Origin: Escherichia phage AV112
Direction: 5' to 3' (one strand)
DNA length: 64,000 nucleotides
Sequence record: OR352942.1
In this document: positions 1 through 64,000 of the stretch, piece by piece
How the letters are laid out: every line of letters begins with the position of its first letter
How positions within the stretch are numbered: position 1 is the first letter of the stretch
Made by a program: the position numbers and the translations under genes
Notes under the pieces: generated by a model
What the model was told of the DNA's origin: nothing
Databases searched by the model: none
Seen by the model: only the letters and a program-made list of their open reading frames with translations

Positions 1-1101
1 TTCACCTGTAATAACTTTTTTGATGAAGTGTGCCCTAGCAAAAGCCAGTTTAAATGCTTTTTCAGATTCAAGGATTTTGTTGTCAATACGTTTCTGAACG
101 TAAGTCTTACGGACTTCAACAAAATCTTTGATTAAGTCCACTACGTTATCGTAGACAGCTAATTTACCCTTTTCATTAATCACTGTGATGTTTTGTGAAC
201 GACGTTCGATGAGACTAAAATCTTTCATGATTTTTTCATGACGTAGCTCTTCATCATCAGGAAGCGAGTACTCTTTACGGAACTTCACCTTAAACCCAAA
301 GCCGTGTTCACCGCAATCATCTTCCCATGAGATTAGACCTTTGTCTTCCAACGGGTCAAGAACCTTACTCACATACGTTTCACGGTCGAATTTATATGGG
401 ATTTCAGTTATCTGCATTTGAGTGCGAGATGTGAACTTATATGTTCCGTGAATCTCATAACGCCCATCAACTTCATGTACTTCACCACGGAATTCCGGAA
501 ATTCAACTTTTGGCTTAGTGACATTTTTACCTTGAAGAGCTTGTAATACAGCCTTTTTGACTGATTTAAAACTATGAGGCAGAATATTTGTTGCGTAACC
601 GGTTGCAATACCAGAGACGCCATTCAAAAGAACTGTCGGAATAATAGGAAGATAGAATTTTGGTGGAATGTGTTCTTTATCTTCATGAGCCGGAGCATAT
701 TCAGTATCTTTATATACGTTATAGAAATTTTTACTTACACGAGCAAAAATATAACGAGATGCTGCAGCTTTTTGGACTGTTCGAGAACCAAAGTTGCCTT
801 GGCCATCTAACAGTGGATAGTTGTTGTTCCATGTGTTAGCCATCAATGCACCTGCATCTTGTGCAGAAGATTCACCATGGTGATAACCTAAATCTGCAAC
901 ACCGCCTGCAATTGACGCAAGTTTATGAAATTTTTCTTTATTACCACGAGCCAAATCTAACGCACGATGAACCACAAAACGTTGAACCGGCTTAAATCCA
1001 TCAATCATGTTTGGGATTGCACGGTTTTCAACGGTGTACATCGCATATGCTAAGGCTTCGTTATCAATAATACTTTTTAGATTACGAGAATTCAATTGCA
1101 T
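1..1101 (-). CDS. 52: DNA topoisomerase II medium subunit (GyrA-like), partial; C-terminus lies beyond the window start
   Basis: Minus-strand ORF with ATG at 1099-1101; N-terminus MQLNSRNLKSIIDNEALAYAMYTVENRAIPNMIDGFKPVQR is the GyrA/ParC-type region and matches T4 gp52 as recalled. Confidence 0.9.
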   Translation of the reverse strand, partial: MQLNSRNLKSIIDNEALAYAMYTVENRAIPNMIDGFKPVQRFVVHRALDLARGNKEKFHKLASIAGGVADLGYHHGESSAQDAGALMANTWNNNYPLLDGQGNFGSRTVQKAAASRYIFARVSKNFYNVYKDTEYAPAHEDKEHIPPKFYLPIIPTVLLNGVSGIATGYATNILPHSFKSVKKAVLQALQGKNVTKPKVEFPEFRGEVHEVDGRYEIHGTYKFTSRTQMQITEIPYKFDRETYVSKVLDPLEDKGLISWEDDCGEHGFGFKVKFRKEYSLPDDEELRHEKIMKDFSLIERRSQNITVINEKGKLAVYDNVVDLIKDFVEVRKTYVQKRIDNKILESEKAFKLAFARAHFIKKVITGE

Positions 1102-1105
1102 ATTT

Positions 1106-1246
1106 TCACCATATTAATGAACGAATAACCATTATAACATCTGAAATGAAAAGCACTACTTGGATTAGCCCAAACATCACACCGTAGTACAGAACCGTAA
1201 GCAACAACAAGAGCCCGAAGGCTCCTGCTAAGATTTTCTTAATCAT
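1106..1246 (-). CDS. small hydrophobic membrane peptide (46 aa), below ORF-track cutoff
   Basis: Hand translation MIKKILAGAFGLLLLLTVLYYGVMFGLIQVVLFISDVIMVIRSLIW; ATGA-type overlap with the next small ORF. Confidence 0.3.
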   Translation of the reverse strand: MIKKILAGAFGLLLLLTVLYYGVMFGLIQVVLFISDVIMVIRSLIW

Positions 1247-1392
1247 TGCTCGCCTTTTAATACGTTAAGAAGAGCTAAGACCGCTAAGGTACCTTGTGAC
1301 ACAGCCTGTTGAAATACTGTTGTTTCGCCTGTAACTAAAGTGTTAACGAATAAAAACGACCAACACAGCAATGCAATAATCCATGCTACCAT
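1243..1392 (-). CDS. small hydrophobic membrane peptide (49 aa), below ORF-track cutoff
   Basis: Hand translation MVAWIIALLCWSFLFVNTLVTGETTVFQQAVSQGTLAVLALLNVLKGEQ; stop overlaps downstream ATG. Confidence 0.3.
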   Translation of the reverse strand: MVAWIIALLCWSFLFVNTLVTGETTVFQQAVSQGTLAVLALLNVLKGEQ

Positions 1393-1404
1393 TTTAATTA
1401 CCTC

Positions 1405-1437
1405 AAAAATAAATTAAAGGCCTAGCTTAATAGGCCC
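1405..1437 (-). terminator. rho-independent terminator-like hairpin after the ndd-like gene
   Basis: Minus strand reads GGGCCTATTAAGCTAGGCC followed by TTTAATTTATTTTT. Confidence 0.45.
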
Positions 1438-1444
1438 GTATAAA

Positions 1445-1891
1445 TTAGTAACTCTGCAGAATGAATTTGAAATTATCGGCCAGAAGACGGTTCATTTCAG
1501 TGAGTGTTTGATATTCTGATGTATGATTACGAGTGAATACCAGAGCCAATTGTCCTTTACCATAACCAGTAGTCAGGGGTTTCATGTTCTTAGCTGCAAC
1601 AAAGATTACATCGTATTCAATATTGTTAGTGCCCATAGTACGGGCTAGTTGCGAACGGCCTTGTCGAATGTGAGAAAGAATTGCATCCAACCCTTGTTTA
1701 GAACGTTGGCGTCCTACAAAGAATCGTGCTGCTACTTGTCGCCAATCAGATGAACCTTTAACAAAGAAGTAAAAACCTTCACGAGAACGAAACTCTTTAG
1801 AAACTTCAGAACCGTATTCGCCATTACGAACTACTGCAACAACTTCACCACCAACTGCCAGAAGGTCTTTACGAGTTAAATATTTGGACAT
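1445..1891 (-). CDS. ndd: Ndd-like protein (nucleoid disruption), 148 aa
   Basis: Length and C-terminal motif [38 protein letters not shown] match my recollection of T4 Ndd; position near rIIB is syntenic. Confidence 0.5.
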
Positions 1892-1924
1892 GCTAATTTC
1901 CTCAATTAATTAATGTTTTTGTAA

Positions 1925-1964
1925 TCCATGAGAGCATTATACTCTGCTCTCAAGAGTTTGTACA
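1925..1964 (-). promoter_or_regulatory. PeSL-like early promoter/stem-loop cassette
   Basis: Minus strand TTGTAC-N18-TATAAT with 8-bp inverted repeat TGAGAGCA/TGCTCTCA flanking the -10; same 38-bp unit recurs at 47231-47268. Confidence 0.5.
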
Positions 1965-1967
1965 ATT

Positions 1968-2168
1968 TTATTCGGTTATATCAGAACGTTCAAAAAGCTC
2001 TTCAACAGTTAAACATTCGGTGTCATCCTCAATAAAGAATCGGGTCCAACACGTTGGGGCGATGCAGTTATGAGTTTGCCCGGCTATAGAAGCTACACGA
2101 ATAAGCTGCTGACCATTATTCAGGACAAATTTTTCACCAATTTCAACATCTTTAAAAAGCTTAGCCAT
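1968..2168 (-). CDS. hypothetical protein (66 aa)
   Basis: ORF between two PeSL-like cassettes; no recognisable motif. Confidence 0.4.
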   Translation of the reverse strand: MAKLFKDVEIGEKFVLNNGQQLIRVASIAGQTHNCIAPTCWTRFFIEDDTECLTVEELFERSDITE

Positions 2169-2226
2169 TTTGTATTCCTCATGTTTTGATAGGACTACTA
2201 TACCATAATCCTACCTTGATGTAAAC
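2169..2226 (-). promoter_or_regulatory. PeSL-like early promoter/stem-loop cassette
   Basis: Minus strand GTTTAC-N18-TATAGT, inverted repeat TAGGA/TCCTA, GAGG Shine-Dalgarno before the ATG. Confidence 0.5.
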
Positions 2227-2418
2227 AATTAAATTACATTAAAATATGTTAAAGCCAACCATGTTCCGGTGAACGAACATGCGATGTAAAAACCTGTATC
2301 ACAAATTGTTCTTAGTACAATAATAAGTGCATTTTTCATAAGTACCTCAATGCAATTGAAAATATTATACAAATCATAGGGATACTAAGCAACCATATTC
2401 CGATCCACATTTTAGAGC

Positions 2419-2682
2419 TCATATCTCAACTTCCGCGAGTTCCATATATCCTTTGTTGATAACCTCTTTAAGGTCTTTAGAAAGAATAACACTAAAATGG
2501 TTGTTCATATGTCCATTAACCAGACGAGTTATTTCGGCTTCAGATGACATATAAGGCACGTCTGAGTCCCAATGAGATAGACCCAAATGGGTATAAATCA
2601 TCCCTTCGTCATCTGCAGTGTTGTACATTGAAACAAATTCGCCTGTTACTTTATGTTTTGCATAGAAAAATTTAAATTTCAT
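2419..2682 (-). CDS. hypothetical protein (87 aa)
   Basis: ORF directly downstream of a PeSL-like cassette. Confidence 0.4.
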   Translation of the reverse strand: MKFKFFYAKHKVTGEFVSMYNTADDEGMIYTHLGLSHWDSDVPYMSSEAEITRLVNGHMNNHFSVILSKDLKEVINKGYMELAEVEI

Positions 2683-2738
2683 GATGTTATCCTCTTTTAG
2701 ATAGGACTACTATATCATAGTCCTACTTAGTTGTAAAC
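2683..2738 (-). promoter_or_regulatory. PeSL-like early promoter/stem-loop cassette
   Basis: Minus strand GTTTAC-N18-TATAGT; perfect 8-bp inverted repeat TAGGACTA/TAGTCCTA. Confidence 0.5.
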
Positions 2739-2750
2739 ACTTTTATGAAA

Positions 2751-3371
2751 TTAAAGTTGAAGATACCACCCGTTGTAGTTGCTCTTGCGGACGATTTTCT
2801 TTAGATCTTCATGGTCTCCCACGAACTTTATAGAATAAGAGAAGACGTCAGGTGAGGTTTCTTTGACATCTAATATAATAATGCAATCTGCGACTCGATG
2901 GTTCAAGAAAGGCCCTATATTGATTCCATTACCACCCGGATAATCACCACTGTATCCTGTGGTAACAGAAATCCATTTAGAATCTATCTGGTGTGTCTTG
3001 ACTTCTACACGAATTCCACAATACTTGGGATGGGCTAACACGTCCCATGCATACGTGTACGGGTCTTCTACGTCTTCAATACCTTTATTAACATATCCGT
3101 CTAGCCAATTTGCTACTACATACTCTGCAAAGACCGCAACCTTACAACGTCGAACTACATCTTCTTTGTTTTGGTCAGGATTTTGGCTCAGGGAATACCG
3201 AGCAGTGTCAGCAATCTTCACCTTCATTTCACTAGTCAAAAACTCATTCGACAGGATAAATGTCGGAAGATTCTTCAGTCTCAACAGTCCCAAGTTCGTC
3301 TTTACCATAGATACCTCTGATGTGTAGTTCGCCAAAATAAATGCGGTCACCTTCTTCAAGATATTCTGCAT
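2751..3371 (-). CDS. hypothetical protein; true start probably internal (ATG at 3227, about 159 aa) because the first ATG overlaps the upstream ORF by about 128 nt
   Basis: ORF-track ORF; sits where T4 has denB but I see no diagnostic motif. Confidence 0.4.
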   Translation of the reverse strand: MQNILKKVTAFILANYTSEVSMVKTNLGLLRLKNLPTFILSNEFLTSEMKVKIADTARYSLSQNPDQNKEDVVRRCKVAVFAEYVVANWLDGYVNKGIEDVEDPYTYAWDVLAHPKYCGIRVEVKTHQIDSKWISVTTGYSGDYPGGNGINIGPFLNHRVADCIIILDVKETSPDVFSYSIKFVGDHEDLKKIVRKSNYNGWYLQL

Positions 3372-3531
3372 CTACCGGTGGGATTTCAATAACAACTTCG
3401 TCGCATTCTAACCAGCCGTAGTGTGCATCACCAGGATGTTTTACCAATTTAGCGCAATAAACTGATTTACACTTATGATGACCACGAAGATTAGCAATTT
3501 TGGATTCTGATACGTCAAATGGATGAATCAT
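3244..3531 (-). CDS. hypothetical Cys/His-containing protein (about 95 aa)
   Basis: ATG at 3531 with AGGGG Shine-Dalgarno immediately after the rIIB terminator; sequence MIHPFDVSESKIANLRGHHKCKSVYCAKL. Confidence 0.4.
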   Translation of the reverse strand: MIHPFDVSESKIANLRGHHKCKSVYCAKLVKHPGDAHYGWLECDEVVIEIPPVDAEYLEEGDRIYFGELHIRGIYGKDELGTVETEESSDIYPVE

Positions 3532-3545
3532 AATTACCCCTAAAG

Positions 3546-3570
3546 AAAAAAAGGGGACCAAAGTCCCCAA
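3546..3570 (-). terminator. rho-independent terminator downstream of rIIB
   Basis: Minus strand GGGGAC-tttg-GTCCCC followed by TTTTTTT. Confidence 0.6.
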
Positions 3571-3573
3571 TTA

Positions 3574-4521
3574 TTATTCTGCAAATAATTCAGTAACGTC
3601 TGAAATTACTTCATAACGACAAGTACGCATCTTAGCATCACCATAGTCAACTGGGATGGACACAACATCACGTGGATGAACTTTAACCTTAACAACTTTA
3701 TCTGAGCTAGAACCAAAGTAACGAATATATGATTTAGCACAAACATGTAGACCACGGGAACAAGTTTGTGTATCGTCATCGTTAACACGAGTACGAGGCA
3801 TTGAAACAACTTTACCAGGCGAGTTATCAAATGTGCCGCTATAGCAATCTAAATAGTCTTTACGAACTACTTTCCATGCATAGAAATGCCCATCTTCAGT
3901 GATTTCAATATCGTTTGCAACCAAGAAGTCGAATAAACGTTGTACAGCTTTTTCGCTTGGGTTTTCTAACAGGTTTTCAAGGAATGGCAGATAGAATTTA
4001 AAGTCTTCGCCTTTTTCCATGGAATCAATAATACGGTTAACCAGTCCTGAACGAATTTCTATACCTTGATAAAATAAACTACCACCTTCAATAGTAACAT
4101 TACCGTCAACAAACTTACTAATAGCTTTCTTGATGTTAATAAGTTCGACAGCTTTACTAAGGTTTCCTGCGACCAAATTAGCTTTAATTTCTTCAAAATT
4201 TGCATGACTTGATGGGGTCGCATTGTATGCTACGCGTCCTTCAATAATTGAAATAAATTTAGATGACGCGTTCCATACGATTTCTGGACGATGACCGCCG
4301 ATAATAGGTTCATCATTTTCTGGAACTTCTTCGATTACATAAGAGGCATCGTTTGCTTCAGGGACAACGCCTTCTGCTTTAAAATTCTTAACAATCTTAC
4401 GAAGAGTATCTGTTGAAATGTCGAAGTAATCGGCAATTTCTTTACGAGTCCATTTGCCTGATTCAACCAGGCCATAAGCTTCTAACTGTTCTTCTTGGGA
4501 CAAGCATTTAATATTGTACAT
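3574..4521 (-). CDS. rIIB: rIIB protein (315 aa)
   Basis: Length and N-terminus MYNIKCL resemble T4 rIIB; immediately downstream of rIIA as in T4. Confidence 0.7.
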   Translation of the reverse strand: MYNIKCLSQEEQLEAYGLVESGKWTRKEIADYFDISTDTLRKIVKNFKAEGVVPEANDASYVIEEVPENDEPIIGGHRPEIVWNASSKFISIIEGRVAYNATPSSHANFEEIKANLVAGNLSKAVELINIKKAISKFVDGNVTIEGGSLFYQGIEIRSGLVNRIIDSMEKGEDFKFYLPFLENLLENPSEKAVQRLFDFLVANDIEITEDGHFYAWKVVRKDYLDCYSGTFDNSPGKVVSMPRTRVNDDDTQTCSRGLHVCAKSYIRYFGSSSDKVVKVKVHPRDVVSIPVDYGDAKMRTCRYEVISDVTELFAE

Positions 4522-4530
4522 AATGTTTCC

Positions 4531-6744
4531 TTATTTGGCCGCTTCCACGGCCTTCATGAATTTAACGATTTGAGCGACTTGTTCTTTAGAAAGAGTACCA
4601 CGTCGTCCCATGTAGTCTGACACAATATGATAATTGGTTTCGAATTCAATAACCATTTTATCATCATTATCGTAAGCATTATCTTTAAGCTTATCGAAAA
4701 TTTTAGCACACAATTCTAACTTCTTATTCAGTTCTGTATTAGTAGCACCTGCGAATCGATTCCATCCCCAACGATTATTTACTGTTGAGAGTTTTGCAAA
4801 ATCTTTACTGATTTCTTTGTTTTTAGAGCTAAAATACTTACTAAGGAAGTTAAGCTCTTCATTACGAGTAATATGATTCAAATAAGGCTGTGCTCTACGA
4901 CTTGGTGATACATACTCATCATAATCCACTTTATCGATTAGCGTAATATAGTCATTAATTGATTTTTCGAACAAGCATTCTACTTCACCAAGTTTACGAA
5001 CTTTCTTAGCAATCTGTGGACGAACTACAGTGAACTCTTTAATACCTGACAAATCAGCAATACGGGTCAAGAAATTGGAGTCATAGTTCAACCAACCTTT
5101 ATCTGCGTCAAGACATTCAGCATTAGAACGATTACGAACTATAGCATAACCTTGGATTTTATCAGCTTCACTCGCTGGAATAAAGAGATCTTCTGATACC
5201 CAAACATCGTTTTCATTCTTAAAGAACCGATGAGCACTTGGGGATTTAGGACGAGGCCCATTAGAACGAGTCTTGACTTCAATCCATGGCTTAACGATTT
5301 GTAAAAGCTCTGAAGTCTTGTACATGTTAATGTTGTCGCCATCAAAGATAACTTTAAGGCGTTCCAGAAGTTTCATTGCATCTTCGTCTGTAGGGTCAAC
5401 GAATAGTACGCTTTTACCAAAACCGCGTGGAACTTTACCGGTTAATTTAACCTCGTCTTTAGACATTTCAATTGAATTAAGAGCTCGCATTAATGGAACA
5501 CGTCCCTTAACGTCGTCAATAACAATTTCAACGTTTTTAATGTTAATACCAATCAGACTGTTAATTGAAATAGTTGCAGATGAGCTACCACTTTCACGAA
5601 TACGACGAAGACGAGGGTCTTCAATGATATCGTATACGACGCCGAGATTACACCATTCAGGTCCCATTTTAAAACGTTTGTACAACTCTGAATAAGTTAG
5701 TTGTTCTTTAGAGTATTTCAGTGATTCAATATTAGACCCAGCCTTTTCCATGTATTTACGAGCAGTATAGCCAAGAGAATCAATTTCACGGAACACATGA
5801 CGCGGGTATTTACAATCAATCCATTTCTTAGAATCTTCAGCGAACAATTTAGCATCGATTTCTGCAACGCGTTTATGGATATTTGCTACTGTACGTTTAT
5901 CAAATGACAATGCTTCACGAGACGGGGCTACATCTAGTTCACCCATAGGGAATTTAATATAAGCTGTAGTGCATCGCGTCATCATCCATGTTTGTTCTTT
6001 AATAACACTTCCGATTGGATATACAATACCACCATAAACAGCCATGATATTACCACGTTCACCCCATGGAGCTTCCTTGGCTAAATAAACATCGTCGAAT
6101 TCCGGGAAGTATTTGATATCTTTAACACCACGAACTTCTGCAATATCACCGAGAGGACGCATAACATATGCAATTTCAGATGCGAACTTTTCAAAATCTT
6201 CTGGGTTAACCGGTACAACTACTTCTACACCAGTACGATCATCAGGACCCATCTTATCTACGAAGGTTGGCTTAATCTGTGGACCACTGTCATCTTGATA
6301 AATTACATAACCACGAACTTCACCGTTGTGATAAGACGTAAGGTTAAACGTATCGGTATATGCTAGTGGAGCTTTAGAGCCGAGACCGAATCCACCAATG
6401 AAATCGTTACTCGATGTTTTAGTTGAAGCAAAATATGAGTTATAGATTCCTGGCTCTTCGTCATTACCTCGAATGGTGAAATCACTCATACCAGGACCAA
6501 AGTCTCGAACTACAAAACGTGGGTCTAAACGACCTGGGGCCTGAACAATAAACTTATCAGTGCAACCATTAAGAATTTGACCATCGATACAGTTTGTGAT
6601 TAATTCACGTACACAAGCCAATTCTTTGTTTGTATAAAGGTCATTAGACAAAATCTTATAAACTTTGCTATTGCCTTGAATAGTAAATGCTGTGCTCTTA
6701 CCGCCTGAACCAATAATCGTTTCTTTAGCCGTTTCAATAATCAT
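4531..6744 (-). CDS. rIIA: rIIA protein (737 aa) with N-terminal GHKL-type ATPase fold
   Basis: GHKL-like motifs ELITNCIDG, VRDFGPGM and GGFGLGSKA; size close to T4 rIIA; synteny with rIIB and 39. Confidence 0.8.
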   Translation of the reverse strand: MIIETAKETIIGSGGKSTAFTIQGNSKVYKILSNDLYTNKELACVRELITNCIDGQILNGCTDKFIVQAPGRLDPRFVVRDFGPGMSDFTIRGNDEEPGIYNSYFASTKTSSNDFIGGFGLGSKAPLAYTDTFNLTSYHNGEVRGYVIYQDDSGPQIKPTFVDKMGPDDRTGVEVVVPVNPEDFEKFASEIAYVMRPLGDIAEVRGVKDIKYFPEFDDVYLAKEAPWGERGNIMAVYGGIVYPIGSVIKEQTWMMTRCTTAYIKFPMGELDVAPSREALSFDKRTVANIHKRVAEIDAKLFAEDSKKWIDCKYPRHVFREIDSLGYTARKYMEKAGSNIESLKYSKEQLTYSELYKRFKMGPEWCNLGVVYDIIEDPRLRRIRESGSSSATISINSLIGINIKNVEIVIDDVKGRVPLMRALNSIEMSKDEVKLTGKVPRGFGKSVLFVDPTDEDAMKLLERLKVIFDGDNINMYKTSELLQIVKPWIEVKTRSNGPRPKSPSAHRFFKNENDVWVSEDLFIPASEADKIQGYAIVRNRSNAECLDADKGWLNYDSNFLTRIADLSGIKEFTVVRPQIAKKVRKLGEVECLFEKSINDYITLIDKVDYDEYVSPSRRAQPYLNHITRNEELNFLSKYFSSKNKEISKDFAKLSTVNNRWGWNRFAGATNTELNKKLELCAKIFDKLKDNAYDNDDKMVIEFETNYHIVSDYMGRRGTLSKEQVAQIVKFMKAVEAAK

Positions 6745-6756
6745 ATTTTTCTCTCA

Positions 6757-6957
6757 TCACAAGTTACGTTTAAAAATTTCTGCTACTTCAAGAAGTTCTT
6801 CTTTAGTAGCTGTATCGGTTTGTATTTTATATCGAATTTCTTTAAAGCGTTCTTTAAAGGACTCTGCTGACTCGATATCAAAAAATCTTTGGATAAGCCG
6901 GAATTCCCGGAGCACCGCTTTATCAAAAAGTTCCAAGTCCACGTTATATGTTCTCAT
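6757..6957 (-). CDS. hypothetical small protein (66 aa), rIIA.1 position
   Basis: ORF upstream of rIIA. Confidence 0.4.
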   Translation of the reverse strand: MRTYNVDLELFDKAVLREFRLIQRFFDIESAESFKERFKEIRYKIQTDTATKEELLEVAEIFKRNL

Positions 6958-7049
6958 AATATTCTCTTCAGTAGATTCCTAGGGCACTATTACTAAAGAC
7001 CATATAATCTATCATCTTATGTGTAATAGTGCCTCAGGCGATTCAGGAT

Positions 7050-8150
7050 TTACGCTGTGAAGATTTTATCCCACATCGCAACAACTGCATCTCGGTTATA
7101 CTTTTTCCATACTGCTTCAGCACGTTTAACTCGAGCTTCGTATGTGTCAGTGAATTCTAATACAGCTTTTGTGTAAAGCGCAACTACTTCTTTCTTAGGA
7201 GTAGAGGAATCAATTTCTACACGCACAGTATCTGGGTCGTATTCGAATGTCGCATGAGGATAATCCTTAAAAACTAACTGGATTACAGGGACACCTTTAG
7301 AGATGGCTTCAATAGAACTATTCTCTACTGTACCTGTGTCAGGACACGTATTAATAAGTGCTTTAGCTGTTTTAAGACGTTCCATGATTTCACTGTGTGG
7401 AGCATCAATAATAACAGGATATTTAGCTGGTGGTGCCCATTTACTAGGACAGTATCCTACACCATTTTCGCCTAGTGCTTTAATTGCTTCAAGAGCAACA
7501 TCGGTGCGGCGCATCTTAGTGTCATAACGTTGTGCACTAATAATCAGATCAGTCGCCGGAAGAACTTCAGGTTTCTCATTCAAACAAATAACCGGGTAAT
7601 CTTCGGCTTCAAACAACGGATTTGCTCGCCAATAATCATAATCAATTTTGTCAGTCAGAGCTGAAGTCATATGGCAATATTTACGTTCAAATTCACGGAA
7701 GGCTTTAGTAGGAGCATAACTCTTACCACCGTTCTTATGAATTTGAATAGTCTGGTCCCAAATTTGAACAATGCCACGAGATACCGGTTCAAATGGTGTT
7801 GCCATAAAATTCTTATGAACTTTAGAGAGACCTGCGTCTTTAATTGCCTGAACGGTTAGTTTAGTCGGTTCCATAGTAACAACAAAATCGTATTCATGGA
7901 TGCCGGCTAGTTCAACAATCTTACGAGCCATAGTATAACTCATACCTAGACTGAATTTAGTCAGATGACCAACAGGATGGTGTGTAACTTTCCAGTCACC
8001 AAACGTGTCATTATCAAAGCCGATATAATCAATATCAGCACCAATAGAAACTAAATATTTCAACACATTTAAATGTACTGCTTCAAGGCCACCTTGTACA
8101 CGGTCAGGATTAAATGGGACTGCACGAGATGGGATAAACATAACTTTCAT
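7050..8150 (-). CDS. putative GT-B glycosyltransferase (366 aa), candidate DNA sugar transferase
   Basis: N-terminus MKVMFIPSRAVPFNPDRVQGGLEAVHLNVLKYL resembles the GT4-family start; lies between rIIA and 39. Confidence 0.55.
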   Translation of the reverse strand: MKVMFIPSRAVPFNPDRVQGGLEAVHLNVLKYLVSIGADIDYIGFDNDTFGDWKVTHHPVGHLTKFSLGMSYTMARKIVELAGIHEYDFVVTMEPTKLTVQAIKDAGLSKVHKNFMATPFEPVSRGIVQIWDQTIQIHKNGGKSYAPTKAFREFERKYCHMTSALTDKIDYDYWRANPLFEAEDYPVICLNEKPEVLPATDLIISAQRYDTKMRRTDVALEAIKALGENGVGYCPSKWAPPAKYPVIIDAPHSEIMERLKTAKALINTCPDTGTVENSSIEAISKGVPVIQLVFKDYPHATFEYDPDTVRVEIDSSTPKKEVVALYTKAVLEFTDTYEARVKRAEAVWKKYNRDAVVAMWDKIFTA

Positions 8151-8192
8151 AATTAAGCCTTATTAAAATTAAAATGAAACTCCCGAAGGAGC

Positions 8193-10010
8193 TTAGGACA
8201 TCCATTCTTTACGAAGTTCTGAATCGTCACCCAACAACATTTCAAAGAGTTCTTTCCAATTTTCAGGAAGTTTAACTACGTCGTACACAGGGTTCTGAAT
8301 CATTTCACGATATTCTGACTTTTCAAGGGAGCCTAATCCCTTGATGTATCGAATACTATGCTTAGGAAGTGTATCTTTAGCTTCTTCATACTCAGCTACA
8401 GTATAAAACCATTTTTGAGTTTTGCCAATTTGTGCAATAATTACAGGCGTTTTAACAAAGCGAATACGTCCTTGTTCAAACAATTCAGGCCAATTACTAA
8501 AGAAAGCAAGCAAAGCCGGATAAATACTTCCAAGACCATCATGATCGGCATCGGTCATAATTGCAATATTACGATAGTTCGTATTCTCTGCCTTTTCACC
8601 AAGAATAAGACCTGTGATAGCACAGATATCAAAGAGCTCTTTGTTCTTCATCATATCGGCATATGACATACCCCAGCTATTCATCACCTTACCACGTAAT
8701 GGGAATCCGCCGTGTAGTTCACGGTCACGAACATCAATGAGATAACCAATTGCCGAATCACCTTCTGTTAAAAACAATGTCGTATCTGCATCTTTACCAC
8801 ATTGGTTAGCTTTAATATGCTTATGAACCTTAGCTTTAGTTGCCTTTTTAGCTGCTTTAGTTTCTGCAGCCTTTTCTGCCGCCAATTTACGAGCTAATGC
8901 TGCTTCAACAATAGGCATAATCAAGGCTTCGTTTTTAAGAAGTGCCTGAGCAATTTTCTTAGCATCTAATTGGATATGATTACGAATATCACCATACGTT
9001 GACGTTAAACGTTCTTTAGTCTGAGAATCAAAACGCATGTTGCTCATGTCTCTAATAAACATCAACATTGTGAGGCATTCTTTAACACGAGCTTTAGTGA
9101 CTTCAATACCCTTATATTTCTTTTTAATGCCAGGCAAAAGATGTTCGCAAATATCATCCATTACACATTCAACATGATGACCACCATTTTTAGTATGGAT
9201 GTTATTCACATAAGTTAAATGACGGAAGCCATCTGGTGATGTTGTGAATGCTATAGAGACTTTATCATTTTCTTGAATGATGTTATCTTCACCAAATTGT
9301 TTAGCAAATCGTTTAAAATTACCATCAACCTTTTTACCATTAAATGTGAACTTGATATCAGGATAAACGACTGCCAATGTTTGAAGACGGTCTAAAGTAA
9401 TATCTAAATAAATTTGAGATAAATTATGCTCTTCAAATGAAGAGAAATCAGGAGTGAAGATTACTTTAGTGCCTTTACCTTTAGATTTCTTAGAAGACCA
9501 TGATTTGTTTTCCATTCCGTTTGAACAGTTAACAGTGATTTCATTTTCGCCATCTGACGTGATGCCTGTAAACAACGTAGAGAAGATATTAGTTAAACTA
9601 CTCCCGACGCCGTTCATACCACCAGTCTTGCGTTCAGAGTCGTCACCAAAGTTACCGCCAGCCTTTGGAATAGTCCAGGCTGCTACAGGCCCAGGAATCT
9701 GTTCACCATTTTGGTCGGTGACCATTGCTTGAGGAATACCACGTCCGTTATCTTCCACTGAGACTTGATTATTTTTAATTTGCACATCAATTTTATTTGC
9801 AAACTTAAATGATGTACGAATAGCTTCATCAACCGAGTTGTCAATAATCTCATCGATTAATTTAACCAGACCAGGAACATATTCAACTTGTTGATATTTA
9901 CCAAACAAAAAACGCTCGTGGGCTTCTTTGGCCGAAGAACCAATATACATGCCACTACGTTTCTTAATATGTTCTACATCTGACAATACCTTAATTTCAT
10001 TTTTAATCAT
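8193..10010 (-). CDS. 39: DNA topoisomerase II large subunit (GyrB-like ATPase), unsplit 605-aa form
   Basis: GyrB-type N-terminus with motifs IDEIIDNSVDEA and EDNGRGIP plus a Toprim-like C-terminal half; no separate gene 60. Confidence 0.9.
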   Translation of the reverse strand: MIKNEIKVLSDVEHIKKRSGMYIGSSAKEAHERFLFGKYQQVEYVPGLVKLIDEIIDNSVDEAIRTSFKFANKIDVQIKNNQVSVEDNGRGIPQAMVTDQNGEQIPGPVAAWTIPKAGGNFGDDSERKTGGMNGVGSSLTNIFSTLFTGITSDGENEITVNCSNGMENKSWSSKKSKGKGTKVIFTPDFSSFEEHNLSQIYLDITLDRLQTLAVVYPDIKFTFNGKKVDGNFKRFAKQFGEDNIIQENDKVSIAFTTSPDGFRHLTYVNNIHTKNGGHHVECVMDDICEHLLPGIKKKYKGIEVTKARVKECLTMLMFIRDMSNMRFDSQTKERLTSTYGDIRNHIQLDAKKIAQALLKNEALIMPIVEAALARKLAAEKAAETKAAKKATKAKVHKHIKANQCGKDADTTLFLTEGDSAIGYLIDVRDRELHGGFPLRGKVMNSWGMSYADMMKNKELFDICAITGLILGEKAENTNYRNIAIMTDADHDGLGSIYPALLAFFSNWPELFEQGRIRFVKTPVIIAQIGKTQKWFYTVAEYEEAKDTLPKHSIRYIKGLGSLEKSEYREMIQNPVYDVVKLPENWKELFEMLLGDDSELRKEWMS

Positions 10011-10032
10011 GTTGTCTCCTCGTTATGAAGGT

Positions 10033-10060
10033 ATTCTATCATCCGAAATCTAAAGCAAAA
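10033..10060 (-). promoter_or_regulatory. MotA-dependent middle promoter for gene 39
   Basis: Minus strand tttTGCTTTA (MotA box) - 12 nt - TAGAAT; the MotA box directly abuts the upstream terminator U-run. Confidence 0.55.
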
Positions 10061-10075
10061 AGGGCCGAAGCCCTT
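10055..10075 (-). terminator. UUCG-tetraloop terminator hairpin
   Basis: Minus strand AGGGC-ttcg-GCCCT followed by TTTTT. Confidence 0.55.
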
Positions 10076-10499
10076 ATTTAAATTTAATTTTCTGAAGTGC
10101 ATCAATTGCAGCCAAACGCCCTTGTTCACTTTTAACTGTAATGACCACATCGCCTGATACGATCACCGAACCATCAACAAATTCTATAGAGCCTTTTTTG
10201 AAATCGACAGCTGTATCTGGTTCCGGAACTTCTTCAAAGAATTTAAATTCTGCACCATAAATCAGAATATCACCTTGCATACTATGAATAGTTCGGCCAT
10301 AATCGCCTACGGCTTCTACAGCAATCACCGAAACGCCGTAACCAATCATCTCTTCCACAATAAAATCTTTGGACAATAAAGTAGTATGCAGATTAGTATT
10401 AAGACGTTTACCAGTCGTATTAAGCATTCTCAAGAAATTATCTTCTTGACCTTTGATAATACGATATTTCTTACCAACTTCAAAACCTTTAAAAGCCAT
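10074..10499 (-). CDS. hypothetical protein (141 aa); possible goF-like by position and length
   Basis: ORF immediately upstream of gene 39; no motif recognised. Confidence 0.4.
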   Translation of the reverse strand: MAFKGFEVGKKYRIIKGQEDNFLRMLNTTGKRLNTNLHTTLLSKDFIVEEMIGYGVSVIAVEAVGDYGRTIHSMQGDILIYGAEFKFFEEVPEPDTAVDFKKGSIEFVDGSVIVSGDVVITVKSEQGRLAAIDALQKIKFK

Positions 10500-10501
10500 A
10501 A

Positions 10502-10681
10502 TTAACCCTTCTTAAGTAAGTCGTAAAAACCACCGTTCACATGTTTAGGAGCAGAAACCCGACGAGTAGACAGACGATGACATTCAGGGCAAACATCGGT
10601 TTCTCGTTCAGAAATCCTTTTAATTTTTTCATATTCATGACCACAATCTTCAGATTGACATTTATAGTCGTATAACGGCAT
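10502..10681 (-). CDS. zinc-ribbon protein (59 aa), below ORF-track cutoff
   Basis: Hand translation MPLYDYKCQSEDCGHEYEKIKRISERETDVCPECHRL with two CxxC pairs. Confidence 0.4.
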   Translation of the reverse strand: MPLYDYKCQSEDCGHEYEKIKRISERETDVCPECHRLSTRRVSAPKHVNGGFYDLLKKG

Positions 10682-10683
10682 TA

Positions 10684-11094
10684 TTATTCCTTAAAATGTG
10701 CTTTCAACATTTGATACAAAGACCATGCCTGGTCGTTATTTTCGATAGTAATCGTCATCACCGGAAATTCAGACAATTCGTCAAGTTCATCAGAATCTTG
10801 CTCTTCGGACGCTTGATATGGATTTTCAACTTCATCAAAGAACTCTGCTTCATTCGTGGAGAGCCAGATAAAGTTTTCATCAAGGATATCACCACCTGTT
10901 GCGTATCCAACCGTGCCAGTAGATGTCACAATTTTAGTAGGACGTCCGAGATGGTCAACATCTAAAATTTTAAAAGGTTCCATGCCAAGACGTCGTGCAT
11001 AAATCCCATTATCAGTGTGGTCTTTAATAAACTCTTCTTGGGCACGTTTATCTATAAATTGGTACCATGAGTTAACTCGGAATTTATTAGCCAT
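10684..11094 (-). CDS. hypothetical acidic protein (about 136 aa; start taken at MANKF)
   Basis: ORF-track ORF 10684..11112; ATG at 11094 overlaps the stop of the upstream ORF. Confidence 0.4.
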
Positions 11095-11321
11095 TAGTAA
11101 GTTTCCTTCCAATAAGTTGTACCATTTTCAGTGATTTCACGGAAGATACCATAGATAGGCATTTCATCACCGAGTTTTTCGTAAACGTAAACCACTTCAG
11201 TGTAGCATAAAAATTCTGTCCAGTTTTTCTGTACAACAACTAAATCAGGATTAAACAGAACATCTTCAAACTCATCGATGTTTGAATCAGTAGTTACGTT
11301 TTTAATGATTTGACGTTTCAT
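11094..11321 (-). CDS. hypothetical protein (about 75 aa; start taken at MKRQ)
   Basis: The ORF-track first ATG (11366) lies inside the PeSL cassette; internal ATG at 11321 has a GAGGAG Shine-Dalgarno. Confidence 0.4.
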
Positions 11322-11378
11322 AATATTCTCCTCTTGTTTTGATAGGTCTATAGTATCATAGGCCATAGTTGTTGTACA
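11322..11378 (-). promoter_or_regulatory. PeSL-like early promoter/stem-loop cassette
   Basis: Minus strand TGTACA -35-like, TACTAT -10-like, GAGGAG before the ATG. Confidence 0.4.
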
Positions 11379-11903
11379 TCATTTTAGCAAAATAAAATCA
11401 ACTTGTTCTGCCAATGAACGTCTGAACATTAATTGACAACTTCCGAGGATGAAATCAGGTGCTTCATAGACCGCGATGTAGTATCCTTTAGCTTTCAAGA
11501 GTTCAACATCCACCTGGTCATCAAACCATGCATAAACCGCGTCAACACTTTCAAATCCAAAATAGAGCCCTTTAGCCCAATCTTCACTCAATTCAAATGT
11601 TTGCTCAATTCTATAGTATCTTAAGATATTTTGTTCAAGGAGTTTGTCTTCATTTACTGTAGGACGATTAGGGACATTATAGTTGTCGCCGTGATGGTAG
11701 AAGTTACCTGAGAGTATTCCATGCTTATCAAGGAACTCCCATGTTTCTTCAGAGTTGTCGGTGCCCGTCCAACCGTATGGCGAACGAGGTTCTTTATTCC
11801 AAGAGGTTTCCCAAATTCTGACGGCTTTACCATCTTCGATAGCAATTCCTGGTAATGATTCACGTTGAGTACAAAAACTACGTTCTACGCGGTAAACTAA
11901 CAT
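11379..11903 (-). CDS. hypothetical protein (174 aa)
   Basis: ORF with its own PeSL cassette; no recognisable motif. Confidence 0.45.
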   Translation of the reverse strand: MLVYRVERSFCTQRESLPGIAIEDGKAVRIWETSWNKEPRSPYGWTGTDNSEETWEFLDKHGILSGNFYHHGDNYNVPNRPTVNEDKLLEQNILRYYRIEQTFELSEDWAKGLYFGFESVDAVYAWFDDQVDVELLKAKGYYIAVYEAPDFILGSCQLMFRRSLAEQVDFILLK

Positions 11904-11958
11904 ATTATTCTCCTCTGGTTGATATGGTTATAATATCAAAACCAGAGGAGAAGTAAAC
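11904..11958 (-). promoter_or_regulatory. PeSL-like early promoter/stem-loop cassette
   Basis: Minus strand GTTTAC-N17-TATTAT; perfect 12-bp inverted repeat TCTCCTCTGGTT (11909-11920) / AACCAGAGGAGA (11940-11951) enclosing the -10 and containing the SD. Confidence 0.55.
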
Positions 11959-11962
11959 AACT

Positions 11963-12382
11963 TTATGCAAAAGATGCTGGACAATATTTTTTGATTTGGA
12001 ACTCAGGAACTACCATGAACTGTCCAGCGAAAACGATGTTATAAAGCTTAACACCATCTTCTACCCATTGGTCCGAAATAAAACCAGCAACTTGATTCGT
12101 TGTCCATGGAGACCCGTCAGTTGCAGAAGCAATAGTAAATTCATGGTCTTTTACAACTAAAACAGACCTGCATAGTTTCCATTTGAACGCTTTTTCTTCT
12201 GATTCAATGAATTGGCTTTTAACATAACCAATGTTACCATCGGCGTCACGAACTTTAACTTCGTTACGTCCAAAAACCGGATCACTCACAGAAAGAACTT
12301 CAACCAACTTCCCGGCAACTTTAGAGCGAGAAGCAACAGATACATATACGTAATCACCTGTAGAGAGATTTACAATATTCAT
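11963..12382 (-). CDS. hypothetical protein, member A of a tandem paralogue triplet (139 aa)
   Basis: Shares VSVASRSKVAGKLVEV and FISDQWVEDGVKLYNIVF motifs with the next ORF. Confidence 0.5.
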   Translation of the reverse strand: MNIVNLSTGDYVYVSVASRSKVAGKLVEVLSVSDPVFGRNEVKVRDADGNIGYVKSQFIESEEKAFKWKLCRSVLVVKDHEFTIASATDGSPWTTNQVAGFISDQWVEDGVKLYNIVFAGQFMVVPEFQIKKYCPASFA

Positions 12383-12391
12383 AATAATTCC

Positions 12392-12847
12392 TTAAGCTTT
12401 AAGAGGAGACACATAGCGAGTGATTTCAGATTCTTTAACAACTCGGAAGTCACCTAAGAATACGATATTGTATAACTTTTCGCCATCTTCAACCCATTGG
12501 TCACTAATGAAGCCACACATAGTATCAGTTTTGCTTGGATAACCGTATTCGTCGATGTAATCAAATTCTTTATCGGTTATAAATTCAACGCCTTTGCAAA
12601 GAGCCCATTTGAACTGTACATTAGGTTCAGTAGAAGCAAAATGAGCGCTCACACGAGTTTCCAGGAATTTAGGACTTACGTAAGCGTACTGAGTATCCTG
12701 ACGTCCAAAACTAGGAATGATTCGAACTTTAACTTCTTTAATGCGTCCCATGCCATTTGTGCGAAGTCCGACAACTTCAACCAGACGACCTGCGGCTTTA
12801 GACCGGGATGCAGTTGATACACGCTTAATTTCACCAATAGTAATCAT
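12392..12847 (-). CDS. hypothetical protein, member B of the paralogue triplet (about 151 aa; start at MITIGE)
   Basis: Motifs VSTASRSKAAGRLVEV and FISDQWVEDGEKLYNIVF; ORF-track start 12910 lies inside the promoter cassette. Confidence 0.5.
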   Translation of the reverse strand: MITIGEIKRVSTASRSKAAGRLVEVVGLRTNGMGRIKEVKVRIIPSFGRQDTQYAYVSPKFLETRVSAHFASTEPNVQFKWALCKGVEFITDKEFDYIDEYGYPSKTDTMCGFISDQWVEDGEKLYNIVFLGDFRVVKESEITRYVSPLKA

Positions 12848-12906
12848 AATTTTTCTCTCTTTGTTTAAGTTGAATTCATTATACTCCATCCGTCCTTGGA
12901 TGTACA
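12848..12906 (-). promoter_or_regulatory. PeSL-like early promoter/stem-loop cassette
   Basis: Minus strand TTGTACA-N-TATAAT; inverted repeat CATCC/GGATG; core ATTATACTCCA shared with 13431-, 55878- and 56871-type copies. Confidence 0.5.
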
Positions 12907-12909
12907 ACA

Positions 12910-13404
12910 TTAATTTAGAATATTAACTACTGCACTACGTGGAACCACACTAAAATCACCGGCATGAACAACGTTCAGAAGTTCAACACCGTCTTCAATC
13001 CACTGGTCAGTTACCCATCCATTTACTGGACCATCGAATGGGCGTCGAATTGAAACATATTTACACAATAAATCAGTAGGCTCAATAGGCTTAATCAGAG
13101 TACCGTACATACAAACGATATCCATATCAAAGTGGAGACCATCTTTAACAGGTGCTTCTTCAATCAACAGTTCAAAGTCAGTGCTTGGAAGGGCAGTAGT
13201 AGAAATTGTACCGTATGAATTTTTAATTTCTAAGAATAACCAAGGGCCTTCAACTTGTTTAATGAAGTTAACAATAGTGAAACTATTACCTTGAGTGGCG
13301 CCTAAAATTTCACAAAACTTTTCATAAGCTCGCACTGAAGCACCGTACCAGTTGATTTGTTTTTCGTCTTTCAGGATGTAAGTAGCCGTAGTATTGATAT
13401 TCAT
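12910..13404 (-). CDS. hypothetical protein, member C of the paralogue triplet (about 164 aa; ATG at 13404)
   Basis: C-terminal motif WVTDQWIEDGVELLNVVHAGDFSVV matches the family; the ORF-track start is a TTG inside the cassette. Confidence 0.45.
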   Translation of the reverse strand: MNINTTATYILKDEKQINWYGASVRAYEKFCEILGATQGNSFTIVNFIKQVEGPWLFLEIKNSYGTISTTALPSTDFELLIEEAPVKDGLHFDMDIVCMYGTLIKPIEPTDLLCKYVSIRRPFDGPVNGWVTDQWIEDGVELLNVVHAGDFSVVPRSAVVNILN

Positions 13405-13464
13405 AATGTTTTCCCGTTTGGTTAAGATAGAAAGATTATACTCCAACCATCCTTGGTTGTAAAC
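13405..13464 (-). promoter_or_regulatory. PeSL-like early promoter/stem-loop cassette; member of a roughly 45-70-bp direct-repeat family
   Basis: Minus strand GTTTAC-N18-TATAAT; GTTAAGATAGAAAGATTATACTCCAACC[A/G]TCCTTGGTTGTAAACTG recurs at 55862-55907. Confidence 0.55.
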
Positions 13465-13468
13465 TGTT

Positions 13469-14161
13469 TTATCGCTGTTTTACACTTAACGGGTCAGGAT
13501 TCTCAGGGACATCTTCAAGGCCAAGCGCATAACGCTGAGCATATTTTAACATCAAAATATCTTTAGCACAATCATGAATACTATCATGGGCAACGAATCC
13601 TTTTAGCGTACCCATCGGTAATGGACACATACTTAATCCTCGTGTCAACGAGTAAGCTTCGATTGCCGTACGAATATCGCGTTGAGCCCAGAATTTAACC
13701 GGTTCTAATTTATCAGTATCAATATCTGGTTCAAGAACACCTTCATCACGATAGAGGTCACGAATCAAATCGACCAATATCGGGAAGTCAAAGCTCATAC
13801 CACGGCACCACATCTGTGATTTCCATTGGTCAACTTTATTAGCTCGGCAATAATCTAAAAAGATTTTAATGCCTTCAAGCGTAGTGACATCGTCTTCAGA
13901 CGGAGCCAAGTTTTTACGTGCTTCAGCCGATTGTTCTTTCCACCATTTCATAGTGGATTTAGCAAAAACTCGCTTCCCTTTCTGAGAAGCCAAATTAAAT
14001 TTAATTCGCTTACCTCGTTGAACAAGTTCTTCAAATGATTCAACAACTTCAGGGTCGGAATTATATGCAATAACCGCAAGGTCAATAACAGCCGCTTTTG
14101 ATGTATTGCCGAATGTTTCAAAATCTATAATAACATCAGTGCTCATAATTTTCTCTCTCAA
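13469..14161 (-). CDS. dexA: exonuclease A (DexA), DEDD-type 3'-5' exonuclease
   Basis: Motif VIIDFETFGN at the N-terminus (DEDD exonuclease motif I); size near T4 DexA; directly downstream of dda. Confidence 0.75.
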   Translation of the reverse strand: MREKIMSTDVIIDFETFGNTSKAAVIDLAVIAYNSDPEVVESFEELVQRGKRIKFNLASQKGKRVFAKSTMKWWKEQSAEARKNLAPSEDDVTTLEGIKIFLDYCRANKVDQWKSQMWCRGMSFDFPILVDLIRDLYRDEGVLEPDIDTDKLEPVKFWAQRDIRTAIEAYSLTRGLSMCPLPMGTLKGFVAHDSIHDCAKDILMLKYAQRYALGLEDVPENPDPLSVKQR

Positions 14162-15471
14162 ATAAAATGGACGTCAAACCGACCACGAGTTGTGCCGACA
14201 TACAATAACTGTTTAGCTAATTCTGAATCGGCATAATGGATACACGGTGTATAAACAAAGGCCGTGTCAACAGACATACCCTGGGCCTTATGGAAGGTCG
14301 ATACTGGTAGTGCCTTCACCTTAGTGAACATACGTTTAGCATCCCAGAATTCGCTCCATGGAGCTTTACCACCTTTATTCCAAAATTTGTATGTTTCTGC
14401 GGTCTTAGCCAAAAACAAATTGAATTTATAAAGCTCTTCTTCAGAAGAAATAACCTTTATATCTTCGCGGATGTATTCTTCGTCGTCCCCATATGTTTCT
14501 ACTGTAAGATTCCAGTATCGTATCATATATTCGCCTGAAACACCACGTGCTTTAACAAATGTAGACGTTTCTACAGCATCTCGAATACGAACGAATTGGC
14601 CGTTATTGAAAAGCATTTCGGTAATATTTTTACCATCTAGCTTATATGTCTTAGTAAATGGCTCCTGTAGAACAATGACTTCGTCTTTAATAAATGGTTT
14701 TTCTGTTTCAAGAAGTTTTCGTCGAATAATTGAATTTAACTTGTCCACTGACTTATTTGTGAATGCCATCATTCGATTTTCGAAAAGGTCTTCAGGAGTT
14801 TTAACGACGTTAAAATAGTTCATCATATACGATTTAAGGTCTGTATATCCATGAACACCGTGCCCATCAACTACTTTATCGTAAATCCATTTGCCGTTAC
14901 GAATATCAGTCGCAACATCAATAATTGGTGCGTTGCTACGTTTAACTTCTGTAAGGTTGCATTGCACGAAGTCTTTGTGAGTGAAGAAAGGACTTAGATA
15001 CGCAGTTGATTCGCCTGGGTCTACCGGACGAATCTGGCATCGGTCGCCGATTCCAATTACTGTACACCATTTAGGGATACTAGCTAACATTATTTTAAAC
15101 AGAGAACGGTCGCACATTGACGCTTCATCAAATAACAGTACACGACACAAGGCTAAGTCGGGAACCTTTTTCTGTTCAAACAATACGTTTTCTTCGTATG
15201 TAGTTGGGTTGATTTTAAGAATGCTATGAATAGTCGATGCTTCTTGACCCGCAAGTTTGCTTAGAACCTTTTTAGCAGCATGTGTAGGGGCTGCTAAAAT
15301 AATACCTGATTCTCCAGAAGAAATAAGGGCTTCAACGATGAATCTAGTAAGGGTTGTTTTACCTGTACCGGCAGGCCCATTAATAGTTACGTGATGTTTC
15401 TTTTCTTTAATAGCGTTCATAACAACGTTGAAGGCGTTTTTCTGGCCTTCGGTCAAATCATCAAATGTCAT
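14158..15471 (-). CDS. dda: Dda DNA helicase (SF1B), 437 aa
   Basis: Walker A GPAGTGKTT, Walker B-like LLFDEASM; size and position as in T4. Confidence 0.9.
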   Translation of the reverse strand: MTFDDLTEGQKNAFNVVMNAIKEKKHHVTINGPAGTGKTTLTRFIVEALISSGESGIILAAPTHAAKKVLSKLAGQEASTIHSILKINPTTYEENVLFEQKKVPDLALCRVLLFDEASMCDRSLFKIMLASIPKWCTVIGIGDRCQIRPVDPGESTAYLSPFFTHKDFVQCNLTEVKRSNAPIIDVATDIRNGKWIYDKVVDGHGVHGYTDLKSYMMNYFNVVKTPEDLFENRMMAFTNKSVDKLNSIIRRKLLETEKPFIKDEVIVLQEPFTKTYKLDGKNITEMLFNNGQFVRIRDAVETSTFVKARGVSGEYMIRYWNLTVETYGDDEEYIREDIKVISSEEELYKFNLFLAKTAETYKFWNKGGKAPWSEFWDAKRMFTKVKALPVSTFHKAQGMSVDTAFVYTPCIHYADSELAKQLLYVGTTRGRFDVHFI

Positions 15472-15779
15472 CGTAAAGTCCCTGCAATTGGAATACTAAC
15501 AATACGGCCTGTGTCCAGGATTCGTTGATATAATTTTTGCGTCTCCGCATCTAGTTTAATGTGTTTCATTTCAAGCTTATTAAACCAGAACTTACGCGGA
15601 GTTTCGACCATTCTTAGAACTCCCATTTTTAAATCTGTTTTATACTGTGTTTTCAAAGTATCGAAAACTTTATCTGCAATATCCTTTCTAAAAAATACTG
15701 CAGGACGATGCTCATCAAGTGGAACCGGAACAGTAAATCCTTCCATATCTCGATAAACTATTGCATATACATAAACCAT
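15468..15779 (-). CDS. hypothetical protein (103 aa), dda.1 position
   Basis: ORF overlapping the dda start by 4 nt. Confidence 0.45.
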   Translation of the reverse strand: MVYVYAIVYRDMEGFTVPVPLDEHRPAVFFRKDIADKVFDTLKTQYKTDLKMGVLRMVETPRKFWFNKLEMKHIKLDAETQKLYQRILDTGRIVSIPIAGTLR

Positions 15780-15781
15780 AA

Positions 15782-16528
15782 TTAACCTTTAATCAGTTGG
15801 AATAATGATGCGCTAAGTGGTAAGCCACGTTTCAATTTTAATTTACCAATTAAACCAATCTTTTCAAAACGTTGCAGACCTTGGATAACTTTATCATATG
15901 TATCGAAAAGCGATTCAGCGTCAGTTAATTTAGTTTTAGTTTTCCAGTCAGAGCCTTTAAGAAGAACGTTGAGTTTAGTAAGTTCATGGCCTTCTGCTTG
16001 ATGTGAGCCATTAATGCGTGCTTTCAAAGCAACAATTCTAAGTTTAGATTCGTTAGATAAAGGTTGATTTTTCATCATGTTCGCCATATGCTTAACACGG
16101 TTTTCACGTTTTGCTCGGATTTTTAAAATAGTACCATAAACCTTTTTAATTTGGGCCCATTTCTTCTCGTCGAGATTAAGTTTCTCTACTTTACGGGCAG
16201 AAGGATTAGCGATACGTCTTGCAATGGCATCACGTTTCTCAATAAGTTCTTCTAATGTTAAATCAGAACGAGCCGTGTTATATTTTTTCTTAACTGGGAT
16301 AACATTACCTTTAATGTAGCCGATATCGTTATTAAAACGTTCTAAGGATAATTTCTCACCTTCAACAGAGTTATTGAAAGATTCACCTGAGTAAGCGCAG
16401 ACCTTTTGATCAAGAATGTTTTTAAGGTAATTAAAGTCTAAGTTAAAATCCTTAGAGCGTCTCTTTGCAGAAGCTCTGGTGTGGTCAAGACGACGATTGA
16501 TTTTGTTAATTTTATTATTTGATAACAT
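15782..16528 (-). CDS. srd: Srd-like protein (248 aa), basic/helical
   Basis: Size and position between dda.1 and modA as in T4; highly basic sequence; assignment from synteny. Confidence 0.5.
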   Translation of the reverse strand: MLSNNKINKINRRLDHTRASAKRRSKDFNLDFNYLKNILDQKVCAYSGESFNNSVEGEKLSLERFNNDIGYIKGNVIPVKKKYNTARSDLTLEELIEKRDAIARRIANPSARKVEKLNLDEKKWAQIKKVYGTILKIRAKRENRVKHMANMMKNQPLSNESKLRIVALKARINGSHQAEGHELTKLNVLLKGSDWKTKTKLTDAESLFDTYDKVIQGLQRFEKIGLIGKLKLKRGLPLSASLFQLIKG

Positions 16529-16606
16529 AATATTTTCCTCTGTCTTACGGACGTTAGGTCATTTAGCTGATAGGGTTATAATATCATGCCCTCAGGTAGT
16601 GTACAC
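16529..16606 (-). promoter_or_regulatory. PeSL-like early promoter cassette upstream of srd
   Basis: Minus strand TGTACA -35-like, TATTAT -10, GGA Shine-Dalgarno. Confidence 0.4.
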
Positions 16607-16616
16607 TCTTTTTTCG

Positions 16617-16647
16617 TAAAATGCTTTAATTTTTTATGTGTTATAAT
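16617..16647 (+). promoter_or_regulatory. plus-strand MotA-box middle-promoter-like sequence antisense to modA
   Basis: Plus strand aaaTGCTTTA (16618-16628) - 13 nt - TATAAT (16642-16647). Confidence 0.3.
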
Positions 16648-16680
16648 GGTTCTGAGTTCCATCCGGTTATTCCAATCCGG

Positions 16681-17289
16681 TCAGTAACCGACAATAGACA
16701 GATTCCAGATTGTATAACGTCCATCTTGAATAATAGAATCTACACGCAGTGTAGTCCCTATAGGGAGCATAAATTCACATTCGTCAGATATAAGTCTAGC
16801 ATTAGACCGTCTTGTCGCTTCAGGGAAAGCTCCATTGAACTCACAAGATGGTGCAGCCAGAATCATATTAAGCATATGTTCACGGAAGTTGAAAGCAAAT
16901 GGTGCATCTTTGATGCAGAACATATTAAATGTTCCATAAAAATTATATGAAGCGAAGTTACGTGCTACACCAAACACCGGACTAAAGCTCATTACTCTGT
17001 CAAATTTAATAATACTACCAATGCCTTTATCATCGAGTGTGGCCATAGTTTTCTTAGAGATTCCACGATACATTGTCTCAGGAACAGAAGACGTCCAATT
17101 TCTACGAACAATTGCACTTAAATCTTGTTGGATGCTGTCTGGCTTGTTTTCCATACATTGCCATAGTACACTTTGTTCAATGTCGCTGAATTGCTCATCG
17201 ATTTTGTACTGAAGCATATCTTGATAATCCGGGCATTGAGCACGTCGAACCATTTCTTCAATTTCACACTCGTTATACGGCATAAACAT
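16681..17289 (-). CDS. modA: ADP-ribosyltransferase (ModA-like), 202 aa
   Basis: ART motifs: YRG (Arg), FSPVFGVAR (STS-like), acidic motif near the C-terminus; paralogous to the next ORF; T4 synteny. Confidence 0.65.
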   Translation of the reverse strand: MFMPYNECEIEEMVRRAQCPDYQDMLQYKIDEQFSDIEQSVLWQCMENKPDSIQQDLSAIVRRNWTSSVPETMYRGISKKTMATLDDKGIGSIIKFDRVMSFSPVFGVARNFASYNFYGTFNMFCIKDAPFAFNFREHMLNMILAAPSCEFNGAFPEATRRSNARLISDECEFMLPIGTTLRVDSIIQDGRYTIWNLSIVGY

Positions 17290-17346
17290 TTAGATTTCTC
17301 CTGTGGTTGATAAAGGTATAGTATCATCATCGGAAGAGTTTGTACA
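17290..17346 (-). promoter_or_regulatory. PeSL-like early promoter cassette upstream of modA
   Basis: Minus strand TGTACA ... TACTAT, GGAGA Shine-Dalgarno. Confidence 0.4.
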
Positions 17347-17928
17347 CTAAAAATTCAACATTTTCAAATGAATGATTTTGTATAATCGAGATAAAGGGTC
17401 ATATTCTAAGTCTTCAATTTTCACAATCTCAAATCTAGAGATACCTGAGACCATGTACTCTTGTTCAGATTCAATCATATCTAGGACATCGATACGAGTT
17501 TCTTCCATAACATGCTTAGGGTTCTTTCCGGCAAGTACAATGTTAACCATGTTTTGGTAGTAATCAAAAATGAATGGAGCATTCCTGAGACTAAGAATAG
17601 TGTACGTCTGATATTCCCAGCTCCCGGAGAATTGACGAGCTGTACTGAAATCAGTTGTGAACGATGTTACTCGTCCAGGAGACCAATGACATCCAACAGA
17701 AAGAAGGGAAAGACGTTCTACTTCTTCTGGAGTTACACCGCGGTAGAGTTCTACTGGTACTGTAGAAGTCATATGCTTACGAACAAGATGGTCTAATTCA
17801 TAGTGGAAATCCGGGTCTTCCTTAGAATCAGTGCAAGCCCAGAGAATGTTTTGTTCTTGGCGGGTGAATTTGCTATCAATCAGATTTGTTAGGTATTCAC
17901 GTTCTTGAAGTTCAGATTGACATGTCAT
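17347..17928 (-). CDS. modB: ADP-ribosyltransferase (ModB-like), 193 aa
   Basis: ART motifs YRGV, SFTTDFSTARQF and EQEYMVSG; paralogue of modA. Confidence 0.65.
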   Translation of the reverse strand: MTCQSELQEREYLTNLIDSKFTRQEQNILWACTDSKEDPDFHYELDHLVRKHMTSTVPVELYRGVTPEEVERLSLLSVGCHWSPGRVTSFTTDFSTARQFSGSWEYQTYTILSLRNAPFIFDYYQNMVNIVLAGKNPKHVMEETRIDVLDMIESEQEYMVSGISRFEIVKIEDLEYDPLSRLYKIIHLKMLNF

Positions 17929-17984
17929 GATAGACCTCCATTTAAAGATAAGCCTATCATAACACGAGAGGAGGGAATGTAAAC
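17929..17984 (-). promoter_or_regulatory. early promoter cassette upstream of modB
   Basis: Minus strand GTTTAC-N17-TATGAT, GGAGG Shine-Dalgarno. Confidence 0.45.
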
Positions 17985-18144
17985 TACTTTTTAAGCTTTC
18001 CTACTAAAGGTCCATCAGGGCCGGGTTGTTCTAACATGAATAAGGATGCTTTAAAAAGCAATGTCAGCCCTTTCACCATTCGATACCATGTCTCAAAGTC
18101 TTTTTCCTTGATTTCTAGTAAGAATTTCTCTTTAAATTTCTCTT

Positions 18145-18333
18145 TCATTTCCAAGGACTCCATGGTGGAGGGTCGTCATAATAAGAGGCAAGGTCTTTCA
18201 GGGCTTCAACAGGTAAACTAAAGCCGTGACGTTGTATAATACTATCTAGTTCATCAACAAGTTCACTACGATGCACTTTAGGAGCCTCAACTTCGGGCTC
18301 ATCAAACATACTCATCAAGTCCATATTATTCAC
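18145..18333 (-). CDS. hypothetical acidic protein (62 aa)
   Basis: ORF-track ORF. Confidence 0.35.
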   Translation of the reverse strand: MNNMDLMSMFDEPEVEAPKVHRSELVDELDSIIQRHGFSLPVEALKDLASYYDDPPPWSPWK

Positions 18334-18790
18334 CGAGATAAAAACTAGCAGGTTCAGAGAATGTTTCTAGTGCTACGCCTTTTGTCTTAAAAAATTTCCA
18401 AATAGCTCGTTGCAAATGGATTAAATCTGCTAATGATGTAATAAAGTATTTTTTAGCAAAATACTTATGGTCTCGTTTTTCAAACAAATCTAAACGCTTT
18501 TCTGGATTCACATAAACGGCATTTTCCGTAGATTCATAACCTAAGTCCTTTATGCCTTCTTCAAGACTAAATGGAGAATTTTTAGAATGAGTAATAGCTC
18601 CAACTCGCTCTACACGAATTTTGTAACCTTTAGGAATCTGCAATTTGCAGAATTCTTCTACGATATATTGCGGATTATTTAGACTTTTGTTAATGAGAAT
18701 AGCTATTTCTAGTGGAGTCTTATCTTCTACTGGTATATGTTTAAACGACTTGGCTTCAAGCAAATACATTTTAAATAACATAGCATCCAT
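18326..18790 (-). CDS. hypothetical protein (154 aa); Mrh position
   Basis: ORF between soc and modB where T4 has mrh; no motif recognised. Confidence 0.4.
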   Translation of the reverse strand: MDAMLFKMYLLEAKSFKHIPVEDKTPLEIAILINKSLNNPQYIVEEFCKLQIPKGYKIRVERVGAITHSKNSPFSLEEGIKDLGYESTENAVYVNPEKRLDLFEKRDHKYFAKKYFITSLADLIHLQRAIWKFFKTKGVALETFSEPASFYLGE

Positions 18791-18996
18791 TATAATTTCC
18801 TCGATGGTTCACCCATATAAAGTTTTACAATACGTTCGCCTTCATCTTCGATGAGCTTCTCTTCGTGTTTCTGGAATTCTTTAGCCATATTCTCTTCAAG
18901 AACATCCAGCCAATCTTCCGGACCGACACCATCGTCCCAGCTTTTAAACCATCTTACCACTCTGTTCATTCGCAGCTCCCTGAGCTTGAACCACAA
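18790..18996 (-). CDS. hypothetical protein (68 aa)
   Basis: ORF-track ORF. Confidence 0.35.
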   Translation of the reverse strand: MWFKLRELRMNRVVRWFKSWDDGVGPEDWLDVLEENMAKEFQKHEEKLIEDEGERIVKLYMGEPSRKL

Positions 18997-19166
18997 TCAG
19001 AATAACTTGTCCCAGAATCACCAGGCCAAGACGATACGTATGAATGATTATAATCGGAAGAGCTTGAAGCATTAACCTGTTTTGTTTTTGGACGAACAAC
19101 TTCTTCCATCATTCCGTCGCCGATATATTCCCAACTTTTTTCGTGTGTATCAGGAATAGGCATCAT
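18966..19166 (-). CDS. hypothetical protein with Ser-rich, Cys-containing C-terminus (about 66 aa; start at MMPIPD)
   Basis: The ORF-track ORF 18966..19289 overlaps the upstream gene; internal ATG at 19166 follows its stop with a GAAGG Shine-Dalgarno. Confidence 0.35.
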   Translation of the reverse strand: MMPIPDTHEKSWEYIGDGMMEEVVRPKTKQVNASSSSDYNHSYVSSWPGDSGTSYSDCGSSSGSCE

Positions 19167-19179
19167 ACCTTCGCCTGGT

Positions 19180-19407
19180 TTAACAGCAAACAACTTCTTC
19201 AGCATCGTAAGCATTAATTGTTCCTCGAACAAAACGAACACCACCATCGTCCCAACGGATTTCGGCGTTAAATTTGACGTCTTCACCATCCATCATGAAT
19301 GAGTGTACGACTACATCATCGTAATATCCAAGACCGTATTTCAACGAAACTTCTTGAGCAATCAAAGCACCTAATGTGTTATTAGGTTTAATCCAACGAT
19401 TTAACAT
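19180..19407 (-). CDS. hypothetical protein (about 75 aa; start at MLNRW)
   Basis: ORF-track start 19476 lies in the promoter/terminator region; ATG at 19407 has a GAGGAG Shine-Dalgarno. Confidence 0.4.
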   Translation of the reverse strand: MLNRWIKPNNTLGALIAQEVSLKYGLGYYDDVVVHSFMMDGEDVKFNAEIRWDDGGVRFVRGTINAYDAEEVVCC

Positions 19408-19465
19408 ATTGTTCTCCTCTTGAGTAAGTAAGAATATCTTAACACAGTTTTTAGTGTTTGTAAAC
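19408..19465 (-). promoter_or_regulatory. early promoter cassette
   Basis: Minus strand GTTTAC-N18-TAAGAT; inverted repeat ACAGTTT/AAACTGT. Confidence 0.4.
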
Positions 19466-19472
19466 TGTAGAA

Positions 19473-19498
19473 ACAAAAAAAGGAATCCCGAAGGATTC
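19473..19498 (-). terminator. rho-independent terminator downstream of soc
   Basis: Minus strand AGGAATCC-ttcg-GGATTCCT followed by TTTTTTTG. Confidence 0.65.
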
Positions 19499-19508
19499 CT
19501 TAAATTAT

Positions 19509-19745
19509 TTAACCACTTACTGGTGTAGGGGTAAACATTGCAGCATTCTTAGTTTTCCAATCAGCTGCATCAGAAACTACAGTAGAATATGCTGCCTTTT
19601 CTGATGGAAAGATTTGGTAATGAGAATCTGCAATCCGATGTTCGTTTGAATAAATCTCAAACGGCACAGAAACTTCCATACCTTTAACTTCTTTGCCTTC
19701 ACCAGCAGGATGCGTAAAGGTTTTGATGTTTACATAACCACCCAT
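19509..19745 (-). CDS. soc: small outer capsid protein Soc (78 aa)
   Basis: Sequence GYVNIKTF...YQIFPSEKAAYSTV matches my recollection of T4 Soc; preceded by a late promoter. Confidence 0.8.
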   Translation of the reverse strand: MGGYVNIKTFTHPAGEGKEVKGMEVSVPFEIYSNEHRIADSHYQIFPSEKAAYSTVVSDAADWKTKNAAMFTPTPVSG

Positions 19746-19776
19746 AATTAACTCCTTTGTTGTTTAATTACAGGTG

Positions 19777-19784
19777 TATTTATA
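19777..19784 (-). promoter_or_regulatory. T4-type late promoter (TATAAATA) for soc
   Basis: Plus strand tatttata is TATAAATA on the minus strand, about 32 nt upstream of the soc ATG; the only exact match I found in the window. Confidence 0.6.
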
Positions 19785-19790
19785 ACTTAA

Positions 19791-20312
19791 TCAGTAACCA
19801 TTATCCTGGCGTTCAAAGTTGTGTTGGTTTTTCAAGTAGTAAAGTTTAAAGATTTCTTCAGCGGAAAGACCCAGACCTTGGAACATGTTCAGGACAAAGT
19901 GGAGGATATCAATCATCTCGAATTTAATTTCAAGCTGGTCTTCAGGAGACAGTTCATCGATACGACGATTTCGATATTCAGCATGTTGAGCTTTCCAAGG
20001 CTTCCATACAGAGCTAGCGGCTTTTTCACCATTGCTCATACCACCAAGTGAAGTCAACAGTTCACGGAATTCATCATCAATATAATCTTTCTGATTACGC
20101 AGCCAATCAACAACATCGCCAGCAGTGGCTAATTCATCAGGATGTTTGTTATGTTCAGGCTTGTCATTTGCCAGACGAACCTGTAAAGATTTCTGCATAT
20201 CAAGCATTACCTGCAGAGGGTCTTTATCTTCGTGAATCAGAGCATTAAAATAAGCTTCTTCTGCTTTATCAACACCAGAAATAAGTTGTGAACATTCGTT
20301 AAAGTGTGCCAT
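19791..20312 (-). CDS. 56: dCTP pyrophosphatase (dCTPase/dUTPase, MazG-like), about 173 aa
   Basis: Position next to soc; size close to T4 gp56; ATG at 20312 (MAHF) with AAGGAA Shine-Dalgarno, the ORF-track start being an upstream TTG. Confidence 0.75.
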   Translation of the reverse strand: MAHFNECSQLISGVDKAEEAYFNALIHEDKDPLQVMLDMQKSLQVRLANDKPEHNKHPDELATAGDVVDWLRNQKDYIDDEFRELLTSLGGMSNGEKAASSVWKPWKAQHAEYRNRRIDELSPEDQLEIKFEMIDILHFVLNMFQGLGLSAEEIFKLYYLKNQHNFERQDNGY

Positions 20313-20402
20313 TATTTTTCCTTTCAATTCAGTATAAGAGAGTTTAATTCTAACATTAATTTTATAAAGCGTAATAAATAATAAGGTAACTAAGGAGATA
20401 TT

Positions 20403-20600
20403 ATGTTTAAACTTCCATCGTTAATCAACGCTATTAAAGGCAATAAAAAGAAAACTGCTATCGCTGCAATAGTTGTAGGTGGCATTATTTCATGGAACTT
20501 CGGGATTGCGCCATTGTTAGTTGCCCATGGTGTTATGGTTCCTTCTGTTCCATTGGATACTGTAGTTGATTTGGCCTTTGCTATTATAGGGCTTGTCTAA
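20403..20600 (+). CDS. small two-helix membrane protein (65 aa); only convincing plus-strand gene in the window
   Basis: Strong TAAGGAG Shine-Dalgarno 5 nt before ATG at 20403; hydrophobic sequence; stop converges on and overlaps the gene 61 stop. Confidence 0.45.
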   Translation: MFKLPSLINAIKGNKKKTAIAAIVVGGIISWNFGIAPLLVAHGVMVPSVPLDTVVDLAFAIIGLV

Positions 20601-21619
20601 ATCTTAGAATAACGAGATAATCTCATTTTAGCATGCAACCCACTTGAAATATTCTGTTTCATATATTCTAAAATTTCTTGTGGTGTTGCATTTTCTTTCA
20701 TTACCATATCATTCACATCCTTTGATCTCCACGGAGCTCGGTCCCAGAACATGACACGTTCGCCTGCATCAACTAATCGCTTCATGCGAGCTATAGTATC
20801 CGGATGCCTAGGTTCATTATCCATTACCCATACCCGACGTTCTTTAAATGGTACAACATCTAAATCTATTGAGCCGCCTGTAATAGCGATTGCATTGGGT
20901 ATGAATAAACTATCAATAGGGCCTTCCATTACCCAGACGTCTCCTTCCTTAACACGTTCAACACCATAAATTTTTGTTGCAGACTCAAACGCTTTAATAG
21001 TGATATATTTCTGAGGAGCATCTTTACGAAGTGCACGTCCTTGGAATGACTCAGCCTTCCCGTCTTTATTAAAAATAGGAATCACTAAACGTGGTTCGGG
21101 AATCTCTTTTTTATATGTACCGGGTTGAATCTTGTTGACCAATTTAGGCCATTCTAATGTGAACCATAATCTGTTCCATGATTCTTTAGGAATGCATCGA
21201 GACTTAACATATTTCACAATAGGATGCTCTTCAGGCAGCTTGTCCAGACGAGAACAAGACGGCAAAGAATTTATAGTCTTTTTCTCTGGTTCTGGTTTAT
21301 GTTCAGGAACCTTTTCAATCTTTGGTTCCATTCTAGCTTTTTCTTTACGAACTTCCATTAGATATTCGCGATAAAGCTCTTCATCATACTCTTTTAAGTA
21401 TCCGGAAATTGTATTGTGGTATTGACAATTATAGCAATGTACATTACCAGGAGTACCGCCATAATACCATCCGCGAGCTTTCATTGCATCTGTCTGGGAG
21501 TCGCCACAAACTGGACATCGAAACGTTAATTTAAATGTGCTTGAATTATTGATTTGTCTAAAACGAGGTAGGTGAGAAAACGCACGATAAGCAAATTCAT
21601 TATCTATCCATTCAGCCAT
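20597..21619 (-). CDS. 61: DNA primase (340 aa)
   Basis: N-terminal zinc ribbon CPVCGDS...CYNC and Toprim-like core; size of T4 gp61. Confidence 0.85.
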   Translation of the reverse strand: MAEWIDNEFAYRAFSHLPRFRQINNSSTFKLTFRCPVCGDSQTDAMKARGWYYGGTPGNVHCYNCQYHNTISGYLKEYDEELYREYLMEVRKEKARMEPKIEKVPEHKPEPEKKTINSLPSCSRLDKLPEEHPIVKYVKSRCIPKESWNRLWFTLEWPKLVNKIQPGTYKKEIPEPRLVIPIFNKDGKAESFQGRALRKDAPQKYITIKAFESATKIYGVERVKEGDVWVMEGPIDSLFIPNAIAITGGSIDLDVVPFKERRVWVMDNEPRHPDTIARMKRLVDAGERVMFWDRAPWRSKDVNDMVMKENATPQEILEYMKQNISSGLHAKMRLSRYSKI

Positions 21620-21658
21620 AGTATTCTCCAGAGGCCTTAAATTAATAAGGCCATCATA

Positions 21659-22153
21659 TCACAACTTATTAATATTTACTTTAATTCGCTTTCTTTTCTT
21701 GGAAGGAATTTGTTCTGGACCTTTATTTACGACTGCACCTGTAGTTGTTCCTGATGCAATAGCTTGAGGACTACCGCCTGAATCACCAGCAACCATATCC
21801 TCAAATAAAGGGAGTTCTTTAAATATTTCTTTCTGTTGTTCTTCCGTAATGTTATAGCGTGAAGCTACAGCACTCCAGGCAGACATCATTGAGGCCATTC
21901 CATTAAGACCTGGAACAGTGCTCATCATTCGCTTCATTGAACGAACTGACGCATGAAAAGGTGTATACGCAGCTTTCTCTTCGGGAGTAGAAGGACGTTT
22001 AAGAACACTTCCACGTTCATCGATGATTTTGGCTTCGTATGCTTTCCATTCGGTAAAAGGTTTTTGCATTAGTCGAATAAACTTATATGCATAAACAGAA
22101 TCTATTGCAGTGTTAATAATACCCATAGGTACCTCCTGAGTATATTTAATCAA
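21659..22153 (-). CDS. hypothetical protein (164 aa), 61.1 position
   Basis: ORF-track ORF. Confidence 0.4.
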   Translation of the reverse strand: MIKYTQEVPMGIINTAIDSVYAYKFIRLMQKPFTEWKAYEAKIIDERGSVLKRPSTPEEKAAYTPFHASVRSMKRMMSTVPGLNGMASMMSAWSAVASRYNITEEQQKEIFKELPLFEDMVAGDSGGSPQAIASGTTTGAVVNKGPEQIPSKKRKRIKVNINKL

Positions 22154-22343
22154 TTACAAAGATTGCTTTGTCACCATTTATATCTGTGACTTCATACGTA
22201 GTGCCTTCATACTGCGGAATATTCCAAATTACACCATCATTAGCTTTTACGCTAATATGGTATTGGTGTTTTGAAACAACTTCATAATCTTCAAAACTTG
22301 TAAAAACACTAATTTTAGAACCAGTGCAAATTGCAGTAGTCAT
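22146..22343 (-). CDS. hypothetical protein (65 aa)
   Basis: ORF-track ORF. Confidence 0.35.
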   Translation of the reverse strand: MTTAICTGSKISVFTSFEDYEVVSKHQYHISVKANDGVIWNIPQYEGTTYEVTDINGDKAIFVID

Positions 22344-22344
22344 T

Positions 22345-23004
22345 TTAACCTCGATTCATAAATGCATTAAATATTTGGTCATCAACAGAAATTTCTAATT
22401 CGACTTCAATTGCTTCAGCCTTTTCTTCAGGTGGTAATTCGTATCCACACACTACAATTTTTTCATCGATATCAAAATATACAGAAGCAATATGATTAAT
22501 GTTATTTTCGGTTAAGTCTAAATCAACATCAACATCTTTTTGACCTACACTTAAAGGATAACTAATACGGGTTATTTTATTATCTTTAACAAAGAGTCCA
22601 CCGACATACTCTGTGCTATGTTTGAAGCTTACACGTTTCCGAAATGAAAGATATGATGCATCTTTACCGTGAGCTCGGCTCATAGGACATAATGAATAGC
22701 TAGAATAAGAGATGTCAAATCCTACACCTTCAATATGAGCCAACGTGTCATGATTAAACCAATTATAATCATATGCCAAATCCATTATATTGTAATACGT
22801 GAAAGGCACCGGATTAACATCATACGTTGTACCTTTAAAATCTGCCCAGGCAACGATTTCGTTATCTTTAACAATTACAAAAATTACACCAATATGGTAT
22901 CCATTATTATTTTCGTTCGGCGTTATATTATAACATTGTGCATTAGGAAATTTACCATATTTAAATGGTGCGTTTTTGTGCATGTAATAAATCATATTAT
23001 TCAC
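22345..23004 (-). CDS. hypothetical protein (219 aa)
   Basis: ORF-track ORF. Confidence 0.4.
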   Translation of the reverse strand: MNNMIYYMHKNAPFKYGKFPNAQCYNITPNENNNGYHIGVIFVIVKDNEIVAWADFKGTTYDVNPVPFTYYNIMDLAYDYNWFNHDTLAHIEGVGFDISYSSYSLCPMSRAHGKDASYLSFRKRVSFKHSTEYVGGLFVKDNKITRISYPLSVGQKDVDVDLDLTENNINHIASVYFDIDEKIVVCGYELPPEEKAEAIEVELEISVDDQIFNAFMNRG

Positions 23005-23290
23005 CTGTGATTTCGGTTACGATATCTTTGTTATCGAAATTAGGGTCACAATACAAAACATAATTGTACTGCATGATACCACCAGACTTAAGTTGTTCAA
23101 CAACTTTATTAACCATATTAGGACGGTCTCGTTTAGTGATGTTCATAATATCAGAGAAGATTTGTTGTTCAACATCTTCTTGATTTGCAGTCATTGACCA
23201 CTCACAGAGGTCTTTATCATAACCTGCCGTAACTGGAGCTGGTGCGCATGATACTGCAAGTAAGATTGCTGCCAATGATAACTTTTTCAT
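22997..23290 (-). CDS. sp: Spackle-like periplasmic protein with signal peptide/lipobox (97 aa)
   Basis: Signal peptide MKKLSLAAILLAVSC; motifs AGYDKDLCEWSMT and QYNYVLYCD as I recall for T4 Sp; 97 aa; position between 61 and 41. Confidence 0.55.
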   Translation of the reverse strand: MKKLSLAAILLAVSCAPAPVTAGYDKDLCEWSMTANQEDVEQQIFSDIMNITKRDRPNMVNKVVEQLKSGGIMQYNYVLYCDPNFDNKDIVTEITGE

Positions 23291-23349
23291 TTTAACTCCT
23301 TAGTTGATTTGATAGGACTACTATACCATAGTCCATCTATAATGTAAAC
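23291..23349 (-). promoter_or_regulatory. PeSL-like early promoter/stem-loop cassette upstream of sp
   Basis: Minus strand GTTTAC-N18-TATAGT; inverted repeat TAGGACTA/TAGTCC; GGAG Shine-Dalgarno. Confidence 0.5.
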
Positions 23350-23353
23350 AACT

Positions 23354-23602
23354 TTATTCTTTTTCGCGAATAATAATTACTTGTTGAGGCTGCTGGGCAG
23401 ATTTCTTTTCGGCAACGATAGACCAAATTAAAGTTCCAATCCAACCAATCATCGTCCAGTTAAAGAGTAAAGATATAAAGAAGATTGCTGTTGTGCTTTT
23501 TGTGCCACGAATAAGTGCGATTACCCAAGGCAACATGTAAATGATGATTGAACCAATACCTGCGATTAAAACTGCTACTGAACTAGCTACGAATAATTCC
23601 AT
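23354..23602 (-). CDS. small membrane protein (82 aa, two or three TM helices)
   Basis: Hydrophobic sequence. Confidence 0.4.
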   Translation of the reverse strand: MELFVASSVAVLIAGIGSIIIYMLPWVIALIRGTKSTTAIFFISLLFNWTMIGWIGTLIWSIVAEKKSAQQPQQVIIIREKE

Positions 23603-23663
23603 GTTAATTTCCTCTTGATTTGTTATGTTTATAATATCTTGTTTTAACTTTGGTGTAAACCAA

Positions 23664-24032
23664 TTAATTAAATTTGTTTAAACGTTCAATACACTGGACG
23701 TAGTTATTTGCGATTTGTTTCTGGGTGGGCTCTTTACCAGTTGTTTCAACATAGCGAATGAATGCGATTTCAGTAGCCTGTAGACAATGTTCTTTAACGC
23801 GTTGTTCTTTTGACAATGCTACAGTATCAGAGTCACGATAACGTTGAGCATGGGCATCAGCTTGAATCATTCGATTACCTACAGTAACCGGGTCTTCCAC
23901 TTCAACTTTAGGTTGGTCATACTGTTTAACATTCGGATTGTAAATCAGTTGGCCAACGTTATTAGGGATAAAGCCATGGGCACCACATCCGGTTAATCCA
24001 AATACCATTGCTAAAGCGATTAATTTTTTCAT
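23664..24032 (-). CDS. putative lipoprotein (122 aa)
   Basis: Signal peptide with lipobox LTGC. Confidence 0.45.
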   Translation of the reverse strand: MKKLIALAMVFGLTGCGAHGFIPNNVGQLIYNPNVKQYDQPKVEVEDPVTVGNRMIQADAHAQRYRDSDTVALSKEQRVKEHCLQATEIAFIRYVETTGKEPTQKQIANNYVQCIERLNKFN

Positions 24033-24090
24033 TTCAATTTCCTCTGTAGTTGATAGAAAGATAGTAACACAGTATGTGGTGCTTGTAAAC
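24033..24090 (-). promoter_or_regulatory. PeSL-like early promoter cassette
   Basis: Minus strand GTTTAC-N18-TACTAT; GAGGA Shine-Dalgarno. Confidence 0.45.
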
Positions 24091-24092
24091 AG

Positions 24093-24350
24093 TTATTTTA
24101 AACTTTTGCGAAATTTGCGTTTTTCTTGACGAATCTGTCGTTTAGTCGGACGTACAGCAAATTTAACGAAGTCCACTTTGCCGTGTGGAAACTTTTCAGA
24201 TGCTTCACAGTCCATCATTAGTTCCCATCCTTCCAGAATAAGAGCTTTCCATTGTGTAGTTGATGCAAATTCGTATGTTGATGGTTTAAACACAGTTGAA
24301 TACATATTATCCTCTGAAATCAGCTTCAAAAACTTTCTCGTCATTAACAA
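24093..24350 (-). CDS. hypothetical protein (85 aa)
   Basis: ORF-track ORF. Confidence 0.35.
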   Translation of the reverse strand: MLMTRKFLKLISEDNMYSTVFKPSTYEFASTTQWKALILEGWELMMDCEASEKFPHGKVDFVKFAVRPTKRQIRQEKRKFRKSLK

Positions 24351-24498
24351 ATGCTTTAACTAATGCGTTGTTCACTTCAGCAAGTTGTACCGTAACCCAC
24401 TCGATTTCTTCGCGATCACCTGATAACATAATATCTTTAGTGAACATCTCGCCGCTTTTAAACCAACCTATAAAAGTAACTTTAGTTAATTTGCTCAT
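24307..24498 (-). CDS. dmd: Dmd antitoxin-like protein (about 63 aa; start at MSKLTK)
   Basis: Sequence FIGWFKSGEMFTKDIM...AEVNNALVKAFVNDEKVFEADFRG closely resembles T4 Dmd as recalled; position upstream of 41. Confidence 0.65.
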   Translation of the reverse strand: MSKLTKVTFIGWFKSGEMFTKDIMLSGDREEIEWVTVQLAEVNNALVKAFVNDEKVFEADFRG

Positions 24499-24812
24499 AT
24501 TTCCTCGCAAAATGCCCATTCAGCGTGATAAACTGTAGCACCTTTAGTATCATTCATTTGAACTACGTCTACCGGAGAAATTACTCGATAGAGACGTGGT
24601 TCACCTCCATAAGAGCGTGCTGCTCGTCCTGCATAAATCTTTGCTAAACCGATATCTTCAGTAAAGAATACACGATCCAAGTTTTTCTTACGTCCAGTTT
24701 CAGACAGAACTCCTGTTTCCTCAGGAGGACAAAGCATGTTTTCGATGTTAGCTGAACTACTTGAACCGTGATAAAAAATCTTAAATTCTGCTTTACAATC
24801 GATGGTTTTCAT
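24495..24812 (-). CDS. hypothetical protein (105 aa)
   Basis: ORF directly downstream of a PeSL cassette. Confidence 0.4.
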   Translation of the reverse strand: MKTIDCKAEFKIFYHGSSSSANIENMLCPPEETGVLSETGRKKNLDRVFFTEDIGLAKIYAGRAARSYGGEPRLYRVISPVDVVQMNDTKGATVYHAEWAFCEEI

Positions 24813-24868
24813 TTTGTTCTCCAGTAGTTGATAGGTCTATAATAACACAACTACTGGAGAAGTAAACT
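24813..24868 (-). promoter_or_regulatory. PeSL-like early promoter/stem-loop cassette
   Basis: Minus strand GTTTAC-N17-TATTAT; perfect 12-bp inverted repeat CTCCAGTAGTTG (24819-24830) / CAACTACTGGAG (24848-24859); 31-bp core identical to 58491-58521. Confidence 0.55.
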
Positions 24869-25242
24869 TAAAAACGTAATTTAGATACGTCTGCGTTGAT
24901 TTCGTTTTGGTTTGCGTCGTATGCAATTAAACGAACCGCTTTAGATTGGTCATTCAATGCATAGAAATGATGGAACATTGCTCGAACGATATCACCATTT
25001 ACGAGTTCTACCTGGATAGGAGAACCTTTTTCGAGTTGGAAATGTTCATAAGCTTTGATGGTTCGCAGATAATCAAGTTTTTGATTTCCGGCTCCAACAA
25101 TTTGTACGATACGTTTGCCCATGTTTTCCATACGAGATACAATAGTTTTAGGAGCAAGAATAACGTAGGTTGCCAGCGGAGAAACTACTTCAACAGTTGT
25201 GTTTTCGGTGATTGCAGTAAAAATTGCTTGAGACATATTCAT
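24868..25242 (-). CDS. hypothetical protein (124 aa)
   Basis: ORF-track ORF. Confidence 0.4.
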   Translation of the reverse strand: MNMSQAIFTAITENTTVEVVSPLATYVILAPKTIVSRMENMGKRIVQIVGAGNQKLDYLRTIKAYEHFQLEKGSPIQVELVNGDIVRAMFHHFYALNDQSKAVRLIAYDANQNEINADVSKLRF

Positions 25243-25301
25243 AATGTTTTCCTCTTGGTTTGTGTAAGTACATCATATCATGCCTAGAGGAAGATGTAAA
25301 C
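25243..25301 (-). promoter_or_regulatory. early promoter cassette
   Basis: Minus strand GTTTAC-N18-TATGAT; GAGGA Shine-Dalgarno. Confidence 0.45.
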
Positions 25302-25305
25302 CCCG

Positions 25306-25330
25306 AAAGGAGACCGAAGTCTCCTTTTTG
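25306..25330 (-). terminator. UUCG-tetraloop hairpin immediately downstream of gene 41
   Basis: Minus strand AAAGGAGAC-ttcg-GTCTCCTTT. Confidence 0.5.
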
Positions 25331-26773
25331 TTAAAATTTTAACTCATTGGCTAAGCTATCTAGGTCAGCACGTGTTGCTTTGGCTTTACCTACGCGTTCC
25401 GTACGATTCGCCTCTGCCTGACGCATCTGAGCACCTGCGTTTTCATTTACTGTGTTAGGTGTGTTCATGCCTTCTTGCTCAATCTCAACCCATTTCTGGT
25501 TGCCTTTGCGTACACCCATCAGGAATTTATTCCACTTATTCTTATCGCCGTATCGTGATTTGATTTGTTTGATAAGTTGTTGTTCAGCTTGTGCAAGTTC
25601 TTCGGTTTCAATTACGGCCAACATGAAATCTGCTGTTGCTGGTAAACCTGCTGATTCTGCAATATCACTCATGTTCATATCCGAAGCATCCCATGCTGCA
25701 CGTCCTACTTGAGCTGCAGTCCATAGAACTGTTTCAGATTCTACTGCTAATGCACGAAGTTCTTCTGCGATAGCTTTAACTAATGTGTAGCTATTTTCAG
25801 TGTAAACTCTGATACGACAAGACCCACAAATACCTAAGTAATCAACCATGATTACAGATGGCACAAAGTTCTTCTTGAGTTTCAATTCATTAAGCAATGC
25901 ACGGAATGTATTAGCATTAGCTCCGCCAGTAGGATACTGTTTAACTACTAAACGTCCTAATGTGGATTTTGAACGCCATTTTTCCATCTTGGCTTTATAT
26001 TCAGCATAAGATACGTTACCATCATCAATATCATCAAGTGATACGTCAAGCATGTTTGCATCTATACGCTTAGCGCAAACTTCTTCGGCCATTTCCATGG
26101 AAATATAAAGAACATTATGACCTGTTTGAAGATAATCTGCAGCAAGTGAACAAAGGCCTAAAGATTTACCAACGTTAACACCAGCCATTAAAACGTTTAG
26201 TGTACCAGTTTCAGCACCACCTTTAGTGATTTTATTCAGAATGTTTAATTTGAACGGGACCTTACGTGCTTTGTTCAGATAAGAAAGCCAGCGTGCTTCA
26301 TAGTCTTCCATCCAGTCATGTCCAACATAACTATCAAACGAAATTGAAAGTGCTTGACGCATAATATCAGGAATAGCTCCTACGTCAGGCATTTTCTTGT
26401 TACGTTGTTCTGGAGGTAGTTCAGCATTAGACTGAATCTCAATGATTTTGGACGTAGCGTTATACATCGCTTTTTGCTGGACGTATTTCTCAGTTTCTTT
26501 AACCAACCATTCGTGGTCTTCAGGAGTATCAGCCAATTTTTCAATTAGGTCTGAAGTTCCTTTATATTCAGCTTCAGTTAAAGAACTGTTATCTAAAGCC
26601 ACCTTTAATGCATTTATAGACGGCATTGCATTATATTCGTTAACGTGGCTCTTTATAATTTTAAAGACATTTTTTGCCGGTCCACGCTCAAAATACTCAG
26701 AATCCATATAAGGCCAGACCTTAGAAAAATAAGCCTGGTCATATACTAGATGAGACAAAATAATTTCTACCAC
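25331..26773 (-). CDS. 41: replicative DNA helicase (DnaB-like), 480 aa
   Basis: RecA-like core with Walker A GVNVGKS; size and position as T4 gp41. Confidence 0.9.
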   Translation of the reverse strand: MVEIILSHLVYDQAYFSKVWPYMDSEYFERGPAKNVFKIIKSHVNEYNAMPSINALKVALDNSSLTEAEYKGTSDLIEKLADTPEDHEWLVKETEKYVQQKAMYNATSKIIEIQSNAELPPEQRNKKMPDVGAIPDIMRQALSISFDSYVGHDWMEDYEARWLSYLNKARKVPFKLNILNKITKGGAETGTLNVLMAGVNVGKSLGLCSLAADYLQTGHNVLYISMEMAEEVCAKRIDANMLDVSLDDIDDGNVSYAEYKAKMEKWRSKSTLGRLVVKQYPTGGANANTFRALLNELKLKKNFVPSVIMVDYLGICGSCRIRVYTENSYTLVKAIAEELRALAVESETVLWTAAQVGRAAWDASDMNMSDIAESAGLPATADFMLAVIETEELAQAEQQLIKQIKSRYGDKNKWNKFLMGVRKGNQKWVEIEQEGMNTPNTVNENAGAQMRQAEANRTERVGKAKATRADLDSLANELKF

Positions 26774-26782
26774 GATAACTCC

Positions 26783-27124
26783 TTAAAAGAATTTAAATTT
26801 TTTCTTGGTCCGTTCATTAAAAGCTTGTTGTACTTGCATTGTAACACATTTTTCAACATGCGGTGCAAGTTCTGCTTTTCTGTCCTGGTCAAGAACTGCA
26901 AAGTCCATTACGATTTTACCATCAACCCAGTCTAGTTTTGTAATATAGACTATATGATGAGAACCATCTTCAAGTGTAATCAGAATCTCTTGAATGACAT
27001 TTTCCATTGCTGAACGGATAATTTTAAGAGATTCATTAAACACTCGTTCTTTGCGAATGTCTTCCCCTTCCGAAGAAGGGGATTCATCAACGATTTCTAG
27101 ATTTAAATCATCGAGATTATTCAT
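26783..27124 (-). CDS. 40: gp40-like protein (about 113 aa; start at MNNLDD overlapping the uvsX stop)
   Basis: Position between uvsX and 41 as in T4; call by synteny only. Confidence 0.45.
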   Translation of the reverse strand: MNNLDDLNLEIVDESPSSEGEDIRKERVFNESLKIIRSAMENVIQEILITLEDGSHHIVYITKLDWVDGKIVMDFAVLDQDRKAELAPHVEKCVTMQVQQAFNERTKKKFKFF

Positions 27125-28289
27125 CGAAATCTTCCATTTCGTCAAGGTCATTTTCTATATCTGCTGCAGACGGAGCATCAGAAGTTTTAACCGGAACTTT
27201 AGTTGTTGCTTTGCAATTAATAAGGTCGTTAACAGCGTCATCAACTTCTTTAATAGAAGAGATAGCACCTAGTTTATATTTAGTTTCAATTGCATCTCGG
27301 AAAGGTTTGTGTTTAAACAACGGTCCCCAGAATTCTACACAATCAGTAGCTTTAGCACGCCATGATTTTTCTTCACGAATCATTTCGCCTGTTTCTTCGT
27401 CAAGGAATTCACGAGCATACCACCCGGCTTTAGGCTTAACTACAAAACCAATTTCAGTTGCCATTTCTAACAAGCCACTGAACGGGTCGATACCACCATC
27501 AAAATTAACTGTGATTGGGAAAGTAGATTTTTCTTTAACGGTGCGAGATTTTTCTGCTTTCAACGTGAAGTCATAACCGGTCAATTCTGTACCTTCTTTA
27601 ACCTGACGTTTAGAGATAAAGAATACAGTGTTAGCAGAGTAAAGAATACCTGTACCACCACCCATAATCTCTTTAGGATACAATCCGCCGATTTCCATTG
27701 CTGTATGGTTAATTGCAACACACGGAATATCTTTAATAGTCAGATAAGGAGTCACAATGCGGAACAGAGATTTAAGTGCCTTAGCACGAGACATATCACC
27801 TACAACTTTCTCGTTCAATGCATCTTCGGTTTCTTTCTTAGATGCAGTATTACCGATTGAATCGATAAAGATAATAACTTTATCACCGCGTTCAATCGCG
27901 TCAAGCTGATTAGTCATATCAACTTTAAGTTGTTCGACAGATTGAATCGGAGTATGAACTACACGGTCTAAATCAACACCCATTGAACGAAAATAAGATT
28001 CTGAAGCACCAAATTCTGAATCATAGAACAAACAAATTGCATCTTTATATTTCTTCATATATGCTGCAACCATGGTCAGTCCAAACAACGTTTTAAAGTG
28101 TTTAGAAGGAGCAGCAAAAATAGTTAAGCCTGATTGCAACCCAGCATTCAGTGCACCACCTAATGCAATATTCAACATCGGAATACGAGTAGGGACTTCA
28201 TCACGATTATTAAACAGCTTAGACTTAGTCAAGTCTGCAGTCATTTTAGAAGTAGAAGCTTTAATCAGACGAGATTTTAAATCAGACAT
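27117..28289 (-). CDS. uvsX: UvsX recombinase (RecA/Rad51-like), 390 aa
   Basis: RecA-like core, Walker A-like SKHFKT region, acidic C-terminal tail; size of T4 UvsX. Confidence 0.9.
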   Translation of the reverse strand: MSDLKSRLIKASTSKMTADLTKSKLFNNRDEVPTRIPMLNIALGGALNAGLQSGLTIFAAPSKHFKTLFGLTMVAAYMKKYKDAICLFYDSEFGASESYFRSMGVDLDRVVHTPIQSVEQLKVDMTNQLDAIERGDKVIIFIDSIGNTASKKETEDALNEKVVGDMSRAKALKSLFRIVTPYLTIKDIPCVAINHTAMEIGGLYPKEIMGGGTGILYSANTVFFISKRQVKEGTELTGYDFTLKAEKSRTVKEKSTFPITVNFDGGIDPFSGLLEMATEIGFVVKPKAGWYAREFLDEETGEMIREEKSWRAKATDCVEFWGPLFKHKPFRDAIETKYKLGAISSIKEVDDAVNDLINCKATTKVPVKTSDAPSAADIENDLDEMEDFDE

Positions 28290-28342
28290 TGTATTTTTCC
28301 ATAGGCATCATTATATTTTACTCATGTTTAAAAGATAAGACG

Positions 28343-28370
28343 ATTATATACTAAGGGTTATACAGCATTT
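28343..28370 (-). promoter_or_regulatory. middle-promoter-like sequence for uvsX
   Basis: Minus strand aaaTGCTGTA (one mismatch to the MotA box) - 12 nt - TATAAT. Confidence 0.35.
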
Positions 28371-28382
28371 AAAACTTTAAAC

Positions 28383-28399
28383 AGGCTCTTAACGAGCCC
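28383..28399 (-). terminator. terminator-like hairpin after the P-loop kinase gene
   Basis: Minus strand GGGCTC-gttaa-GAGCC followed by a T-rich run. Confidence 0.4.
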
Positions 28400-28937
28400 A
28401 TTTGATAATTTCTGTAATCAAATTATTACGTTCGCTTGCATTAAATCCTATAACTTTGTTAGCACCATCATGATTAAGTAATTGATACGTTTGGATTTTG
28501 TTATGAATTGCAAACTCTTCAAAATATGAAATGACTGTATTAAAACCGAATGAAGACAAAGTAATAAGGTCGTCTTCAAAACTTTCAGTCATTTCGTTAC
28601 GTGTTAAAATAATTGTGAACACATCATGGTTTTGGCAAAGACGAACATAATCCTGTTCATAAACGTCAAGAACCGAGTCCACATCTTGTCGAATACGTCC
28701 ATAAACCCAGTTACTAATATATCCACGGTCTAACAGATAAATCTTAGTAGGGTCTAAATAATTCAACATCGTTTCGAAACAGCCAACTTCATTTCGAGAT
28801 TTAACATCGAAACGTCCATCAACTGTTCGTTTAGGGAAATCAATCTTTACATATCTTTCACTAATTTCCATTATGTCATTAATGAAAGTTGTTTTACCAG
28901 CATTATCCGGGCCATCTACTAAAATAATTTTAGCCAT
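28389..28937 (-). CDS. P-loop nucleoside/nucleotide kinase (thymidylate-kinase-like), 182 aa
   Basis: Walker A GPDNAGKTT near the N-terminus and LLDRGYIS (DRY-like) motif. Confidence 0.5.
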   Translation of the reverse strand: MAKIILVDGPDNAGKTTFINDIMEISERYVKIDFPKRTVDGRFDVKSRNEVGCFETMLNYLDPTKIYLLDRGYISNWVYGRIRQDVDSVLDVYEQDYVRLCQNHDVFTIILTRNEMTESFEDDLITLSSFGFNTVISYFEEFAIHNKIQTYQLLNHDGANKVIGFNASERNNLITEIIKWAR

Positions 28938-28938
28938 T

Positions 28939-29838
28939 TTATTCCTCGATTACGACATCTTCATATTTAGGTATATTATACGGTGAAGAAATTAAAGCAT
29001 TAAAGTAGATGAACTCACCAAGACCTGGATGGAATACTTCTTCAGGATTTTCGAAATATTGAATCTTCGGTCTTCCTTTAAGAATTTGATAGTACTCAGT
29101 TTTAGTTGGTTTAAAAATTCGAATCAGTGCTTCTTCAGGATACTTATTTCTGTCGAAGCTACTATTTGGATCGGTTATATAAAGCGGTTGACCTAATTGA
29201 ATTGCACATTCAACCACTTGTTCAAAACGATAACACGGGTCACTAATTCGAAATGGATGAAAAATACCATCTAGATGAATAGGAGCCAAATCACCTACAA
29301 GACGCTGCATGATGGAAGGACGTATAACTTTCTGGGTTACGATAATCTTATTACCATCTGCACCTGCGTTAACCAGCACTTCTTTTTGACGTTCATTCAA
29401 CACAGTAGTTTGAAGTGAACGATTAACCGACAACATGTCGGTTTTTAAGAATTCGTCAATGTAAAAACGTGGTTTATTAGGGTCTGCAGTGATATTGAAA
29501 TTGAATTCTACATCAAAAGCGCCGTCATATCCAGTGATATCTGTGATTAGAAAATCACAATCATAATAAGCAATTAATGAATCAACCACAAATTCATTTT
29601 CAGACCAGAAATATTTACGAGTGTTATACGCGTTATCTTTATACCATAATGGAACAAACTTAAATTCTGGGAAAAGACGTTCGCATTCTTTAATATCAGA
29701 TGCATTACGTGGATATGTAATCACATCACCCGGATTAGCACGGTGCAAATGAAGTTGGAAGTTGCCATCCTTAAGGATAGCATACTGTCCAGTTTCATAA
29801 GACCGCATACTCAAGATAGGTACGCGGAAAATAGCCAT
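28939..29838 (-). CDS. hypothetical protein (299 aa) occupying the T4 beta-glucosyltransferase position
   Basis: ORF between uvsX and 42; no similarity to T4 beta-gt that I can recognise. Confidence 0.45.
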   Translation of the reverse strand: MAIFRVPILSMRSYETGQYAILKDGNFQLHLHRANPGDVITYPRNASDIKECERLFPEFKFVPLWYKDNAYNTRKYFWSENEFVVDSLIAYYDCDFLITDITGYDGAFDVEFNFNITADPNKPRFYIDEFLKTDMLSVNRSLQTTVLNERQKEVLVNAGADGNKIIVTQKVIRPSIMQRLVGDLAPIHLDGIFHPFRISDPCYRFEQVVECAIQLGQPLYITDPNSSFDRNKYPEEALIRIFKPTKTEYYQILKGRPKIQYFENPEEVFHPGLGEFIYFNALISSPYNIPKYEDVVIEE

Positions 29839-30554
29839 TAGTCAAGAAATCCTTTAACATAATCAAAATCACGTTCAAACACATGGGCACTTACCATGGT
29901 ATGAGTATAATCACCAACTTCTACACCACATTCGTTAGCGATATAATGAAGTAATTTTCCTTGGAGATAAAAATCCAACTGCATAACAACAGCACAGTTC
30001 TGAGAACGCATATGACAGTGGGTATAAAGCTTACCATCACGAATATAATAAGTCACTGAGTCGGTACATGGATATTCAAGTGTTTCGTCTGAATCAAGCA
30101 AAGCCTGATCAGAACTTTCTAGAATTTGGAACACAACTCTTCGAGAGTTAGGTTTTTCTTTAAGTTCTTTTAGAAGAGTTGGTAACTGGGCCGCAATGCG
30201 AGGACCATAGAAAGTGTTGAAGTTCGCAGGCAAAGCATCTGATTTTGGTTTAGAAATAAATTTAGCGACGTTAGGATATGCCTTAAATGCTTCTTCTGCA
30301 TCAGTACCACCAGAAATCATAAATTTCCAGAAATCTTCAGCATATTCATAAGAGATGCGATTAATACGTGGGTCGGTCATTTTGAATGATGAAGGGGTAT
30401 CAACAACTACTGTCATAGACCCAATTTCATTACAACGTCCAATACGAGAATCAGTTACGAATTCCGGGTTTTCTAAAATTTCACGATTGACGGCTTTAAA
30501 TGCGGATTGAAAATCTGCGGCTTTAATATATTTCATTGTGTTATGTTTTCCCAT
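29838..30554 (-). CDS. 42: dCMP hydroxymethylase (thymidylate-synthase fold), 238 aa
   Basis: Motifs SRRVVFQI and CTDSVTYYIRDGKLYTHCHMRSQN parallel T4 gp42 SRRGIMIY and CTNTVQYLIRD...NMRSND as recalled. Confidence 0.75.
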   Translation of the reverse strand: MGKHNTMKYIKAADFQSAFKAVNREILENPEFVTDSRIGRCNEIGSMTVVVDTPSSFKMTDPRINRISYEYAEDFWKFMISGGTDAEEAFKAYPNVAKFISKPKSDALPANFNTFYGPRIAAQLPTLLKELKEKPNSRRVVFQILESSDQALLDSDETLEYPCTDSVTYYIRDGKLYTHCHMRSQNCAVVMQLDFYLQGKLLHYIANECGVEVGDYTHTMVSAHVFERDFDYVKGFLD

Positions 30555-30738
30555 GTTTACCTCAATACAGTTATTATATACTCAATTCATAAAGCTTATT
30601 TGAATTTCTTAGCGATGTTGATATAACGTAGAGCTTCGGCATCGATACTTCCAAGGACGCTATGAAGGAACGCGTCGACATAGTATTCTAGTTGAACATG
30701 TTCTCTTTAATCACTTTAGCCGCTTTAGTTTCAAACAG

Positions 30739-30757
30739 GCCCATAAGGGCCTTTTTA
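30739..30757. other. GC-rich hairpin with flanking T/A runs in the 42-to-U32 intergenic region
   Basis: GGCCC-ataa-GGGCC followed by TTTTT on the plus strand and preceded by A-run on the minus strand. Confidence 0.3.
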
Positions 30758-30833
30758 AGAATTTGTTCGTTGTTGTTAATTTTAATAGTCAAAATCTCTT
30801 CGTTAAGTTGGTGGTTAAAAGTTTTTCTAGAAA

Positions 30834-31994
30834 TCATTCTGGGTACCTCAAAGCGTCATCAGAGTTAGTTATATCAATAATAGATATAGAGTTTTCCGAT
30901 AACCCATTTTTAGATAACTGACGTTTATAATATCTTTCACAATATGTACACGTCGTCCCACAGATTTCATTAGCACAATCGAAATCTGGATGTTTGAACC
31001 ACCTTTTTTCTAAAAAGCCATCTAACAAAGAGGTTTCAATATTTACCGTATGTGAAAACTCAGTCTCATTTTCAAGAGTGAAAATGGTCTCTAAAGGCTT
31101 CCACAATTCCAACAAATTACCTTCAAATTTTTCAGAAGCATAAGCTTCAAGAACTTTCAAAATGTAGTCTGTGCTACCTGTACGTCCTGAAACTTTGAAT
31201 TGAGTGATACCAATATCATTATAAAGTTTCAAATCTTGAGGACGAACAAAACGAGTTCTCAACCAGTTAAATGGATCTGTATCACGAGCTTTAATACAGT
31301 GCTGCATTGGATATCCATTTAAGGATTTGGCATCATCTACTGTAACATCAGTGCTATGGAAAATATAGCAAGAGTCACGATAACTACAATGTGTTGTATA
31401 CCCTTTACCAGCATTAGAACAGAACTCATTTACAAGAACTTCAAATATTATATTGTTCTTATTACAAAACTCTGCTGCACGCTTCAGGAAAGAAACTGAA
31501 CGGTTCTTATGAATTCCACAGCAGACCTTTTTGATATTATATTGGTCATGCAAGTATTTGATTTGAGTTACAGCATCGACATGTAGAATTGTTGAAACTT
31601 CAATCTCAATGTCTTTATTGACTTCACGAACAATTTCCATAACAACAGGGTTAGCGATAGTAATACGCCAAACGCCTATTGACCAAAGATACTGAACATA
31701 ATCCTGAATAGCTTTCTTCTTCCACTCAACTAGTTCTCTTTTTGAACCAGGATTTATCGTGTTGAGTGTATAGTTAAAGCAAATACCTAATTCGTTACAA
31801 CGTTTAACGTAATCTTCTAACATCTTTTTGTCAACGTCAGGAAGCCTAAAATCAGGTCTGGCTGCTACAAAAGCCATTTCTCTTGTAGAGCCGTATACTT
31901 CGTTTATCAAGCTATTAGGATAAGTTTTATTGAGCTCTACGATTTTATCAAGAAGAGCTAAATCAAAATTCGTTCCGATTTTAAAGGTATTCAT
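30834..31994 (-). CDS. U32-peptidase-family-like protein with C-terminal Cys cluster (386 aa)
   Basis: N-terminal region VYGSTREMAFVAARPDF resembles the U32 start; central NEFCSNAGKGYTTHCSYRDSC resembles the U32 signature; C-terminal CANEICGTTCTYC. Confidence 0.35.
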   Translation of the reverse strand: MNTFKIGTNFDLALLDKIVELNKTYPNSLINEVYGSTREMAFVAARPDFRLPDVDKKMLEDYVKRCNELGICFNYTLNTINPGSKRELVEWKKKAIQDYVQYLWSIGVWRITIANPVVMEIVREVNKDIEIEVSTILHVDAVTQIKYLHDQYNIKKVCCGIHKNRSVSFLKRAAEFCNKNNIIFEVLVNEFCSNAGKGYTTHCSYRDSCYIFHSTDVTVDDAKSLNGYPMQHCIKARDTDPFNWLRTRFVRPQDLKLYNDIGITQFKVSGRTGSTDYILKVLEAYASEKFEGNLLELWKPLETIFTLENETEFSHTVNIETSLLDGFLEKRWFKHPDFDCANEICGTTCTYCERYYKRQLSKNGLSENSISIIDITNSDDALRYPE

Positions 31995-32048
31995 TTTTGC
32001 ATCTCGCGTTAATTGTTGCGATGGTTTTTGCAGGTCTTACTTAAATTA

Positions 32049-32450
32049 TTATAGATTCGGTTTATATGATTTAAATGTTTCGAATTCGCCTTTATTCATA
32101 AGAGCTTTGAATTCGTCAGGACGCATAGCTTTGTCGTCGATAATCCAATCATATACTGGTTTATGTGTTAGCAAATTATGGTACTTCAATCCAATGTTTG
32201 CCAAGTTCTGAATCAGACTTGGGAGAATGTCAATTGCTATACGACCAGGACCGACTGACTTCATACCACGAGCAGTGTAAAGCGTTATGGTATGCCCTGC
32301 ATCATACAGGGCATTAATGGCAGACACCATTTCGACGTCTGGTTTGAAGTTCACGTAATCACGATTGTTATTCCACTCTGTTATACAATCATCGACATCA
32401 AAACAAAGATTAAGCATGTTTTTTACACGGGGCATTAGATTCGTTCCCAT
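32049..32450 (-). CDS. HAD-superfamily phosphatase-like protein (133 aa)
   Basis: Motif I-like FDVDDCIT, motif II-like TLYTARG, motif III-like DWIIDDK. Confidence 0.45.
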   Translation of the reverse strand: MGTNLMPRVKNMLNLCFDVDDCITEWNNNRDYVNFKPDVEMVSAINALYDAGHTITLYTARGMKSVGPGRIAIDILPSLIQNLANIGLKYHNLLTHKPVYDWIIDDKAMRPDEFKALMNKGEFETFKSYKPNL

Positions 32451-34120
32451 TGATGAGTGATATCGCCACCGATTGGACGATAGGAAACACCAGTTTCTTT
32501 ATCAGTTAGTACCCATTTACCAGGATTTTTTGTAATCAGAGTAGCCGTTACAGGTTCTGCTACGTCATAACTAATAGAGCCGTCCTGAAGTACACGGCCC
32601 ATGTTACGTAATTGCTTAGTCAGAAGTTCCATACCTTTATAATATGCGGCTACCGCTTTAAGTGGATTATTCTTGAAATAACCACCTAATGCAATCCAGA
32701 TAATTGCCACTGCCAAATGATGATACTCGTTAAACGAACTCATCTTTCCATATTTGTAAACTAATGGATTGATGTTAATAGTCACATTACAAGTTGTTTC
32801 ATCAATAGTAAACTGTCCCCAGGTCGGATTAGCGTTGAATTCATCATACCCTGAAACAGCATAAAGCACTTTAGCTTCGTCATACAATTTTGGTCCGTAA
32901 ATCTTGGTTTCGCCAAAATATCCACGAGGGTCGATAAACTTGACTTCGCCGTTATCAGTAATCATAGTATTACTGAAGTTCGGGTCACCATGAATAACAG
33001 AGTACTGTCCCTGAGAACGGTTATGATAACGAATAAGGTGTTCTAAAGCTTGTTTCAACATTGGCTTCAGACGCCCAATCTTAGTGTAGTTCACATGTGT
33101 GATTTTACCAAATGAATCAATCAGTGGTTGAATACTTTCACAACGATCAATAACTTTCGTATAGAATTCTTTAGTGAAATCACGACGAACAGTTTCAGGA
33201 CTTACAAAATAAGTGTCTGTGCTGAATTTCAGTGCGTCTAAAATTGCATCAACAATTTGTGGACGAGCAAGACTCGATTTGGATTTAATATATTCAAATG
33301 CTGGCTTACCTTTAATGCGTTCCATTTCAAAGTTATTTTCATTAACAGAAACTAACTGAGGAACTGAATCTGATTTCACTTTAAGATACCATGAAATCTC
33401 ATCTTTCTGAAGAGCTCGGCCCTGTTCGGTTAATGCGAATTTAGTTACAGTTTCTTCACCAATTTCAACGGCATTAAAACTACGATTAAGTTCACGAACT
33501 TCATGAGCTTTTTCAAGTTTAGGCATATCACCTAAATCAATTAGATTCATAAGCTCTGATTTATTGAATGCACTGCCGTAAAGGAATTCTACGAAATCAC
33601 GTCCTTTGCAGTATTCATGAATTTCCTCATCAGTAGAACCCATATAGAATTCCCAGTCTTTGAACTGATAAATTCCTACAACATTACCACCTGTTGAACC
33701 TACGTTAGTGATATTTTCACCGTCGAAATTATATCGACATTCGTCGCCCTTAACATAGATTGCGTTAACATTCCAAGACCACGAACCAAAATCAGGAATA
33801 ATATCACACCAGTTAACAATTACATTATGGCCGTCTAAATCTTTGTGCAATTTAGCAAGAGCATAAGCAGAACCATATGCTTCATCAACTGTACGAATAG
33901 TCACATTGAACCCTTCTTGCTCACAATAAGCTCGAACAGTTTCAGCAAATTTTGAATGAACTACTACAATAATTTCATCTGCGCCAAGGTCAGAATAAAT
34001 TGTATACAAATTGCTCAGAATAGTGTCTTGTTTATAGTTAACAAGCACCTTAGGAATATGATGCGTTATTGGATACAAACGAGTTGCCAGTCCAGCACCA
34101 AGAATAACAGCTTTTTTCAT
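32435..34120 (-). CDS. bifunctional sugar-1-phosphate nucleotidyltransferase / sugar kinase (561 aa)
   Basis: N-terminus MKKAVILGAGLATRL (G-x-G-T-R nucleotidyltransferase motif); C-terminal kinase motifs HGDPNFSN and FIDPRG. Confidence 0.6.
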   Translation of the reverse strand: MKKAVILGAGLATRLYPITHHIPKVLVNYKQDTILSNLYTIYSDLGADEIIVVVHSKFAETVRAYCEQEGFNVTIRTVDEAYGSAYALAKLHKDLDGHNVIVNWCDIIPDFGSWSWNVNAIYVKGDECRYNFDGENITNVGSTGGNVVGIYQFKDWEFYMGSTDEEIHEYCKGRDFVEFLYGSAFNKSELMNLIDLGDMPKLEKAHEVRELNRSFNAVEIGEETVTKFALTEQGRALQKDEISWYLKVKSDSVPQLVSVNENNFEMERIKGKPAFEYIKSKSSLARPQIVDAILDALKFSTDTYFVSPETVRRDFTKEFYTKVIDRCESIQPLIDSFGKITHVNYTKIGRLKPMLKQALEHLIRYHNRSQGQYSVIHGDPNFSNTMITDNGEVKFIDPRGYFGETKIYGPKLYDEAKVLYAVSGYDEFNANPTWGQFTIDETTCNVTININPLVYKYGKMSSFNEYHHLAVAIIWIALGGYFKNNPLKAVAAYYKGMELLTKQLRNMGRVLQDGSISYDVAEPVTATLITKNPGKWVLTDKETGVSYRPIGGDITHQWERI

Positions 34121-34161
34121 GTTGTGGTCCTCATTGGTAAGTAGGAGTATTGTACACTATT

Positions 34162-34305
34162 CTAGTTAAAGCATTCATACTTTGCTTGTAGTCCAATCAT
34201 AATCCATCCGATTATAAGAGTCGGAATCATTACTGGAGCCGTTAAGCTCCAGTAGATAGTCATGACAAGCATCAATAGTAAAAGTCCTATTGTTATTGCT
34301 TTCAT
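34162..34305 (-). CDS. small membrane peptide (47 aa), below ORF-track cutoff
   Basis: Hand translation MKAITIGLLLLMLVMTIYWSLTAPVMIPTLIIGWIMIGLQAKYECFN; ATGA overlap with the SIS gene stop. Confidence 0.35.
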   Translation of the reverse strand: MKAITIGLLLLMLVMTIYWSLTAPVMIPTLIIGWIMIGLQAKYECFN

Positions 34306-34937
34306 TGTTCGCCTCGTAACATGGCACCTAGTGCACCGCCAGGGTGGAACTTAAGGAAGTCATTAGAGGTAAATCCACGTTCAGACGAAAGGTTGATAGC
34401 AAACGTATCGATAAGCGCTAACAACAATGTAGTGGACATGGTCGGAGCCAGAGAATTCTCATCAACCTCTACTGCGATGCCTGTACAGAACGTATAATCA
34501 AAAAGAGCTTCGTATTCTTGTGGAATGTCCGGGTTACAATGCAACAGAATCTGTTTGACGTTCGGACGAATCATTTTAAGATGCTTAGCCACGCCTATCA
34601 TTTCTTCAGTTTTACCAGAACGACTAATATGAATCAACACATCATTAGGCGCAATGAATCCTGCATCACCGTGAGAATAATGTCCAGTGTTCAAGTACAT
34701 ACTCGGGATACCGAGTGAAGCAAATGTCTCAGAAGCTTTAGTTGCAATATTAGCATTCTTACCAACACCTGTAATAATTACTCGGCTTTCATAATTACTA
34801 AGTCCAGGACGTCGAAGAGTTTCTAGAATAGCATTATAACGAGCAGGGTTTTGACTAATTACTTTGGCCATAGCGGCCAAAGAAGAAGCTTGTTTTATGA
34901 TTGCGTCAATAGCGATAGTAATAGGAGTAGTTTTCAT
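34302..34937 (-). CDS. SIS-domain sugar-phosphate isomerase (arabinose-5-phosphate isomerase / GmhA-like), 211 aa
   Basis: SIS-domain features: ITGVGKNANIATKASETFASLG and HISRSGKTEE. Confidence 0.55.
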   Translation of the reverse strand: MKTTPITIAIDAIIKQASSLAAMAKVISQNPARYNAILETLRRPGLSNYESRVIITGVGKNANIATKASETFASLGIPSMYLNTGHYSHGDAGFIAPNDVLIHISRSGKTEEMIGVAKHLKMIRPNVKQILLHCNPDIPQEYEALFDYTFCTGIAVEVDENSLAPTMSTTLLLALIDTFAINLSSERGFTSNDFLKFHPGGALGAMLRGEQ

Positions 34938-34977
34938 ATTTCTCTCATTTAATTAGTTTGCCGTCCATGTCATTATA

Positions 34978-37689
34978 TCAAAAATCGAACATATCGAACA
35001 GAGATGCTTTCTTCTCGTAATCGAGTTTCGCTGCTGATGTGAATCCTTCAAGTGGTTTAATAAATGTCTTCTCAAGGAGAACAGTGTAGTCCATCCAATG
35101 AAGTACGTCGTCTTTAATTAAATCTGTGATTTCAGTACCAGAAGGCCATGCGATACATTTATCACCGAATGGGTTTCCTTCACGTAAAGGCAGAACATAT
35201 ACTTTTTCACCTTCTACAACTTGTGGTGCATCGATATTACCTTTGATAGCACGGTTATACGTCAGAATTCCACGAATATGGAATGGGCATTTAGGACCAG
35301 GGAATCCACCTACATCATATTTAGCAATGTTATTCGCAGAAGATACTGACGCGATGCTAATATAATTCAATTGACGGAATTCTTTTTCAAACTCTTTAAA
35401 ATATTCTTGTAATGATTCTTCGCCTTCCTGAAGCATACGACGAATACATTCTTTAAGAGCTTTCTGTACTGCTTTAGGAGTCGAAGATTTCTGAGTCTCT
35501 AGACCCATGATTTTGAGTTTAGGCTCAGCGTATCTGGTTCCTTCCATATCCCACACGTTTAATGCATAACGTTTCTTACCAGTCCAGAATCCACCAATAC
35601 CTTTAGAACCGAGTGGAGGCCCAGCGATAGCTTCTCGGTCCATGAACATTAAGTGTTGTTTATTGTTCATGTATTCACACATTTCACGGAAACCTCTATC
35701 AATAGCTGGTTCCATACGTTCACGTGCAAACTTATCTAAGAAGTCTACCCAATGGTTGGTATCACGGAATTTAGATTCACCAACCTTATCGATAATTTTA
35801 TCAGCAGATACGTAAATAGAGTCTGTATCACCATAAAGAACGAAAGCTTCACCTTCTGTGCCACAAACTTCATTCAGATATTCATTAACTTTACGTTCAA
35901 TCCACTGTAAAGCCATTTGCCCGAATGTTGTGATTGCAGTAGCATTACGCAAATCGTAATAACGGAACCAAACGTTGCCAAGTGCACCATAAAGTGAGTT
36001 GATAAGCAATTTACGGTTAATTTGGGCAGTCATACCTGCAACTTCAGTACGTTGAGCTCTAAACAACATTTCATTAAGAGATTTAGCAGACAACTTTTTA
36101 ATCTTTTCTTTAATCTCATCACTGAAGTCGAAACGATAATCAACATCTAATGGTTCGTCAACAGAAAGATTAGGATTATGCAATGCCTCTTTAATTATTT
36201 CACCATTACGTTGAGCTGCAAGCATGTAACCTTTATGTTCTTTACGTTGATTAAAGACCTTAGTGATTTCAGTTGGAACAACACCGTCACGGTCTTTATA
36301 ATACATCATGCCGTTAGGAGAACAACTGTACACATCAGAAGGACGTTCAGCAACAGCGTTAATATAATCATGTAATGGAGCTACTTTAAACGTTCCTGCT
36401 ATTGTTTCTGGGCTAATATTCACTTGGCGAATAATACTTGGATACAGAGATGTAAGGTCGAAACTCATTACATATTTGTATCGATTTGGAATAGGTTCCT
36501 TAACAAAAGCGCCGGGATAAGGTTGAACCGGATGAGAACGACCTTGTGGAATCACCTTGTTCTGCTCTTTAAGGCTATTAAAAATAATAGCATCCCATGT
36601 TTTAATTGGGCTAAACACAGATTGAATCTGTATCTTAGCATAATAACCCATGTCCAAACTCAAGTTGATGAACTGACGTTTAGCATCAATTTGCAATACA
36701 CGATACACGTCGATAATGTTATAAGAAATATATCGTTGGTGATTGCTTTCACGAAGCTTAGAAATAGGGCCGTCATATTTCAGTTTACCAACGTTCAATT
36801 CAAATTCTGAAATGTAATCCAGAGAATACGACGGTTGATTGGTAAAAGAGAATTTTTTGTAAAGGTCAATGTAATCAAGAACAGAGATACCGAACAATGT
36901 AATGATTTCACGAGAACCATACATGTTTTCGATAACTTTAACACGAGTTTTACGATGTGGTGATAAACGTTTCGCAGTAGATTCGCCAAAAATATTCTTG
37001 ATTCGGTTATACACATATGGAATATCAAATGACTCAACGTTCCATCCAGTCAAAATGACAGGAGTTTTCTGTTGCCAGAAGTTGAGATATTCCATCAACA
37101 ATTCTTTTTCGTTATCGAACGGCATATAAATGATTTTATCGATAATTTCGGATGGGACTTCATCACCGCCTTGTTCTTGAAGCTTAGCCGCAATTTCGAT
37201 AGACCATTCTTCCACATTCCCGTATGGAGAATTCAAAAGGTCAAATACGTAGAACCTGTCGTCAATTGAGTCATAATGAGTGATAGCATCAATCGGATGT
37301 TTTGCTTGTGACGGCTCAGGGAACCCGTCTGGAGATGTTACTTCGATGTCGAAGTTAGCCACACGAATTTTTGTATGGTCGTATTTGATTTCATAGTTAT
37401 AAGTGTCAGACAAATACGCCAATTTGAAATCGTCCATGCCAAGTGCTTCAAGTCCGATATCTTCCATGCGTTTAATCCATTGGGAGGCATCACGCATATT
37501 GGCGAACAACTTACGAGTACACGGCTTACCGTAGATATCGAAATATTTCGTAGCCTGACTTTCCGGACAATGAGCAAACAGTGATGGTTTATATTCTACT
37601 TCACGAGTACGTTCACGGCCGTTAGAATCGATGTAACGTTCAAAAATTGAATCACCAATCTGTTCAACCGTTAAGTAAAATTCTTTCAT
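34978..37689 (-). CDS. 43: DNA polymerase (family B) with 3'-5' exonuclease, 903 aa
   Basis: Exo motif FDIEV, polymerase motifs SLYPS and YGDTDS; size of T4 gp43. Confidence 0.95.
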   Translation of the reverse strand: MKEFYLTVEQIGDSIFERYIDSNGRERTREVEYKPSLFAHCPESQATKYFDIYGKPCTRKLFANMRDASQWIKRMEDIGLEALGMDDFKLAYLSDTYNYEIKYDHTKIRVANFDIEVTSPDGFPEPSQAKHPIDAITHYDSIDDRFYVFDLLNSPYGNVEEWSIEIAAKLQEQGGDEVPSEIIDKIIYMPFDNEKELLMEYLNFWQQKTPVILTGWNVESFDIPYVYNRIKNIFGESTAKRLSPHRKTRVKVIENMYGSREIITLFGISVLDYIDLYKKFSFTNQPSYSLDYISEFELNVGKLKYDGPISKLRESNHQRYISYNIIDVYRVLQIDAKRQFINLSLDMGYYAKIQIQSVFSPIKTWDAIIFNSLKEQNKVIPQGRSHPVQPYPGAFVKEPIPNRYKYVMSFDLTSLYPSIIRQVNISPETIAGTFKVAPLHDYINAVAERPSDVYSCSPNGMMYYKDRDGVVPTEITKVFNQRKEHKGYMLAAQRNGEIIKEALHNPNLSVDEPLDVDYRFDFSDEIKEKIKKLSAKSLNEMLFRAQRTEVAGMTAQINRKLLINSLYGALGNVWFRYYDLRNATAITTFGQMALQWIERKVNEYLNEVCGTEGEAFVLYGDTDSIYVSADKIIDKVGESKFRDTNHWVDFLDKFARERMEPAIDRGFREMCEYMNNKQHLMFMDREAIAGPPLGSKGIGGFWTGKKRYALNVWDMEGTRYAEPKLKIMGLETQKSSTPKAVQKALKECIRRMLQEGEESLQEYFKEFEKEFRQLNYISIASVSSANNIAKYDVGGFPGPKCPFHIRGILTYNRAIKGNIDAPQVVEGEKVYVLPLREGNPFGDKCIAWPSGTEITDLIKDDVLHWMDYTVLLEKTFIKPLEGFTSAAKLDYEKKASLFDMFDF

Positions 37690-37720
37690 TTAATTTCCTT
37701 TAGACGAGTTATTGTCTTTT
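37690..37720 (-). promoter_or_regulatory. gene 43 translational operator hairpin plus Shine-Dalgarno
   Basis: Minus strand AGAC-AAUAACUC-GUCU followed by AAAGGAAAUUAAAUG; the 8-nt loop equals the wild-type T4 gp43 operator loop as I recall it from the SELEX literature. Confidence 0.55.
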
Positions 37721-37747
37721 GTTTGTTGATGAACTTATTATACTCCA

Positions 37748-37767
37748 AATGGGACCGAAGTCCCATT
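37748..37767 (-). terminator. UUCG-tetraloop hairpin immediately downstream of regA
   Basis: Minus strand ATGGGAC-ttcg-GTCCCAT; a TATAAT -10 (37737-37742) follows. Confidence 0.45.
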
Positions 37768-37770
37768 GCT

Positions 37771-38139
37771 TTAATTACCAATTGTATATTTTGCTTTCAA
37801 AGTCCAGTCATCTTTCTGTTTAAAAGAGATAACACGGAAGTTATTAGTCAGACCAAACAGATCTTCACGAGCAGAGTCTTCAATAACAATCAATCCCCAG
37901 TCTTCAAGCAACTGAGCAATCGAATCACGTCGCTGATAGTCTTCACCATCAATATCAACCTGACGTCCATCCATACGCAGCATTTCTTTAAAGTGGACGA
38001 TATAGTATTTACCTTGCTTTTGGAGGATATGACAAGACTGGTAAAGGACTTTATCCTTGTTATTAGCGATGCCCATACGGGTCAAAGTCTCTTTGACTTT
38101 CAGAAAATCTTCAGGGTTCTTCAATTTAATTTCAATCAT
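37771..38139 (-). CDS. regA: RegA translational repressor (122 aa)
   Basis: 122 aa, identical length to T4 RegA; syntenic between 62 and 43. Confidence 0.8.
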   Translation of the reverse strand: MIEIKLKNPEDFLKVKETLTRMGIANNKDKVLYQSCHILQKQGKYYIVHFKEMLRMDGRQVDIDGEDYQRRDSIAQLLEDWGLIVIEDSAREDLFGLTNNFRVISFKQKDDWTLKAKYTIGN

Positions 38140-38142
38140 TTT

Positions 38143-38706
38143 TTACCATTCCAATGCTATTTTTTTAAATTGTTTTTGTTCTTTCACATTTTTTGTAACT
38201 TCTTTGAGAAACTCATCAGTGACCATGGCCTTCAGTTCTTTAAGGACTATTGGCAACTTGTTATTTTTTTCAAGGAGCCGCTTATACTCAGTAGCATCAT
38301 TCATGTTTATTGTGTAATGTTTCATCAACAGTTTGATAACTAGTAACTCTGAAGTGTCTTCGACTAGTTTAGCCCATTTAGAGAATCGACGACCACGCGG
38401 AATTGCCGCCATCATATAGTTGAAGTGCGCTTCATCACTTAATTCAGAACCGACTAAGTTCATCATGTAAACAGCTGGCATACATTCTGGGAACTGGGAT
38501 AATGAGTTCTCAACCATAAATTTTGAGTAGTCGACCTGAGCAATTGACATAGATTTCTTTTCATTAATAGCATTAATGATTTTAAAGAATTCGTTCTCAG
38601 GTTTTTCTTTAAACATATCAGCACATTTTTGAATCGCATCAGCGTCATTAGACTTCCATGCAATTTGGTGCTCGTTAAGCCGGACGTCATCATCGAATAA
38701 GTTCAT
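38143..38706 (-). CDS. 62: clamp-loader small subunit (187 aa)
   Basis: Length identical to T4 gp62; follows gene 44 with a 2-nt gap. Confidence 0.75.
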
Positions 38707-38707
38707 A

Positions 38708-39670
38708 TTATTTCCAAGTCAGTTCGCATGTCAGTTGAAGAAGCATATACATAACATGTAATTCAATATTACTTGCTAATCCATGAAACTTATTGTTTTC
38801 GCCTGCAATTTCATAAAGCGAAATAATACTTTTACCAGGTGCAACTTGGTCATAACATTCTGAAACTAATTTATCGATGAACCATGAATAATCTGCGGCA
38901 TATTTTGGAGCTAATGCACGAAGCTGTTTGATATCTTTGTTCTTCATTGCTTCGATAACATCAGAGACTGTGCCACGGTCATTAGTTACGATAGACAAAA
39001 TACCCGCATCAAGAACACCTTTAGACGAGTACTGGTCTAATTGGCCAATTGTGCGACGAAAGTCCGGGAAGTTCTTTTTAACCAGAGCTGCAACAACTTT
39101 CATATCAGCGATTTCGATATTTTCGTTCTTACAAATTTCAACCATACGATGAATCATTTTCTTCATCATCGATATTTTATCTTCTTCGGTTGGACGTCCG
39201 AATTCGATAACTCGACAACGACTACGTAATGGTTCAATAATTCCATCGATGTTGTTAGCAGTAATAATAATAGAGCAGTTACTAGAGAATTCTTCCATAA
39301 ACGTACGAAGGTGACGTTGTGATTCGGCGAGGCCACTACGGTCAAATTCATCAATAACAATAACTTTCGGCTTGCCTTCCATTGAGACTGAACGAGCGAA
39401 TGCGGTTAACGGTCCCCGTACAAAATCAATCTTACAATCAGAACCGTTGACGAACATCATTTCGGCATTGATATCATTACATAATGCTTTTGCTACGGTT
39501 GTTTTACCTGTACCAGGAGAAGGAGAGTGCAAAATAATATGAGGAAGTTTTCCTTTAGATACTAAAGACTTGAATGTTTCATGGTCATACGCAGGCAGAA
39601 TACATTCGTCAATGGAAGAAGGACGATATTTCTGTTCTAGAATGTGTTCTTTGGAATTGATAGTAATCAT
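38708..39670 (-). CDS. 44: clamp-loader ATPase (AAA+), 320 aa
   Basis: Walker [11 protein letters not shown], Walker [12 protein letters not shown]-like motif RSRC. Confidence 0.9.
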
Positions 39671-39745
39671 GTAATTTTCCTCATTAACATTAAACTGGAG
39701 GATTTCTCCTCCATAATCATATCACAATAAACGTAAAGCTTTGAC

Positions 39746-40432
39746 TTAGAAGTCGTGAGTAGAATCGGCTTCCATAGCAATAACATAACTTACTTGAGAG
39801 CTTTCAAACTTGGCTGCAACTTTATCACCAGCTCCCCACAACATTACTTTATAGTTACCTGGCTGGATTTTCATATTAGCCATATTGATTACGAAGTTAA
39901 AATTGTTAGAACCGTCATAATCGGTAAGAGTCAAAGAATACTTAGGACGAGTTAGTCCAGAATCTTCAACTTTATTATAGCCATTGATAACAATTTTACC
40001 ATCTTTATTTGTAATAGCAATTGTATCAATCTGAAGACCACGTGAAACTCGAAGCAATTGTTGAAGGTCTTCAGCTTTAATTTCAGTAATCACAGAAGCC
40101 ACTGGGAATTGAATTGGTTTATTAGGAAAAACAATGGTGCTCTTGTCAGCGGCAGGCCAATAAACCGTGGAACGTGTATCTGCAATTTTAATATTACCAT
40201 CGGTGTGCATTGAAATTTCAGCATCATCAGACACTAGACTCAAAATGCTTAAGAAGCTATTCAAATCATAAAGTGCTACGTCAAAATCAATTTCATCGGA
40301 GATATTTGCTTCCGCATAAGTGGTGCCATTAACTGCACGAGTCATAATAAATTTACCTTGACTCAGCAGAATGCCGGAGTTAATAGAGGCAAAGTTTTTC
40401 AGAATAGCGATAGTATCTTTAGACAGTTTCAT
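39746..40432 (-). CDS. 45: sliding clamp (about 228 aa; start at MKLSKD)
   Basis: Size and N-terminus match T4 gp45 as recalled; TATAAACT late-like element upstream. Confidence 0.8.
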   Translation of the reverse strand: MKLSKDTIAILKNFASINSGILLSQGKFIMTRAVNGTTYAEANISDEIDFDVALYDLNSFLSILSLVSDDAEISMHTDGNIKIADTRSTVYWPAADKSTIVFPNKPIQFPVASVITEIKAEDLQQLLRVSRGLQIDTIAITNKDGKIVINGYNKVEDSGLTRPKYSLTLTDYDGSNNFNFVINMANMKIQPGNYKVMLWGAGDKVAAKFESSQVSYVIAMEADSTHDF

Positions 40433-40474
40433 TTTATTTCCTTTCAAGACAATTCAAAGTTTATAACAAATTTA

Positions 40475-40891
40475 TTACGCAGCAACCATTTGCTTTTTAA
40501 TAGCTTCAGGCAGTGATTCAATATATTCTGGAATTTTAGAAGCAACAATTTCGCCAGCTGCAATTAGTTGTTCGTCGGCATCAACACAGTAGAAATCTTC
40601 CAGACGCTCAGAACCATCTTTATCAAGAACGATTTTTCCGCCGGCTTCAATAGAATCTTTATAGTGCTTACGCATCAGATGAATCCACATATCAGATACA
40701 TCATTATCAATAAAACCATAAATCATAAAACGAGTTTCTTGTGGCAAAGATTGGAGTTTTTTAGCACTTGCGTCATCACAATGCAGGACCCATGCTTTAC
40801 GAACACGATTATGGTTATGTGGGTTAGCGTCAGTACGGATAGAAGTAACTTTCAGATCAGCAGCGGTGAAACCTTTAGCAGTAGTAAACAT
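40475..40891 (-). CDS. hypothetical protein (138 aa); RpbA position
   Basis: ORF between 45 and 45.2-like as in T4; no motif recognised. Confidence 0.4.
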   Translation of the reverse strand: MFTTAKGFTAADLKVTSIRTDANPHNHNRVRKAWVLHCDDASAKKLQSLPQETRFMIYGFIDNDVSDMWIHLMRKHYKDSIEAGGKIVLDKDGSERLEDFYCVDADEQLIAAGEIVASKIPEYIESLPEAIKKQMVAA

Positions 40892-40903
40892 ATTATTTCT
40901 CTC

Positions 40904-41104
40904 TTATTCGTAGAAGTCGGTAACTGTCCATGCGGAATTGCGATTAGACATTATTTTATTATACTCATCTTTAAAAGCAGATTTGAGCATTTGTTCAGTA
41001 ACAATATGTTCTTCACCTGAAAACGTATTGGTCAAAACATATTTTTTAATTTCAGGGACAACGAGAAGATGTTGGCCGGTTGAATACTCCATGTTGTTCT
41101 CCAT
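40904..41104 (-). CDS. hypothetical protein (66 aa), 45.2 position
   Basis: ORF-track ORF. Confidence 0.4.
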   Translation of the reverse strand: MENNMEYSTGQHLLVVPEIKKYVLTNTFSGEEHIVTEQMLKSAFKDEYNKIMSNRNSAWTVTDFYE

Positions 41105-41146
41105 TTAATTTGATGTGGTCATTATAACCACATCTTGTTAAAGCGT

Positions 41147-42835
41147 TTATGAAACAGTCATTACCGTAAATCGTCCAACTTTGCTCATTTGAAGATGTTG
41201 TCCATAACGTTGAGGGTCATGGTCTCGATGAGAGATAATGAACACATTAGTATTTTGTAAACTTCCAAGAATGGTATCTATAGCCTTAACAGCCTCAGAA
41301 TCGACAGCACCATCAAAAACCTCATCAAGAATCAGAGTGTTGATTTTAACACCAGAGACCTTTTCAGCAATATCTCGCCATGTAAACAACAATGCGATAT
41401 CGATACGTGCCTTTTCACCTTGACTAAATGAAGCATAACTAAAATCTTCACGACCACGTGATTTTATAGATTCATTGAATTCTTCGTCAATAGAAAACAC
41501 GTAATCAGCTTCCATGATTTTAAGATAATAGTTAATCTGCTTGTTGAACAGAGGCACATATTTTTTAATGATAGCACCTTTAATACCAGAATCTTTTAAC
41601 ATATCTGTGATAATACCACGATGGTATTTTTCAAGAACGATATCAGATTTTGTTTTAATGATTTTATCAAGTTCTTTTTGAAGCAAAGCTATCTCATCAG
41701 CATGGTCGATAAATTCCGCCGAGGCTTGTTCTATTGCAGCTTTAACTTTCTTAGCTTTATCAATAGTGGCAATCATTGCTTGTTTCTTGGTACGAATATC
41801 AGATGCAAGGTCCTGTTTAGTCTTAACATTAGCTCTATATTCGTCCACTAGGACACTCAGATTATCTCTGTGGCATGTAAGTTGCTCGAATGAGTGATTA
41901 CATTCGTGAAGCTTATCGGTAATCTTAGAGACAATAGGATCACCCTGGTGCAACTGCGATGCACAAGTAGGACATGTACCACCATCATGATACATCTTAA
42001 TAACTTTGTTATATGAGTCGATTTTAGATTTAATCAAGAATGCTTCTTGTCCGATCTTGTTGAATGCCTCAGTAGGGTCTTCGTCAAGAACGATATTAAG
42101 TAGACGCTCATTAGCTTCTTCAATTTCTGCTTTTAATGAACGAGCTTCTTTGGCTAGGTCGTCATACATATTCTGTAGACGCGCTACATTATCACCAGAT
42201 AATTTCTTTTGTCGTTCGATATTCTCGTTATAAATCTTAATTTGTTGGATAACACCATCTTTCTTGGCATCGAGAACTTGTCCCTGGGAATTAAGTTCTC
42301 GAACTTGAGACTTATTGATTTTATCCATTTCAGCGAGTGTGCCGACTTCTAAAAGGTCTTCGACAAGTTTTCTGCGAGCAGGGGTGCTAAGAGCCATGAA
42401 AGGGGTATACCCTGCCGTCCCAAGCACAACGATTTGTTTAAAAGACGCGTATGACATTCCGATGCTGCGTTCAAATTCTTCTTGGAAGTCACGACTGCTG
42501 GCAGATTCATCAAGACGAACACCGTCAACGGAGATTTCGAAAATATTGGGCTTTTGGCCACGTTTAATGAAGTATTTTTTACCATCGAATTCCATCCAAA
42601 GCTCAACTAAGAGCTCTTTCTTGTTCGTGCTATTAATGATTTGCCCTTTCTTAACATCACGAAATGGTTTACCGAAAAGTCCGAAAGTAATGGCTTCTAA
42701 CATCGTAGATTTGCCACCACCATTTTTACCAGTGATTAATGTCTTTTGGACTTTATCTAATTGGATATCGATAAAATTTTGCCCAACAGACATTATATTT
42801 TTATAACGAACACGATTTAATTTAAATGTTTTCAC
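41147..42835 (-). CDS. 46: recombination endonuclease subunit (Rad50/SbcC-like ATPase), 562 aa
   Basis: Walker A GKNGGGKST, long coiled-coil with CPTC zinc hook, Walker B/signature LILDEVFD. Confidence 0.9.
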   Translation of the reverse strand: MKTFKLNRVRYKNIMSVGQNFIDIQLDKVQKTLITGKNGGGKSTMLEAITFGLFGKPFRDVKKGQIINSTNKKELLVELWMEFDGKKYFIKRGQKPNIFEISVDGVRLDESASSRDFQEEFERSIGMSYASFKQIVVLGTAGYTPFMALSTPARRKLVEDLLEVGTLAEMDKINKSQVRELNSQGQVLDAKKDGVIQQIKIYNENIERQKKLSGDNVARLQNMYDDLAKEARSLKAEIEEANERLLNIVLDEDPTEAFNKIGQEAFLIKSKIDSYNKVIKMYHDGGTCPTCASQLHQGDPIVSKITDKLHECNHSFEQLTCHRDNLSVLVDEYRANVKTKQDLASDIRTKKQAMIATIDKAKKVKAAIEQASAEFIDHADEIALLQKELDKIIKTKSDIVLEKYHRGIITDMLKDSGIKGAIIKKYVPLFNKQINYYLKIMEADYVFSIDEEFNESIKSRGREDFSYASFSQGEKARIDIALLFTWRDIAEKVSGVKINTLILDEVFDGAVDSEAVKAIDTILGSLQNTNVFIISHRDHDPQRYGQHLQMSKVGRFTVMTVS

Positions 42836-43697
42836 TTAAATTTTTCCTCATGAATTCAGAAACTAAAGCCTGTAAAGAACTTTGTATAGGATATCCTAAA
42901 TTGACTAAATTTTTAGAAAAAGTCACATATTTAGGTTTGTTCATTTTAACCCATTCATCGTAAAGCATATCAAAATTTTCCCAATGATATCCTTTTCTTC
43001 TAGATTTCAAATGAGTGTCTCTAACTTTAGGATTTTTCCAACTGCGTGAAACTCCAGCCGATAATGATTCTCTATATTCGGCTGTTTTAGATATTTTACG
43101 ACAAGCATCCAAATGTTTTTGTTTATTAATAGGGTCACTAAACCACTTTTGGGTCATAATAGAGACGGTTTCTTTAAATTCCTTTGAACTTGTCATAATT
43201 CTGTGTTTCTTTAAATTTTCCGGATTTTTAAACCATGCTTTTAAAGCTTGACTAATCTTAATTCTATTATCCTGATTGGAATAGTATAATGTCATTTTTA
43301 TAGAATTAACTTTACAAACATTTTCGAATTCTAAAGAATACGCCTCGGCTATATTATTTAGTTCATGCGTTGTACAATTTAAATTAAATCGCCCGGTATA
43401 CATTCTTTGAAGCGCGTTAATCATCTTGTGGTTGCCAGTTTTTGCCAAAATGCTATGTGCAATAAAATGGTTATAATGACTTAAATGACACAAGTTCCAT
43501 TTACATGTTTTAAAATCTGGAAAAATAGATTTTGGTAGTATATGGTGAACCTGAGTCAGTCCTTTTACTTTATTAGTTGAATTAGTTTTTATAAAGTTTA
43601 AATACTCATCAAGTCCTTCCCACGAAGGGAAGGAGGTTTTAAGAATTTTATAAATTTGAGTTTCATAATCAGTCTTCGTCATTATACGCGTCCTCAA
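42822..43697 (-). CDS. freestanding HNH homing endonuclease with C-terminal NUMOD-like repeats (291 aa)
   Basis: HNH motif VHHILPKS...WNLCHLSHYNHFIAHS; three repeats of W(F/K)(K/S)(N/D)P...KH; overlaps the gene 46 start. Confidence 0.65.
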   Translation of the reverse strand: MRTRIMTKTDYETQIYKILKTSFPSWEGLDEYLNFIKTNSTNKVKGLTQVHHILPKSIFPDFKTCKWNLCHLSHYNHFIAHSILAKTGNHKMINALQRMYTGRFNLNCTTHELNNIAEAYSLEFENVCKVNSIKMTLYYSNQDNRIKISQALKAWFKNPENLKKHRIMTSSKEFKETVSIMTQKWFSDPINKQKHLDACRKISKTAEYRESLSAGVSRSWKNPKVRDTHLKSRRKGYHWENFDMLYDEWVKMNKPKYVTFSKNLVNLGYPIQSSLQALVSEFMRKNLSENI

Positions 43698-43926
43698 TAC
43701 ACGCTTCAGCCATTTTAAGAATAGAGCCAGGAGTATCGTTGTCCATTATATTAAAGCTAAATTCAACAGCCCAGTCGGTGCAGACATGAACTGCTTTAAC
43801 TTCATTACCTTCAACGCGTAATGGCTCAATCCAATACTTGATAGTGTTCTCGAATCCATCATCATCTTTAACGTCCATTTCAACTTCAAGCCTGAGTCCA
43901 GCATTGTTAAATTCATCTAAAGTCAT
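43669..43926 (-). CDS. hypothetical acidic protein (85 aa)
   Basis: ORF between gene 47 and the HNH gene. Confidence 0.4.
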   Translation of the reverse strand: MTLDEFNNAGLRLEVEMDVKDDDGFENTIKYWIEPLRVEGNEVKAVHVCTDWAVEFSFNIMDNDTPGSILKMAEACIEDAYNDED

Positions 43927-44942
43927 TGTGTTGCCTCAATATAAAGTTCGTTGGAATATTTGACCAGCGCTTCTCTGTCTTCGTCTGAGATATCTGGAAT
44001 CGCGTCAATATATTCTTTAATGATATCTTGAAGAGATTTAATCTCGATTTCCTGGTCGTCATCAGATTCAACACTGTTATCAACTTTAGAAACCATACGA
44101 AGAGAGTGAACTACTTTTTCAAGTTCAGATTCAAACTTAGTCAACTCTGAATCAATTTCTGATACTATAACACGTACGGCTAGATTAGTATAATCAGAAT
44201 AATTGATTTTGCCTTTAAACGGATAAGTGATTCGTCGATGCCATGTTGTTTCGTTAGGAATAAATTCCATACGTTCAACATCAGTGTCAAATACCCAAAA
44301 TCCGCGCGGGTCGTTCTCATCACCTGCAGTAAGGGTCCATGGTGTCCCAATATATTTGACGTTAGCAGCTTCAGAGATTGTGTGGAAGTGGCCGGACCAG
44401 ACTTGTTTATAGGTCTTTAAGAAATCAGGTTCAAGCCCATGAGACTTCATTCCTTTATAGAAATAAAAACCATTCAGTTCCCAGTGCCCAACACAATACG
44501 CTGCGGAAGAAGTCTTGATGTGCTCTAAGATTTCACCTGTATTTTCTTCGCACATCCATGGAACGATATCAATCAGACATCCGTCAAAATCTACAGTAGT
44601 TGGATGCTCGTAAATAGTAAAGTTTTCAAATTGAGTTAACAATTCAGAAACAGTGTTAGGTGTTATTGTATTCTTAAACGCCATGTCATGGTTTCCTATC
44701 GTGACATGAACGTGAATGCCTGCTTTAGAAATCATATCAACGATTTCACGATTGAATTCCATTGTACGATGTGTTATTGCTTTACGGACGTCAAACCAAT
44801 CACCGTACTGAATCCAAGTTTTAATCCCATGTTTCTTAGAGTATTCAATTGCTTGACGAATACCATCACGTTGAATATCTTGAACCCATGGGTCGTCTTG
44901 TTTGACTCCGATATGGAAGTCGCCTAAGTGCAAAATTTTCAT
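43923..44942 (-). CDS. 47: recombination endonuclease subunit (Mre11/SbcD-like phosphoesterase), 339 aa
   Basis: Calcineurin-like motifs LHLGDFH, GDWFD, GNHD; size equals T4 gp47. Confidence 0.9.
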   Translation of the reverse strand: MKILHLGDFHIGVKQDDPWVQDIQRDGIRQAIEYSKKHGIKTWIQYGDWFDVRKAITHRTMEFNREIVDMISKAGIHVHVTIGNHDMAFKNTITPNTVSELLTQFENFTIYEHPTTVDFDGCLIDIVPWMCEENTGEILEHIKTSSAAYCVGHWELNGFYFYKGMKSHGLEPDFLKTYKQVWSGHFHTISEAANVKYIGTPWTLTAGDENDPRGFWVFDTDVERMEFIPNETTWHRRITYPFKGKINYSDYTNLAVRVIVSEIDSELTKFESELEKVVHSLRMVSKVDNSVESDDDQEIEIKSLQDIIKEYIDAIPDISDEDREALVKYSNELYIEATQ

Positions 44943-44966
44943 ATTATTTCCTCATTAGTTAATTCA

Positions 44967-44993
44967 TTCTATCATCCGCTTATAAAGCAAAAA
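44967..44993 (-). promoter_or_regulatory. MotA-dependent middle promoter for gene 47
   Basis: Minus strand tttTGCTTTA - 11 nt - TAGAAT, immediately after the terminator U-run; same architecture as the gene 39 promoter. Confidence 0.55.
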
Positions 44994-45014
44994 AAGGAAC
45001 TCCGAAGAGTTCCT
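44985..45014 (-). terminator. rho-independent UUCG-tetraloop terminator
   Basis: Minus strand AGGAACTC-ttcg-GAGTTCCT followed by TTTTTTG. Confidence 0.65.
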
Positions 45015-45186
45015 ATCCACATAGTACACCATACAGAGGCTCATTTGAACTTTTAAATCGAATGGGCTTGTATGTAATAGTTCCTTCGGCTTTAGCTTTA
45101 TCATAAGACTCTTTAAAACGCCTCATTCTTTCTGCTTTGCCTTTACGGATTTTATCGAAATTTTCAGAGGTCAGGTCGTTCGTCAT
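45013..45186 (-). CDS. small basic protein (57 aa), below ORF-track cutoff
   Basis: Hand translation MTNDLTSENFDKIRKGKAERMRRFKESYDKAKAEGTITYKPIRFKSSNEPLYGVLCG; GAGGTG Shine-Dalgarno. Confidence 0.35.
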   Translation of the reverse strand: MTNDLTSENFDKIRKGKAERMRRFKESYDKAKAEGTITYKPIRFKSSNEPLYGVLCG

Positions 45187-45225
45187 GCATAATCACCTCT
45201 CAGAAAATACCTAAATCGATTTCTC

Positions 45226-45447
45226 TCATCGTTTCCACCATTTCTTAACTTGAAATGAGTCAACCCACACGAGTTGTTTTGGGTCGGCCCTTACAACAGG
45301 TGGACAAATTTCTGTAATAGAACTGTCGTGATATTCCTTTTCAGAGATTTTAACACAAAGAGGACCTCCCAATTTAAGGGTGAACCCTGCGTTCAGCTTA
45401 AGACGTTTAAACTTTGTTTGAACTAGCGCCATTAATGATGTCCTCAA
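45226..45447 (-). CDS. hypothetical protein (73 aa)
   Basis: ORF-track ORF. Confidence 0.35.
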   Translation of the reverse strand: MRTSLMALVQTKFKRLKLNAGFTLKLGGPLCVKISEKEYHDSSITEICPPVVRADPKQLVWVDSFQVKKWWKR

Positions 45448-45730
45448 TAGCCTGACGAGTAGTAACCCACTGGATTTTAATTAACTTGTCATTATATGGT
45501 TGTCGTAGAATATCCCGAGATTTCTTAATAGCATATTCGTAAGCTTCGAAGTTGTTTTGAATTGCTGCTTCTTGAGCATGAGCATAAAGACGGTTTAGTT
45601 CAAAACGATTCTTTTTAAGAATCTTTTCGGATTTTTTACGTGCTTCAGCTTCATTTTTCTTTTGGATTTCTTGTAGCATTTTAGCTACTGCATCTTCTGC
45701 TTCTTTATTTTCAATAATCTCGGTAGTCAT
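45407..45730 (-). CDS. hypothetical helical protein (107 aa)
   Basis: ORF-track ORF. Confidence 0.4.
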   Translation of the reverse strand: MTTEIIENKEAEDAVAKMLQEIQKKNEAEARKKSEKILKKNRFELNRLYAHAQEAAIQNNFEAYEYAIKKSRDILRQPYNDKLIKIQWVTTRQAIEDIINGASSNKV

Positions 45731-45731
45731 A

Positions 45732-45941
45732 TTATCTCATTAAATTAAAATAAAAACGTCCATCCTCTTCAATACGGAACTCATACTCAACCGGAGTCCC
45801 ATTTATCGAAAATGACACGTCATGTGGGTTCAAAGGGTCGATGTCAAAATTAATTTTAAATTCACGACCCAACAGTTTTACCAAATAAGGGATTGCTTCG
45901 TCAAAAGGTTCTTCTAAGTAGTTAGAGATGTCAATTGTCAT
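45732..45941 (-). CDS. hypothetical protein (about 69 aa; start at MTIDIS)
   Basis: The ORF-track ORF 45732..46025 overlaps gene 55; an internal start removes most of the overlap. Confidence 0.35.
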
Positions 45942-46488
45942 CCTCATATAAAAAATCCAAACTAGGCGAATCGCTAACAACTTCCTTCTTTTCAGCCCCA
46001 GGAGCTTTATAAGCGGATTCTTCATAATGCGTCATTTTATCGTAGATGTCTTGAATAAACGTTTCATCTACCAACGCTACCATATCATCGTCATGACTGT
46101 CGTAGACGTTATGAACGAAGTAACTATATTTCTTTGCAACTTCCTTACGTTCTTTTTTGATACGTTGGACAAAAGCATTAAAACAAGCTCGAGTTATGTA
46201 TGCATGTGGGTTATTGTACTTAGTTTCGTCGAAATTATGAAGTCCCTTAATAGAGGCTTCAATCCCATCTGCAATCATCTCCTGCTTCCAAGACTGGGTA
46301 TATCCTGAAAAGTTGAAACGTTTGGACAGGCCTTCGGCGATAAGCATAATTGCTAAACCGATGGTATCATTCTGACGAATAATTTTGTTTGGGTCTTTAT
46401 TATTTAAGAGCTCCTTTTTCCACTCGATTATAGCGGCGAGAAGCTCTTTATTATTCACATAGTTATTTTTAGGTTTTTGTTCAGTCAT
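45931..46488 (-). CDS. 55: late-transcription sigma factor (185 aa)
   Basis: 185 aa, identical length to T4 gp55; helical sigma-like protein; located upstream of gene 47 as in T4. Confidence 0.85.
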
Positions 46489-46552
46489 AAGTACCTCTTA
46501 GCTCAATTCATAGGTCTATTATATCATAATATTTAGAGACCTATCTTAAAGC
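46489..46552 (-). promoter_or_regulatory. promoter/stem-loop cassette upstream of gene 55
   Basis: TATAAT flanked by 8-bp inverted repeat ATAGGTCT/AGACCTAT; TGCTTTA MotA-box-like sequence further upstream. Confidence 0.4.
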
Positions 46553-46643
46553 ACGAGATACTACCAAAGATACGTAACTTTCATAAAGTTGTCGACTTAA
46601 AATTCACCAAACTTTTATTCGGTTATAGTAATTCGAGATAGTT

Positions 46644-46871
46644 TCATTCTATTTCCTTTGCTGCAAATAAGGCAGCATCCAACGAATCAAATTGGTCAAC
46701 GAAATCAATATTCAATGCATCGTCATCCGTAGCATATAACCACCATTGTTTGAATTCGTATTCTAGAATAAATCCAGGACCTTCAATCTGAGGAAGACCT
46801 AGACTATTTGTACTAACTTCATAACCAGCTAGACGCAGGTCATTAATCAAAGTTTCTGTTAATACGTTCAT
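46644..46871 (-). CDS. hypothetical acidic protein (75 aa)
   Basis: ORF-track ORF. Confidence 0.4.
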   Translation of the reverse strand: MNVLTETLINDLRLAGYEVSTNSLGLPQIEGPGFILEYEFKQWWLYATDDDALNIDFVDQFDSLDAALFAAKEIE

Positions 46872-47200
46872 TTTACCGCCTTAACAATTTTCAGGTCAAC
46901 GAATTTTTTCTTACGTTGATTTTTCATACGACGGATAGTCTTTTCAGAGATTTCATGTTTCTGATAAGCTTTAGATTCAACACCAAATGCAGCAACGTCA
47001 AATTCAGAAAGAATATATTGTACTAGAATTTCACGAATAGAATTACGTCCAATTTTCTGGTCGTGTTTTTGCATGATTTCATAAAGACGGAATTCCCACG
47101 CGTCAAGAACTTGAGGAGTAACAATATTGCCGGATTCAAGAAGAGCAACAACTTTATCGAAAGCGAAAGAATTAACTACGTTTTTGATTTTAGTAGACAT
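46868..47200 (-). CDS. hypothetical protein (about 110 aa; start at MSTKIK)
   Basis: ORF-track first ATG (47239) lies in the PeSL cassette; internal ATG has a GAGGAA Shine-Dalgarno. Confidence 0.4.
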   Translation of the reverse strand: MSTKIKNVVNSFAFDKVVALLESGNIVTPQVLDAWEFRLYEIMQKHDQKIGRNSIREILVQYILSEFDVAAFGVESKAYQKHEISEKTIRRMKNQRKKKFVDLKIVKAVK

Positions 47201-47266
47201 ATTATTTTCCTCGGTTATTTTATTATCCAATGAGAGCATTATACTCTGCTCTCAAGAGTTTGTAAA
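47201..47266 (-). promoter_or_regulatory. PeSL-like early promoter/stem-loop cassette; near-identical copy of 1929-1964
   Basis: TGAGAGCATTATACTCTGCTCTCAAGAGTTTGTA shared between the two loci. Confidence 0.5.
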
Positions 47267-47269
47267 TCG

Positions 47270-47482
47270 TTATCCGAACTTTTTAGCGCCTTTCCAGCCT
47301 TCGTACATAACTGCACAAGTCAGTAATACAGCGTGCTGGCATTCTTTGTATTTGTAAATCCAGAACCAGCGTAAAAAGTCTTCATCCTCAACACCGTTGA
47401 GTTTCATGTTGGCAAAGAATTCGGCACGTTCTTCACGAAGTTGCCATGACACAATATTTTCAGGATTCATTTTGTGTTCCAA
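47270..47482 (-). CDS. hypothetical protein (70 aa)
   Basis: ORF-track ORF. Confidence 0.35.
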   Translation of the reverse strand: MEHKMNPENIVSWQLREERAEFFANMKLNGVEDEDFLRWFWIYKYKECQHAVLLTCAVMYEGWKGAKKFG

Positions 47483-47601
47483 GCCCCGTTTTCGTCGATG
47501 AACTTAATCCAGTCATTTACAGACCATTTAGTTGTATCACCCTTTAGATTAACATTTAAAGTATATAATCCCTGCTTAAAAAGCATTCGTTTGATATTCA
47601 T
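47467..47601 (-). CDS. hypothetical small protein (about 44 aa)
   Basis: Internal ATG with GAGGAA Shine-Dalgarno just after the stop of the upstream ORF. Confidence 0.3.
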   Translation of the reverse strand: MNIKRMLFKQGLYTLNVNLKGDTTKWSVNDWIKFIDENGAWNTK

Positions 47602-47608
47602 AATTTCC

Positions 47609-47902
47609 TCAACTGTAACGATAACATTCGTTAGCTTTACGTTTGGCTTCAGTATGAGAAGTATTATAATCATAATCTTCTTTACTGTAAACATCTTTTT
47701 TCAACTTACGAACTTCTTTGCGGAGTTGTCGATTCATTTCGTTCTTGACTTCAGAATCAACGCCTTTCATACGTTTCCATTTATCCGAGCGGAAAATGTT
47801 TTCAACCATGTCTTTGTGGCTAACACCGTCAGGAGCTTTACGTTTACCAAAATAGTCGTAATCACGAACTTTCAAATCTTTACGACGATACGTTTTACCC
47901 AT
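47609..47902 (-). CDS. hypothetical basic protein (about 97 aa; start at MGKTYRR)
   Basis: GAGGT Shine-Dalgarno before the ATG at 47902; Lys/Arg-rich. Confidence 0.4.
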   Translation of the reverse strand: MGKTYRRKDLKVRDYDYFGKRKAPDGVSHKDMVENIFRSDKWKRMKGVDSEVKNEMNRQLRKEVRKLKKDVYSKEDYDYNTSHTEAKRKANECYRYS

Positions 47903-47909
47903 AAGTACC

Positions 47910-48158
47910 TCAGAGGTTGATTGATACAATGCGTTTGATAAAATTCACTTCACTTACTGAAAGGTCTTTAAGACCGATTGATTCTAAACGCTGAGTAAGC
48001 GTCAACATCGGGATATAGTCCCAATGTGTTTTAGACGTTTGATAAGTACGGGCGCCATTAGCAATTTCAACGTTCAAATCAGAAATGGTAATGAATACCA
48101 GACGTTCGTTGTTTACATTAAGAGTTAGAACAACTTTCTTCGAATTCAGACTAATCAT
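47910..48158 (-). CDS. hypothetical protein (about 82 aa; start at MISLNSKK)
   Basis: GAGGAA Shine-Dalgarno before the ATG at 48158; GTTTAC-N17-TAAGAT promoter upstream (48159-48216). Confidence 0.4.
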   Translation of the reverse strand: MISLNSKKVVLTLNVNNERLVFITISDLNVEIANGARTYQTSKTHWDYIPMLTLTQRLESIGLKDLSVSEVNFIKRIVSINL

Positions 48159-48306
48159 TTTGTTTTCCTCTATAGTAGATGGTTTAATCTTAACACATCT
48201 ATTGAGGATGTAAACTGTTTTATGAAAATATTTTCGATTTGAGAGGGGCACAAGGAGATAGTGAAGTGAAGATTCCAATGGATTATATTAGAAATGAGAT
48301 AAAGAA

Positions 48307-48325
48307 GACCAGGCGGCACCTGGTC
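48307..48325 (-). terminator. terminator-like hairpin at the 3' end of the nrdH-like gene
   Basis: Minus strand GACCAGG-tgccg-CCTGGTC followed by a T-rich run. Confidence 0.4.
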
Positions 48326-48647
48326 AATCTTCTATGATATCAGAGTCATATCCTAATGAAATCAAGGACTTTTTAAACTCTGCAATATTCTTTTGTTTCT
48401 TATCATTTAAAAATATGACAGGATAACGAATATTAAGTGAAGTGAATCCTGCACGTTTAGCAAGAGATACGATTAAAGGACGGTCATATTCAATCTTACC
48501 ATTATTAGTGAGGACTTTATAAAATGTATAAGGAGCATTGAGCTCCTTTAAAAGTTTTGTAACAGTATAACATCCTGGACAACGTCCTACTTCTTCAGGG
48601 ATGCCATAGATTTCAATCTTGTTCTTTAAGTTCGAGTTTTGTTCCAC
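48324..48647 (-). CDS. nrdH: glutaredoxin-like redoxin (NrdH position), about 107 aa with putative GTG start
   Basis: C-terminal part of ORF 48324..48776 has KIEIYGIPEEVGRCPGCY (CxxC redox motif); the N-terminal 40 codons overlap another ORF, so a downstream GTG start is proposed. Confidence 0.45.
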   Translation of the reverse strand: MEQNSNLKNKIEIYGIPEEVGRCPGCYTVTKLLKELNAPYTFYKVLTNNGKIEYDRPLIVSLAKRAGFTSLNIRYPVIFLNDKKQKNIAEFKKSLISLGYDSDIIED

Positions 48648-48930
48648 GAGAAATAATTCCTTGGTAAGCCCAATAAGGAGGATTAACAGAATCCTCGCCA
48701 GAGTTTTCTTCAGGAAAATAAACCTGGATAACAAATCCAGATTCATCAAAGGTAAAATAAACTGTAGGTAATTCACCTAACAATTCAGCACGATTATTAA
48801 TTTCTTCGAGTTCTCGTTCGCATCCAGCCCAAAAACTAGGATTTAGACTACATTCATAGAAATAATAGTCATTACCGAACATATCAAAACCATTCCAACT
48901 CTCAACCACATACCGCTCAAAACTAATCAT
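48613..48930 (-). CDS. hypothetical acidic protein (105 aa)
   Basis: ORF-track ORF. Confidence 0.4.
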   Translation of the reverse strand: MISFERYVVESWNGFDMFGNDYYFYECSLNPSFWAGCERELEEINNRAELLGELPTVYFTFDESGFVIQVYFPEENSGEDSVNPPYWAYQGIISRGTKLELKEQD

Positions 48931-48932
48931 AA

Positions 48933-49172
48933 TTAAGCCTTTTTATCAAGAACAGAATTCAGTTTATTAGTAATTTTGTCCAAACGTTCATTGAATTCGC
49001 TGGAAGATAAACCCTTTTCAGGAGAAATTAAACTAATCACGAAAAATACAACAGTAAAAGGAATAAGAAAAATAGCTCCAACTGCCATAAACAAAAAGAA
49101 CGTTACAGTTGTAAGAAAATCAGCTAAACCTTTACGAAATTTATACATATTTACCCTTAATTGATTAACCAA
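48933..49172 (-). CDS. small membrane protein (79 aa)
   Basis: Hydrophobic core FLTTVTFFLFMAVGAIFLIPFTVVFFVISLI. Confidence 0.4.
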   Translation of the reverse strand: MVNQLRVNMYKFRKGLADFLTTVTFFLFMAVGAIFLIPFTVVFFVISLISPEKGLSSSEFNERLDKITNKLNSVLDKKA

Positions 49173-49262
49173 ACATTGATAAACACTAAACTATATTGCG
49201 AATAAAATTCTGGACCAAAACGAAAAATCATATCATTTATAGTATCCATAGTGTAATTCAAT

Positions 49263-49733
49263 TTAATCATGTTTCCACACCCCGTCGGTATTTGTCCAAA
49301 GTCGCTGATTATCTGATCCTCGCCACAGTTTTTTGGTCGGAAGATTTTTCTCATACTTCCCATCAATAATAACATCAACATATTTAAGCATTTCTAGTTG
49401 TTTAATATCTTCAAACTTATATCCTGTCCACAACCAAATGCTTTTATTGGGATAAAGTTTTTTTACTGTTTGAACAATGCAATGAACAACATCTTGGTTA
49501 TCAGGATAGAGAGGGTCTCCTCCAGTTATAGTTAATCCTTCTATATAATCATTATTCAAACATTCAATTAATTGTTCCAGCGTTTCACCGGTGAATGGGA
49601 TACCATTTCTAGCGTTCCATGTTGATTTATTATAACACCCCTCGCATTTATGCAAACAACCTGTAACGAAAAGAACGACCCTGCAACCGGGGCCATTCAC
49701 AAAATCGCAAGGATAAAATCTATCATAATTCAT
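49263..49733 (-). CDS. nrdG: anaerobic ribonucleotide reductase activating protein (radical SAM), 156 aa
   Basis: Cys cluster CLHKCEGC; 156 aa; directly downstream of nrdD. Confidence 0.85.
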   Translation of the reverse strand: MNYDRFYPCDFVNGPGCRVVLFVTGCLHKCEGCYNKSTWNARNGIPFTGETLEQLIECLNNDYIEGLTITGGDPLYPDNQDVVHCIVQTVKKLYPNKSIWLWTGYKFEDIKQLEMLKYVDVIIDGKYEKNLPTKKLWRGSDNQRLWTNTDGVWKHD

Positions 49734-51547
49734 TGGTGTTTAACCCTATGCATGATTTCTTTATTTTTGCCGAGATTAAATCCGCGTTCGTTCGGATTTC
49801 CAAGATAACCGCATGTTCTTCTTATTGTGTTCATCTTTTTAGGATCAGTTTCTCCGCAAACTGAACAAACAAATCCGGTTTCAGTAGGAGTCATTTCATG
49901 AGTACTTCCACATGTAAAACATTTATCTACTGGCATATTAACACCAAAATAATCTAAATGTTGTGCAGCATAATCCCATACAGCCTCAAGACCTTTTAGG
50001 TTATTTTTCATATCAGGAAGTTCAACATAAGAAATGTGACCACCAGTCGCAATGAAATGATATGGCGCTTCACGAGAAATCTTTTCAAACGGAGTAATAT
50101 TTTCTTCTACTGAAACATGGAAACTATTAGTGTACCAGCCTTTATCAGTAACATCTTTTACACTTCCATATTTTTCTGTATCAAGTTTACAGAAGCGATA
50201 ACAAAGGTTTTCAGCAGGAGTAGAATACAAGCTAAAAGCAAAACCGGTTCTTTCAGTCCACTGCTTAAGACGAGCATTCATTTTAGTTAAAATTTCTTGC
50301 CCAATATCACGTCCGGCAAGAATATTCAATTCGTGAATACCAATGTATCCTAAAGACACTGAACTTCTACCGTTTTTAAATAACTCAATTATATCGTCAT
50401 CAGGTTTAAGACGAACCCCGAATGCACCTTCTTGGTAAAGAATAGGAGCAACAGTAGCTTTAACTCCTTTTAAGGAACTAATTCTACACATCAAAGCTTC
50501 AAAACACAAATCCATTCGCTCATTGAACAATTCGATAAATTTCTGTTCATTGAACTGTGTTCCAATATAAGAATCTAACGCAATGCGAGGAAGATTCAGT
50601 GTTACAACACCGAGATTATTACGTCCATCAAGAATTTCATTACCAGTCGAATCTTTCCATACGCTCAAGAAACTACGGCAACCCATTGGAGAAACAGGAA
50701 TAGACGAACCAGTGATAGCTTTATTGTTCTTAACTGAAATAATATCAGGATACATTCTTTTGCTTGCGCATTCTAAAGCAAGCTGTTTAATATCATAGTT
50801 CGGGTCGTCTTTATAAAGATTAACACCCTCTTCAACGAACATAACAAGTTTAGGGAAAATAGGAGTTATTCCATCACGACCAAGGCCTTTAATACGATTT
50901 TTCAGAATTGCTTTCTGAATCATTCGTTCAGTCCAGTCAGTTCCAGTACCAAATGTAATTGTTACAAAAGGCGTTTGTCCGTTTGAACTAAAGAGAGTAT
51001 TTACTTCGTATTCATACGCTTGGAATGCATCATATACGTCTTTTTCTGTTTTAGATTGAGCATAATTCAACGCATCAGCGATTTGCCATTTTTCTGCATC
51101 TTCAATATGTTTTGCATAGGTGCGTTTAACATAAGGAGAAAGAACTTTATCGACATTCGCAAATGTAGTTCCACCATACTGATGCGAAGCAACCTGTGCG
51201 GTAATTTGTGCCATAATTGCAGTAGCAACACCAATCGATTTAGGCGTTTCAATTTGAGCATTGCCTAATTTAAATCCATTCTCAAGCATTCCTTTTAAAT
51301 CTACTAAACAGCAATTAGTAAAAGGCAATGATATACTGTAATCTAAATCATGAAAATGAATTAATCCAACATTATGTGCATTTACAATATGACTTGGAAG
51401 AATACGACAAGCGATATGTTTAGAAACAATACCGGCCATTAAATCTCTTTTTGTTGGAAAGACACGAGAATCTTTGTTGGCGTTTTCGGTATTTAATTCT
51501 TTATCTTTATTTGAAATAAAATTTAAAACATCTTTCTCTAAAGACAT
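49730..51547 (-). CDS. nrdD: anaerobic ribonucleoside-triphosphate reductase (class III), 605 aa
   Basis: C-terminal Cys-rich zinc ribbon CFTCGS...CSVCG and glycyl-radical-type tail RTCGYLG; 605 aa as in T4. Confidence 0.9.
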   Translation of the reverse strand: MSLEKDVLNFISNKDKELNTENANKDSRVFPTKRDLMAGIVSKHIACRILPSHIVNAHNVGLIHFHDLDYSISLPFTNCCLVDLKGMLENGFKLGNAQIETPKSIGVATAIMAQITAQVASHQYGGTTFANVDKVLSPYVKRTYAKHIEDAEKWQIADALNYAQSKTEKDVYDAFQAYEYEVNTLFSSNGQTPFVTITFGTGTDWTERMIQKAILKNRIKGLGRDGITPIFPKLVMFVEEGVNLYKDDPNYDIKQLALECASKRMYPDIISVKNNKAITGSSIPVSPMGCRSFLSVWKDSTGNEILDGRNNLGVVTLNLPRIALDSYIGTQFNEQKFIELFNERMDLCFEALMCRISSLKGVKATVAPILYQEGAFGVRLKPDDDIIELFKNGRSSVSLGYIGIHELNILAGRDIGQEILTKMNARLKQWTERTGFAFSLYSTPAENLCYRFCKLDTEKYGSVKDVTDKGWYTNSFHVSVEENITPFEKISREAPYHFIATGGHISYVELPDMKNNLKGLEAVWDYAAQHLDYFGVNMPVDKCFTCGSTHEMTPTETGFVCSVCGETDPKKMNTIRRTCGYLGNPNERGFNLGKNKEIMHRVKHQ

Positions 51548-52359
51548 AATTCTAATTTATCCTTTTGAAATTCTTCGTCTAAATATGGGTTCCAACCCAT
51601 TTTAAACCTTTTGATGAAATTATCAATTCTAAATTTCGGTAAGTTTAAATCCGCAAAAATAGATGATTTACTTTTAAAATCTGGACCTAAATAATCATAT
51701 AAAATTTCTGCGTATTTTAACCATAATATACAAGTACCAGATTTAATTGCGTTCGGAGTTTTCCAAGGTTTTACACCATACATCGGATTTCCACTTCCTT
51801 TATGCCTGATAGAAGATGAAATTCCAATTTTAATTTTAGCTTCCTTTGTATGCGAAAATCCACGATGCGGATTTTCTTTCCAGTATTTTTTAGAAGCTTC
51901 TGATATTTTCTTTCTGGCTAAATTAGTATGATGCTTTCCATAAAATCCATGATTTTTGCCTTTATTACGATTTCTTTTAATCATGGTTATTGATTGCTTT
52001 TCTCTAGTTTCTTTAGAAGGAGAAATACCATATGTCGTAAATTTGCCATCAGCATATGCTAAATTAAAATACTCTTTATTCCATACATCTTTTTCTATAT
52101 TCTTTTGAAATTCAGCTTCAATGCTAGTTATTTGTTCATCTCCGACTAATTGAAAATATAATATTTCAACTTTCGGCGTTTCTTTCAATAAGGCTTTTTG
52201 AAATTCGGAAGATGACGAAGACGAATAATAAAATTTACCATTTTTATCAATAATATTCGTTCCATCAAAAGTGCAATTGGTTTTACTTCCAATGTAATAA
52301 TATGGTGGGGTTTTAGCATTAATTCTATTAATAAATGATAGTTTATATACTACATTCAT
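51538..52359 (-). CDS. freestanding GIY-YIG homing endonuclease (Seg-like), 273 aa
   Basis: N-terminal VVYKLSF...YYYIGSKTN (GIY-YIG); repeated KNHGFYGKHHT and NPMYGVKPW motifs typical of Seg/I-TevI-type linkers. Confidence 0.65.
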   Translation of the reverse strand: MNVVYKLSFINRINAKTPPYYYIGSKTNCTFDGTNIIDKNGKFYYSSSSSSEFQKALLKETPKVEILYFQLVGDEQITSIEAEFQKNIEKDVWNKEYFNLAYADGKFTTYGISPSKETREKQSITMIKRNRNKGKNHGFYGKHHTNLARKKISEASKKYWKENPHRGFSHTKEAKIKIGISSSIRHKGSGNPMYGVKPWKTPNAIKSGTCILWLKYAEILYDYLGPDFKSKSSIFADLNLPKFRIDNFIKRFKMGWNPYLDEEFQKDKLELCL

Positions 52360-52829
52360 TTTAAACTCTTTCTAAGCTGCTTTTTGAATGAAGCTATTAA
52401 TTGTGTTTTGGTATCAGATTCATTATATTCAAATCCTCTTTGAAGCATCTCGGCCATCATTTCCTCTTTACCTAGTCTTGAGAACTCTTTAGTTTTGTCT
52501 GGAACAAAATTAGGATGGATATTATTATCAGAATAATCTTGTTTCAAATAAGCGAGAAGAGCTTCAAGCCATTCGAGGTAGTCGACATCACGTCCTTTAA
52601 GACCGGAACGGTTGAACTTATGCTTCATTTGACCTTCTGCTGCGTTGCACAGATTACAGAGTAATCCACGAACTCTACCGGCTTTTGGCCCGTTTAATTC
52701 ATGGTCGTGGTCAAGATGGTTACCTTGAACATCAGGGTCTAATTCACGGTGGCAAATAGGACACTTACCGTTCTGTGCATCATAAAATTTTTGTTTTTCT
52801 TCTTTATATTTTGCGCCTGATAATAACAT
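52356..52829 (-). CDS. 49: endonuclease VII (Holliday junction resolvase), 157 aa
   Basis: Zinc motif CPICHRE...HLDHDH...CNLCN; 157 aa as T4 gp49. Confidence 0.85.
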   Translation of the reverse strand: MLLSGAKYKEEKQKFYDAQNGKCPICHRELDPDVQGNHLDHDHELNGPKAGRVRGLLCNLCNAAEGQMKHKFNRSGLKGRDVDYLEWLEALLAYLKQDYSDNNIHPNFVPDKTKEFSRLGKEEMMAEMLQRGFEYNESDTKTQLIASFKKQLRKSLK

Positions 52830-52864
52830 GATAAACCCTTACCTTAAATAGATAAGGGTATTTA

Positions 52865-53290
52865 TTAACTTAAACGTCTTTCTAAATATTCAATGTATTC
52901 TGCGGCTGCTTGCATCAGGTTACCTTCATAGCCGTCGTTATTTTCTTGTCCAGCTAATTTAGCTAATGCATAAGAAATTCGTTCACCTTCGAATTCACCA
53001 AGTTTACTACCTAGCACATCCGCAATATCAGCCGAATCAATTTCTTCGAGTTCATCTATTGAATGGGATTCCCAGAAGCACCAAAGAGAAGTATCACGGT
53101 CATAGATGCAAAGTTTCTCACCTGTGTTCAACATCACTTCGATAATGCCATGGCCGCCATAACCATCTTCGGTAGTAGTACCAATTACCTTGATGATTGT
53201 TCCTTTCTTTAATTCAGGAAACTTGTCTTGTAGTTCTTCATCTTCTTTAACAATCTTGAACCATTTACCGCGAGTTTCAGAAATATTCAT
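52865..53290 (-). CDS. hypothetical acidic protein (141 aa)
   Basis: ORF-track ORF. Confidence 0.4.
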   Translation of the reverse strand: MNISETRGKWFKIVKEDEELQDKFPELKKGTIIKVIGTTTEDGYGGHGIIEVMLNTGEKLCIYDRDTSLWCFWESHSIDELEEIDSADIADVLGSKLGEFEGERISYALAKLAGQENNDGYEGNLMQAAAEYIEYLERRLS

Positions 53291-53291
53291 A

Positions 53292-53489
53292 TCAATATCC
53301 TCTATAAAAGTTGCGATGCGTGCGTTTCGCTTTGCGAAGCTGACGTTTAGTTGGTCGAACCGTAAATGGTCGTCCGGAGAAAAAATTTGGTTCAGTTTTA
53401 ATCAACACATACCAATCGTGTTCGCCACTTTTTAATAAACGGTACAATAATTTAACTTGCATAATAATCTCTTCCCATTTCCAAATCAA
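53292..53489 (-). CDS. hypothetical basic protein (65 aa)
   Basis: ORF-track ORF. Confidence 0.35.
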   Translation of the reverse strand: MIWKWEEIIMQVKLLYRLLKSGEHDWYVLIKTEPNFFSGRPFTVRPTKRQLRKAKRTHRNFYRGY

Positions 53490-53590
53490 TCATATCGTTT
53501 ACTGTAGGTTCATCATAACACGTTTCTTTGTCGTTGTAAACTGTTTCGACGTCTGGCTCGACAGTTTCCCATCGAGCCGAATACCATGGT

Positions 53591-53926
53591 TTAACCCCGG
53601 AGTTTATTGAGCTCTTCATAATCAATCCAGGATTCTAGCCCTGACGGCAGGTCACATTCAATGTTCCACAGAAGCTCTTCGATGGCTTGTAGGCGATTAT
53701 ATTCTTCAACAGTAATAGTAACCATTGTTTCAGGCTTTTTAACCATCATGTCATTCATCAGAATGTACAGGTCTTCACAAACAGCCGGGTCGTCCCATGT
53801 CCATATTTCAGCATCTCGAACTAATGAAGTCGGAATCGAATTTAAAACTTCAAGCTTAGTAGGAGCGTCAGGGCCGAGAAGAGTTGCTACAAATTTATAC
53901 GCTCTGGCGAAATCAATATCATTCAT
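53591..53926 (-). CDS. hypothetical protein (111 aa)
   Basis: ORF-track ORF. Confidence 0.4.
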   Translation of the reverse strand: MNDIDFARAYKFVATLLGPDAPTKLEVLNSIPTSLVRDAEIWTWDDPAVCEDLYILMNDMMVKKPETMVTITVEEYNRLQAIEELLWNIECDLPSGLESWIDYEELNKLRG

Positions 53927-54186
53927 TTAAAATATTCTCGCAGTTGGTCGAATCCACCAATGTGACTTCCGTCAGGAGCAAACACTTGAGGCATAGTCAA
54001 TCCGACTTGTGATTCACGTCCAAGCTTAACCAGAAGCTCAGCAATTTTCTCATCATCAAAAACACCTTTTTCTGGCATAACATTAATGAATTCGAATGGC
54101 TGTTTCTTAACAGTCAGTAATCGTTTCGCATTATCGCAATAAATGCATTTATGAATAGTAGAGTCATACCCGTACACTTTAAACAT
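53923..54186 (-). CDS. nrdC: thioredoxin/glutaredoxin-like protein NrdC (about 87 aa; start at MFKVYG)
   Basis: MFKVYGYDSTIHKCIYCDNAKRLL ... MPQVFAPDGSHIGGFDQLREYFK, near-identical to T4 NrdC as recalled; CxxC motif. Confidence 0.85.
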   Translation of the reverse strand: MFKVYGYDSTIHKCIYCDNAKRLLTVKKQPFEFINVMPEKGVFDDEKIAELLVKLGRESQVGLTMPQVFAPDGSHIGGFDQLREYFK

Positions 54187-54592
54187 TATTTTTCCTTTCA
54201 TCGATTAAATATGCAACGCCAAATACAATACATGTAATAAAACCTGTGATACAGATAGAAACCAACAACACTGTACCAAAGAACCAAATCAAGTTATCTT
54301 TAGTAGTTTGTTTGATATCCATCTCACGAATTTCTATAGCTATTGTATCACCTTTATTCAGAAGCGTATAAAACGACGGTGATACATGCCTGTCAAAAAC
54401 TCGACCTTGTTCATCTTTATAAACTGCAATAAATTCCAGTTTAGAATATTTTCCTGTAGATTGACCTGAAATTAATTCCACTACCTCCACAGGAATTACT
54501 TTAGTTTCCATGTAAGTATTCTGGCTGTTCCAAATGAATGGAATGATGGCAAAAACTAAAGCTACAATAAAACAACGAAGGCTATATCTCAT
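54179..54592 (-). CDS. membrane protein (137 aa)
   Basis: N- and C-terminal hydrophobic helices. Confidence 0.4.
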   Translation of the reverse strand: MRYSLRCFIVALVFAIIPFIWNSQNTYMETKVIPVEVVELISGQSTGKYSKLEFIAVYKDEQGRVFDRHVSPSFYTLLNKGDTIAIEIREMDIKQTTKDNLIWFFGTVLLVSICITGFITCIVFGVAYLIDERKNNV

Positions 54593-54897
54593 TATAATGT
54601 TCTCTCAAATTTGTGGAAGCATTTACGGCATTTCAATTTCAAGTTATCAGTGGTCCAGTTAACCAGTTGGACTTGGATAGTTCCACATTCCGGGCATGGA
54701 TGTTTTGCTGCCGATTTGGCAGCATTTTCACGTCGTTCAACCATTTTCATTATTTCGTTCCATGCCGGAGGAACGAACTCTTCTTCACCGTGGATTTTAT
54801 CTCGCTGAACAAATTCAATCTTTGAACTATCGTCAATAAACTTAACCAAGCTGTGATTAGTGCTCATGTCAATATCCTCTAAAAGACGTAGTTTCAT
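54592..54897 (-). CDS. zinc-ribbon protein (101 aa)
   Basis: CPECG ... CRKC pairs near the C-terminus. Confidence 0.4.
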   Translation of the reverse strand: MKLRLLEDIDMSTNHSLVKFIDDSSKIEFVQRDKIHGEEEFVPPAWNEIMKMVERRENAAKSAAKHPCPECGTIQVQLVNWTTDNLKLKCRKCFHKFERTL

Positions 54898-55847
54898 TAT
54901 AAAACCTCAATGGCATTTCGTAAACCATCCGCTTTTGCATTCAGAGCTTTTAATGATTTAGTTTGTTCTGCAATCTGGGCTTCAACTTCTTTCAGACGAG
55001 ATTTGAGGTATTCGCGTTCTTCTCTTAAGTTATCAACTTTTTCTGCTTTAGGCTCTTTAATAGGCTTAGGTTTATACGTATTAGGGTTCTTCAGTTTAAT
55101 TAGAATGCGTGAACTGTACAGCATTGAACCATTATCTTCGGTTTCGTCATACATTTCCACTACGTCCATCATCTCCACCATCGTGCAGAGTTTATAAGAC
55201 AACGAACGAATAGTTTTGTTGTGCTTATTAATTTCTTTAGAGTTCATGGTGCCTAGATTACGCGAGTAGTAATAAGGAACCTGGATATCAACTGACAATG
55301 ATGCGTTACCATTGCCAGTTGGTTTGAATACTGCAGTAACCCAATCTTTAACATGAACTTTATTTGTACGGCCATCACCGCCAGTGAATAATTTACGAGA
55401 ATGTTTAAAAAGCATATTCACTTGGTTATTGAATTCACAAGCAAATTTATCAGCAAATTTAGTTTCAGGAATGGTAGATAACCAATCAGCTAAATGAGTC
55501 TTTTTAACATCGTTAATAATAGTAAATTCAACCAAATCAGTTTTAGATGTCACAGATTTAATAAAGCTCGGCTTCATAAAGTTTTTAATGTTATCGCGAG
55601 CTACAGTAGAAGATAATAAACGAGAACGTTTGAACCATTGAAGCAGTGTCCCTAATGAATGAGAATACGCATTCTGAGTATCTTTACAGATATGATTTTC
55701 TTGGCCTGTGTATGTACCAAAATCGCGAAGAATACCGCTTACTACAACTCGGTGTGGAACATCAAATCCTAATGAACCAGAAGCACGTTGGGCATGAACG
55801 TTAGCGATAAGACCTGCAAAATAATCAATGTAATGTGAACGTGTCAT
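54897..55847 (-). CDS. hypothetical protein with C-terminal coiled coil (316 aa)
   Basis: C-terminal heptad-rich stretch KVDNLREEREYLKSRLKEVEAQIAEQTKSLKALNAKADGLRNAIEVL. Confidence 0.45.
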   Translation of the reverse strand: MTRSHYIDYFAGLIANVHAQRASGSLGFDVPHRVVVSGILRDFGTYTGQENHICKDTQNAYSHSLGTLLQWFKRSRLLSSTVARDNIKNFMKPSFIKSVTSKTDLVEFTIINDVKKTHLADWLSTIPETKFADKFACEFNNQVNMLFKHSRKLFTGGDGRTNKVHVKDWVTAVFKPTGNGNASLSVDIQVPYYYSRNLGTMNSKEINKHNKTIRSLSYKLCTMVEMMDVVEMYDETEDNGSMLYSSRILIKLKNPNTYKPKPIKEPKAEKVDNLREEREYLKSRLKEVEAQIAEQTKSLKALNAKADGLRNAIEVL

Positions 55848-55905
55848 AATATTTTCCTCTCGTTAAGATAGAAAGATTATACTCCAACCGTCCTTGGTTG
55901 TAAAC
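55848..55905 (-). promoter_or_regulatory. PeSL-like early promoter cassette; direct repeat of 13405-13464
   Basis: GTTAAGATAGAAAGATTATACTCCAACCGTCCTTGGTTGTAAACTG: 45 bp with 1 mismatch to the copy at 13421. Confidence 0.55.
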
Positions 55906-55909
55906 TGAT

Positions 55910-56842
55910 TTATGATTTTAATGCATTCATTGCGTTAAAAAGTTTAGAGTACTGCAACTGGAGCTTGGTAACTACTTGTTGAGCATCACGAAGCTTAGCT
56001 TGTGCTTTGTCAAGTTCAACAGACAGTTGATCCACAGTGCCTTTGATTTGATTATAATAGTAATCTTCGGCAGGAAGAAGGCCGTTAGAGATTTCCAGTT
56101 TAGTCGTCGGTGTGCCGTTAAACATAACAGGTTGTGCTGAAGCTGCATTAATCTTACCGATAGTCGGGGCGACAATAATTGACGCTTCGAACGTTGCATT
56201 TTCCTTTTTAAGATTTTGATAGTATTCAGAGTCTTTGTGCCACCATGGCGCAGGAACCTTTTTACCAATAGATACACGAGCCTGGATAGCGATATGGCCC
56301 TTATTCTTGATAACGTCGATAATATTAAGCTCACGAGAATAAATTGCTTTAATCTGGTGAATATTATCACCTAACACTTCCAACGCTTGGTGGAATACAC
56401 GAGCAACGTTATCATTCTTAGGTTTATACGTAAGAGTGAACTCGTTCTCACTGATAACCATGATTTCTAACTTATCGTAAGTATATTTCAAATGTTTCAT
56501 GTTAATTGCTTGAGGACGAATACGAGAAGCAATGGCCATCAGATTGTTAAGGTTATTCCGGAACTGCTTAGCGAAATATTGTCCTTCACCACCAATACAA
56601 AAATTACGAAGTTTCTGTTTGGCTAATAAACGGCTGAACTCACCGTTTTTAATGAACTCTTTAACGGGTGTGTTAGTAACGCATTCAAATTGAGTAAACT
56701 TACGAGAAGTAATCCCATAATATGAACAGATTTCCTCAATCTCTTCAGGAGTCTTTACAGGCATACGGATAGGATTAGGACCTGGGGTATATGCGTTCGA
56801 GGTAAATTCTTTGATAAGTTCTCTACGTGTAATAGAAGCCAT
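55910..56842 (-). CDS. hypothetical protein with C-terminal coiled coil (310 aa)
   Basis: C-terminal DQLSVELDKAQAKLRDAQQVVTKLQLQYSKLFNAMNALKS. Confidence 0.45.
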   Translation of the reverse strand: MASITRRELIKEFTSNAYTPGPNPIRMPVKTPEEIEEICSYYGITSRKFTQFECVTNTPVKEFIKNGEFSRLLAKQKLRNFCIGGEGQYFAKQFRNNLNNLMAIASRIRPQAINMKHLKYTYDKLEIMVISENEFTLTYKPKNDNVARVFHQALEVLGDNIHQIKAIYSRELNIIDVIKNKGHIAIQARVSIGKKVPAPWWHKDSEYYQNLKKENATFEASIIVAPTIGKINAASAQPVMFNGTPTTKLEISNGLLPAEDYYYNQIKGTVDQLSVELDKAQAKLRDAQQVVTKLQLQYSKLFNAMNALKS

Positions 56843-56897
56843 TTTATATTCCTCATGTTGAAAAATTTATTATACTCCAACCATCCTTGGTTGTACA
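56843..56897 (-). promoter_or_regulatory. PeSL-like early promoter cassette (same repeat family)
   Basis: TATTATACTCCAACCATCCTTGGTTGTACA. Confidence 0.5.
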
Positions 56898-57893
56898 TCA
56901 TTCCTTAAGAAGTTTTACTACTTGAATAAGATTAGCTCGTTCTGTTTTATTTTTACCGTTTAAGCCTGCTAATCGTGAGATTTCATCGTCAGTCTGTTGA
57001 ATAGTTACATTAAGTTCGTTAATCAAAGCTTCAAAGTATTTGATTTGCTCAGCATGTTTTGATTCAAATTTCTGAACCGGAATAACGTCTTGGTTTAGTT
57101 CATCAATAAGGTCTTTAAGAGCATCTTCTTGATTGATATCATATTCAACTTCTTTTATTTCTTCAACGAGCTCGTCTTTATATCTAACGTCTTTTAGTCC
57201 TGGTGCTGGTCCTGAAATCTCTTCTTTAAGAGTACAAACATATCCAATACGGTATCCAATGCCGTCTCGCTTGATATCAACTTCGTCAATAAATCCACAA
57301 TGTTTAAGACCAGAGCCGATTAAGTCAAAATATCCTTGACGACGTCCTTCAAACGTTACACGAACTACTAAGACAGTTTTACCTGCAACCTTTTGAAGCT
57401 CACATTTATAAAAGTTTGTTGAACCTGAATAACGTGGATGAGTTTTAAAGTTCATCTGACGATCTAGGCCCATTTGTAAGCGTGCTGATACGGCCATAAA
57501 ACGTGTTTGGTTCTCGTTAAGATGAGCAACAATCCATTTCAAAGGCATTTTACACTGTTCACGACCGAACAAATCAGTACGTCCTAGATTACGCAGGATG
57601 TTGTTAGAGTTAATCATCGACAGAACATTAAGTTTATTCAGCGCGCTGAAGATTCCATCAGCCATTGATTTTCCGTAACCTTTACACGCTTTAATAAGCG
57701 CTCGCGGTAGATTAGCATAGATTTCAGACGGCATATGAAAATCAAATTTACTAGTCAGTAATTGATGAACTTGGATAGCAATTTGCTCATAATTAAGTGC
57801 TCTGCGATCATTATGATCTTTAAACCACACTTTAATCTGTGAAGCACATAAACCGTTAATTTCATGTTTTACCGCATCAGATGTAATGCTCAT
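56898..57893 (-). CDS. hypothetical protein with C-terminal coiled coil (331 aa)
   Basis: C-terminal EQIKYFEALINELNVTIQQTDDEISRLAGL... Confidence 0.45.
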   Translation of the reverse strand: MSITSDAVKHEINGLCASQIKVWFKDHNDRRALNYEQIAIQVHQLLTSKFDFHMPSEIYANLPRALIKACKGYGKSMADGIFSALNKLNVLSMINSNNILRNLGRTDLFGREQCKMPLKWIVAHLNENQTRFMAVSARLQMGLDRQMNFKTHPRYSGSTNFYKCELQKVAGKTVLVVRVTFEGRRQGYFDLIGSGLKHCGFIDEVDIKRDGIGYRIGYVCTLKEEISGPAPGLKDVRYKDELVEEIKEVEYDINQEDALKDLIDELNQDVIPVQKFESKHAEQIKYFEALINELNVTIQQTDDEISRLAGLNGKNKTERANLIQVVKLLKE

Positions 57894-57955
57894 ATCTATT
57901 TCCTCAGATTGAATTGGAACTCAAAACCATTATAACCCGTCCTTGGGTAAAGCGT
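57894..57955 (-). promoter_or_regulatory. degenerate promoter cassette (MotA-box-like aaaCGCTTTA - 13 nt - TATAAT)
   Basis: Minus strand CGCTTTACCCAAGGACGGGTTATAAT; related to the repeat family. Confidence 0.35.
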
Positions 57956-58483
57956 TTATGCGTGAACCGTCTTTAAACGTTCTTCAAATTTCCGAAGAGT
58001 ACTAATACGTTCTGCTTTCTGTTTTGTATAGTTTGCAATACGTTCTGAAGTGAGAGCGTATCGTTCGTTTACTGTTTCTTTCATGAAGTCAGGGATTTCA
58101 CGAGAAGCTTTAATTTCATCAAACTTATCGAGTACTGCCTGGTCTTCAGCGATTAAATTTTCGTACATCTCGATATCTTTCTTGATGAAGTCGATATCTT
58201 CCTGGGTTACTTTGGATAAACGAGATGCTTTATCCTTTTTGTATTGCTCGTTAGTTTCACGAGACCAGAATAATGTACGTTTTTTGTTAGTGTTTTTGTA
58301 GACTTCCACAATTCCAACTGAATCGATGATAGCAATCCAATTCCAGCGAGATTTGAAAATCTGACCTCCGTCCACGGTAATCTCGTTACCATAAGCAACA
58401 TCATTAAAGAACTTGCTTTGTGCTTCAGATTTAAATTTACCGTCGTTATAATTTACCAGGTTGAAAATATCTTTAGCGTTCAT
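57956..58483 (-). CDS. hypothetical protein (175 aa)
   Basis: ORF-track ORF downstream of a PeSL cassette. Confidence 0.4.
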   Translation of the reverse strand: MNAKDIFNLVNYNDGKFKSEAQSKFFNDVAYGNEITVDGGQIFKSRWNWIAIIDSVGIVEVYKNTNKKRTLFWSRETNEQYKKDKASRLSKVTQEDIDFIKKDIEMYENLIAEDQAVLDKFDEIKASREIPDFMKETVNERYALTSERIANYTKQKAERISTLRKFEERLKTVHA

Positions 58484-58540
58484 GTTTTACCTCCAGTAGT
58501 TGATAGGTCTATAATAACACAACCATAGACCTTGTAAACA
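58484..58540 (-). promoter_or_regulatory. PeSL-like early promoter/stem-loop cassette
   Basis: Minus strand GTTTAC-N17-TATTAT; shares a 31-bp core with 24819-24849 but the downstream stem arm is replaced by ATAGACC, which pairs with GGTCTAT. Confidence 0.55.
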
Positions 58541-58541
58541 A

Positions 58542-58829
58542 CTAAAAGAAACTTTTTTCGGTATTTTTTCCACTGAACCAAACCGACTTCGGGACTTTCT
58601 GTAATTTTTCGGATTTAAGTTTCTCTTCCTGTTCTTTCTTATATGCATCCTTGTCGTACTGGAACAATTCTAAGGCATTCTTTTGTAGACGGTCTAAGGT
58701 AATTAAGGCTTTAGTTTTTCCTTTCAAGGAAGAGTCCTGGCGAACCTCCTCGCTATATTGCATCGTAGAACTAACCATACGATGAGCATACAGTTCGACT
58801 GCGGCTTTAATTTTTTGCATAAAATCCAT
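58542..58829 (-). CDS. hypothetical protein (95 aa)
   Basis: AGAGGA Shine-Dalgarno before the ATG. Confidence 0.4.
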   Translation of the reverse strand: MDFMQKIKAAVELYAHRMVSSTMQYSEEVRQDSSLKGKTKALITLDRLQKNALELFQYDKDAYKKEQEEKLKSEKLQKVPKSVWFSGKNTEKSFF

Positions 58830-58967
58830 AACATATCCTCTTTGATTTGTACACCATTATTTTTAAATATTTCTATGCCCTCAGTAGGTTCCTGGTGTCC
58901 TTCTTTGAGGTAAGCCATATGATTATTCATCTTTATGGCTTTTGTTACCTCAGAACTTCCTATAAGC

Positions 58968-59948
58968 TTATTTCAGTAAAGTAACTTCAGAGATTTCCTC
59001 CCAACCATCTTTATCAGTTGAAATAAAATCTGCTACATAAAGAGCCGTACGTAATGATACATTGCGAAGACGAGATACATTAGCCTTCATCCAGGACAAT
59101 GCTTTATACGTTTCTGCATCTGTCAGACCACGTTTCTGCATCATGTCAGTAGATAATATTACATCTTCAACTCGAACCATAATCTCTTCATTAGAGTGTA
59201 CTCCAAGGTCGAGATACACTGAACGAGATACTAAAGCTTGAAGGTGTGGGGCAAGTTTCGAACCGCGTTCTAACTCTTTATCGATATCAACGTTTGTAAT
59301 GAAAACGATAGTACCTTCAAACTCAAATTCTTTATCAATACCCTTATCATCGAGATAAGATGACGCAGTGCTCCAACAAACTTTGCGTTTATCTCCAGTA
59401 TCTAATGCTGCTTTAAGAAGGTTCAAGATGTCCATATCTGAGAATACGTCAACGTCGTCGATTAAGAGAACGCTGTCTGCATCACGGTTGAGCCAAAGTT
59501 GTTCGTAAAGGCCAATACCGGAGATTTTACCATTAATGCTTTTGTATTTGATGAAACCATTATCATTAGCGTTATTAAGTGCTTTATCCAGAGAATACGT
59601 CTTACCAATACCGGCTGCACCTGAAATAATGAGTGAACGAATTTTGCCATCGATAATGCCATTCGTCATCATGTTCATTACTTTAAAGCGTTTGTTGATA
59701 CGAGTTTTCATATCTTCAGTGCTTTCAACAACTGCAACTGGTGACGTCTCAACTCCTTCCATTACGATGTCTGATTTGAAGACCCATACTCCACGTTCAG
59801 ACCCATCAATCATAACGAAAATTTTACCATCACCTAAGTGGGAACATTCAGGATTAAGCTTTGCTGGGAACCATGTCTTTGTGGCAACATAAGAACCAGA
59901 GATTTCGTTATTACGATAAATACCTTTTTTGATTTGAACGTTGAACAT
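58968..59948 (-). CDS. P-loop (AAA-like) ATPase, about 326 aa (start at MFNVQ)
   Basis: Walker A GAAGIGKT, Walker B LLIDDVD; the second ATG has a GGAG Shine-Dalgarno. Confidence 0.5.
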   Translation of the reverse strand: MFNVQIKKGIYRNNEISGSYVATKTWFPAKLNPECSHLGDGKIFVMIDGSERGVWVFKSDIVMEGVETSPVAVVESTEDMKTRINKRFKVMNMMTNGIIDGKIRSLIISGAAGIGKTYSLDKALNNANDNGFIKYKSINGKISGIGLYEQLWLNRDADSVLLIDDVDVFSDMDILNLLKAALDTGDKRKVCWSTASSYLDDKGIDKEFEFEGTIVFITNVDIDKELERGSKLAPHLQALVSRSVYLDLGVHSNEEIMVRVEDVILSTDMMQKRGLTDAETYKALSWMKANVSRLRNVSLRTALYVADFISTDKDGWEEISEVTLLK

Positions 59949-60015
59949 TTTATTCTCCAATTTACTCATTTCGTTTCGATAGGTCTATAATAACATGTTT
60001 AAAGCAAAAGTAAAC
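59949..60015 (-). promoter_or_regulatory. PeSL-like early promoter cassette
   Basis: Minus strand GTTTAC-N17-TATTAT with GATAGGTCTATAATAAC core. Confidence 0.45.
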
Positions 60016-60017
60016 AA

Positions 60018-60236
60018 TTATTTGCGACGAGATTTTTTGGTAAGAGGTTGAAAGAACACTGCTTTACCTGCTGGGGTTAAGGTGACTCGTAATGCATTAC
60101 CGATTCCTAAGGATGCTTTAACTAGACCTTTAGCTTTCAGTTCACCGAATGCTTGACGTTGGTCTGCATCACGAGTGTTAACCATAAGACCTTTATCACC
60201 TGCTTCACGAATCATTTCTAACATTTTGGTTTTCAT
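60018..60236 (-). CDS. hypothetical basic protein (about 72 aa; start at MKTKM)
   Basis: ORF-track first ATG lies in the PeSL cassette; GAGGAG Shine-Dalgarno before the internal ATG. Confidence 0.4.
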   Translation of the reverse strand: MKTKMLEMIREAGDKGLMVNTRDADQRQAFGELKAKGLVKASLGIGNALRVTLTPAGKAVFFQPLTKKSRRK

Positions 60237-60292
60237 TTTGTTCTCCTCTTGTTTTGATAGGTCTATAATAACATATCCTAAAAGCATGTACA
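60237..60292 (-). promoter_or_regulatory. PeSL-like early promoter cassette
   Basis: TGTACA -35-like, TATTAT -10, GATAGGTCTATAATAAC core. Confidence 0.45.
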
Positions 60293-60314
60293 CTACTTTT
60301 TAAAAATATTTTAA

Positions 60315-60340
60315 CCCCCTAAAGGGACCCGAAGGTCCCC
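60315..60340 (-). terminator. UUCG-tetraloop terminator hairpin
   Basis: Minus strand GGGGACC-ttcg-GGTCCC followed by TTTAGGGGGTT. Confidence 0.5.
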
Positions 60341-60344
60341 ACAT

Positions 60345-60626
60345 TTACTTATCGCACTTAGCAACATAATTAGGCATATCACAGAATACGGAGCGAGTAA
60401 CTACTCGGCCCTTTGACCATGCTTCAGTTGCTTGTCCGGCTGTGCTATTAATATAGCTTGATCTAATGTTCTCAATACCCTGAGAATGTGATGCATTTAC
60501 CGAACCATTAGAAGACCCAGAAGACTGGTTACCACCAGCTCCTGCGCTACCGCTGGCTGCACCCGTGGTAGCACCAACAGAGAATGCCATCATTACTGCG
60601 AATAAACCAATTACTATTTTTTTCAT
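60345..60626 (-). CDS. secreted Gly/Ser-rich protein with signal peptide (93 aa)
   Basis: MKKIVIGLFAVMMAFSVGA signal peptide; low-complexity G/S region; two C-terminal Cys. Confidence 0.45.
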   Translation of the reverse strand: MKKIVIGLFAVMMAFSVGATTGAASGSAGAGGNQSSGSSNGSVNASHSQGIENIRSSYINSTAGQATEAWSKGRVVTRSVFCDMPNYVAKCDK

Positions 60627-60657
60627 ATTTACCTCAAGTTAATGGTTATTTATCTAC

Positions 60658-61647
60658 TTATTTATAGTAAGAATTATGATTTTCGAGATAGACTTGTTCA
60701 AGGAAGTCATCCCAGAAACTCATATCTACTTTTTGTTGCATACCGTTCTTGGCAGCTTGTTCTGATGCATGTTCAACTTGGTCAACGATATCTTCTAGGA
60801 ATTCTTGTACAGTTTTAAACGTATGTTTACCAAGCTTAACATCGAGAATAAATGGAGCATCCTGAAGTGGGTAAACCAGGTCGCCGGTTTTATAAATTTC
60901 TAATAGTTGAAGTCCACCACGACATGCATGACTCAATGCTTTCCAGTCAATACCTTCGTTAGCTTCTGCCTTACGAGCACGTTCACCATAGTTCTCTTCC
61001 AGTTTAACCAGGATGGCATTGAACTCTTTATTGGTTAACGTGTCTTGGAATTTACGGTCTAACAGATTATAGAATGTTTGCTTACCTGTTTTCTCGTTTT
61101 CAGTTTCAACCCACGAAGCAAATTCACCTACAGGCAGAACATTCTTCATATGTGATAAACGAATTACTGCACCATTATCAAAGTATTGTCCCCATTCATT
61201 AGAACGTTTAAGGGCTTGACGAAGAACAGCCAGTCGAGAACCCTTGACACCGTATTTAGAAGCTTGTTTACGGACATACCCTAAATAAGATTTCATGTTA
61301 GTGGTATAGAAACGAGACCTGTTATCTTGAATATACTTCCATACATCAGGCAAATCGGATTTAACTACTAAACTTGGTGGAGTGTGAAGCATATCTAATG
61401 CGACGGTTTCGCCATCTGCAGCTAGTTTAAAGAAATATTTGAGACTATACAACTCATGGTCCACGTCGTCTTTTGTGTTCTTAGAAGATGTGTTATTTGT
61501 GTTCTTGCTCATATGTTCTTTAACGTTACCGGTCAAGATATCACGAGCATGAGGGACATAAATTTCTTTAAAATCGACGTCAGATTCAGGAGTAGACGTT
61601 CCATAAAGGTGGCTACCAAAGTAGCCTTTCATAATTGTTTTCATCAT
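60658..61647 (-). CDS. nucleotidyltransferase-fold (pol-beta superfamily, MNT-like) protein, 329 aa
   Basis: N-terminal GSHLYGTSTPESDVD matches the G-S-x(9-13)-D-x-D NTase motif. Confidence 0.45.
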   Translation of the reverse strand: MMKTIMKGYFGSHLYGTSTPESDVDFKEIYVPHARDILTGNVKEHMSKNTNNTSSKNTKDDVDHELYSLKYFFKLAADGETVALDMLHTPPSLVVKSDLPDVWKYIQDNRSRFYTTNMKSYLGYVRKQASKYGVKGSRLAVLRQALKRSNEWGQYFDNGAVIRLSHMKNVLPVGEFASWVETENEKTGKQTFYNLLDRKFQDTLTNKEFNAILVKLEENYGERARKAEANEGIDWKALSHACRGGLQLLEIYKTGDLVYPLQDAPFILDVKLGKHTFKTVQEFLEDIVDQVEHASEQAAKNGMQQKVDMSFWDDFLEQVYLENHNSYYK

Positions 61648-62117
61648 TTGGCCTTATATTCGAGAGTAGGACAGATTTTTTCTTTACGAGCTTTAAGGTA
61701 TTCACCTATTAATGATTTCTTACGTTCAATAGGCTCAAGACCATTTTTAATTCGTTCTTGGTTTTGTGCAATGAGCTCAATTTCTTTATAATATTTTCTG
61801 TCGTTATATTTGTCTAACAACCAAGACGGACCAATTACCAACCCGGTAGCAATAAAAGCCATGACTGCTACCATTAAAATGCCTACACCAATTGAGGCCG
61901 GAACTAATGTCCATAGACTGCTAAAAACAAAGAATCTAGTTAAAATTTCCTGGCCAATGATTACTACTGCTGCTAAAATAGCAAATCCAATAATTGAAAC
62001 AGACAATACTGGGATTAACGTTTTCCAAAAATAAGCACACAACGTTTTCGGGCGATTCCATGTACTATTGAACGCGGCATAAATTTTAAAGTGCCAAGAG
62101 TTTTCATTGATAATCAT
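61644..62117 (-). CDS. membrane protein (157 aa, about three TM helices)
   Basis: Hydrophobic segments; overlaps the start of the NTase-fold gene by 4 nt. Confidence 0.45.
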   Translation of the reverse strand: MIINENSWHFKIYAAFNSTWNRPKTLCAYFWKTLIPVLSVSIIGFAILAAVVIIGQEILTRFFVFSSLWTLVPASIGVGILMVAVMAFIATGLVIGPSWLLDKYNDRKYYKEIELIAQNQERIKNGLEPIERKKSLIGEYLKARKEKICPTLEYKAK

Positions 62118-62126
62118 AATAATTCC

Positions 62127-62657
62127 TTATTTCAAAGTCGGGATAATAGAATCAAGATAAGCTTTAAGAGCAACTGCTTCATCTTTGTCTAATGTAATGA
62201 TATGTTGACGAAGGTCATCAATTTGACGAATAACTACGACATCGCCATCTTCATAAGAAGGATTAACGCCTAAGACCGTTGTAGAGTCAGGGTTGGCCGG
62301 ATTTGTAATAAAAGCATTACGGCATTTAGCCCATTGAAGTTTGGCCTTTTTGGCTGTTTCAGATTCCACGAATTCTTTCACCTTAGTGACGAATGTTTTC
62401 CAATTATTAATAGAAAAACATTCGTCTTCAGTTTCGATATTAACCCCACTATAAAGTCCATGATAAAAACGAACTTGAAGGTCTTCGTCAATGTTAATTA
62501 CAGATGCATGGCCCGGTGGATTGAGTTTCAAAATCTTGTCCAGTTCCATAGGAAGAATAGTAGCAGCATCATCTTCTTGTGTCAGAACATACACATAACC
62601 ACGTTTTTCGATACATAAATCACCAAACAACTCGGTTGTTTCAATTACAGTTTTCAT
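62127..62657 (-). CDS. hypothetical protein (about 176 aa; start at MKTVIE)
   Basis: ORF-track ORF; the first codon in the track is TTG. Confidence 0.4.
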   Translation of the reverse strand: MKTVIETTELFGDLCIEKRGYVYVLTQEDDAATILPMELDKILKLNPPGHASVINIDEDLQVRFYHGLYSGVNIETEDECFSINNWKTFVTKVKEFVESETAKKAKLQWAKCRNAFITNPANPDSTTVLGVNPSYEDGDVVVIRQIDDLRQHIITLDKDEAVALKAYLDSIIPTLK

Positions 62658-62658
62658 A

Positions 62659-62837
62659 TTATTCACCAATTAAAGTTTCAACAAAATTCACCAAAGCATT
62701 CTGGCAAGCATCAACCTGATTTTCATAAAAGTCTCCGTTATCATTTACCGCATGATAAGCTACATCATTCAAATCTGAATCGGCTTCACGTAAGTCACGG
62801 ATAAGGTCCATCAATTTATTAGCTTGTTCACGGGTCA
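62659..62837 (-). CDS. small acidic protein (about 58 aa), below ORF-track cutoff
   Basis: Hand translation MTREQANKLMDLIRDLREADSDLNDVAYHAVNDNGDFYENQVDACQNALVNFVETLIGE. Confidence 0.3.
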
Positions 62838-62945
62838 TTTTACCATACTCGTTTCAATAAGATTCACTATGCCGTTTACCATGTTATAAGTAAACATCGG
62901 ATAATTGTATTGTACTACAACATAAGCGATAAGCAAAAGTTTCAT

Positions 62946-63003
62946 TTTGTTCTCCATTTGTTTTGGTAGGATTACTATATCATAGTCCTACCAAGACGTA
63001 AAC
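62946..63003 (-). promoter_or_regulatory. PeSL-like early promoter/stem-loop cassette
   Basis: Minus strand GTTTAC-N18-TATAGT; inverted repeat GGTAGGA/TCCTACC; GGAG Shine-Dalgarno. Confidence 0.5.
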
Positions 63004-63236
63004 TACCGATTGTGTTTTAAATGTTGATAAAGTTCTTCAACTTGTTTAGGGTCCAAAACAATTAAGTCATTTTCTTGGCGAAGATAAATCCATCCCTTAT
63101 CCCCAGGGCCATTTTTACAAAACATCACCACCGTATCATCATCTTCAGCGCTTTCAGGTAAAAGTTCAAGTACACCGTCTTCAGATTTTCCAGTATAATC
63201 GTAAAGCATAATGTCCTCACATAATCTCGTTAACAT
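63003..63236 (-). CDS. hypothetical acidic protein (77 aa)
   Basis: ORF-track ORF. Confidence 0.4.
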   Translation of the reverse strand: MLTRLCEDIMLYDYTGKSEDGVLELLPESAEDDDTVVMFCKNGPGDKGWIYLRQENDLIVLDPKQVEELYQHLKHNR

Positions 63237-63396
63237 ACATTTGTAATTCGGTGTGGGCTTCGGCCATCTTTTTCATAGCTTTGTTAATGTCGATGTCTCC
63301 ATCTTCGCATCCATGAGCATTTTCCCAATCAGATACCGCATTAGCGTACTCTTCAATCAAAAACATTAACTTAGAAATTTTTTCTTTACGTGTCAT
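63217..63396 (-). CDS. hypothetical protein (about 59 aa; start at MTRKEK)
   Basis: ORF-track first ATG lies in the PeSL cassette; GGAG Shine-Dalgarno before the internal ATG. Confidence 0.35.
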   Translation of the reverse strand: MTRKEKISKLMFLIEEYANAVSDWENAHGCEDGDIDINKAMKKMAEAHTELQMYVNEIM

Positions 63397-63452
63397 AACG
63401 TTCTCCTCTAGTAAGTAAAGACTACTATAACACAACCTGAGGAGAAGTAAAC
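63397..63452 (-). promoter_or_regulatory. PeSL-like early promoter cassette
   Basis: Minus strand GTTTAC-N17-TATAGT; inverted repeat TCTCCTC/GAGGAGA. Confidence 0.5.
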
Positions 63453-63457
63453 TGCTA

Positions 63458-63492
63458 AACGCAAAAAAGCCCCAACCATAAGGAAGGGGCTA
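63458..63492 (-). terminator. rho-independent terminator-like hairpin
   Basis: Minus strand AGCCCC...GGGGCT followed by TTTTTTG. Confidence 0.45.
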
Positions 63493-63497
63493 GTAAA

Positions 63498-63800
63498 TTA
63501 GATAGATGTAGGCTCTAATTTTATTTTCATGAACTCGGCAAATTGTCTGGCAGTTTTTATGCCTTGTTCATGACATTCAAATGCATCATCACAGGGGCTA
63601 TTTTTGTAATGCTTTGCCATATACTTATAGAATTTTTCAGAATTCTCGACATTTTGAATTTCAAACAAAGTATATACGTTTTTAATCCCTGATTCCATAA
63701 AGTTATCAAAATATGGGTCGGTATACGCAGTACCAACGTTAGGAGTTGTTGCTGCAAAAAACCCCAGCATCGCCATGACAGCTATCGCTCTTAAGGCCAT
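63498..63800 (-). CDS. secreted protein with signal peptide (100 aa)
   Basis: MALRAIAVMAMLGFFAATT signal peptide; strong AGGAGG Shine-Dalgarno. Confidence 0.45.
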   Translation of the reverse strand: MALRAIAVMAMLGFFAATTPNVGTAYTDPYFDNFMESGIKNVYTLFEIQNVENSEKFYKYMAKHYKNSPCDDAFECHEQGIKTARQFAEFMKIKLEPTSI

Positions 63801-63812
63801 ATAGGCCTCCTG

Positions 63813-64000
63813 TTAATTTTGGCCAGTATTTATTTTTCGCCTTTGGACGGCCTTAACATCTGTGAGGTATTTTTCCAGCTTGCGCTTGCGTGTATAATCA
63901 GCTTTAGAACCAGTTTGACGGATATCCTCGTTTAAATGAGAAATAGAATGTCCTAATTCTCTTCGGATTTCATCCAATTGGGTTACAGTAAGATTACGAA
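63813..64000 (-). CDS. hypothetical protein, C-terminal fragment (N-terminus beyond window end)
   Basis: Open minus-strand frame running to the window edge, ending ...[20 protein letters not shown]. Confidence 0.35.

Follow-up and report, generated by a model that had tools for sequence, protein, structure and literature searches.

Gene content of the dexA-to-cef segment

The window, a 64,000-nucleotide stretch of Escherichia phage AV112 (OR352942.1), contains downstream of dexA a cluster of small genes on the minus strand, and this region shows 100% DNA identity with Escherichia phage AV113 (OR352943.1), a member of the RB69-like genus Mosigvirus. The three genes of main interest are referred to here, in the order of the cluster, as C, B and A; they are followed by motB.2 and then, still on the minus strand, by cef and goF, two further small ORFs and a gene 39-type topoisomerase subunit (Table 1). 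An earlier note on this DNA, made from the sequence alone, had described three consecutive ORFs of 139, 151 and 164 aa at this position, and its coordinates and lengths proved correct, the 151 aa being counted from the ATG chosen there. Its description of tandem relatives between dexA and gene 39 was likewise borne out, and the region is a non-essential one.

Table 1. Features of the motB cluster and related elements, with positions counted along the window.
Feature	Position	Strand	Remarks
dexA	13469-14146	minus	First gene in the order of the cluster
Cassette upstream of C, GTTTACAACCAAGGATGGTTGGAGTATAAT	13435-13464	minus	11/12 sigma-70 consensus, 17-nt spacer; exact copy
Gene C, motB.1	12910-13404	minus	164 aa
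Cassette upstream of B	12878-12907	minus	10/12 sigma-70 consensus; two mismatches to cassette consensus
Gene B, motB orthologue	12392-12847	minus	151 aa
B-A junction	12383-12391	minus	AAGGA ribosome-binding site of A overlapping the B stop; no promoter
Gene A, second, divergent motB copy, RB69ORF010c type	11963-12382	minus	139 aa
Promoter-like site between A and motB.2	11957-11930		TTTACT, 16 nt, TATTAT; TG before the second hexamer
Hairpin between A and motB.2	11908-11952	minus	12+6 bp stem; -24.5 kcal/mol; z -5.6
motB.2	11379-11903	minus	174 aa; end of cluster; PHROG 1106, no Pfam motB match
Distant cassette	55876-55905	minus	
Distant cassette	56869-56898	minus	

As the gene orders of AV113, RB69, T4 and RB51 show, these genes lie in the dexA-to-cef segment of a Tevenvirinae genome. 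In RB69 the annotated order is dexA, motB.1, motB, a motB-like gene (ORF010c, "similar to T4 motB"), motB.2 and cef; T4 has dexA, motB.2, motB.1, motB and cef, with a single motB. The finding is therefore real and already known, in that it rediscovers a named, published family including the RB69-type duplication: Patterson-West et al. (2021, PMC7827196) list for RB69 two motB genes, one motB.1 and a 29-aa peptide. The earlier note had suggested a role in host takeover or anti-defence, but had not recognised the named genes motB.1, motB and the motB duplicate known from RB69.

Family membership and domain architecture

All three proteins scored above the curated gathering threshold (25 bits) of the Pfam motB profile PF17613, with 131.1 bits for B, 81.4 bits for A and 34.6 bits for C. 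The match on B extended over profile positions 2-160 of 162 and that on C over residues 88-159. PHROG 1671 ("MotB-like") recovered B (E 3e-64) and A (E 2e-51), and C aligned over its full length, residues 1-164, with PHROG 2333 (E 3.9e-81). A and B aligned end to end at 44% identity (E 2e-33), whereas BLAST matches of C to A (E 3e-11) and to B (E 3e-10) were confined to the last 30-36 residues of C. The pairwise alignments proposed earlier as a check thus gave significant similarity for every pair.

Two motifs had been described as common to the three genes. The second, G(F/W)(I/V)(S/T)DQW(V/I)EDGxxLxN(I/V)V, is shared by A, B and C far beyond chance, given the E values above, and contains an invariant core, G-(F/W)-x-x-DQW-x-E-x-G...L-x-N-x-V, of the C-terminal domain, a small beta-barrel that all three proteins carry. 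The first, (V)S(V/T)ASRSK(V/A)AG(K/R)LVEV, is carried by A and B only, with nothing comparable in C. The proposed triplet of paralogues is therefore better described as two genes related over their full length, A and B, and a third with only the C-terminal domain in common with them. When MotB is defined by two domains, a KOW/SH3-like N-terminal domain with SRSKxAG and a C-terminal domain with the DQWVEDG..LYN core, A and B belong to it and C does not; having only the C-terminal domain, C was assigned to the MotB.1 subfamily rather than to MotB proper. The structure models differ as well, with a helix at residues 26-37 of C and a strand in the corresponding stretch of A (26-32).

B begins with a basic KOW/SH3-like N-terminal domain, which a linker of 15 aa joins to the MotB C-terminal domain, and is 93% identical to RB69 MotB and 47% identical to T4 MotB over the full length. 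In the N-terminal domain, B and the T4-type and VR-type MotB proteins show 62-67% identity among themselves but only 44-48% with A, which identifies B as the orthologue of T4 MotB and A as the outlier. GenBank gives AV113 motB a length of 172 aa, with a start at an ATG at 12910 that overlaps the motB.1 stop (TAATG). This start was rejected: the extension of 21 codons (12848-12910) is the promoter cassette, and the ATG of the 151-aa form is the start in RB69, RB51 and T4 as well as in the Pfam profile. In several Mosigvirus genomes the extension is open, which probably reflects no more than conservation of the promoter. In public records motB should start at 12847, and the genes merit the names motB.1, motB, motB-like and motB.2 in place of "transcriptional regulator" labels that lack support.

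The fourth gene, motB.2, carries the same GenBank label and was considered as a further family member, but was rejected for want of any similarity to the MotB family. It is labelled "transcriptional regulator" in AV113 and in many other records, resembles no regulator family, and falls in a PHROG of unknown function (1106). Its position differs by lineage, being after dexA in T4 and RB51 and after the second motB in RB69 and AV113, and the two versions are about 35% identical.

In C, a beta-rich N-terminal domain of its own (residues ~1-82) is followed by a disordered linker (~87-107) and then by a C-terminal domain of the MotB type (~110-164). C shares 46% identity with T4 MotB.1 across 99% of its length, and the homologous gene of RB69 is annotated as motB.1. 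The AF2 model of C (pLDDT 78.9) leaves residues 87-107 disordered. In the RB69 reference (L002 1947-2443), motB.1 is broken by two single-base insertions into ORFs of 132 and 29 aa, in contrast to the intact 164-aa gene of AV113 and moskry. What Patterson-West et al. (2021) call a "Category 3 peptide" of 29 aa in RB69 is therefore a frameshift remnant of the 164-aa motB.1, or a sequencing error in it. Across T4-like phages, MotB.1-type C-terminal domains were found behind at least three different N-terminal architectures, which matches the categories in PMC7827196. MotB.1 has been predicted to possess an LSm-like, five-stranded N-terminal domain shared with GoF and Frd.2, with a flexible linker leading on to the C-terminal domain; it occurs as monomer and dimer, and its deletion from T4 gave no laboratory phenotype and no effect in the assays tried (PMC12152347). 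C would couple the MotB-type C-terminal domain to a different head.

A has the same two domains as B, joined by a linker of 5 aa as against 15-50 aa in every other MotB examined, and its N-terminal domain has no counterpart of the basic hairpin that reads RIIPSFGRQ in B. That domain carries a net charge of 0 in A, +8 in B and +5 in T4 MotB, and the pI of the whole protein is 5.8, 8.5 and 9.2, respectively; the C-terminal domains are acidic to neutral in all proteins examined. A was intact, at 139 aa, in 8 of 8 genomes. Its AF2 model, built with family alignments, reached a pLDDT of 86.7 and a pTM of 0.71, and its viral fold neighbours, all from other T4-like phages, were MotB, MotB.1 and proteins labelled "KOW domain".

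The AF2 models of A and C, both confident and built with family alignments, agree with the published KOW assignment for the N-terminal domain of MotB (PMC7827196). For the C-terminal domain, an HHpred-based proposal in the same paper is an OB-fold cold-shock DNA-binding domain; our models hint that the shared domain may be SH3/Tudor-like rather than an OB fold. PDB sequence searches, run once with B alone and once with a profile of 37 MotB sequences, returned no match, so the family has no solved structure there, and searches of PADLOC and NCBIfam gave no matches.

Promoter cassettes, selection and exchange between phages

The two best sigma-70 matches between 11000 and 14300 lie upstream of C (13463-13435, 11/12) and of B (12906-12878, 10/12), in agreement with the promoter cassettes reported there in the earlier note. 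Both belong to a 30-bp cassette with the consensus GTTTACAACCAAGGA(T/C)GGTTGGAGTATAAT, of which the window holds four copies at 0-2 mismatches (Table 1); at up to 3 mismatches there were 9 matches in the window against 1.1 expected by chance. The copy upstream of C is invariant in AV113, RB69 and moskry. The cassette spacer contains an inverted repeat of 5-6 bp with one paired change among the four copies, through which the repeat is kept in the cassette of B (CATCC...GGATG vs CAACC...GGTTG). Early expression of the cluster is suggested, as a prediction, by these strong matches to the promoter consensus.

The 9-bp gap between A and B is as previously described and carries the Shine-Dalgarno of A, TAAGGAATTATTATG. 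The same spacing was found in RB69, RB51, NHEP11, Mizar, LF82-8, moskry and FriedrichZschokke. Since A has no promoter of its own and its Shine-Dalgarno overlaps the stop of B, B and A most likely share one transcript, and the cassette upstream of B would drive this bicistronic B-A message.

The other two cassette copies bracket another gene about 43 kb away, and the leader that follows the copy at 55876 resembles the motB.1 leader. From its sequence, this pair looks like the PeSL cassettes, promoter/stem-loop elements that flank movable ORFs and by which modules are shuffled in T4-type phages (Arbiol et al., 2010, PMC2839356). What they have in common is a strong sigma-70-like early promoter that is repeated, holds an inverted repeat in its spacer and flanks non-essential ORFs, C itself being bracketed by two copies. 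The inverted repeat here is only 5-6 bp long, unlike the G-run/C-run stem of RB49 and phi1.

A separate hairpin lies between A and motB.2 (Table 1). Its 3' arm contains the Shine-Dalgarno of motB.2, GAGGAG, and its 5' arm falls in the spacer of the adjacent promoter-like site. In mRNA that reads through from upstream, the ribosome-binding site of motB.2 would be hidden, while a transcript from the local promoter would be without the 5' arm. Six Mosigvirus loci keep the hairpin sequence; the only changes are two wobble-compatible ones, and covariation is absent.

The tandem genes had been called diversifying. Nei-Gojobori estimates on orthologues from 6-8 phages (those named above for the B-A spacing) gave pairwise dN/dS values of 0.01-0.25 for A, with one comparison without non-synonymous change excluded, 0.14-0.37 for B and 0.02-0.29 for C, at dS among orthologues up to about 1 (for A up to 0.68). 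With all pairwise values between 0.01 and 0.37, each gene is under purifying selection and none is diversifying at the gene level. The comparison of A with B that had been proposed for the same purpose was run and is uninformative, since dS is saturated at 1.85 (dN 0.53); the orthologue comparisons were used instead. The saturated dS, together with a longest shared DNA word of 14 nt, dates the A-B duplication as old. Recent gene conversion between A and B was looked for and not found by word length or by third-position identity, which is 0.3-0.6 even in the conserved core, so the shared motifs are kept by selection at the protein level.

A proposed comparison of copy number among phages showed that the number of motB genes does differ, with one in T4 and two in RB69 and AV113. 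By tblastn, orthologues of A at 80% identity or more were present in 207 of 773 phage records, separated by a clean gap from matches below 60%, which are the single motB of other phages; A is absent from T4 and from about 566 of the 773. B-type MotB (at least 60% identity) was found in 201 records. The A/B pair occurs in approximately 207 of the 773 records, some Tequatrovirus among them: RB51 and FriedrichZschokke, both of this genus, carry the B-A pair in an otherwise T4-like gene order. Their A is 91% identical to that of AV113, compared with only about 35% for motB.2, which indicates that the B-A pair moves as a cassette.

Natural hybrid motB genes were also observed. One hybrid, P0029 (L010 3001-3492, L011 2199-2690, L012 37-528), joins a T4-type N-terminal domain (98%) to an A-type C-terminal domain (89%); 5 contigs carry it, originating from at least 3 samples, and its setting there is dexA, motB.2, motB.1, hybrid, an 89-aa ORF and cef. 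Another, P0028, joins a B-type N-terminal domain (100%) to an A-type C-terminal domain (96%), and P0031 is likewise among the natural hybrids. Assembly chimerism was considered for P0028 and P0029 and is unlikely, with no long shared k-mer and with P0029 recovered on several contigs from different samples. These hybrids imply that paralogues naturally exchange the two MotB domains. In addition, among more distant T4-like phages, P0195 and P0198 (Enterobacter phage ZX14, "modifier of transcription", 149 aa) pair a KOW-type MotB N-terminal domain with a MotB.1-type C-terminal domain (DPTDLL...GWVSDQWIEDGVELLNVVHAGDF), a further sign from sequence that domains may recombine freely within the family.

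Proposed roles and comparison with known systems

The cluster consists, with high probability, of motB.1 (C) and two motB genes, the orthologue B and the additional, divergent copy A, which are MotB-like early host-takeover genes. MotB is also the subject of Son et al. (2021, NAR 49:9229). According to the published work on T4, MotB appears about 1 min after infection and is an abundant protein; its co-purification with H-NS and StpA depends on the presence of DNA, it co-occupies DNA with them, and it is toxic in E. coli (PMC6070864, PMC7827196). It binds unmodified and glucosyl-hydroxymethylated DNA, of host and phage, tightly and non-specifically (PMC6070864), changes the H-NS footprint, up-regulates 75 host genes, of which about one third belong to the H-NS regulon, and roughly doubles the burst size (PMC6070864, PMC7827196). 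No DNA-independent contact between MotB and H-NS was found (PMC7827196). The host-takeover role suggested in the earlier note agrees with this picture of an early, abundant protein that alters H-NS binding and derepresses H-NS-silenced genes. By analogy, B would act as T4 MotB does, with its strongly basic N-terminal domain contacting DNA.

For A, the loss of the basic charge and of nearly all of the linker points to a sub-functionalised variant, which, judged by charge and linker length, would most likely act via the shared C-terminal domain and not as an independent DNA coat. The basic N-terminal domain would be the likelier DNA-contacting part, and the conserved C-terminal domain an interaction or assembly module through which A would co-assemble with MotB-family proteins or bind the same partner. 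Patterson-West et al. (2021, PMC7827196) note that MotB and MotB.1 share the C-terminal domain, differ in the N-terminal domain, and that one is probably a duplicate of the other. A wider proposal, which we put forward tentatively and consider rather unlikely as a whole, is that the C-terminal domain is a Tudor/SH3-like interaction/assembly module rather than an OB-fold DNA-binding domain, placed on interchangeable heads (basic KOW-like, LSm-like and others), and that A is a modulator co-assembling with MotB/MotB.1 or competing for their partner. If true, A would tune the remodelling of the host nucleoid. The pair of a basic MotB and an uncharged, near-linkerless MotB is in any case a natural experiment on which domain binds DNA and on the role of the C-terminal domain.

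One of the other readings weighed follows the anti-defence suggestion of the earlier note: the proteins would block a dedicated anti-phage system and diversify in an arms race. We regard it as very improbable. Purifying selection on all three genes speaks against it, even though copy number and N-terminal domain architecture vary between phages and the genes lie in a non-essential, mosaic region predicted to be expressed early. Direct support for anti-defence was not found: there was no PADLOC match, our literature search returned no paper tying MotB to a defence system, and the only link is that H-NS is regarded as a silencer of foreign DNA; T4 MotB, moreover, left expression of the CRISPR locus unchanged (both from PMC7827196).

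The labels "modifier of transcription" and "transcriptional regulator" given by GenBank and PHROG would make these genes sequence-specific transcription regulators of phage middle genes, and the motB name itself goes back to early genetic work cited in PMC6070864. This is likewise very improbable in view of the T4 knock-down of motB, which left the transcriptome almost unchanged, with early and middle RNA the same and a few late genes mildly affected, and in view of the lack of sequence specificity in DNA binding (PMC6070864, PMC7827196). The same label on motB.2 in AV113, where homology gives it no support, further weakens the case. It is less credible still that A is a redundant or decaying duplicate without a function of its own. 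Its absence from T4 and most other records, its shorter length and its lost basic charge would fit such a gene, but an ORF intact in every genome examined, with low dN/dS at appreciable dS and 91% identity between Mosigvirus and Tequatrovirus carriers of the cassette, would not, and its type of C-terminal domain is reused in the natural hybrids.

The closest relatives are MotB.1, MotB and ORF010c of RB69, which are the same genes in the same order at 92%, 93% and 88% identity, respectively. Compared with T4 MotB (162 aa), A and B show the same two-domain layout with the SRSKAAG and DQWVEDGVKLYN motifs, the same dexA-cef locus and a predicted early promoter for the motB unit. They differ in that there are two copies here instead of one, in the linker of B (15 vs 23 aa) and in A, with its 5-aa linker, no basic hairpin and a pI of 5.8 vs 9.2. 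The biochemistry cited above is that of T4 MotB, to which B is only 47% identical. C is a full-length homologue of T4 MotB.1 (143 aa; 46%), with the same C-terminal domain and the same place directly upstream of motB, but has about 21 extra residues (~85-107, DMDIVCMYGTLIKP) that AF2 left disordered. The position of motB.2 differs as well, between dexA and motB.1 in T4 and after the second motB here. Finally, T7 gp5.5 and T4 Arn, early proteins that relieve H-NS silencing, are possible work-alikes of MotB; according to PMC7827196 they are unrelated to it in sequence and bind H-NS directly, whereas MotB associates with H-NS only through DNA.

Follow-up and report, generated by a model that had tools for sequence, protein, structure and literature searches.

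Near-identical intergenic repeats of a Mosigvirus genome as probable early-promoter cassettes and recurrent endpoints of accessory gene deletion

The closest described relatives of the repeats analyzed here are the promoter-early stem-loops (PeSLs) of T4-type phages, which have been reported for RB49/phi1 (Arbiol et al. 2010, PMC2839356) and for T4/PST and KVP40/nt-1, with TTTACW-N17-TAYWAT as the promoter consensus in T4/PST (Comeau et al. 2014, PMC4122927). T4 early promoters in general are very strong sigma70 promoters that combine -35 and -10 elements with UP-like A-rich elements and extra consensus positions and that are active as soon as the phage infects (Hinton 2010, PMC2988021). Our data indicate that dispersed intergenic repeats in a 64,000-nucleotide stretch of phage DNA (the window) are very probably paralogous copies of one T4-type, PeSL-like early-promoter cassette subfamily whose neighboring copies bound recurrent gene losses. 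These cassettes are not a new kind of element, and nothing about them should surprise a T4 specialist. In classical T4 rII deletion studies, DNA between short direct repeats was reportedly lost, leaving one hybrid copy. The outcome described below is the same, but the repeats are regulatory cassettes and their product is expected to be correctly expressed; moreover, the rII deletions were laboratory mutants, whereas the losses of nrdC.5 and motB.1 are natural polymorphism.

Positions 12000-15000 of the window match Escherichia phage AV113 at 100% identity (OR352943.1; Straboviridae, Tevenvirinae, Mosigvirus), and among the Mosigviruses the window falls in the RB69/JS09 group; a window coordinate equals the AV113 record coordinate minus 63999. 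An initial annotation had pointed to near-identical repeats 42 kb apart, and this pair is real: 13421-13466 (site A) and 55862-55907 (site B) agree at 45 of 46 positions, differing by A/G at 13449/55890, and the 46-nt unit had no match in 100 dinucleotide-preserving shuffles of the window (chance expectation, 0). Only the end of the first copy had been misplaced, at 13465 instead of 13466. The likeness of A and B reaches about 70 nt (88.6% identity over 70 nt), which is nearly the entire intergenic gap. The shorter versions listed at 12875-12906, 56866-56897, and 57927-57950 also exist, as weaker copies. The stretch 56869-56897 (site C) is the 29-nt promoter core with 1 mismatch, its 27-nt core being identical to that of site A; 12876-12906 (site D) contains the 27-nt core (at 12878-12904) with 3 mismatches; and 57927-57950 (site E) is a degenerate copy that is about 6 nt shorter. 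A repeat finder clusters these copies together with many further 40- to 60-nt intergenic repeats of the window. The initial annotation had thus located the repeats correctly while overlooking their identity as predicted early promoters on the opposite strand.

Of all 210 pairings of early-promoter-like elements in the window, none is closer than A/B (87% of 61 aligned nt; median, 46%), and the runners-up, 1964/47266 (79%) and 24866/58538 (75%), both come from other subfamilies. The likeness is not specific to AV113, with A and B identical over 48 nt in RB69 and over 49 nt in JN02. Phage records with the element number 209; a Mosigvirus typically has two strong places for it and a Dhakavirus has one, upstream of nrdC.4, with the Dhakavirus orthologue of site B being 81 to 87% identical. 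Over about 200 genomes and across genera the core is nearly invariant, while the flanking genes diverge by 2 to 8% or more. A scan of IMG/VR with the core returned 10 loci, every one of them at these orthologous sites in Mosigvirus and Dhakavirus. Each genome holds four or five copies, a number based on the 64-kb window, stretches of about 48 kb from three relatives, and a whole-contig scan. The coordinates are collected in the table, in which gene names are taken from the better-annotated relatives JS09 and RB69; every gene around the repeats is on the minus strand.

Table. Window coordinates of the cassette copies, their predicted promoter elements, and the flanking genes
Feature	Coordinates	Strand	Description
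Site A	13405..13468	-	Cassette between dexA (stop at 13469) and motB.1 (ATG at 13404)
Site A predicted promoter	-35 TTTACA 13463-13458; -10 TATAAT 13440-13435	-	11/12 consensus, 17-nt spacer
Site A hairpin in spacer	13459-13444	-	CAACCA-AGGA-TGGTTG
Site A full order		-	GATAAAACAG-TTTACA-ACCAAGGATGGTTGGAG-TATAAT-CTTTCTATCTTAACCAAACGGGAAAACATT-ATG; CTTTCTATCTTAACCAAACGGGAAAACATT is the UTR
Site D	12848..12909	-	Cassette between motB.1 (stop at 12910) and motB (true ATG at 12847)
Site D predicted promoter	-35 TGTACA 12906-12901; -10 TATAAT 12883-12878	-	10/12 consensus
Site D hairpin variant		-	CATCCA-AGGAC-GGATG; compensatory A-T to T-A change
Site B	55848..55909	-	Cassette between nrdC.5 (stop at 55910) and nrdC.3 (ATG at 55847)
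Site B predicted promoter	-35 TTTACA 55904-55899; -10 TATAAT 55881-55876	-	11/12 consensus; loop base C, not T
Site C	56843..56897	-	Cassette between nrdC.6 (stop at 56898) and nrdC.5 (ATG at 56842)
Site C predicted promoter	-35 TGTACA 56897-56892; -10 TATAAT 56874-56869	-	10/12 consensus
Site E	57894..57954	-	Degenerate copy between nrdC.8 and nrdC.6; TTTACCCAAGGACGGGTTATAAT; -35 start about 57950
motB.1	12910..13404	-	164 aa; C-terminal MotB domain PF17613; phrog_2333; between A and D
nrdC.5	55910..56842	-	310 aa; DUF7235; between C and B
motB	12392..12847	-	151 aa; PF17613; downstream of predicted promoter D
nrdC.3	54897..55847	-	316 aa; phrog_1435; no Pfam match; downstream of predicted promoter B
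nrdC.6	56898..57893	-	331 aa; phrog_2257; no Pfam match; upstream neighbor of site C

In a consensus scan, A and B were the top matches of their regions (TTTACA-17-TATAAT), with C and D following the pattern TGTACA-17-TATAAT; the spacing of 16 to 18 nt that defines a sigma70 early promoter is found at A to D and is lost at E. The four copies are co-oriented with motB.1, motB, nrdC.3, and nrdC.5 and lie 25 to 35 nt upstream of a Shine-Dalgarno sequence (SD) and ATG. A pattern search of the window returned about 21 elements of this type on its minus strand, all with an SD and ATG shortly downstream, and on its plus strand almost none that were sensibly placed. The -35 region fits the GTTTAC (-36 to -31) of T4-type early promoters; a middle-promoter reading, which calls for the MotA box TGCTTtA, was rejected, the -35 region being GTTTACA with no MotA box. 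Adjoining the -35 on its upstream side is an A-rich, UP-like stretch at A (GATAAAACAG), B (CATAAATCAG), and D (TAAATTAATG), while the corresponding sequence at C (AAGGAATGA) is less A-rich and falls within the coding end of nrdC.6. The leader of nrdC.6 has the degenerate copy E in the same arrangement of promoter, UTR, SD, and ATG. Site E, whose sequence is the same in RB69, keeps a hairpin remnant and the -10 box, its -35/-10 spacing has collapsed, and the promoter scan made no call there; it is probably a weak or dead promoter.

The extended -10 motif (TGn) is absent at the copies, where GAG precedes TATAAT and the scan reports no TG. This motif is present in most T4 early promoters and is not obligatory for the class. 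The subfamily differs in this respect from the T4 early promoters reviewed earlier (PMC2988021), with which it shares the -35, the -10, the UP-like A-rich elements, and predicted immediate-early activity. The promoters themselves were already predicted in RB69, the type species of the genus, in 2006: the RB69 orthologues of A, D, B, and C fall inside Pe:8947, Pe:8387, Pe:51019, and Pe:52042, respectively (Nolan et al. 2006, PMC1524935, Additional file 3). That list, in which all four orthologues are entries, gives coordinates and a consensus logo only and does not mention the shared-spacer subfamily, the 42-kb pair, or a link to indels. Independently, the NBG1 record carries a promoter feature, entered by its depositors, on the same 29 nt of site B. 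On the strength of consensus and orthology, host sigma70 RNA polymerase would begin transcription some 7 nt past each TATAAT as soon as infection starts, and motB.1, motB, nrdC.3, and nrdC.5 would each receive an early transcript of its own with a common 5' leader. Intergenic repeats of this sort should carry an early-promoter label when genomes are annotated.

Several annotations around the copies deserve comment. JS09 and RB69 annotate a 151-aa MotB from the ATG at window position 12847, with a proper SD, and the start of the AV113 CDS WPK34750.1 (window 12392-12910) is over-extended through promoter D so that it abuts the motB.1 stop. The AV113 record calls the nrdC.x run "thioredoxin" (window 53923-59948 and beyond; record 117922-123947, then 124657 onward); the thioredoxin in that run is nrdC alone, and the label has been over-propagated to the nrdC.x genes. 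Three tandem MotB-family paralogues, 44 to 62% identical over parts, occupy 11963-13404 (motB.1, motB, and a 139-aa MotB-like gene), and ModA/ModB at 16681-17928 are likewise paralogues (32%). In ST0, about 600 bp downstream of site D (46682-47285) have no annotated gene where motB is expected, which may reflect a pseudogene or a missed annotation; the site D -10 box of this phage is TATAGT.

The spacer contains the dyad CAACCA-AGGA-TGGTTG, a stem of 5 to 6 bp that at site D and at the Dhakavirus orthologue of site B becomes CATCCA...TGGATG through a compensatory A-T to T-A change. Across 13 distinct variants, 94.9% of cells are paired versus 9 to 49% with the partner slid, the covariation consisting of a single pair in two lineages. 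The folding energy of the stem is indistinguishable from that of shuffles (z -0.1 to -0.9); stems elsewhere in the window, in other promoter subfamilies, are strong (z -3 to -5.4). A terminator scan made no call at any copy, and a U-tract after the stem is absent; with no scan calls and folds no better than shuffles, a reading of this subfamily as intrinsic terminators was rejected. The dyad is broken, its stem mismatched, in the viable JK42 chimera described below. At the dexA/motB junction of RPN187, the loop variant CCATGG turns the spacer into a perfect 12-nt palindrome, CATCCATGGATG.

Compared with the published PeSLs, the copies share the layout of an intergenic cassette that begins at the stop codon of one gene and ends at the start codon of the next, with an A/T-rich upstream part and a strong sigma70-type promoter sequence that matches TTTACW-N17-TAYWAT exactly. 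The inverted repeat between -35 and -10, followed by SD and ATG, is among the commonest published layouts. Clustering beside dispensable genes and a chimeric element at single-gene indels of close relatives are also common to both. As a repeated cassette, the element occurs in four or five copies in the dexA-cef and nrdC.x regions, beside MotB-family and DUF or unknown genes. The published stems, in contrast, are strong terminators, whereas the AV113 stem of 5 to 6 bp is marginal and not terminator-like. The subfamily fits the PeSL definition well in its promoter half and poorly in its stem-loop/terminator half. Mosigvirus and the loci dexA-motB and nrdC.3-nrdC.6 are absent from the PeSL papers (PMC2839356, PMC4122927), and the Mosigviruses document several crossover classes at one repeat pair.

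Evidence for recombination between neighboring copies came from related genomes. The first sign was that F2 lacks about 970 bp in a search with the nrdC-distal region. The missing gene is nrdC.5, which is also absent from FL18, AV115, FL31, and PTE-Eco05, with one intergenic element left in each; sites C and B, which bound this loss, are 993 bp apart, and sites A and D, which bound the loss of motB.1, are 557 bp apart. In the nrdC.5-less junction, the upstream flank and -35 side come from site C and the UTR, SD, and start from site B, with the switch from C to B inside the shared core. This junction was found full-length in 21 of 155 matching records, representing 19 distinct phages. In distance matrices of 900-nt flanks on either side, the nrdC.5-less phages do not group together and are not monophyletic: the nearest relative of F2 is ST0 (0.9%) and that of FL31 is phiE142 (1.4%), both of which have nrdC.5. 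The flanks disfavor a single origin of the loss, and one event with later spread by recombination is possible.

The dexA-proximal block shows a corresponding loss of about 555 bp, amounting to motB.1, in JK45 and JK42; about 18 related phages lack this gene, and the JK42-type junction has a full-length match in about 19 records. We read seven motB.1-less junctions (JK42, JK45, AV115, RPN187, PTK, G2285, and AV109) with four markers that differ between A and D: the hexamer at -35, one stem base on the 5' side and one on the 3' side, and the stretch that follows the -10. G2285 and RPN187 have the A state at the first marker and the D state at the remaining three, placing the crossover after the -35; JK42 has two A states followed by two D states, with a crossover in the loop and a mismatched stem; and AV115 and PTK have three A states followed by D, with a crossover within TGGAGTATAAT. 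JK45 also begins with three A states and then becomes a mosaic, a GAATCTAT patch being followed by D sequence. AV109 is out of register: site A through TGGTTGGAG is fused to site D from ATGTTGTACA, so that its dexA/motB gap (OR352939.1 82582-82812) holds a partial site A element in tandem with a complete site D element and the endpoint lies off the repeat register. The motB.1 losses comprise at least four different crossover points and one out-of-register fusion, classes from which the number of events is estimated as a lower bound and some of which could go back to a single deletion whose product later exchanged DNA with intact genomes. Each of the two genes is deleted in about 12% of related genomes, and all four combinations of nrdC.5 and motB.1 presence and absence occur. 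T4 has orthologues of both genes, arranged in the same order (RB69 notes), which makes loss more parsimonious than gain; re-insertion via a circle, as in the PeSL model, possibly occurs.

These junctions identify the neighboring copies as recurrent deletion endpoints. Because the copies share an identical core of 27 to 50 nt, lie in one orientation, and have dispensable genes between them, they would act as short direct repeats, between which homologous recombination or replication slippage would delete, and possibly re-insert, the intervening gene. After a loss, a single functional chimeric promoter would serve the next gene. That deletion between neighbors happened is recorded in the junction sequences; as to its route, they would fit UvsX-type recombination or replication slippage. 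When related genomes were compared for deletions ending at the repeats, such breakpoints were present, and the initial proposal that the repeats are recombination substrates holds for neighboring copies, whose chimeric junctions lie in the core, and is not supported for the 42-kb pair. The RB69/JS09 group, which includes therapeutic-candidate coliphages, offers a clean natural example of how T4-type phages may lose accessory genes without disturbing the expression of neighbors: the breakpoints are the predicted promoters themselves, and what survives is predicted to be a working hybrid promoter. The occurrence of several crossover classes in one 557-bp interval suggests that such events are frequent enough for laboratory measurement.

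A different kind of change is seen at the motB site of the T4-like phage GiZh. Its motB leader, AACAAAGAGAGAAAAATT-ATGATTACTAT, is orthologous, and the promoter before it, TTTACA-AACTCTTGGGACCAGAG-TATAAT-GGTCC, belongs to a different subfamily and resembles window 1964/47266. After this promoter comes a remnant, GGAGTATAAATCTTAACAAC, identical to RB69 site D. The foreign promoter and the site D remnant indicate, therefore, that promoter modules and genes have re-associated at the motB site.

It could be argued that the copies are alike solely through promoter selection on spacer and leader and have no special part in rearrangement. The near-invariance of the core against more divergent flanks agrees with this, as do the consensus positions that T4 early promoters carry outside the hexamers. 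Regulatory conservation alone is nevertheless contradicted by two genes whose deletions run precisely from copy to copy and leave chimeric junctions with several crossovers inside the core, and GiZh, where the promoter module of another subfamily stands in place of this one, also speaks against it; we consider it improbable as the whole explanation. A related proposal would give the spacer dyad and the following GGAG a function of their own, as a protein operator or as a site of RNA processing on read-through RNA, for example by RegB, which cuts at GGAG; motB.1, motB, nrdC.3, and nrdC.5 would then form a small co-regulated set. The spacer is kept far beyond what sigma70 needs and is common to exactly these four or five promoters, the compensatory change preserves its dyad, and GGAG is invariant in A to D and in Dhakaviruses. 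Against these points, the operator version names no protein that binds the dyad (MotB binds DNA non-specifically), the hairpin is thermodynamically marginal, JK42-type phages are viable with the dyad broken, and the covariation is a single pair dividing two copy lineages that may go back to one event. We consider such a function unlikely. Even less can be said for a mobile element, MITE-like or homing-associated, that inserts at intergenic sites. Near-identical dispersed copies 42 kb apart and the swapping of promoter modules at orthologous sites might bring one to mind, but the copies showed neither terminal inverted repeats nor target-site duplications and had no transposase or endonuclease associated with them. 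They occupy the same four orthologous sites in every Mosigvirus examined and, in the whole-contig scan, these sites alone in each genome. We regard mobility as extremely improbable.

Gene deletion between neighboring cassette copies, the reading that we favor, leaves the 42-kb pair to be accounted for. The initial annotation had proposed that A and B recombine with each other, so that the dexA-proximal and nrdC-distal blocks could undergo deletion or exchange cassettes, and it is true that they are the most alike pair and that the length of their identity is near the homology sufficient for T4 recombination. Requiring at least 80% coverage in one place, however, we searched 50,697 phage records with synthetic A-upstream/B-downstream and B-upstream/A-downstream junctions and found them in 0 of 167 and 0 of 152 half-matching records, respectively. 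All-against-all BLASTP of 124 minus-strand open reading frames found paralogues within the blocks only (the motB trio and ModA/ModB), and no protein family is shared between them. The 42-kb interval encodes Srd, ModA/B, gp56, gp61, gp41, UvsX, gp43, RegA, gp62/44, gp45, gp46/47, gp55, NrdD/G, and gp49, whose functions include DNA polymerase, clamp, clamp loader, helicase, and primase. Because the interval holds these replication genes, a deletion between A and B would be lethal, as the loss of such genes is in T4 genetics, and a 42-kb duplication would exceed headful capacity. Gross rearrangement between A and B is effectively refuted among sequenced isolates, and the proposed deletion or exchange between the two blocks has correspondingly little to recommend it.

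Exchange of short tracts is a separate matter. After the -10, site B has the allele CTTTCTATC, the same as site A, in AV113, RB69, JN02, and F2, and the alternatives GAATCTATC, GAATTTATC, or GAACCTATC in JS09, ST0, FL18, NBG1, and PTE-Eco05, with GAAT as in site D. The GAATCTAT patch at the dexA/motB junction of JK45 is otherwise seen at site B, and the T/C polymorphism of the loop recurs at differing sites in differing genomes. All three observations hint at patchy long-range exchange. On the other side, the Dhakavirus outgroup is CTTTC-like at the orthologue of site B, so the A-like allele of B, and with it part of the patch pattern, may be ancestral. Long-range gene conversion of short tracts between dispersed copies, which would produce clustered differences of this kind, is possible. 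One could go further and suppose that the subfamilies defined by spacer and hairpin are recombination-compatibility groups, with tract exchange over tens of kilobases (concerted evolution of A/D with B/C) in addition to precise gain and loss, with expression preserved, of the genes between neighboring members; the spacer dyad would then have been selected for exchange or for binding of a common factor and not for termination. This idea is doubtful in our view. We favor common descent of the cassette together with strong constraint as the origin of the near-identity of A and B, to which occasional short-tract gene conversion may add; such an origin would entail no gross rearrangement and would accord with a cassette conserved genus-wide and, at site B, into Dhakavirus.

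The window also contains other promoter subfamilies. One of them supplies a second near-identical pair of early-promoter elements, 45 kb apart at 1916-1974 and 47218-47276 (minus strand), with 34 identical nt (ACAAACTCTTGAGAGCAGAGTATAATGCTCTCAT) and an 8-bp stem that brackets the -10 box (z about -3). The promoter of this 1964/47266 type upstream of motB in GiZh has the compensatory stem GGGACC/GGTCC. A third subfamily has four copies spread over 60 kb (2182-2235, 2694-2747, 23305-23358, and 62959-63012, minus strand), with a TATAGT -10 box enclosed by the stem TAGGACTAT...AGTCCTA (z -3.4). In the early promoters at 24795-24880, 11890-11970, and also 58479-58558 (minus strand), the spacer and the leader that follows are complementary over 12 to 14 bp, the Shine-Dalgarno sequence among them (CTCCAGTAGTTG...CAACTACTGGAG; z -4.9 and -5.4; dG about -25 kcal/mol), with the -10 box in the loop. 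In this arrangement, the ribosome-binding site would be predicted to be sequestered in transcripts reading through from upstream and accessible in those that begin at the promoter. Finally, a homing endonuclease gene at 51538-52359 (AV113 115537-116358) lies directly upstream of the endonuclease VII gene (gp49). In JS09, nrdD abuts gene 49 with no homing endonuclease gene between them, and ST0 has an unannotated gap of about 800 bp there; this is another presence/absence polymorphism, different in kind from the promoter-bounded losses.

Follow-up and report, generated by a model that had tools for sequence, protein, structure and literature searches.

The window, by which we mean the whole 64-kb stretch of phage DNA that was analysed, derives from an RB69-like Mosigvirus; in a comparison of 1.7 kb it shows 100% identity to Escherichia phage AV113 and 97.8% identity to RB69. 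Among its early genes, modA and srd lie on the minus strand and are separated by a gap of 152 nt. Inside this gap, positions 16619-16647 of the plus strand, read directly, give aaaTGCTTTA, a 13-nt spacer and TATAAT, which is the layout of a T4-type middle promoter. The published consensus for this class is (a/t)(a/t)(a/t)TGCTTtA situated 12 +/- 1 bp from TAtaaT, with an optional TGn and no -35 element (PMC2988021). The site fits this consensus, so that the middle-promoter architecture assigned to it in a preliminary description of the DNA is borne out; the gene names modA and modB and the direction of the predicted transcript given there are likewise correct according to the RB69 annotation. 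No -35 element is present, the hexamers 16-18 nt upstream of the -10 being unlike TTGACA, and a sigma70 scan calls no plus-strand promoter at 16619-16647. The modA stop codon is 33 nt from the TATAAT. The predicted transcription start, placed from the usual 7-nt distance after the -10, lies 83 bp from that of the srd early promoter. The upstream (UP-element) zone of this early promoter, at -40 to -60, is overlapped by the MotA box both in the window and in T4. The coordinates are collected in Table 1.

Table 1. Coordinates of the antisense element and of the features that surround it in the window
Feature	Position	Strand	Remarks
MotA box aaaTGCTTTA	16619-16628	+	Centred at about -30 of the antisense promoter; aaa 16619-16621, TGCTTTA 16622-16628
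Spacer	16629-16641	+	13 nt; last three bases TGT, the TGn of the extended -10
Extended -10, TGt + TATAAT	16639-16647	+	TATAAT at 16642-16647
Conserved start region GGTTCTGAG	16648-16656	+	Predicted transcription start 16654 or 16655
Predicted non-coding antisense transcript	16654-17983	+	Would run through modA and modB as far as the modB early promoter
srd	15782-16528	-	Gene downstream of the intergenic region
srd leader motif CGTCCGTAAGA	16543-16553	-	Conserved neighbouring feature
Early-type srd promoter, TGTACA-16-TATTAT with TG	16578-16605	-	Back to back with the antisense promoter
modA, RNA polymerase alpha ADP-ribosyltransferase	16681-17289	-	97.8% identity to RB69 DNA annotated modA
modB	17347-17928	-	Upstream gene in the same early operon as modA; RB69 annotation
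Early-type mod operon promoter, TTTACA-16-TATGAT with TG	17956-17983	-	Convergent with the antisense promoter

The T4 counterpart of the mod early promoter is TTTACT-17-TATGAT, at 4186-4158 of the T4 locus (L001). Every non-shadow open reading frame (ORF) of at least 110 aa is encoded on the minus strand, and the site therefore opposes all of its neighbours, as had been claimed for it. By the same measure (ORFs of at least 110 aa, shadows set aside) the 64-kb window holds no real plus-strand gene anywhere, and a plus-strand gene served by the promoter is ruled out. The RNA that would be made is equally featureless: in nine clades, the first 400 nt of the predicted antisense RNA contain no ORF of 25 aa or more with an SD sequence before it, a comparison with Rfam gives nothing above noise, the fold z-scores (-2.0 in the window, -0.6 in T4) are unremarkable, and no fold is shared between the window and T4 antisense RNAs. 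A known or structured RNA is ruled out by the Rfam and folding results. Because there is no gene, ORF, Rfam match or shared fold, the product is predicted to be an unstructured RNA fully complementary to mod mRNA. No convincing plus-strand intrinsic terminator for this RNA was found in the window or in T4. The first strong structure ahead of a transcript from 16654 is a hairpin at 19480-19501, whose perfect 9-bp GC-rich stem is readable on both strands and whose T-run is on the minus strand only; its T4 equivalent, at 6304-6325 of the T4 locus, lies between soc and mrh.2.

The preliminary description had left the site as either an antisense promoter or a chance match, and only the first of these alternatives stands. 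The strict pattern TGCTTTA-N11-13-TATAAT occurs twice in the 64 kb, against 0.03 expected, and none of 100 shuffles reaches two. A loose pattern, TGCTTNA-N11-13-TANNNT, gives 16 matches against 3.7 expected; ten of these are on the minus strand, and the element at 16619-16647 is the only plus-strand one having a canonical -10. Chance is ruled out by the shuffle tests together with conservation in at least 12 clades, since the same element, in the same orientation and place, recurs in clades whose intergenic sequence is otherwise unalignable. The other strict match in the window, TGCTTTA-12-TATAAT at 28975-28999 on the minus strand, is correctly oriented upstream of a 182-aa gene (28389-28937). 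There is also a second plus-strand site, GCTTCAG-N12-TATAAT at 47646-47670, which lies within small minus-strand ORFs (47467-47694 and 47609-47929); a 148-aa plus-strand ORF that overlaps it (47474-47920) has no Pfam match and is a shadow of those small ORFs.

A search of related phages for the same element, which had been proposed as a check on the first description, finds the motif kept in at least 12 clades, T4 included. The main sample consisted of 49 IMG/VR loci recruited through the Srd protein, independently of the motif. Exactly one opposite-strand (T/C)GCTTnn-N11-13-TATAAT is present in the mod-srd gap of 40 of the 49, and in the motif-positive loci of this sample the -10 sits 3-46 nt past the mod stop (115 nt in CC31). 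In T4 the element reads aaaaTGCTTTA-12-TATAAT, on the same strand and in the same gap (AF158101, 11866-11890), the rest of which has diverged. It is found as well in JS98-like and VR26-like phages, CC31 (Karamvirus), JD18 (Jiaodavirus) and KM16 (Moonvirus), and is absent from the mod-srd locus of MIZ3 (Krischvirus). In a second sample, anchored on the srd leader motif and hence outside the element, all 53 related sequences carry it; one unrelated match was left out, and a metagenome scan contributed nine informative loci.

Polymorphism within four genera is confined to sequence outside the element: it affects 0 of 52 box and -10 positions and 60 of the 473 remaining intergenic positions (Fisher p = 0.0013). 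All clades have a spacer of 12 or 13 nt, and about half of the clade representatives have TGn. TATAAT is perfect in 16 of 16 representatives, a count to be read in the knowledge that the search pattern demanded TATAAT. Conservation extends beyond that pattern, with a G usually preceding TATAAT and the bases G-n-n-T-(C/T)-n-A-n-G following it, at up to 2 bits; past about +9 the clade comparison finds none. As judged from these alignments, the conservation footprint of the element is promoter-shaped.

The leader motif used as the second anchor, CGTCCGTAAGA, is an 11-nt stretch that is invariant in T4, Mosigvirus, JS98-like and VR26-like phages and JD18, within a leader that is otherwise variable. 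It occurs in T4 at about 2800-2812 of the T4 locus, serves in JD18 (L029) as the spacer of the antisense promoter, and has suffered a 6-nt deletion in some T4-like strains (sb2, L039).

The genomes were also examined for MotA, the activator of middle promoters. Neither motA nor asiA is inside the 64-kb window; in AV113, motA (62957-63589) and the anti-sigma gene asiA (60808-61080) are both just left of it. For 35 of the 40 motif-positive loci, MotA was detected in the contig or genome that carries the locus, and the five that remain are VR26-type loci or incomplete contigs. In VR26-type loci (L012-L014, L033, L034 and L041) the MotA box is CGCTTTT instead of TGCTTTA. Given this altered box and the finding that the MotA of GenBank relatives of VR26 (DK-13, UPEC01) is only about 33% identical to that of T4, box and activator may have co-evolved in this lineage. 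Krischvirus-like genomes and RB43/RB16 have neither a detectable MotA nor the motif, and RB49 and RB43 were described earlier as lacking motA (Nolan et al. 2006, PMC1524935); in the Krischvirus-like phages mod still adjoins srd despite the absence of the motif. The exceptions are three MotA-positive loci without the element, two PS2-like (L072, L075) and one from Erwinia phage Cronus (L073). Their mod-srd gap is 33 or -1 nt, the genes nearly or actually overlapping, and no antisense middle promoter occurs in the 3.2-3.8 kb around the locus. As mod lies next to srd in these three without the element, it appears to be dispensable in some lineages.

The place of the element behind the mod stop is constant across clades, and its relation to the srd early promoter varies. 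In T4, the window, VR26, JS98-like phages, L058, L064 and PM2, the two promoters stand back to back, and 67-84 bp separate their predicted starts. In JD18 they are convergent, with predicted starts 31 bp apart. In CC31 (L048), STML-198 (L053), Moon (L067), CHI14 (L059) and EcS1 (L050) the element is inside the srd leader and faces the early promoter, and the offsets between the two predicted starts, positioned from consensus spacing only, are 0, 0, 0, -1 and -4 for CC31, STML-198, Moon, CHI14 and EcS1, respectively. Because the predicted starts share one base pair in CC31-type pairs, this arrangement suggests open complexes that would be mutually exclusive. In L051, L052 and L068, finally, a 63-aa ORF lies between the element and srd; the element is still 28 nt from the mod stop, and srd has its own early promoter 274 bp away. 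The start codon of the inserted ORF (62-63 aa, beginning MHKFLIMLWYTIDGEHYH; about 1255-1447 in L051, present also in L052 and L068) is positioned with respect to the MotA box just as the srd start is in CC31-type phages.

Since the position behind mod is constant and the relation to srd is not, we take mod, and not srd, to be the conserved partner of the element. The basis for this preference is limited, consisting of one clade with an insertion and the variable geometry, for mod and srd adjoin almost everywhere: tblastn places mod homologues almost only at the srd-adjacent position and finds no mod-without-srd case beyond L051, L052 and L068.

A selectively conserved element, tied to lineages with MotA and to the 3' end of mod, thus points backwards into the mod operon and has no gene downstream of it. 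Judged by its conservation, it is very probably a real control element. From these features we infer initiation at the site, dependence on MotA and a consequence for mod expression, and we give about an even chance to the reading in which the site is a genuine MotA/AsiA-dependent middle promoter, aimed back into modB-modA, that shuts the operon off in the middle period. The mod early promoter (17983-17956, minus strand) does face the element (16619-16647, plus strand), and modB and modA lie between the two. During the early phase, modB-modA would be read by sigma70 polymerase from the promoter near 17983, and srd from an early promoter of its own. As AsiA and MotA build up, polymerase would be recruited to the box at 16619-16628 and the TGn/-10 at 16639-16647, would initiate near 16654 and would transcribe the plus strand through modA and modB into a non-coding RNA. 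Polymerases from the mod early promoter would be met head-on, and the fully complementary RNA could pair with mod mRNA; that antisense transcription lowers mod expression in either of these ways is purely conjectural. The outcome would be that a toxic ADP-ribosyltransferase operon, whose enzymes would be needed only briefly, is off in the middle period. As a secondary effect, the site might compete with the srd early promoter, because the MotA box occupies the UP-element zone of the latter. Some MotA-independent firing is also conceivable, as the window and T4 copies have TGn and a perfect -10.

In a more specific form of this proposal, which we regard as tentative, the site would be a dedicated MotA-triggered device for mod shut-off, gene-less and producing antisense RNA only, which in CC31, Moon, STML-198 and CHI14 would have fused with the early promoter of srd to give a two-state promoter with a shared start. 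The early sigma70 form would read rightwards into srd and the MotA/AsiA form leftwards into mod. Several facts about T4 give such a device a context: ModA is highly toxic to Escherichia coli, the mechanism of T4 early-gene shut-off is described as unknown, and deletion of modA or asiA leaves that shut-off intact (PMC2988021).

The site is not without a trace in the existing record. The T4 copy, with a predicted start at about 11897 on the plus strand, has no counterpart among the 58 experimentally identified T4 middle promoters, in which the neighbouring entries are Pdda.1 at 11138 and P56/69 at 16813; the site may have escaped assay altogether, or an assay may have shown it to be silent. In RB69, positions 12090-12115 read TGCTTTA-13-TATAAT, orthologous to the site in the window, and lie inside Pm:12081, which Nolan et al. 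2006 (PMC1524935, Additional file 4) give as RB69 12081-12122, plus strand, score 7.9, '1 bp ins'. Pm:12081 is one of 32 RB69 middle promoters predicted with a hidden Markov model (HMM) and one of four on the plus strand (PMC1524935). It is a line of HMM output: the paper is silent on its orientation, conservation and role, and the word 'antisense' is absent. The T4, RB69 and old M30001 records annotate no promoter feature at the site. The literature covered, which stops short of the primary T4 promoter papers and the T4 dRNA-seq start table, describes no MotA-dependent antisense promoter and no modA antisense RNA. The T4 dRNA-seq preprint (bioRxiv 10.1101/2024.04.04.588121) reports 150 T4 start sites, of which 22 are antisense, and its modA-modB assay primers target sense RNA. 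Antisense transcription of T4 gene 32 (Belin et al. 1987, as cited in PMC2988021) provides, so far as the citing text describes it, a precedent in the T4 prereplicative region, albeit at a different locus.

In kind, the element is an ordinary middle promoter. It resembles the mapped T4 examples (58 in number, PuvsX and PrIIB2 among them) in its box, spacing, TGn, lack of a -35 and phage-encoded MotA/AsiA; unlike them, it opposes the direction of early and middle transcription and has no gene downstream. The lambda promoters PaQ and PRE are cII-dependent antisense promoters that read back through Q and cro, respectively, and lower their expression. They constitute the closest functional analogy, in that an activator made earlier drives a promoter backwards through a gene expressed earlier, yet their activator and architecture are unrelated and they serve the lysis-lysogeny decision, whereas the effect of the mod site is only proposed.

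The main rival to mod shut-off is a local effect on srd. Here the promoter would again be real, but the MotA/AsiA-polymerase bound to it would block the srd early promoter, read-through from modA to srd, or both, and the antisense RNA would be a by-product. The CC31, STML-198, Moon, CHI14 and EcS1 arrangement, in which near-identical predicted starts within the srd leader would make the open complexes exclude each other, agrees with this account, as does the overlap, in the window and T4, of the MotA box with positions -40 to -60 of the srd early promoter. As the sole function of the element, however, we consider it unlikely. In L051, L052 and L068, where the srd early promoter is 274 bp off, the element stays with mod; in the seven clades with promoters back to back at 67-84 bp, occlusion would be weak; and no geometry is conserved relative to srd, unlike the position behind mod. 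The local effect on srd may well coexist with mod shut-off.

Middle promoters can also have an untranslated transcript as their functional product, and the site might prime replication or recombination through an R-loop, as an origin or hot spot like T4 oriF (uvsY) and oriG (34), possibly contributing to oriA. Each of those origins comprises a MotA-dependent middle promoter and a downstream unwinding element (PMC3016281), and a nearby MotA promoter is believed to serve oriA (PMC3016281). The site in the window has the middle promoter, as read from sequence, but neither an unwinding element nor coincidence with a mapped origin, and it is several kb from oriA. Its first 50 nt downstream are only 54% A+T, which is the 6th percentile of the window and leaves no room for an unwinding element; the first 100 nt are 59% A+T (17th percentile), and in T4 the downstream A+T content is 72% against 68% locally. 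Moreover, the place assigned to oriA, at gene 69 and near soc, is some 3.7 kb away from the 3' end of modA in M30001; P56/69, its mapped MotA promoter, has its start at 16813, at a distance of about 4.9 kb from the T4 site, and nothing downstream of the element is conserved beyond about +9. A role as an R-loop primer is therefore improbable.

It could be argued, alternatively, that the sequence is promoter-like and silent, or a relic, one that in vivo binds MotA or polymerase poorly if at all and has no selected function, with overrunning by sense transcription as a possible cause of the silence. The omission of the T4 site from the 58 mapped middle promoters, the low score (7.9) in the RB69 HMM scan and the inactivity in vivo of certain consensus-like T4 sites (PMC2988021) could all be read in this way. 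Neutral sequence, however, would not show the retention seen here, in at least 12 clades with unalignable flanks, with zero polymorphism in the motif, TATAAT perfect throughout and the element absent where MotA is absent, and a silent relic is accordingly very improbable. The conserved bases might, lastly, work in the sense direction, giving mod-srd mRNA a signal for processing or termination or a binding site for a protein, and only mimic a promoter on the other strand. This is extremely improbable. Read-through mod-srd RNA does contain the block in every clade, as does the srd leader in some, but two short invariant blocks around 12-13 unconserved nt indicate bipartite DNA recognition and not RNA structure, no hairpin or T-run is found at the element, the two blocks are identical to the MotA-box and -10 consensus, and the element tracks the presence of MotA.

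What is new, then, is a gene-less middle promoter that lies antisense to the mod operon, is kept in at least 12 clades and is unlisted in T4, where the catalogue of middle promoters, named by the genes that they serve, missed a perfect-consensus site. Were transcription from it absent, the depth of its conservation would still demand another explanation. A conserved, activator-dependent promoter aimed into a toxic early operon amounts to a specific and easily testable mechanism for the shut-off of the mod operon at least, and the face-to-face early and middle pairs in related genera would be a compact natural switch between promoters in time. If the proposal of a dedicated shut-off device is true, it would supply a mechanism for part of the unexplained shut-off of T4 early genes.

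Follow-up and report, generated by a model that had tools for sequence, protein, structure and literature searches.

Why should a single 65-codon reading frame run against all of its annotated neighbours in the early-gene block of a T4-like phage, and what could its product do? The question arises in a 64,000-nt stretch of DNA from Escherichia phage AV112 (OR352942.1), here called the window, in which the small ORF extends on the plus strand from an ATG at 20403-20405 to a TAA at 20598-20600. A sequence-only reading of the window had described a lone plus-strand gene for a two-helix hydrophobic membrane protein, convergent with the primase gene 61 and overlapping its stop codon, and had proposed that the convergent overlap reflects either transcriptional interference or a late-expressed function.

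Gene setting, conservation and distribution

The 2-kb stretch around the ORF is 100% identical to Escherichia phage AV113 (OR352943.1), which belongs to the Straboviridae, Tevenvirinae, Mosigvirus (RB69 group), and 97.6-98.7% identical to the other listed Mosigvirus genomes. The gene is already known, as a hypothetical protein called by automatic annotators in hundreds of genomes, among them the AV113 record; its name in RB69 is RB69ORF029w, and in RB51/RB32 it is RB32ORF030w. The features of the locus are collected in Table 1. Most points of the initial description were borne out. The ORF is the only one of the 55 annotated CDS in positions 1-32000 of the window to lie on the plus strand, and the genes further upstream of gene 61 (sp, imm, dmd and gene 41) are all on the minus strand. 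Its ATG is the earliest possible start, with only three in-frame codons open 5' of it, and both the 65-residue length and the TAAGGAG Shine-Dalgarno (SD) sequence at 5-nt spacing can be read directly in the DNA. The stop codon overlaps the TAG of gene 61 (20597-20599, minus strand), so that the two genes have four nucleotides in common. The absence of a terminator from this convergent overlap was likewise confirmed: no intrinsic-terminator-like site was found on the plus strand just 3' of the ORF, the nearest weak candidate being at 23682, and the number of plus-strand terminator candidates is at chance level. The HX01 RefSeq record shows several further plus-strand "hypothetical proteins" of 25-37 codons (2263-2460 and 3605-3682 of locus L002), which are unannotated in AV113 and RB69 and look like over-calls.

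Table 1. Coordinates of the small ORF, its putative signals and neighbouring genes in the window
Feature	Position	Strand	Remarks
CDS, 65 aa	20403..20600	+	WPK34765.1; orthologue of RB69ORF029w; phrog_2024
Shine-Dalgarno TAAGGAG	20391..20397	+	5-nt spacer (atatt) to ATG
Late-promoter-like -10 box AATAAATA	20373..20380	+	A(-13) variant of T4 consensus TATAAATA
MotA-type middle promoter of gene 56	20340..20380	-	aCGCTTTA, 12-nt spacer, TAGAAT; back to back with the late box
Four-nt tail-to-tail overlap CTAA	20597..20600	.	ORF TAA (+) / gene 61 TAG (-)
Gene 61, DNA primase, convergent neighbour	20597..21619	-	phrog_47, E=1e-101; annotation
Gene 56, dCTP pyrophosphatase (dCTPase), divergent neighbour	19791..20312	-	context
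soc	19509-19745	-	gene order soc, gene 56, gene 61
sp	22997-23290	-	
imm	23354-23602	-	

Conservation of the ORF and of its SD in related phages, which the sequence-only reading had named as a check on the gene, was evident. The tblastn search found the ORF in 692 phage records, with single-piece coverage of at least 80% in 685 of them. The ATG was kept at all 17 loci, each time with GGAG or GGAGG 3-6 nt before it, and the products share 22-55% amino-acid identity across at least nine lineages. The phrog_2024 profile ("unknown function") was matched over its full length, residues 1-65 of 65 positions, with E=2.6e-27, and the homologues from T4, PM2, PKO111, Entb_45, P0104 and P0105 also match it. 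Codon alignments gave pairwise dN/dS values of 0.12-0.48, and the differences per codon position followed the order third > first >> second (43/30/12 between AV113 and T4), a pattern to be expected when selection acts on the protein encoded in this frame, and not when it acts on the other strand or on an RNA. These results show the ORF to be a genuine, conserved protein-coding gene. Disruption in close relatives, which had been named as evidence against a gene, was encountered in Tequatrovirus a48, where a 1-nt deletion in the run encoding KGNKK leaves a 41-codon remnant (2400-2608 of locus L007), but the frame is intact in about 99% of the records. The a48 deletion is either a sequencing error or a sign that the gene is dispensable, and given this truncation the gene may be dispensable in the laboratory.

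Synteny was compared in Mosigvirus AV113, HX01 and RB69, Tequatrovirus T4 and others, Gaprivervirus CJ20, vB_YenM_P8, Jiaodavirus PKO111, Kanagawavirus Entb_45, Gelderlandvirus STML-198 and Mosugukvirus PM2. In each of them the ORF stands in the interval from gene 56 (in T4, dam) to gene 61 and is read in the direction opposite to these two neighbours, so that its position and orientation are kept in at least nine Tevenvirinae lineages; further genera yield tblastn matches. A profile search of 1.84 billion representative proteins gave eight matches, all of them family members or fragments, indicating a family without distant characterised relatives. Three of the eight (P0104, P0105 and P0107) are clear distant relatives, and these led to phages of Klebsiella, Citrobacter, Salmonella, Enterobacter, Pectobacterium and others, all with phrog_2024 members. 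A positional counterpart was absent from five Straboviridae outside the Tevenvirinae, namely Aeromonas phage avDM3, Acinetobacter phage Melin, Proteus phage Pm5461, RB16 and Krischvirus ELT3. Four of these have a same-strand gene (gene 56 in RB16) within about 20 nt after gene 61, and avDM3 has a gap of about 120 nt, too short for such an ORF. Because it is missing at this locus in all five, the gene looks like a Tevenvirinae-specific acquisition.

Other insertions were seen in the same interval. In vB_YenM_P8 the small ORF is separated from gene 61 by an inserted homing-endonuclease gene (2786-3553 of locus L005), and in T4 dam, with segF nearby, lies on the other side of the small ORF. The 56-61 interval seems especially prone to insertions.

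In the T4 reference record (NC_000866.4), a gap of 309 nt (17626-17934) from the end of dam (17625) to the start of gene 61 (17935) is left without annotation. Here the plus strand encodes a homologue of 66 codons (17738-17938; 3239-3439 of locus L003), which shares 55% identity with the AV113 protein, has the SD AAAGGAGG and an upstream box GATAAATA, and overlaps gene 61 stop to stop in the sequence TTAA. The homologue is called in OZ209023.1, a T4-strain annotation based on Pyrodigal and PHROG. A literature search found no paper on the function of this gene or on its absence from the T4 annotation.

A late-promoter-like box upstream of the gene

A box of the type NATAAATA was found 13-22 nt before the ATG at 17 of 17 loci, covering nine lineages, in upstream DNA that is otherwise unalignable. 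The form present in AV113, AATAAATA, also occurs in RB69, HX01, PKO111 and one Tequatrovirus group, while T4 and PM2 have GATAAATA, the phages vB_YenM_P8, CJ20, VR25 and VR26 have CATAAATA, and STML-198 has ATTAAATA. The perfect consensus TATAAATA was seen only in Entb_45, where the box overlaps the start codon of the neighbouring gene. In T4, the late promoter TATAAATA at -13 to -6 is perfect in 32 of 50 cases, and A(-13) is the commonest variant, with nine (PMC2988020); T at -13 is poorly conserved in the T4 relatives (PMC1524935). Departures from the consensus at -13 (G, C or A) or at -12/-11 (TT) may make for a weaker box. A T4-type late promoter needs no -35 element, and no sigma-70-like site was found on the plus strand in the 900 nt upstream of the ORF.

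Elsewhere in the window the motif is scarce. For ATAAATA, 29.5 +/- 5.4 copies would be expected and 8 are present; for TATAAATA, 7.4 would be expected and 2 are present, a depletion consistent with selection against stray late promoters in the early-gene block. The polarity of the ORF bears on its timing as well, since the early and middle transcripts of T4 are all counterclockwise and only late ones use either polarity (PMC2988020); counterclockwise in T4 corresponds to the minus strand of the window, and the ORF has the clockwise (plus) polarity. From the conservation of the box at a fixed distance to the ATG, the depletion of the motif elsewhere, the restriction of plus-strand transcripts of T4 to the late class and the lack of a sigma-70-like site, we infer late, gp55-dependent transcription, which would start at about 20385-20387 and give a leader of about 17 nt. 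Of the two proposals made initially, late expression is thus the one that the sequence supports well. Nolan et al. 2006 predicted 31 late promoters in RB69, none of them before RB69ORF029w.

The MotA-type middle promoter of gene 56 corresponds to Pm:16038 of RB69 (Nolan et al. 2006 supplement). The late box of AV113, read as its reverse complement, abuts the minus-strand MotA box, and part of the conservation of the box in this phage could serve the MotA promoter. That ATAAATA is conserved solely for the gene 56 promoter was considered and rejected, as its distance to the ATG is kept in lineages where the minus-strand context differs entirely, Entb_45 being one example. The gene 56 promoter region of T4 is annotated as the replication origin oriA, and the 90-nt spacer at the present locus may be related to an origin. 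Two further elements were noted at the neighbouring soc gene: a perfect TATAAATA at 19777-19784 on the minus strand, 31 nt before the soc start, which is presumably the soc late promoter, and a 9-bp hairpin 3' of soc (19480-19501), which scores as a terminator on both strands.

Predicted membrane topology and proposed explanation

The product is strongly hydrophobic (GRAVY 1.2), and all five of its lysine or arginine residues stand before residue 18 (K3, K12 and K15-17), leaving residues 18-65 without a positive charge. An AlphaFold2 model built with a 15-sequence alignment (mean pLDDT 80.8) shows three helices (3-13, 15-41 and 51-61) and, at 42-50, a loop rich in proline. For RB69ORF029w, one transmembrane (TM) helix at 21-41 was predicted by TMHMM, and SignalP was negative (Nolan et al. 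2006 supplement). A crude Hessa-scale sum gave -2.7 to +5.6 kcal/mol for the best window of 19-23 residues (approximately 18-41); for the 20-24 residues that follow the conserved glycine towards the C-terminus it gave +4 to +12 kcal/mol. By this crude estimate the C-terminal tail would lack the hydrophobicity or the length to cross the membrane, and only the segment at about 18-41 appears both long and hydrophobic enough to do so. The initial description as a two-helix hydrophobic protein was therefore right as to hydrophobicity, but one membrane-spanning helix is likely, not two. In the most likely topology, the chain would cross the membrane once, at about 18-41, from an N-terminus inside to a short tail, proline-rich and hydrophobic, on the periplasmic face; a tight hairpin is conceivable but less likely.

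The layout of the protein comprises the basic N-terminus, the predicted TM segment with W31-N32-F33 and P37, then G43, a proline-rich turn with P47 and P50, D52, and a short hydrophobic C-terminal helix. Among 12 diverse members, W31, N32, P37, G43 and P47 are invariant or nearly so, position 33 is aromatic (F or Y), and the position of D52 is acidic in all 12, giving the pattern W-N-[FY]-x3-P-x5-G-x3-P-x3-[LIM]-[DE]. These positions fall in the tail and the outer half of the helix, and the sequence is free to vary in the inner half and at the N-terminus. Searches of Pfam and NCBIfam and of PDB sequences up to E=10 gave no match. When the AlphaFold2 model was compared with viral structures by Foldseek, the only results were a family member and noise.

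Taken as a whole, we consider it probable that this is a real, Tevenvirinae-specific gene that is transcribed late and whose inner-membrane product takes part in an interaction on the periplasmic side. According to the sequence and the rules of T4 transcription, RNA polymerase modified by gp55, gp33 and gp45 would start at the A(-13) late promoter AATAAATA and produce a plus-strand mRNA with a short leader. The strong TAAGGAG carried by this mRNA would drive translation of the 65-residue protein, which is predicted to enter the inner membrane in such a way that the lysine-rich N-terminus stays in the cytoplasm and the tail of about 22 residues lies at the periplasmic face. Conservation concentrated in the tail and the outer half of the helix suggests that the protein makes a specific contact on the periplasmic side and does not damage the membrane in a generic way. 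Our best guess is that the protein would play an accessory part in some late process at the envelope, for example the timing or inhibition of lysis or an assembly step at the membrane. That the gene alone departs from the strand polarity of an early-gene block of more than 30 kb, and that it is restricted to Tevenvirinae, points to a lineage-specific late envelope function.

T4 is among the most thoroughly annotated genomes, yet its reference record omits this conserved and probably late gene, and T4 studies that rely on the annotation (proteomics, knock-down screens, expression tables) will not detect it. No tryptic site follows residue 17. Decades of T4 genetics and proteomics could thus have missed the gene, as it is unannotated and without a tryptic site past that residue. 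It is conceivable, if rather unlikely, that T4 carries here an overlooked late gene whose single-pass product fills a gap in the account of one of the classic late envelope processes; lysis timing or inhibition, membrane-associated assembly of the head or baseplate, and protection of the envelope of the infected cell could be such processes.

Alternative readings and known systems

Two alternatives would leave the protein without importance. The ORF is short and is missing from the curated RefSeq annotation of T4, as might be expected of a chance frame without product in an AT-rich intergenic spacer, but the conservation over at least nine lineages, the coding-type substitutions, the frames intact in about 99% of records and the retention of SD and start codon effectively refute this reading, leaving it a negligible chance. 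The other alternative is an antisense or interference element, in which a late plus-strand RNA would collide or pair with gene 61 transcripts and shut off primase late in infection, the ORF being incidental. [quoted passage not shown] Against this, purifying selection acts on the amino acids in this frame, the strong SD is kept everywhere, and the geometry of the ORF and gene 61 varies: the overlap is 4 nt in AV113, T4, Entb_45 and STML-198 and 21 nt in PM2, but PKO111 has an 18-nt gap with a GC-rich UUCG hairpin, CJ20 has a 118-nt gap, and vB_YenM_P8 has its homing-endonuclease gene in between. Because of this variation, interference does not appear to be a selected feature, and we hold it very unlikely that the ORF is incidental to it; the conserved object is the protein and not the collision geometry. 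The initial proposal of transcriptional interference is accordingly not upheld as a conserved feature, and the late transcript of AV113 and T4, which would run antisense into gene 61, is treated as a by-product, from which some interference could incidentally result. The PKO111 hairpin, AAGGGGCTTCGGCCCCTT (1993-2010 of locus L018), has a UUCG loop and no T-run after it, and was left unscored by the terminator scan.

Two other alternatives accept the protein and assign it a definite fate. As a more specific version of the preferred explanation, it could be a holin-like or lysis-timing protein that forms or regulates membrane lesions, together with or acting on the T holin, the RI/RIII antiholins or the spanins. 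Probable late expression, small size and membrane location all fit such a protein; the UniRef entry A0A482MZV5 (phage OE5505) is named "Holin"; and the TM helix of the AV113 and T4 proteins, rich in G, A, S and T and marginally hydrophobic, recalls signal-anchor-release (SAR) domains such as that of T4 RI. The name of A0A482MZV5 is, however, an unsupported automatic label, and no similarity to holin families was detected, the best match to a PHROG "holin" having E=0.27 with one distant member. The charges are N-terminal, and the charged C-terminal cytoplasmic tail typical of holins is lacking; the helix of the vB_YenM_P8 type is strongly hydrophobic and not SAR-like; and it is general knowledge that T4 lysis is already explained by the lysis genes t, e, pseT.3/pseT.2, rI and rIII. 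A holin-like role is for these reasons regarded as doubtful. The protein could also be processed, its N-terminal 43 residues being a long signal peptide cut after A41-H42-G43 to release a hydrophobic periplasmic peptide of 22 residues. In 12 of 12 diverse members the residue at -3 is A, S or T and that at -1 is G, P37 stands a few residues before the site, and basic residues precede the hydrophobic core; but this core, with about 24 residues, is typical of an anchor and not of a cleaved signal, and the SignalP result for RB69ORF029w was negative (Nolan et al. 2006 supplement), so that such processing seems highly improbable.

The preferred reading, that of a late inner-membrane protein with a periplasmic interaction, can be set beside several known systems. 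The antiholin RI of T4 is likewise small and late (the latter probably true of the ORF), with a weakly hydrophobic membrane segment at the N-terminus and its C-terminal part on the periplasmic side. However, no sequence similarity between the two was detected, RI has a folded periplasmic domain where the ORF product has a hydrophobic tail of about 22 residues, and the helix of the ORF product is strongly hydrophobic in some lineages. The one- and two-TMD holins gp17.5 of T7 and S21 68 of phage 21 are also membrane proteins of 60-70 aa that are expressed late, as the ORF probably is, but the ORF product has the reverse charge arrangement (a basic N-terminus and an uncharged C-terminus), its gene is not beside an endolysin gene, and it matches no holin family.

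Imm and Sp of T4 are small envelope-associated proteins of the same phages, encoded 2.4-3 kb away at the present locus. Unlike the ORF, their genes are on the minus (early/middle) strand, and no homology to the ORF product was found; Sp has a cleaved signal peptide. In this phage imm lies directly beside sp, and the T4 stretch examined has no imm gene next to sp. Next to imm and sp is an ORF of 122 aa (23664-24032, minus strand) with a lipoprotein-type signal (…LTGC…), which is labelled "immunity" in AV113 and "iduronate sulfatase" in HX01. With RB69ORF029w and phrog_2024 the correspondence is complete: they belong to the same family as the ORF product, and in RB69 the gene has the same position and strand, without any difference.
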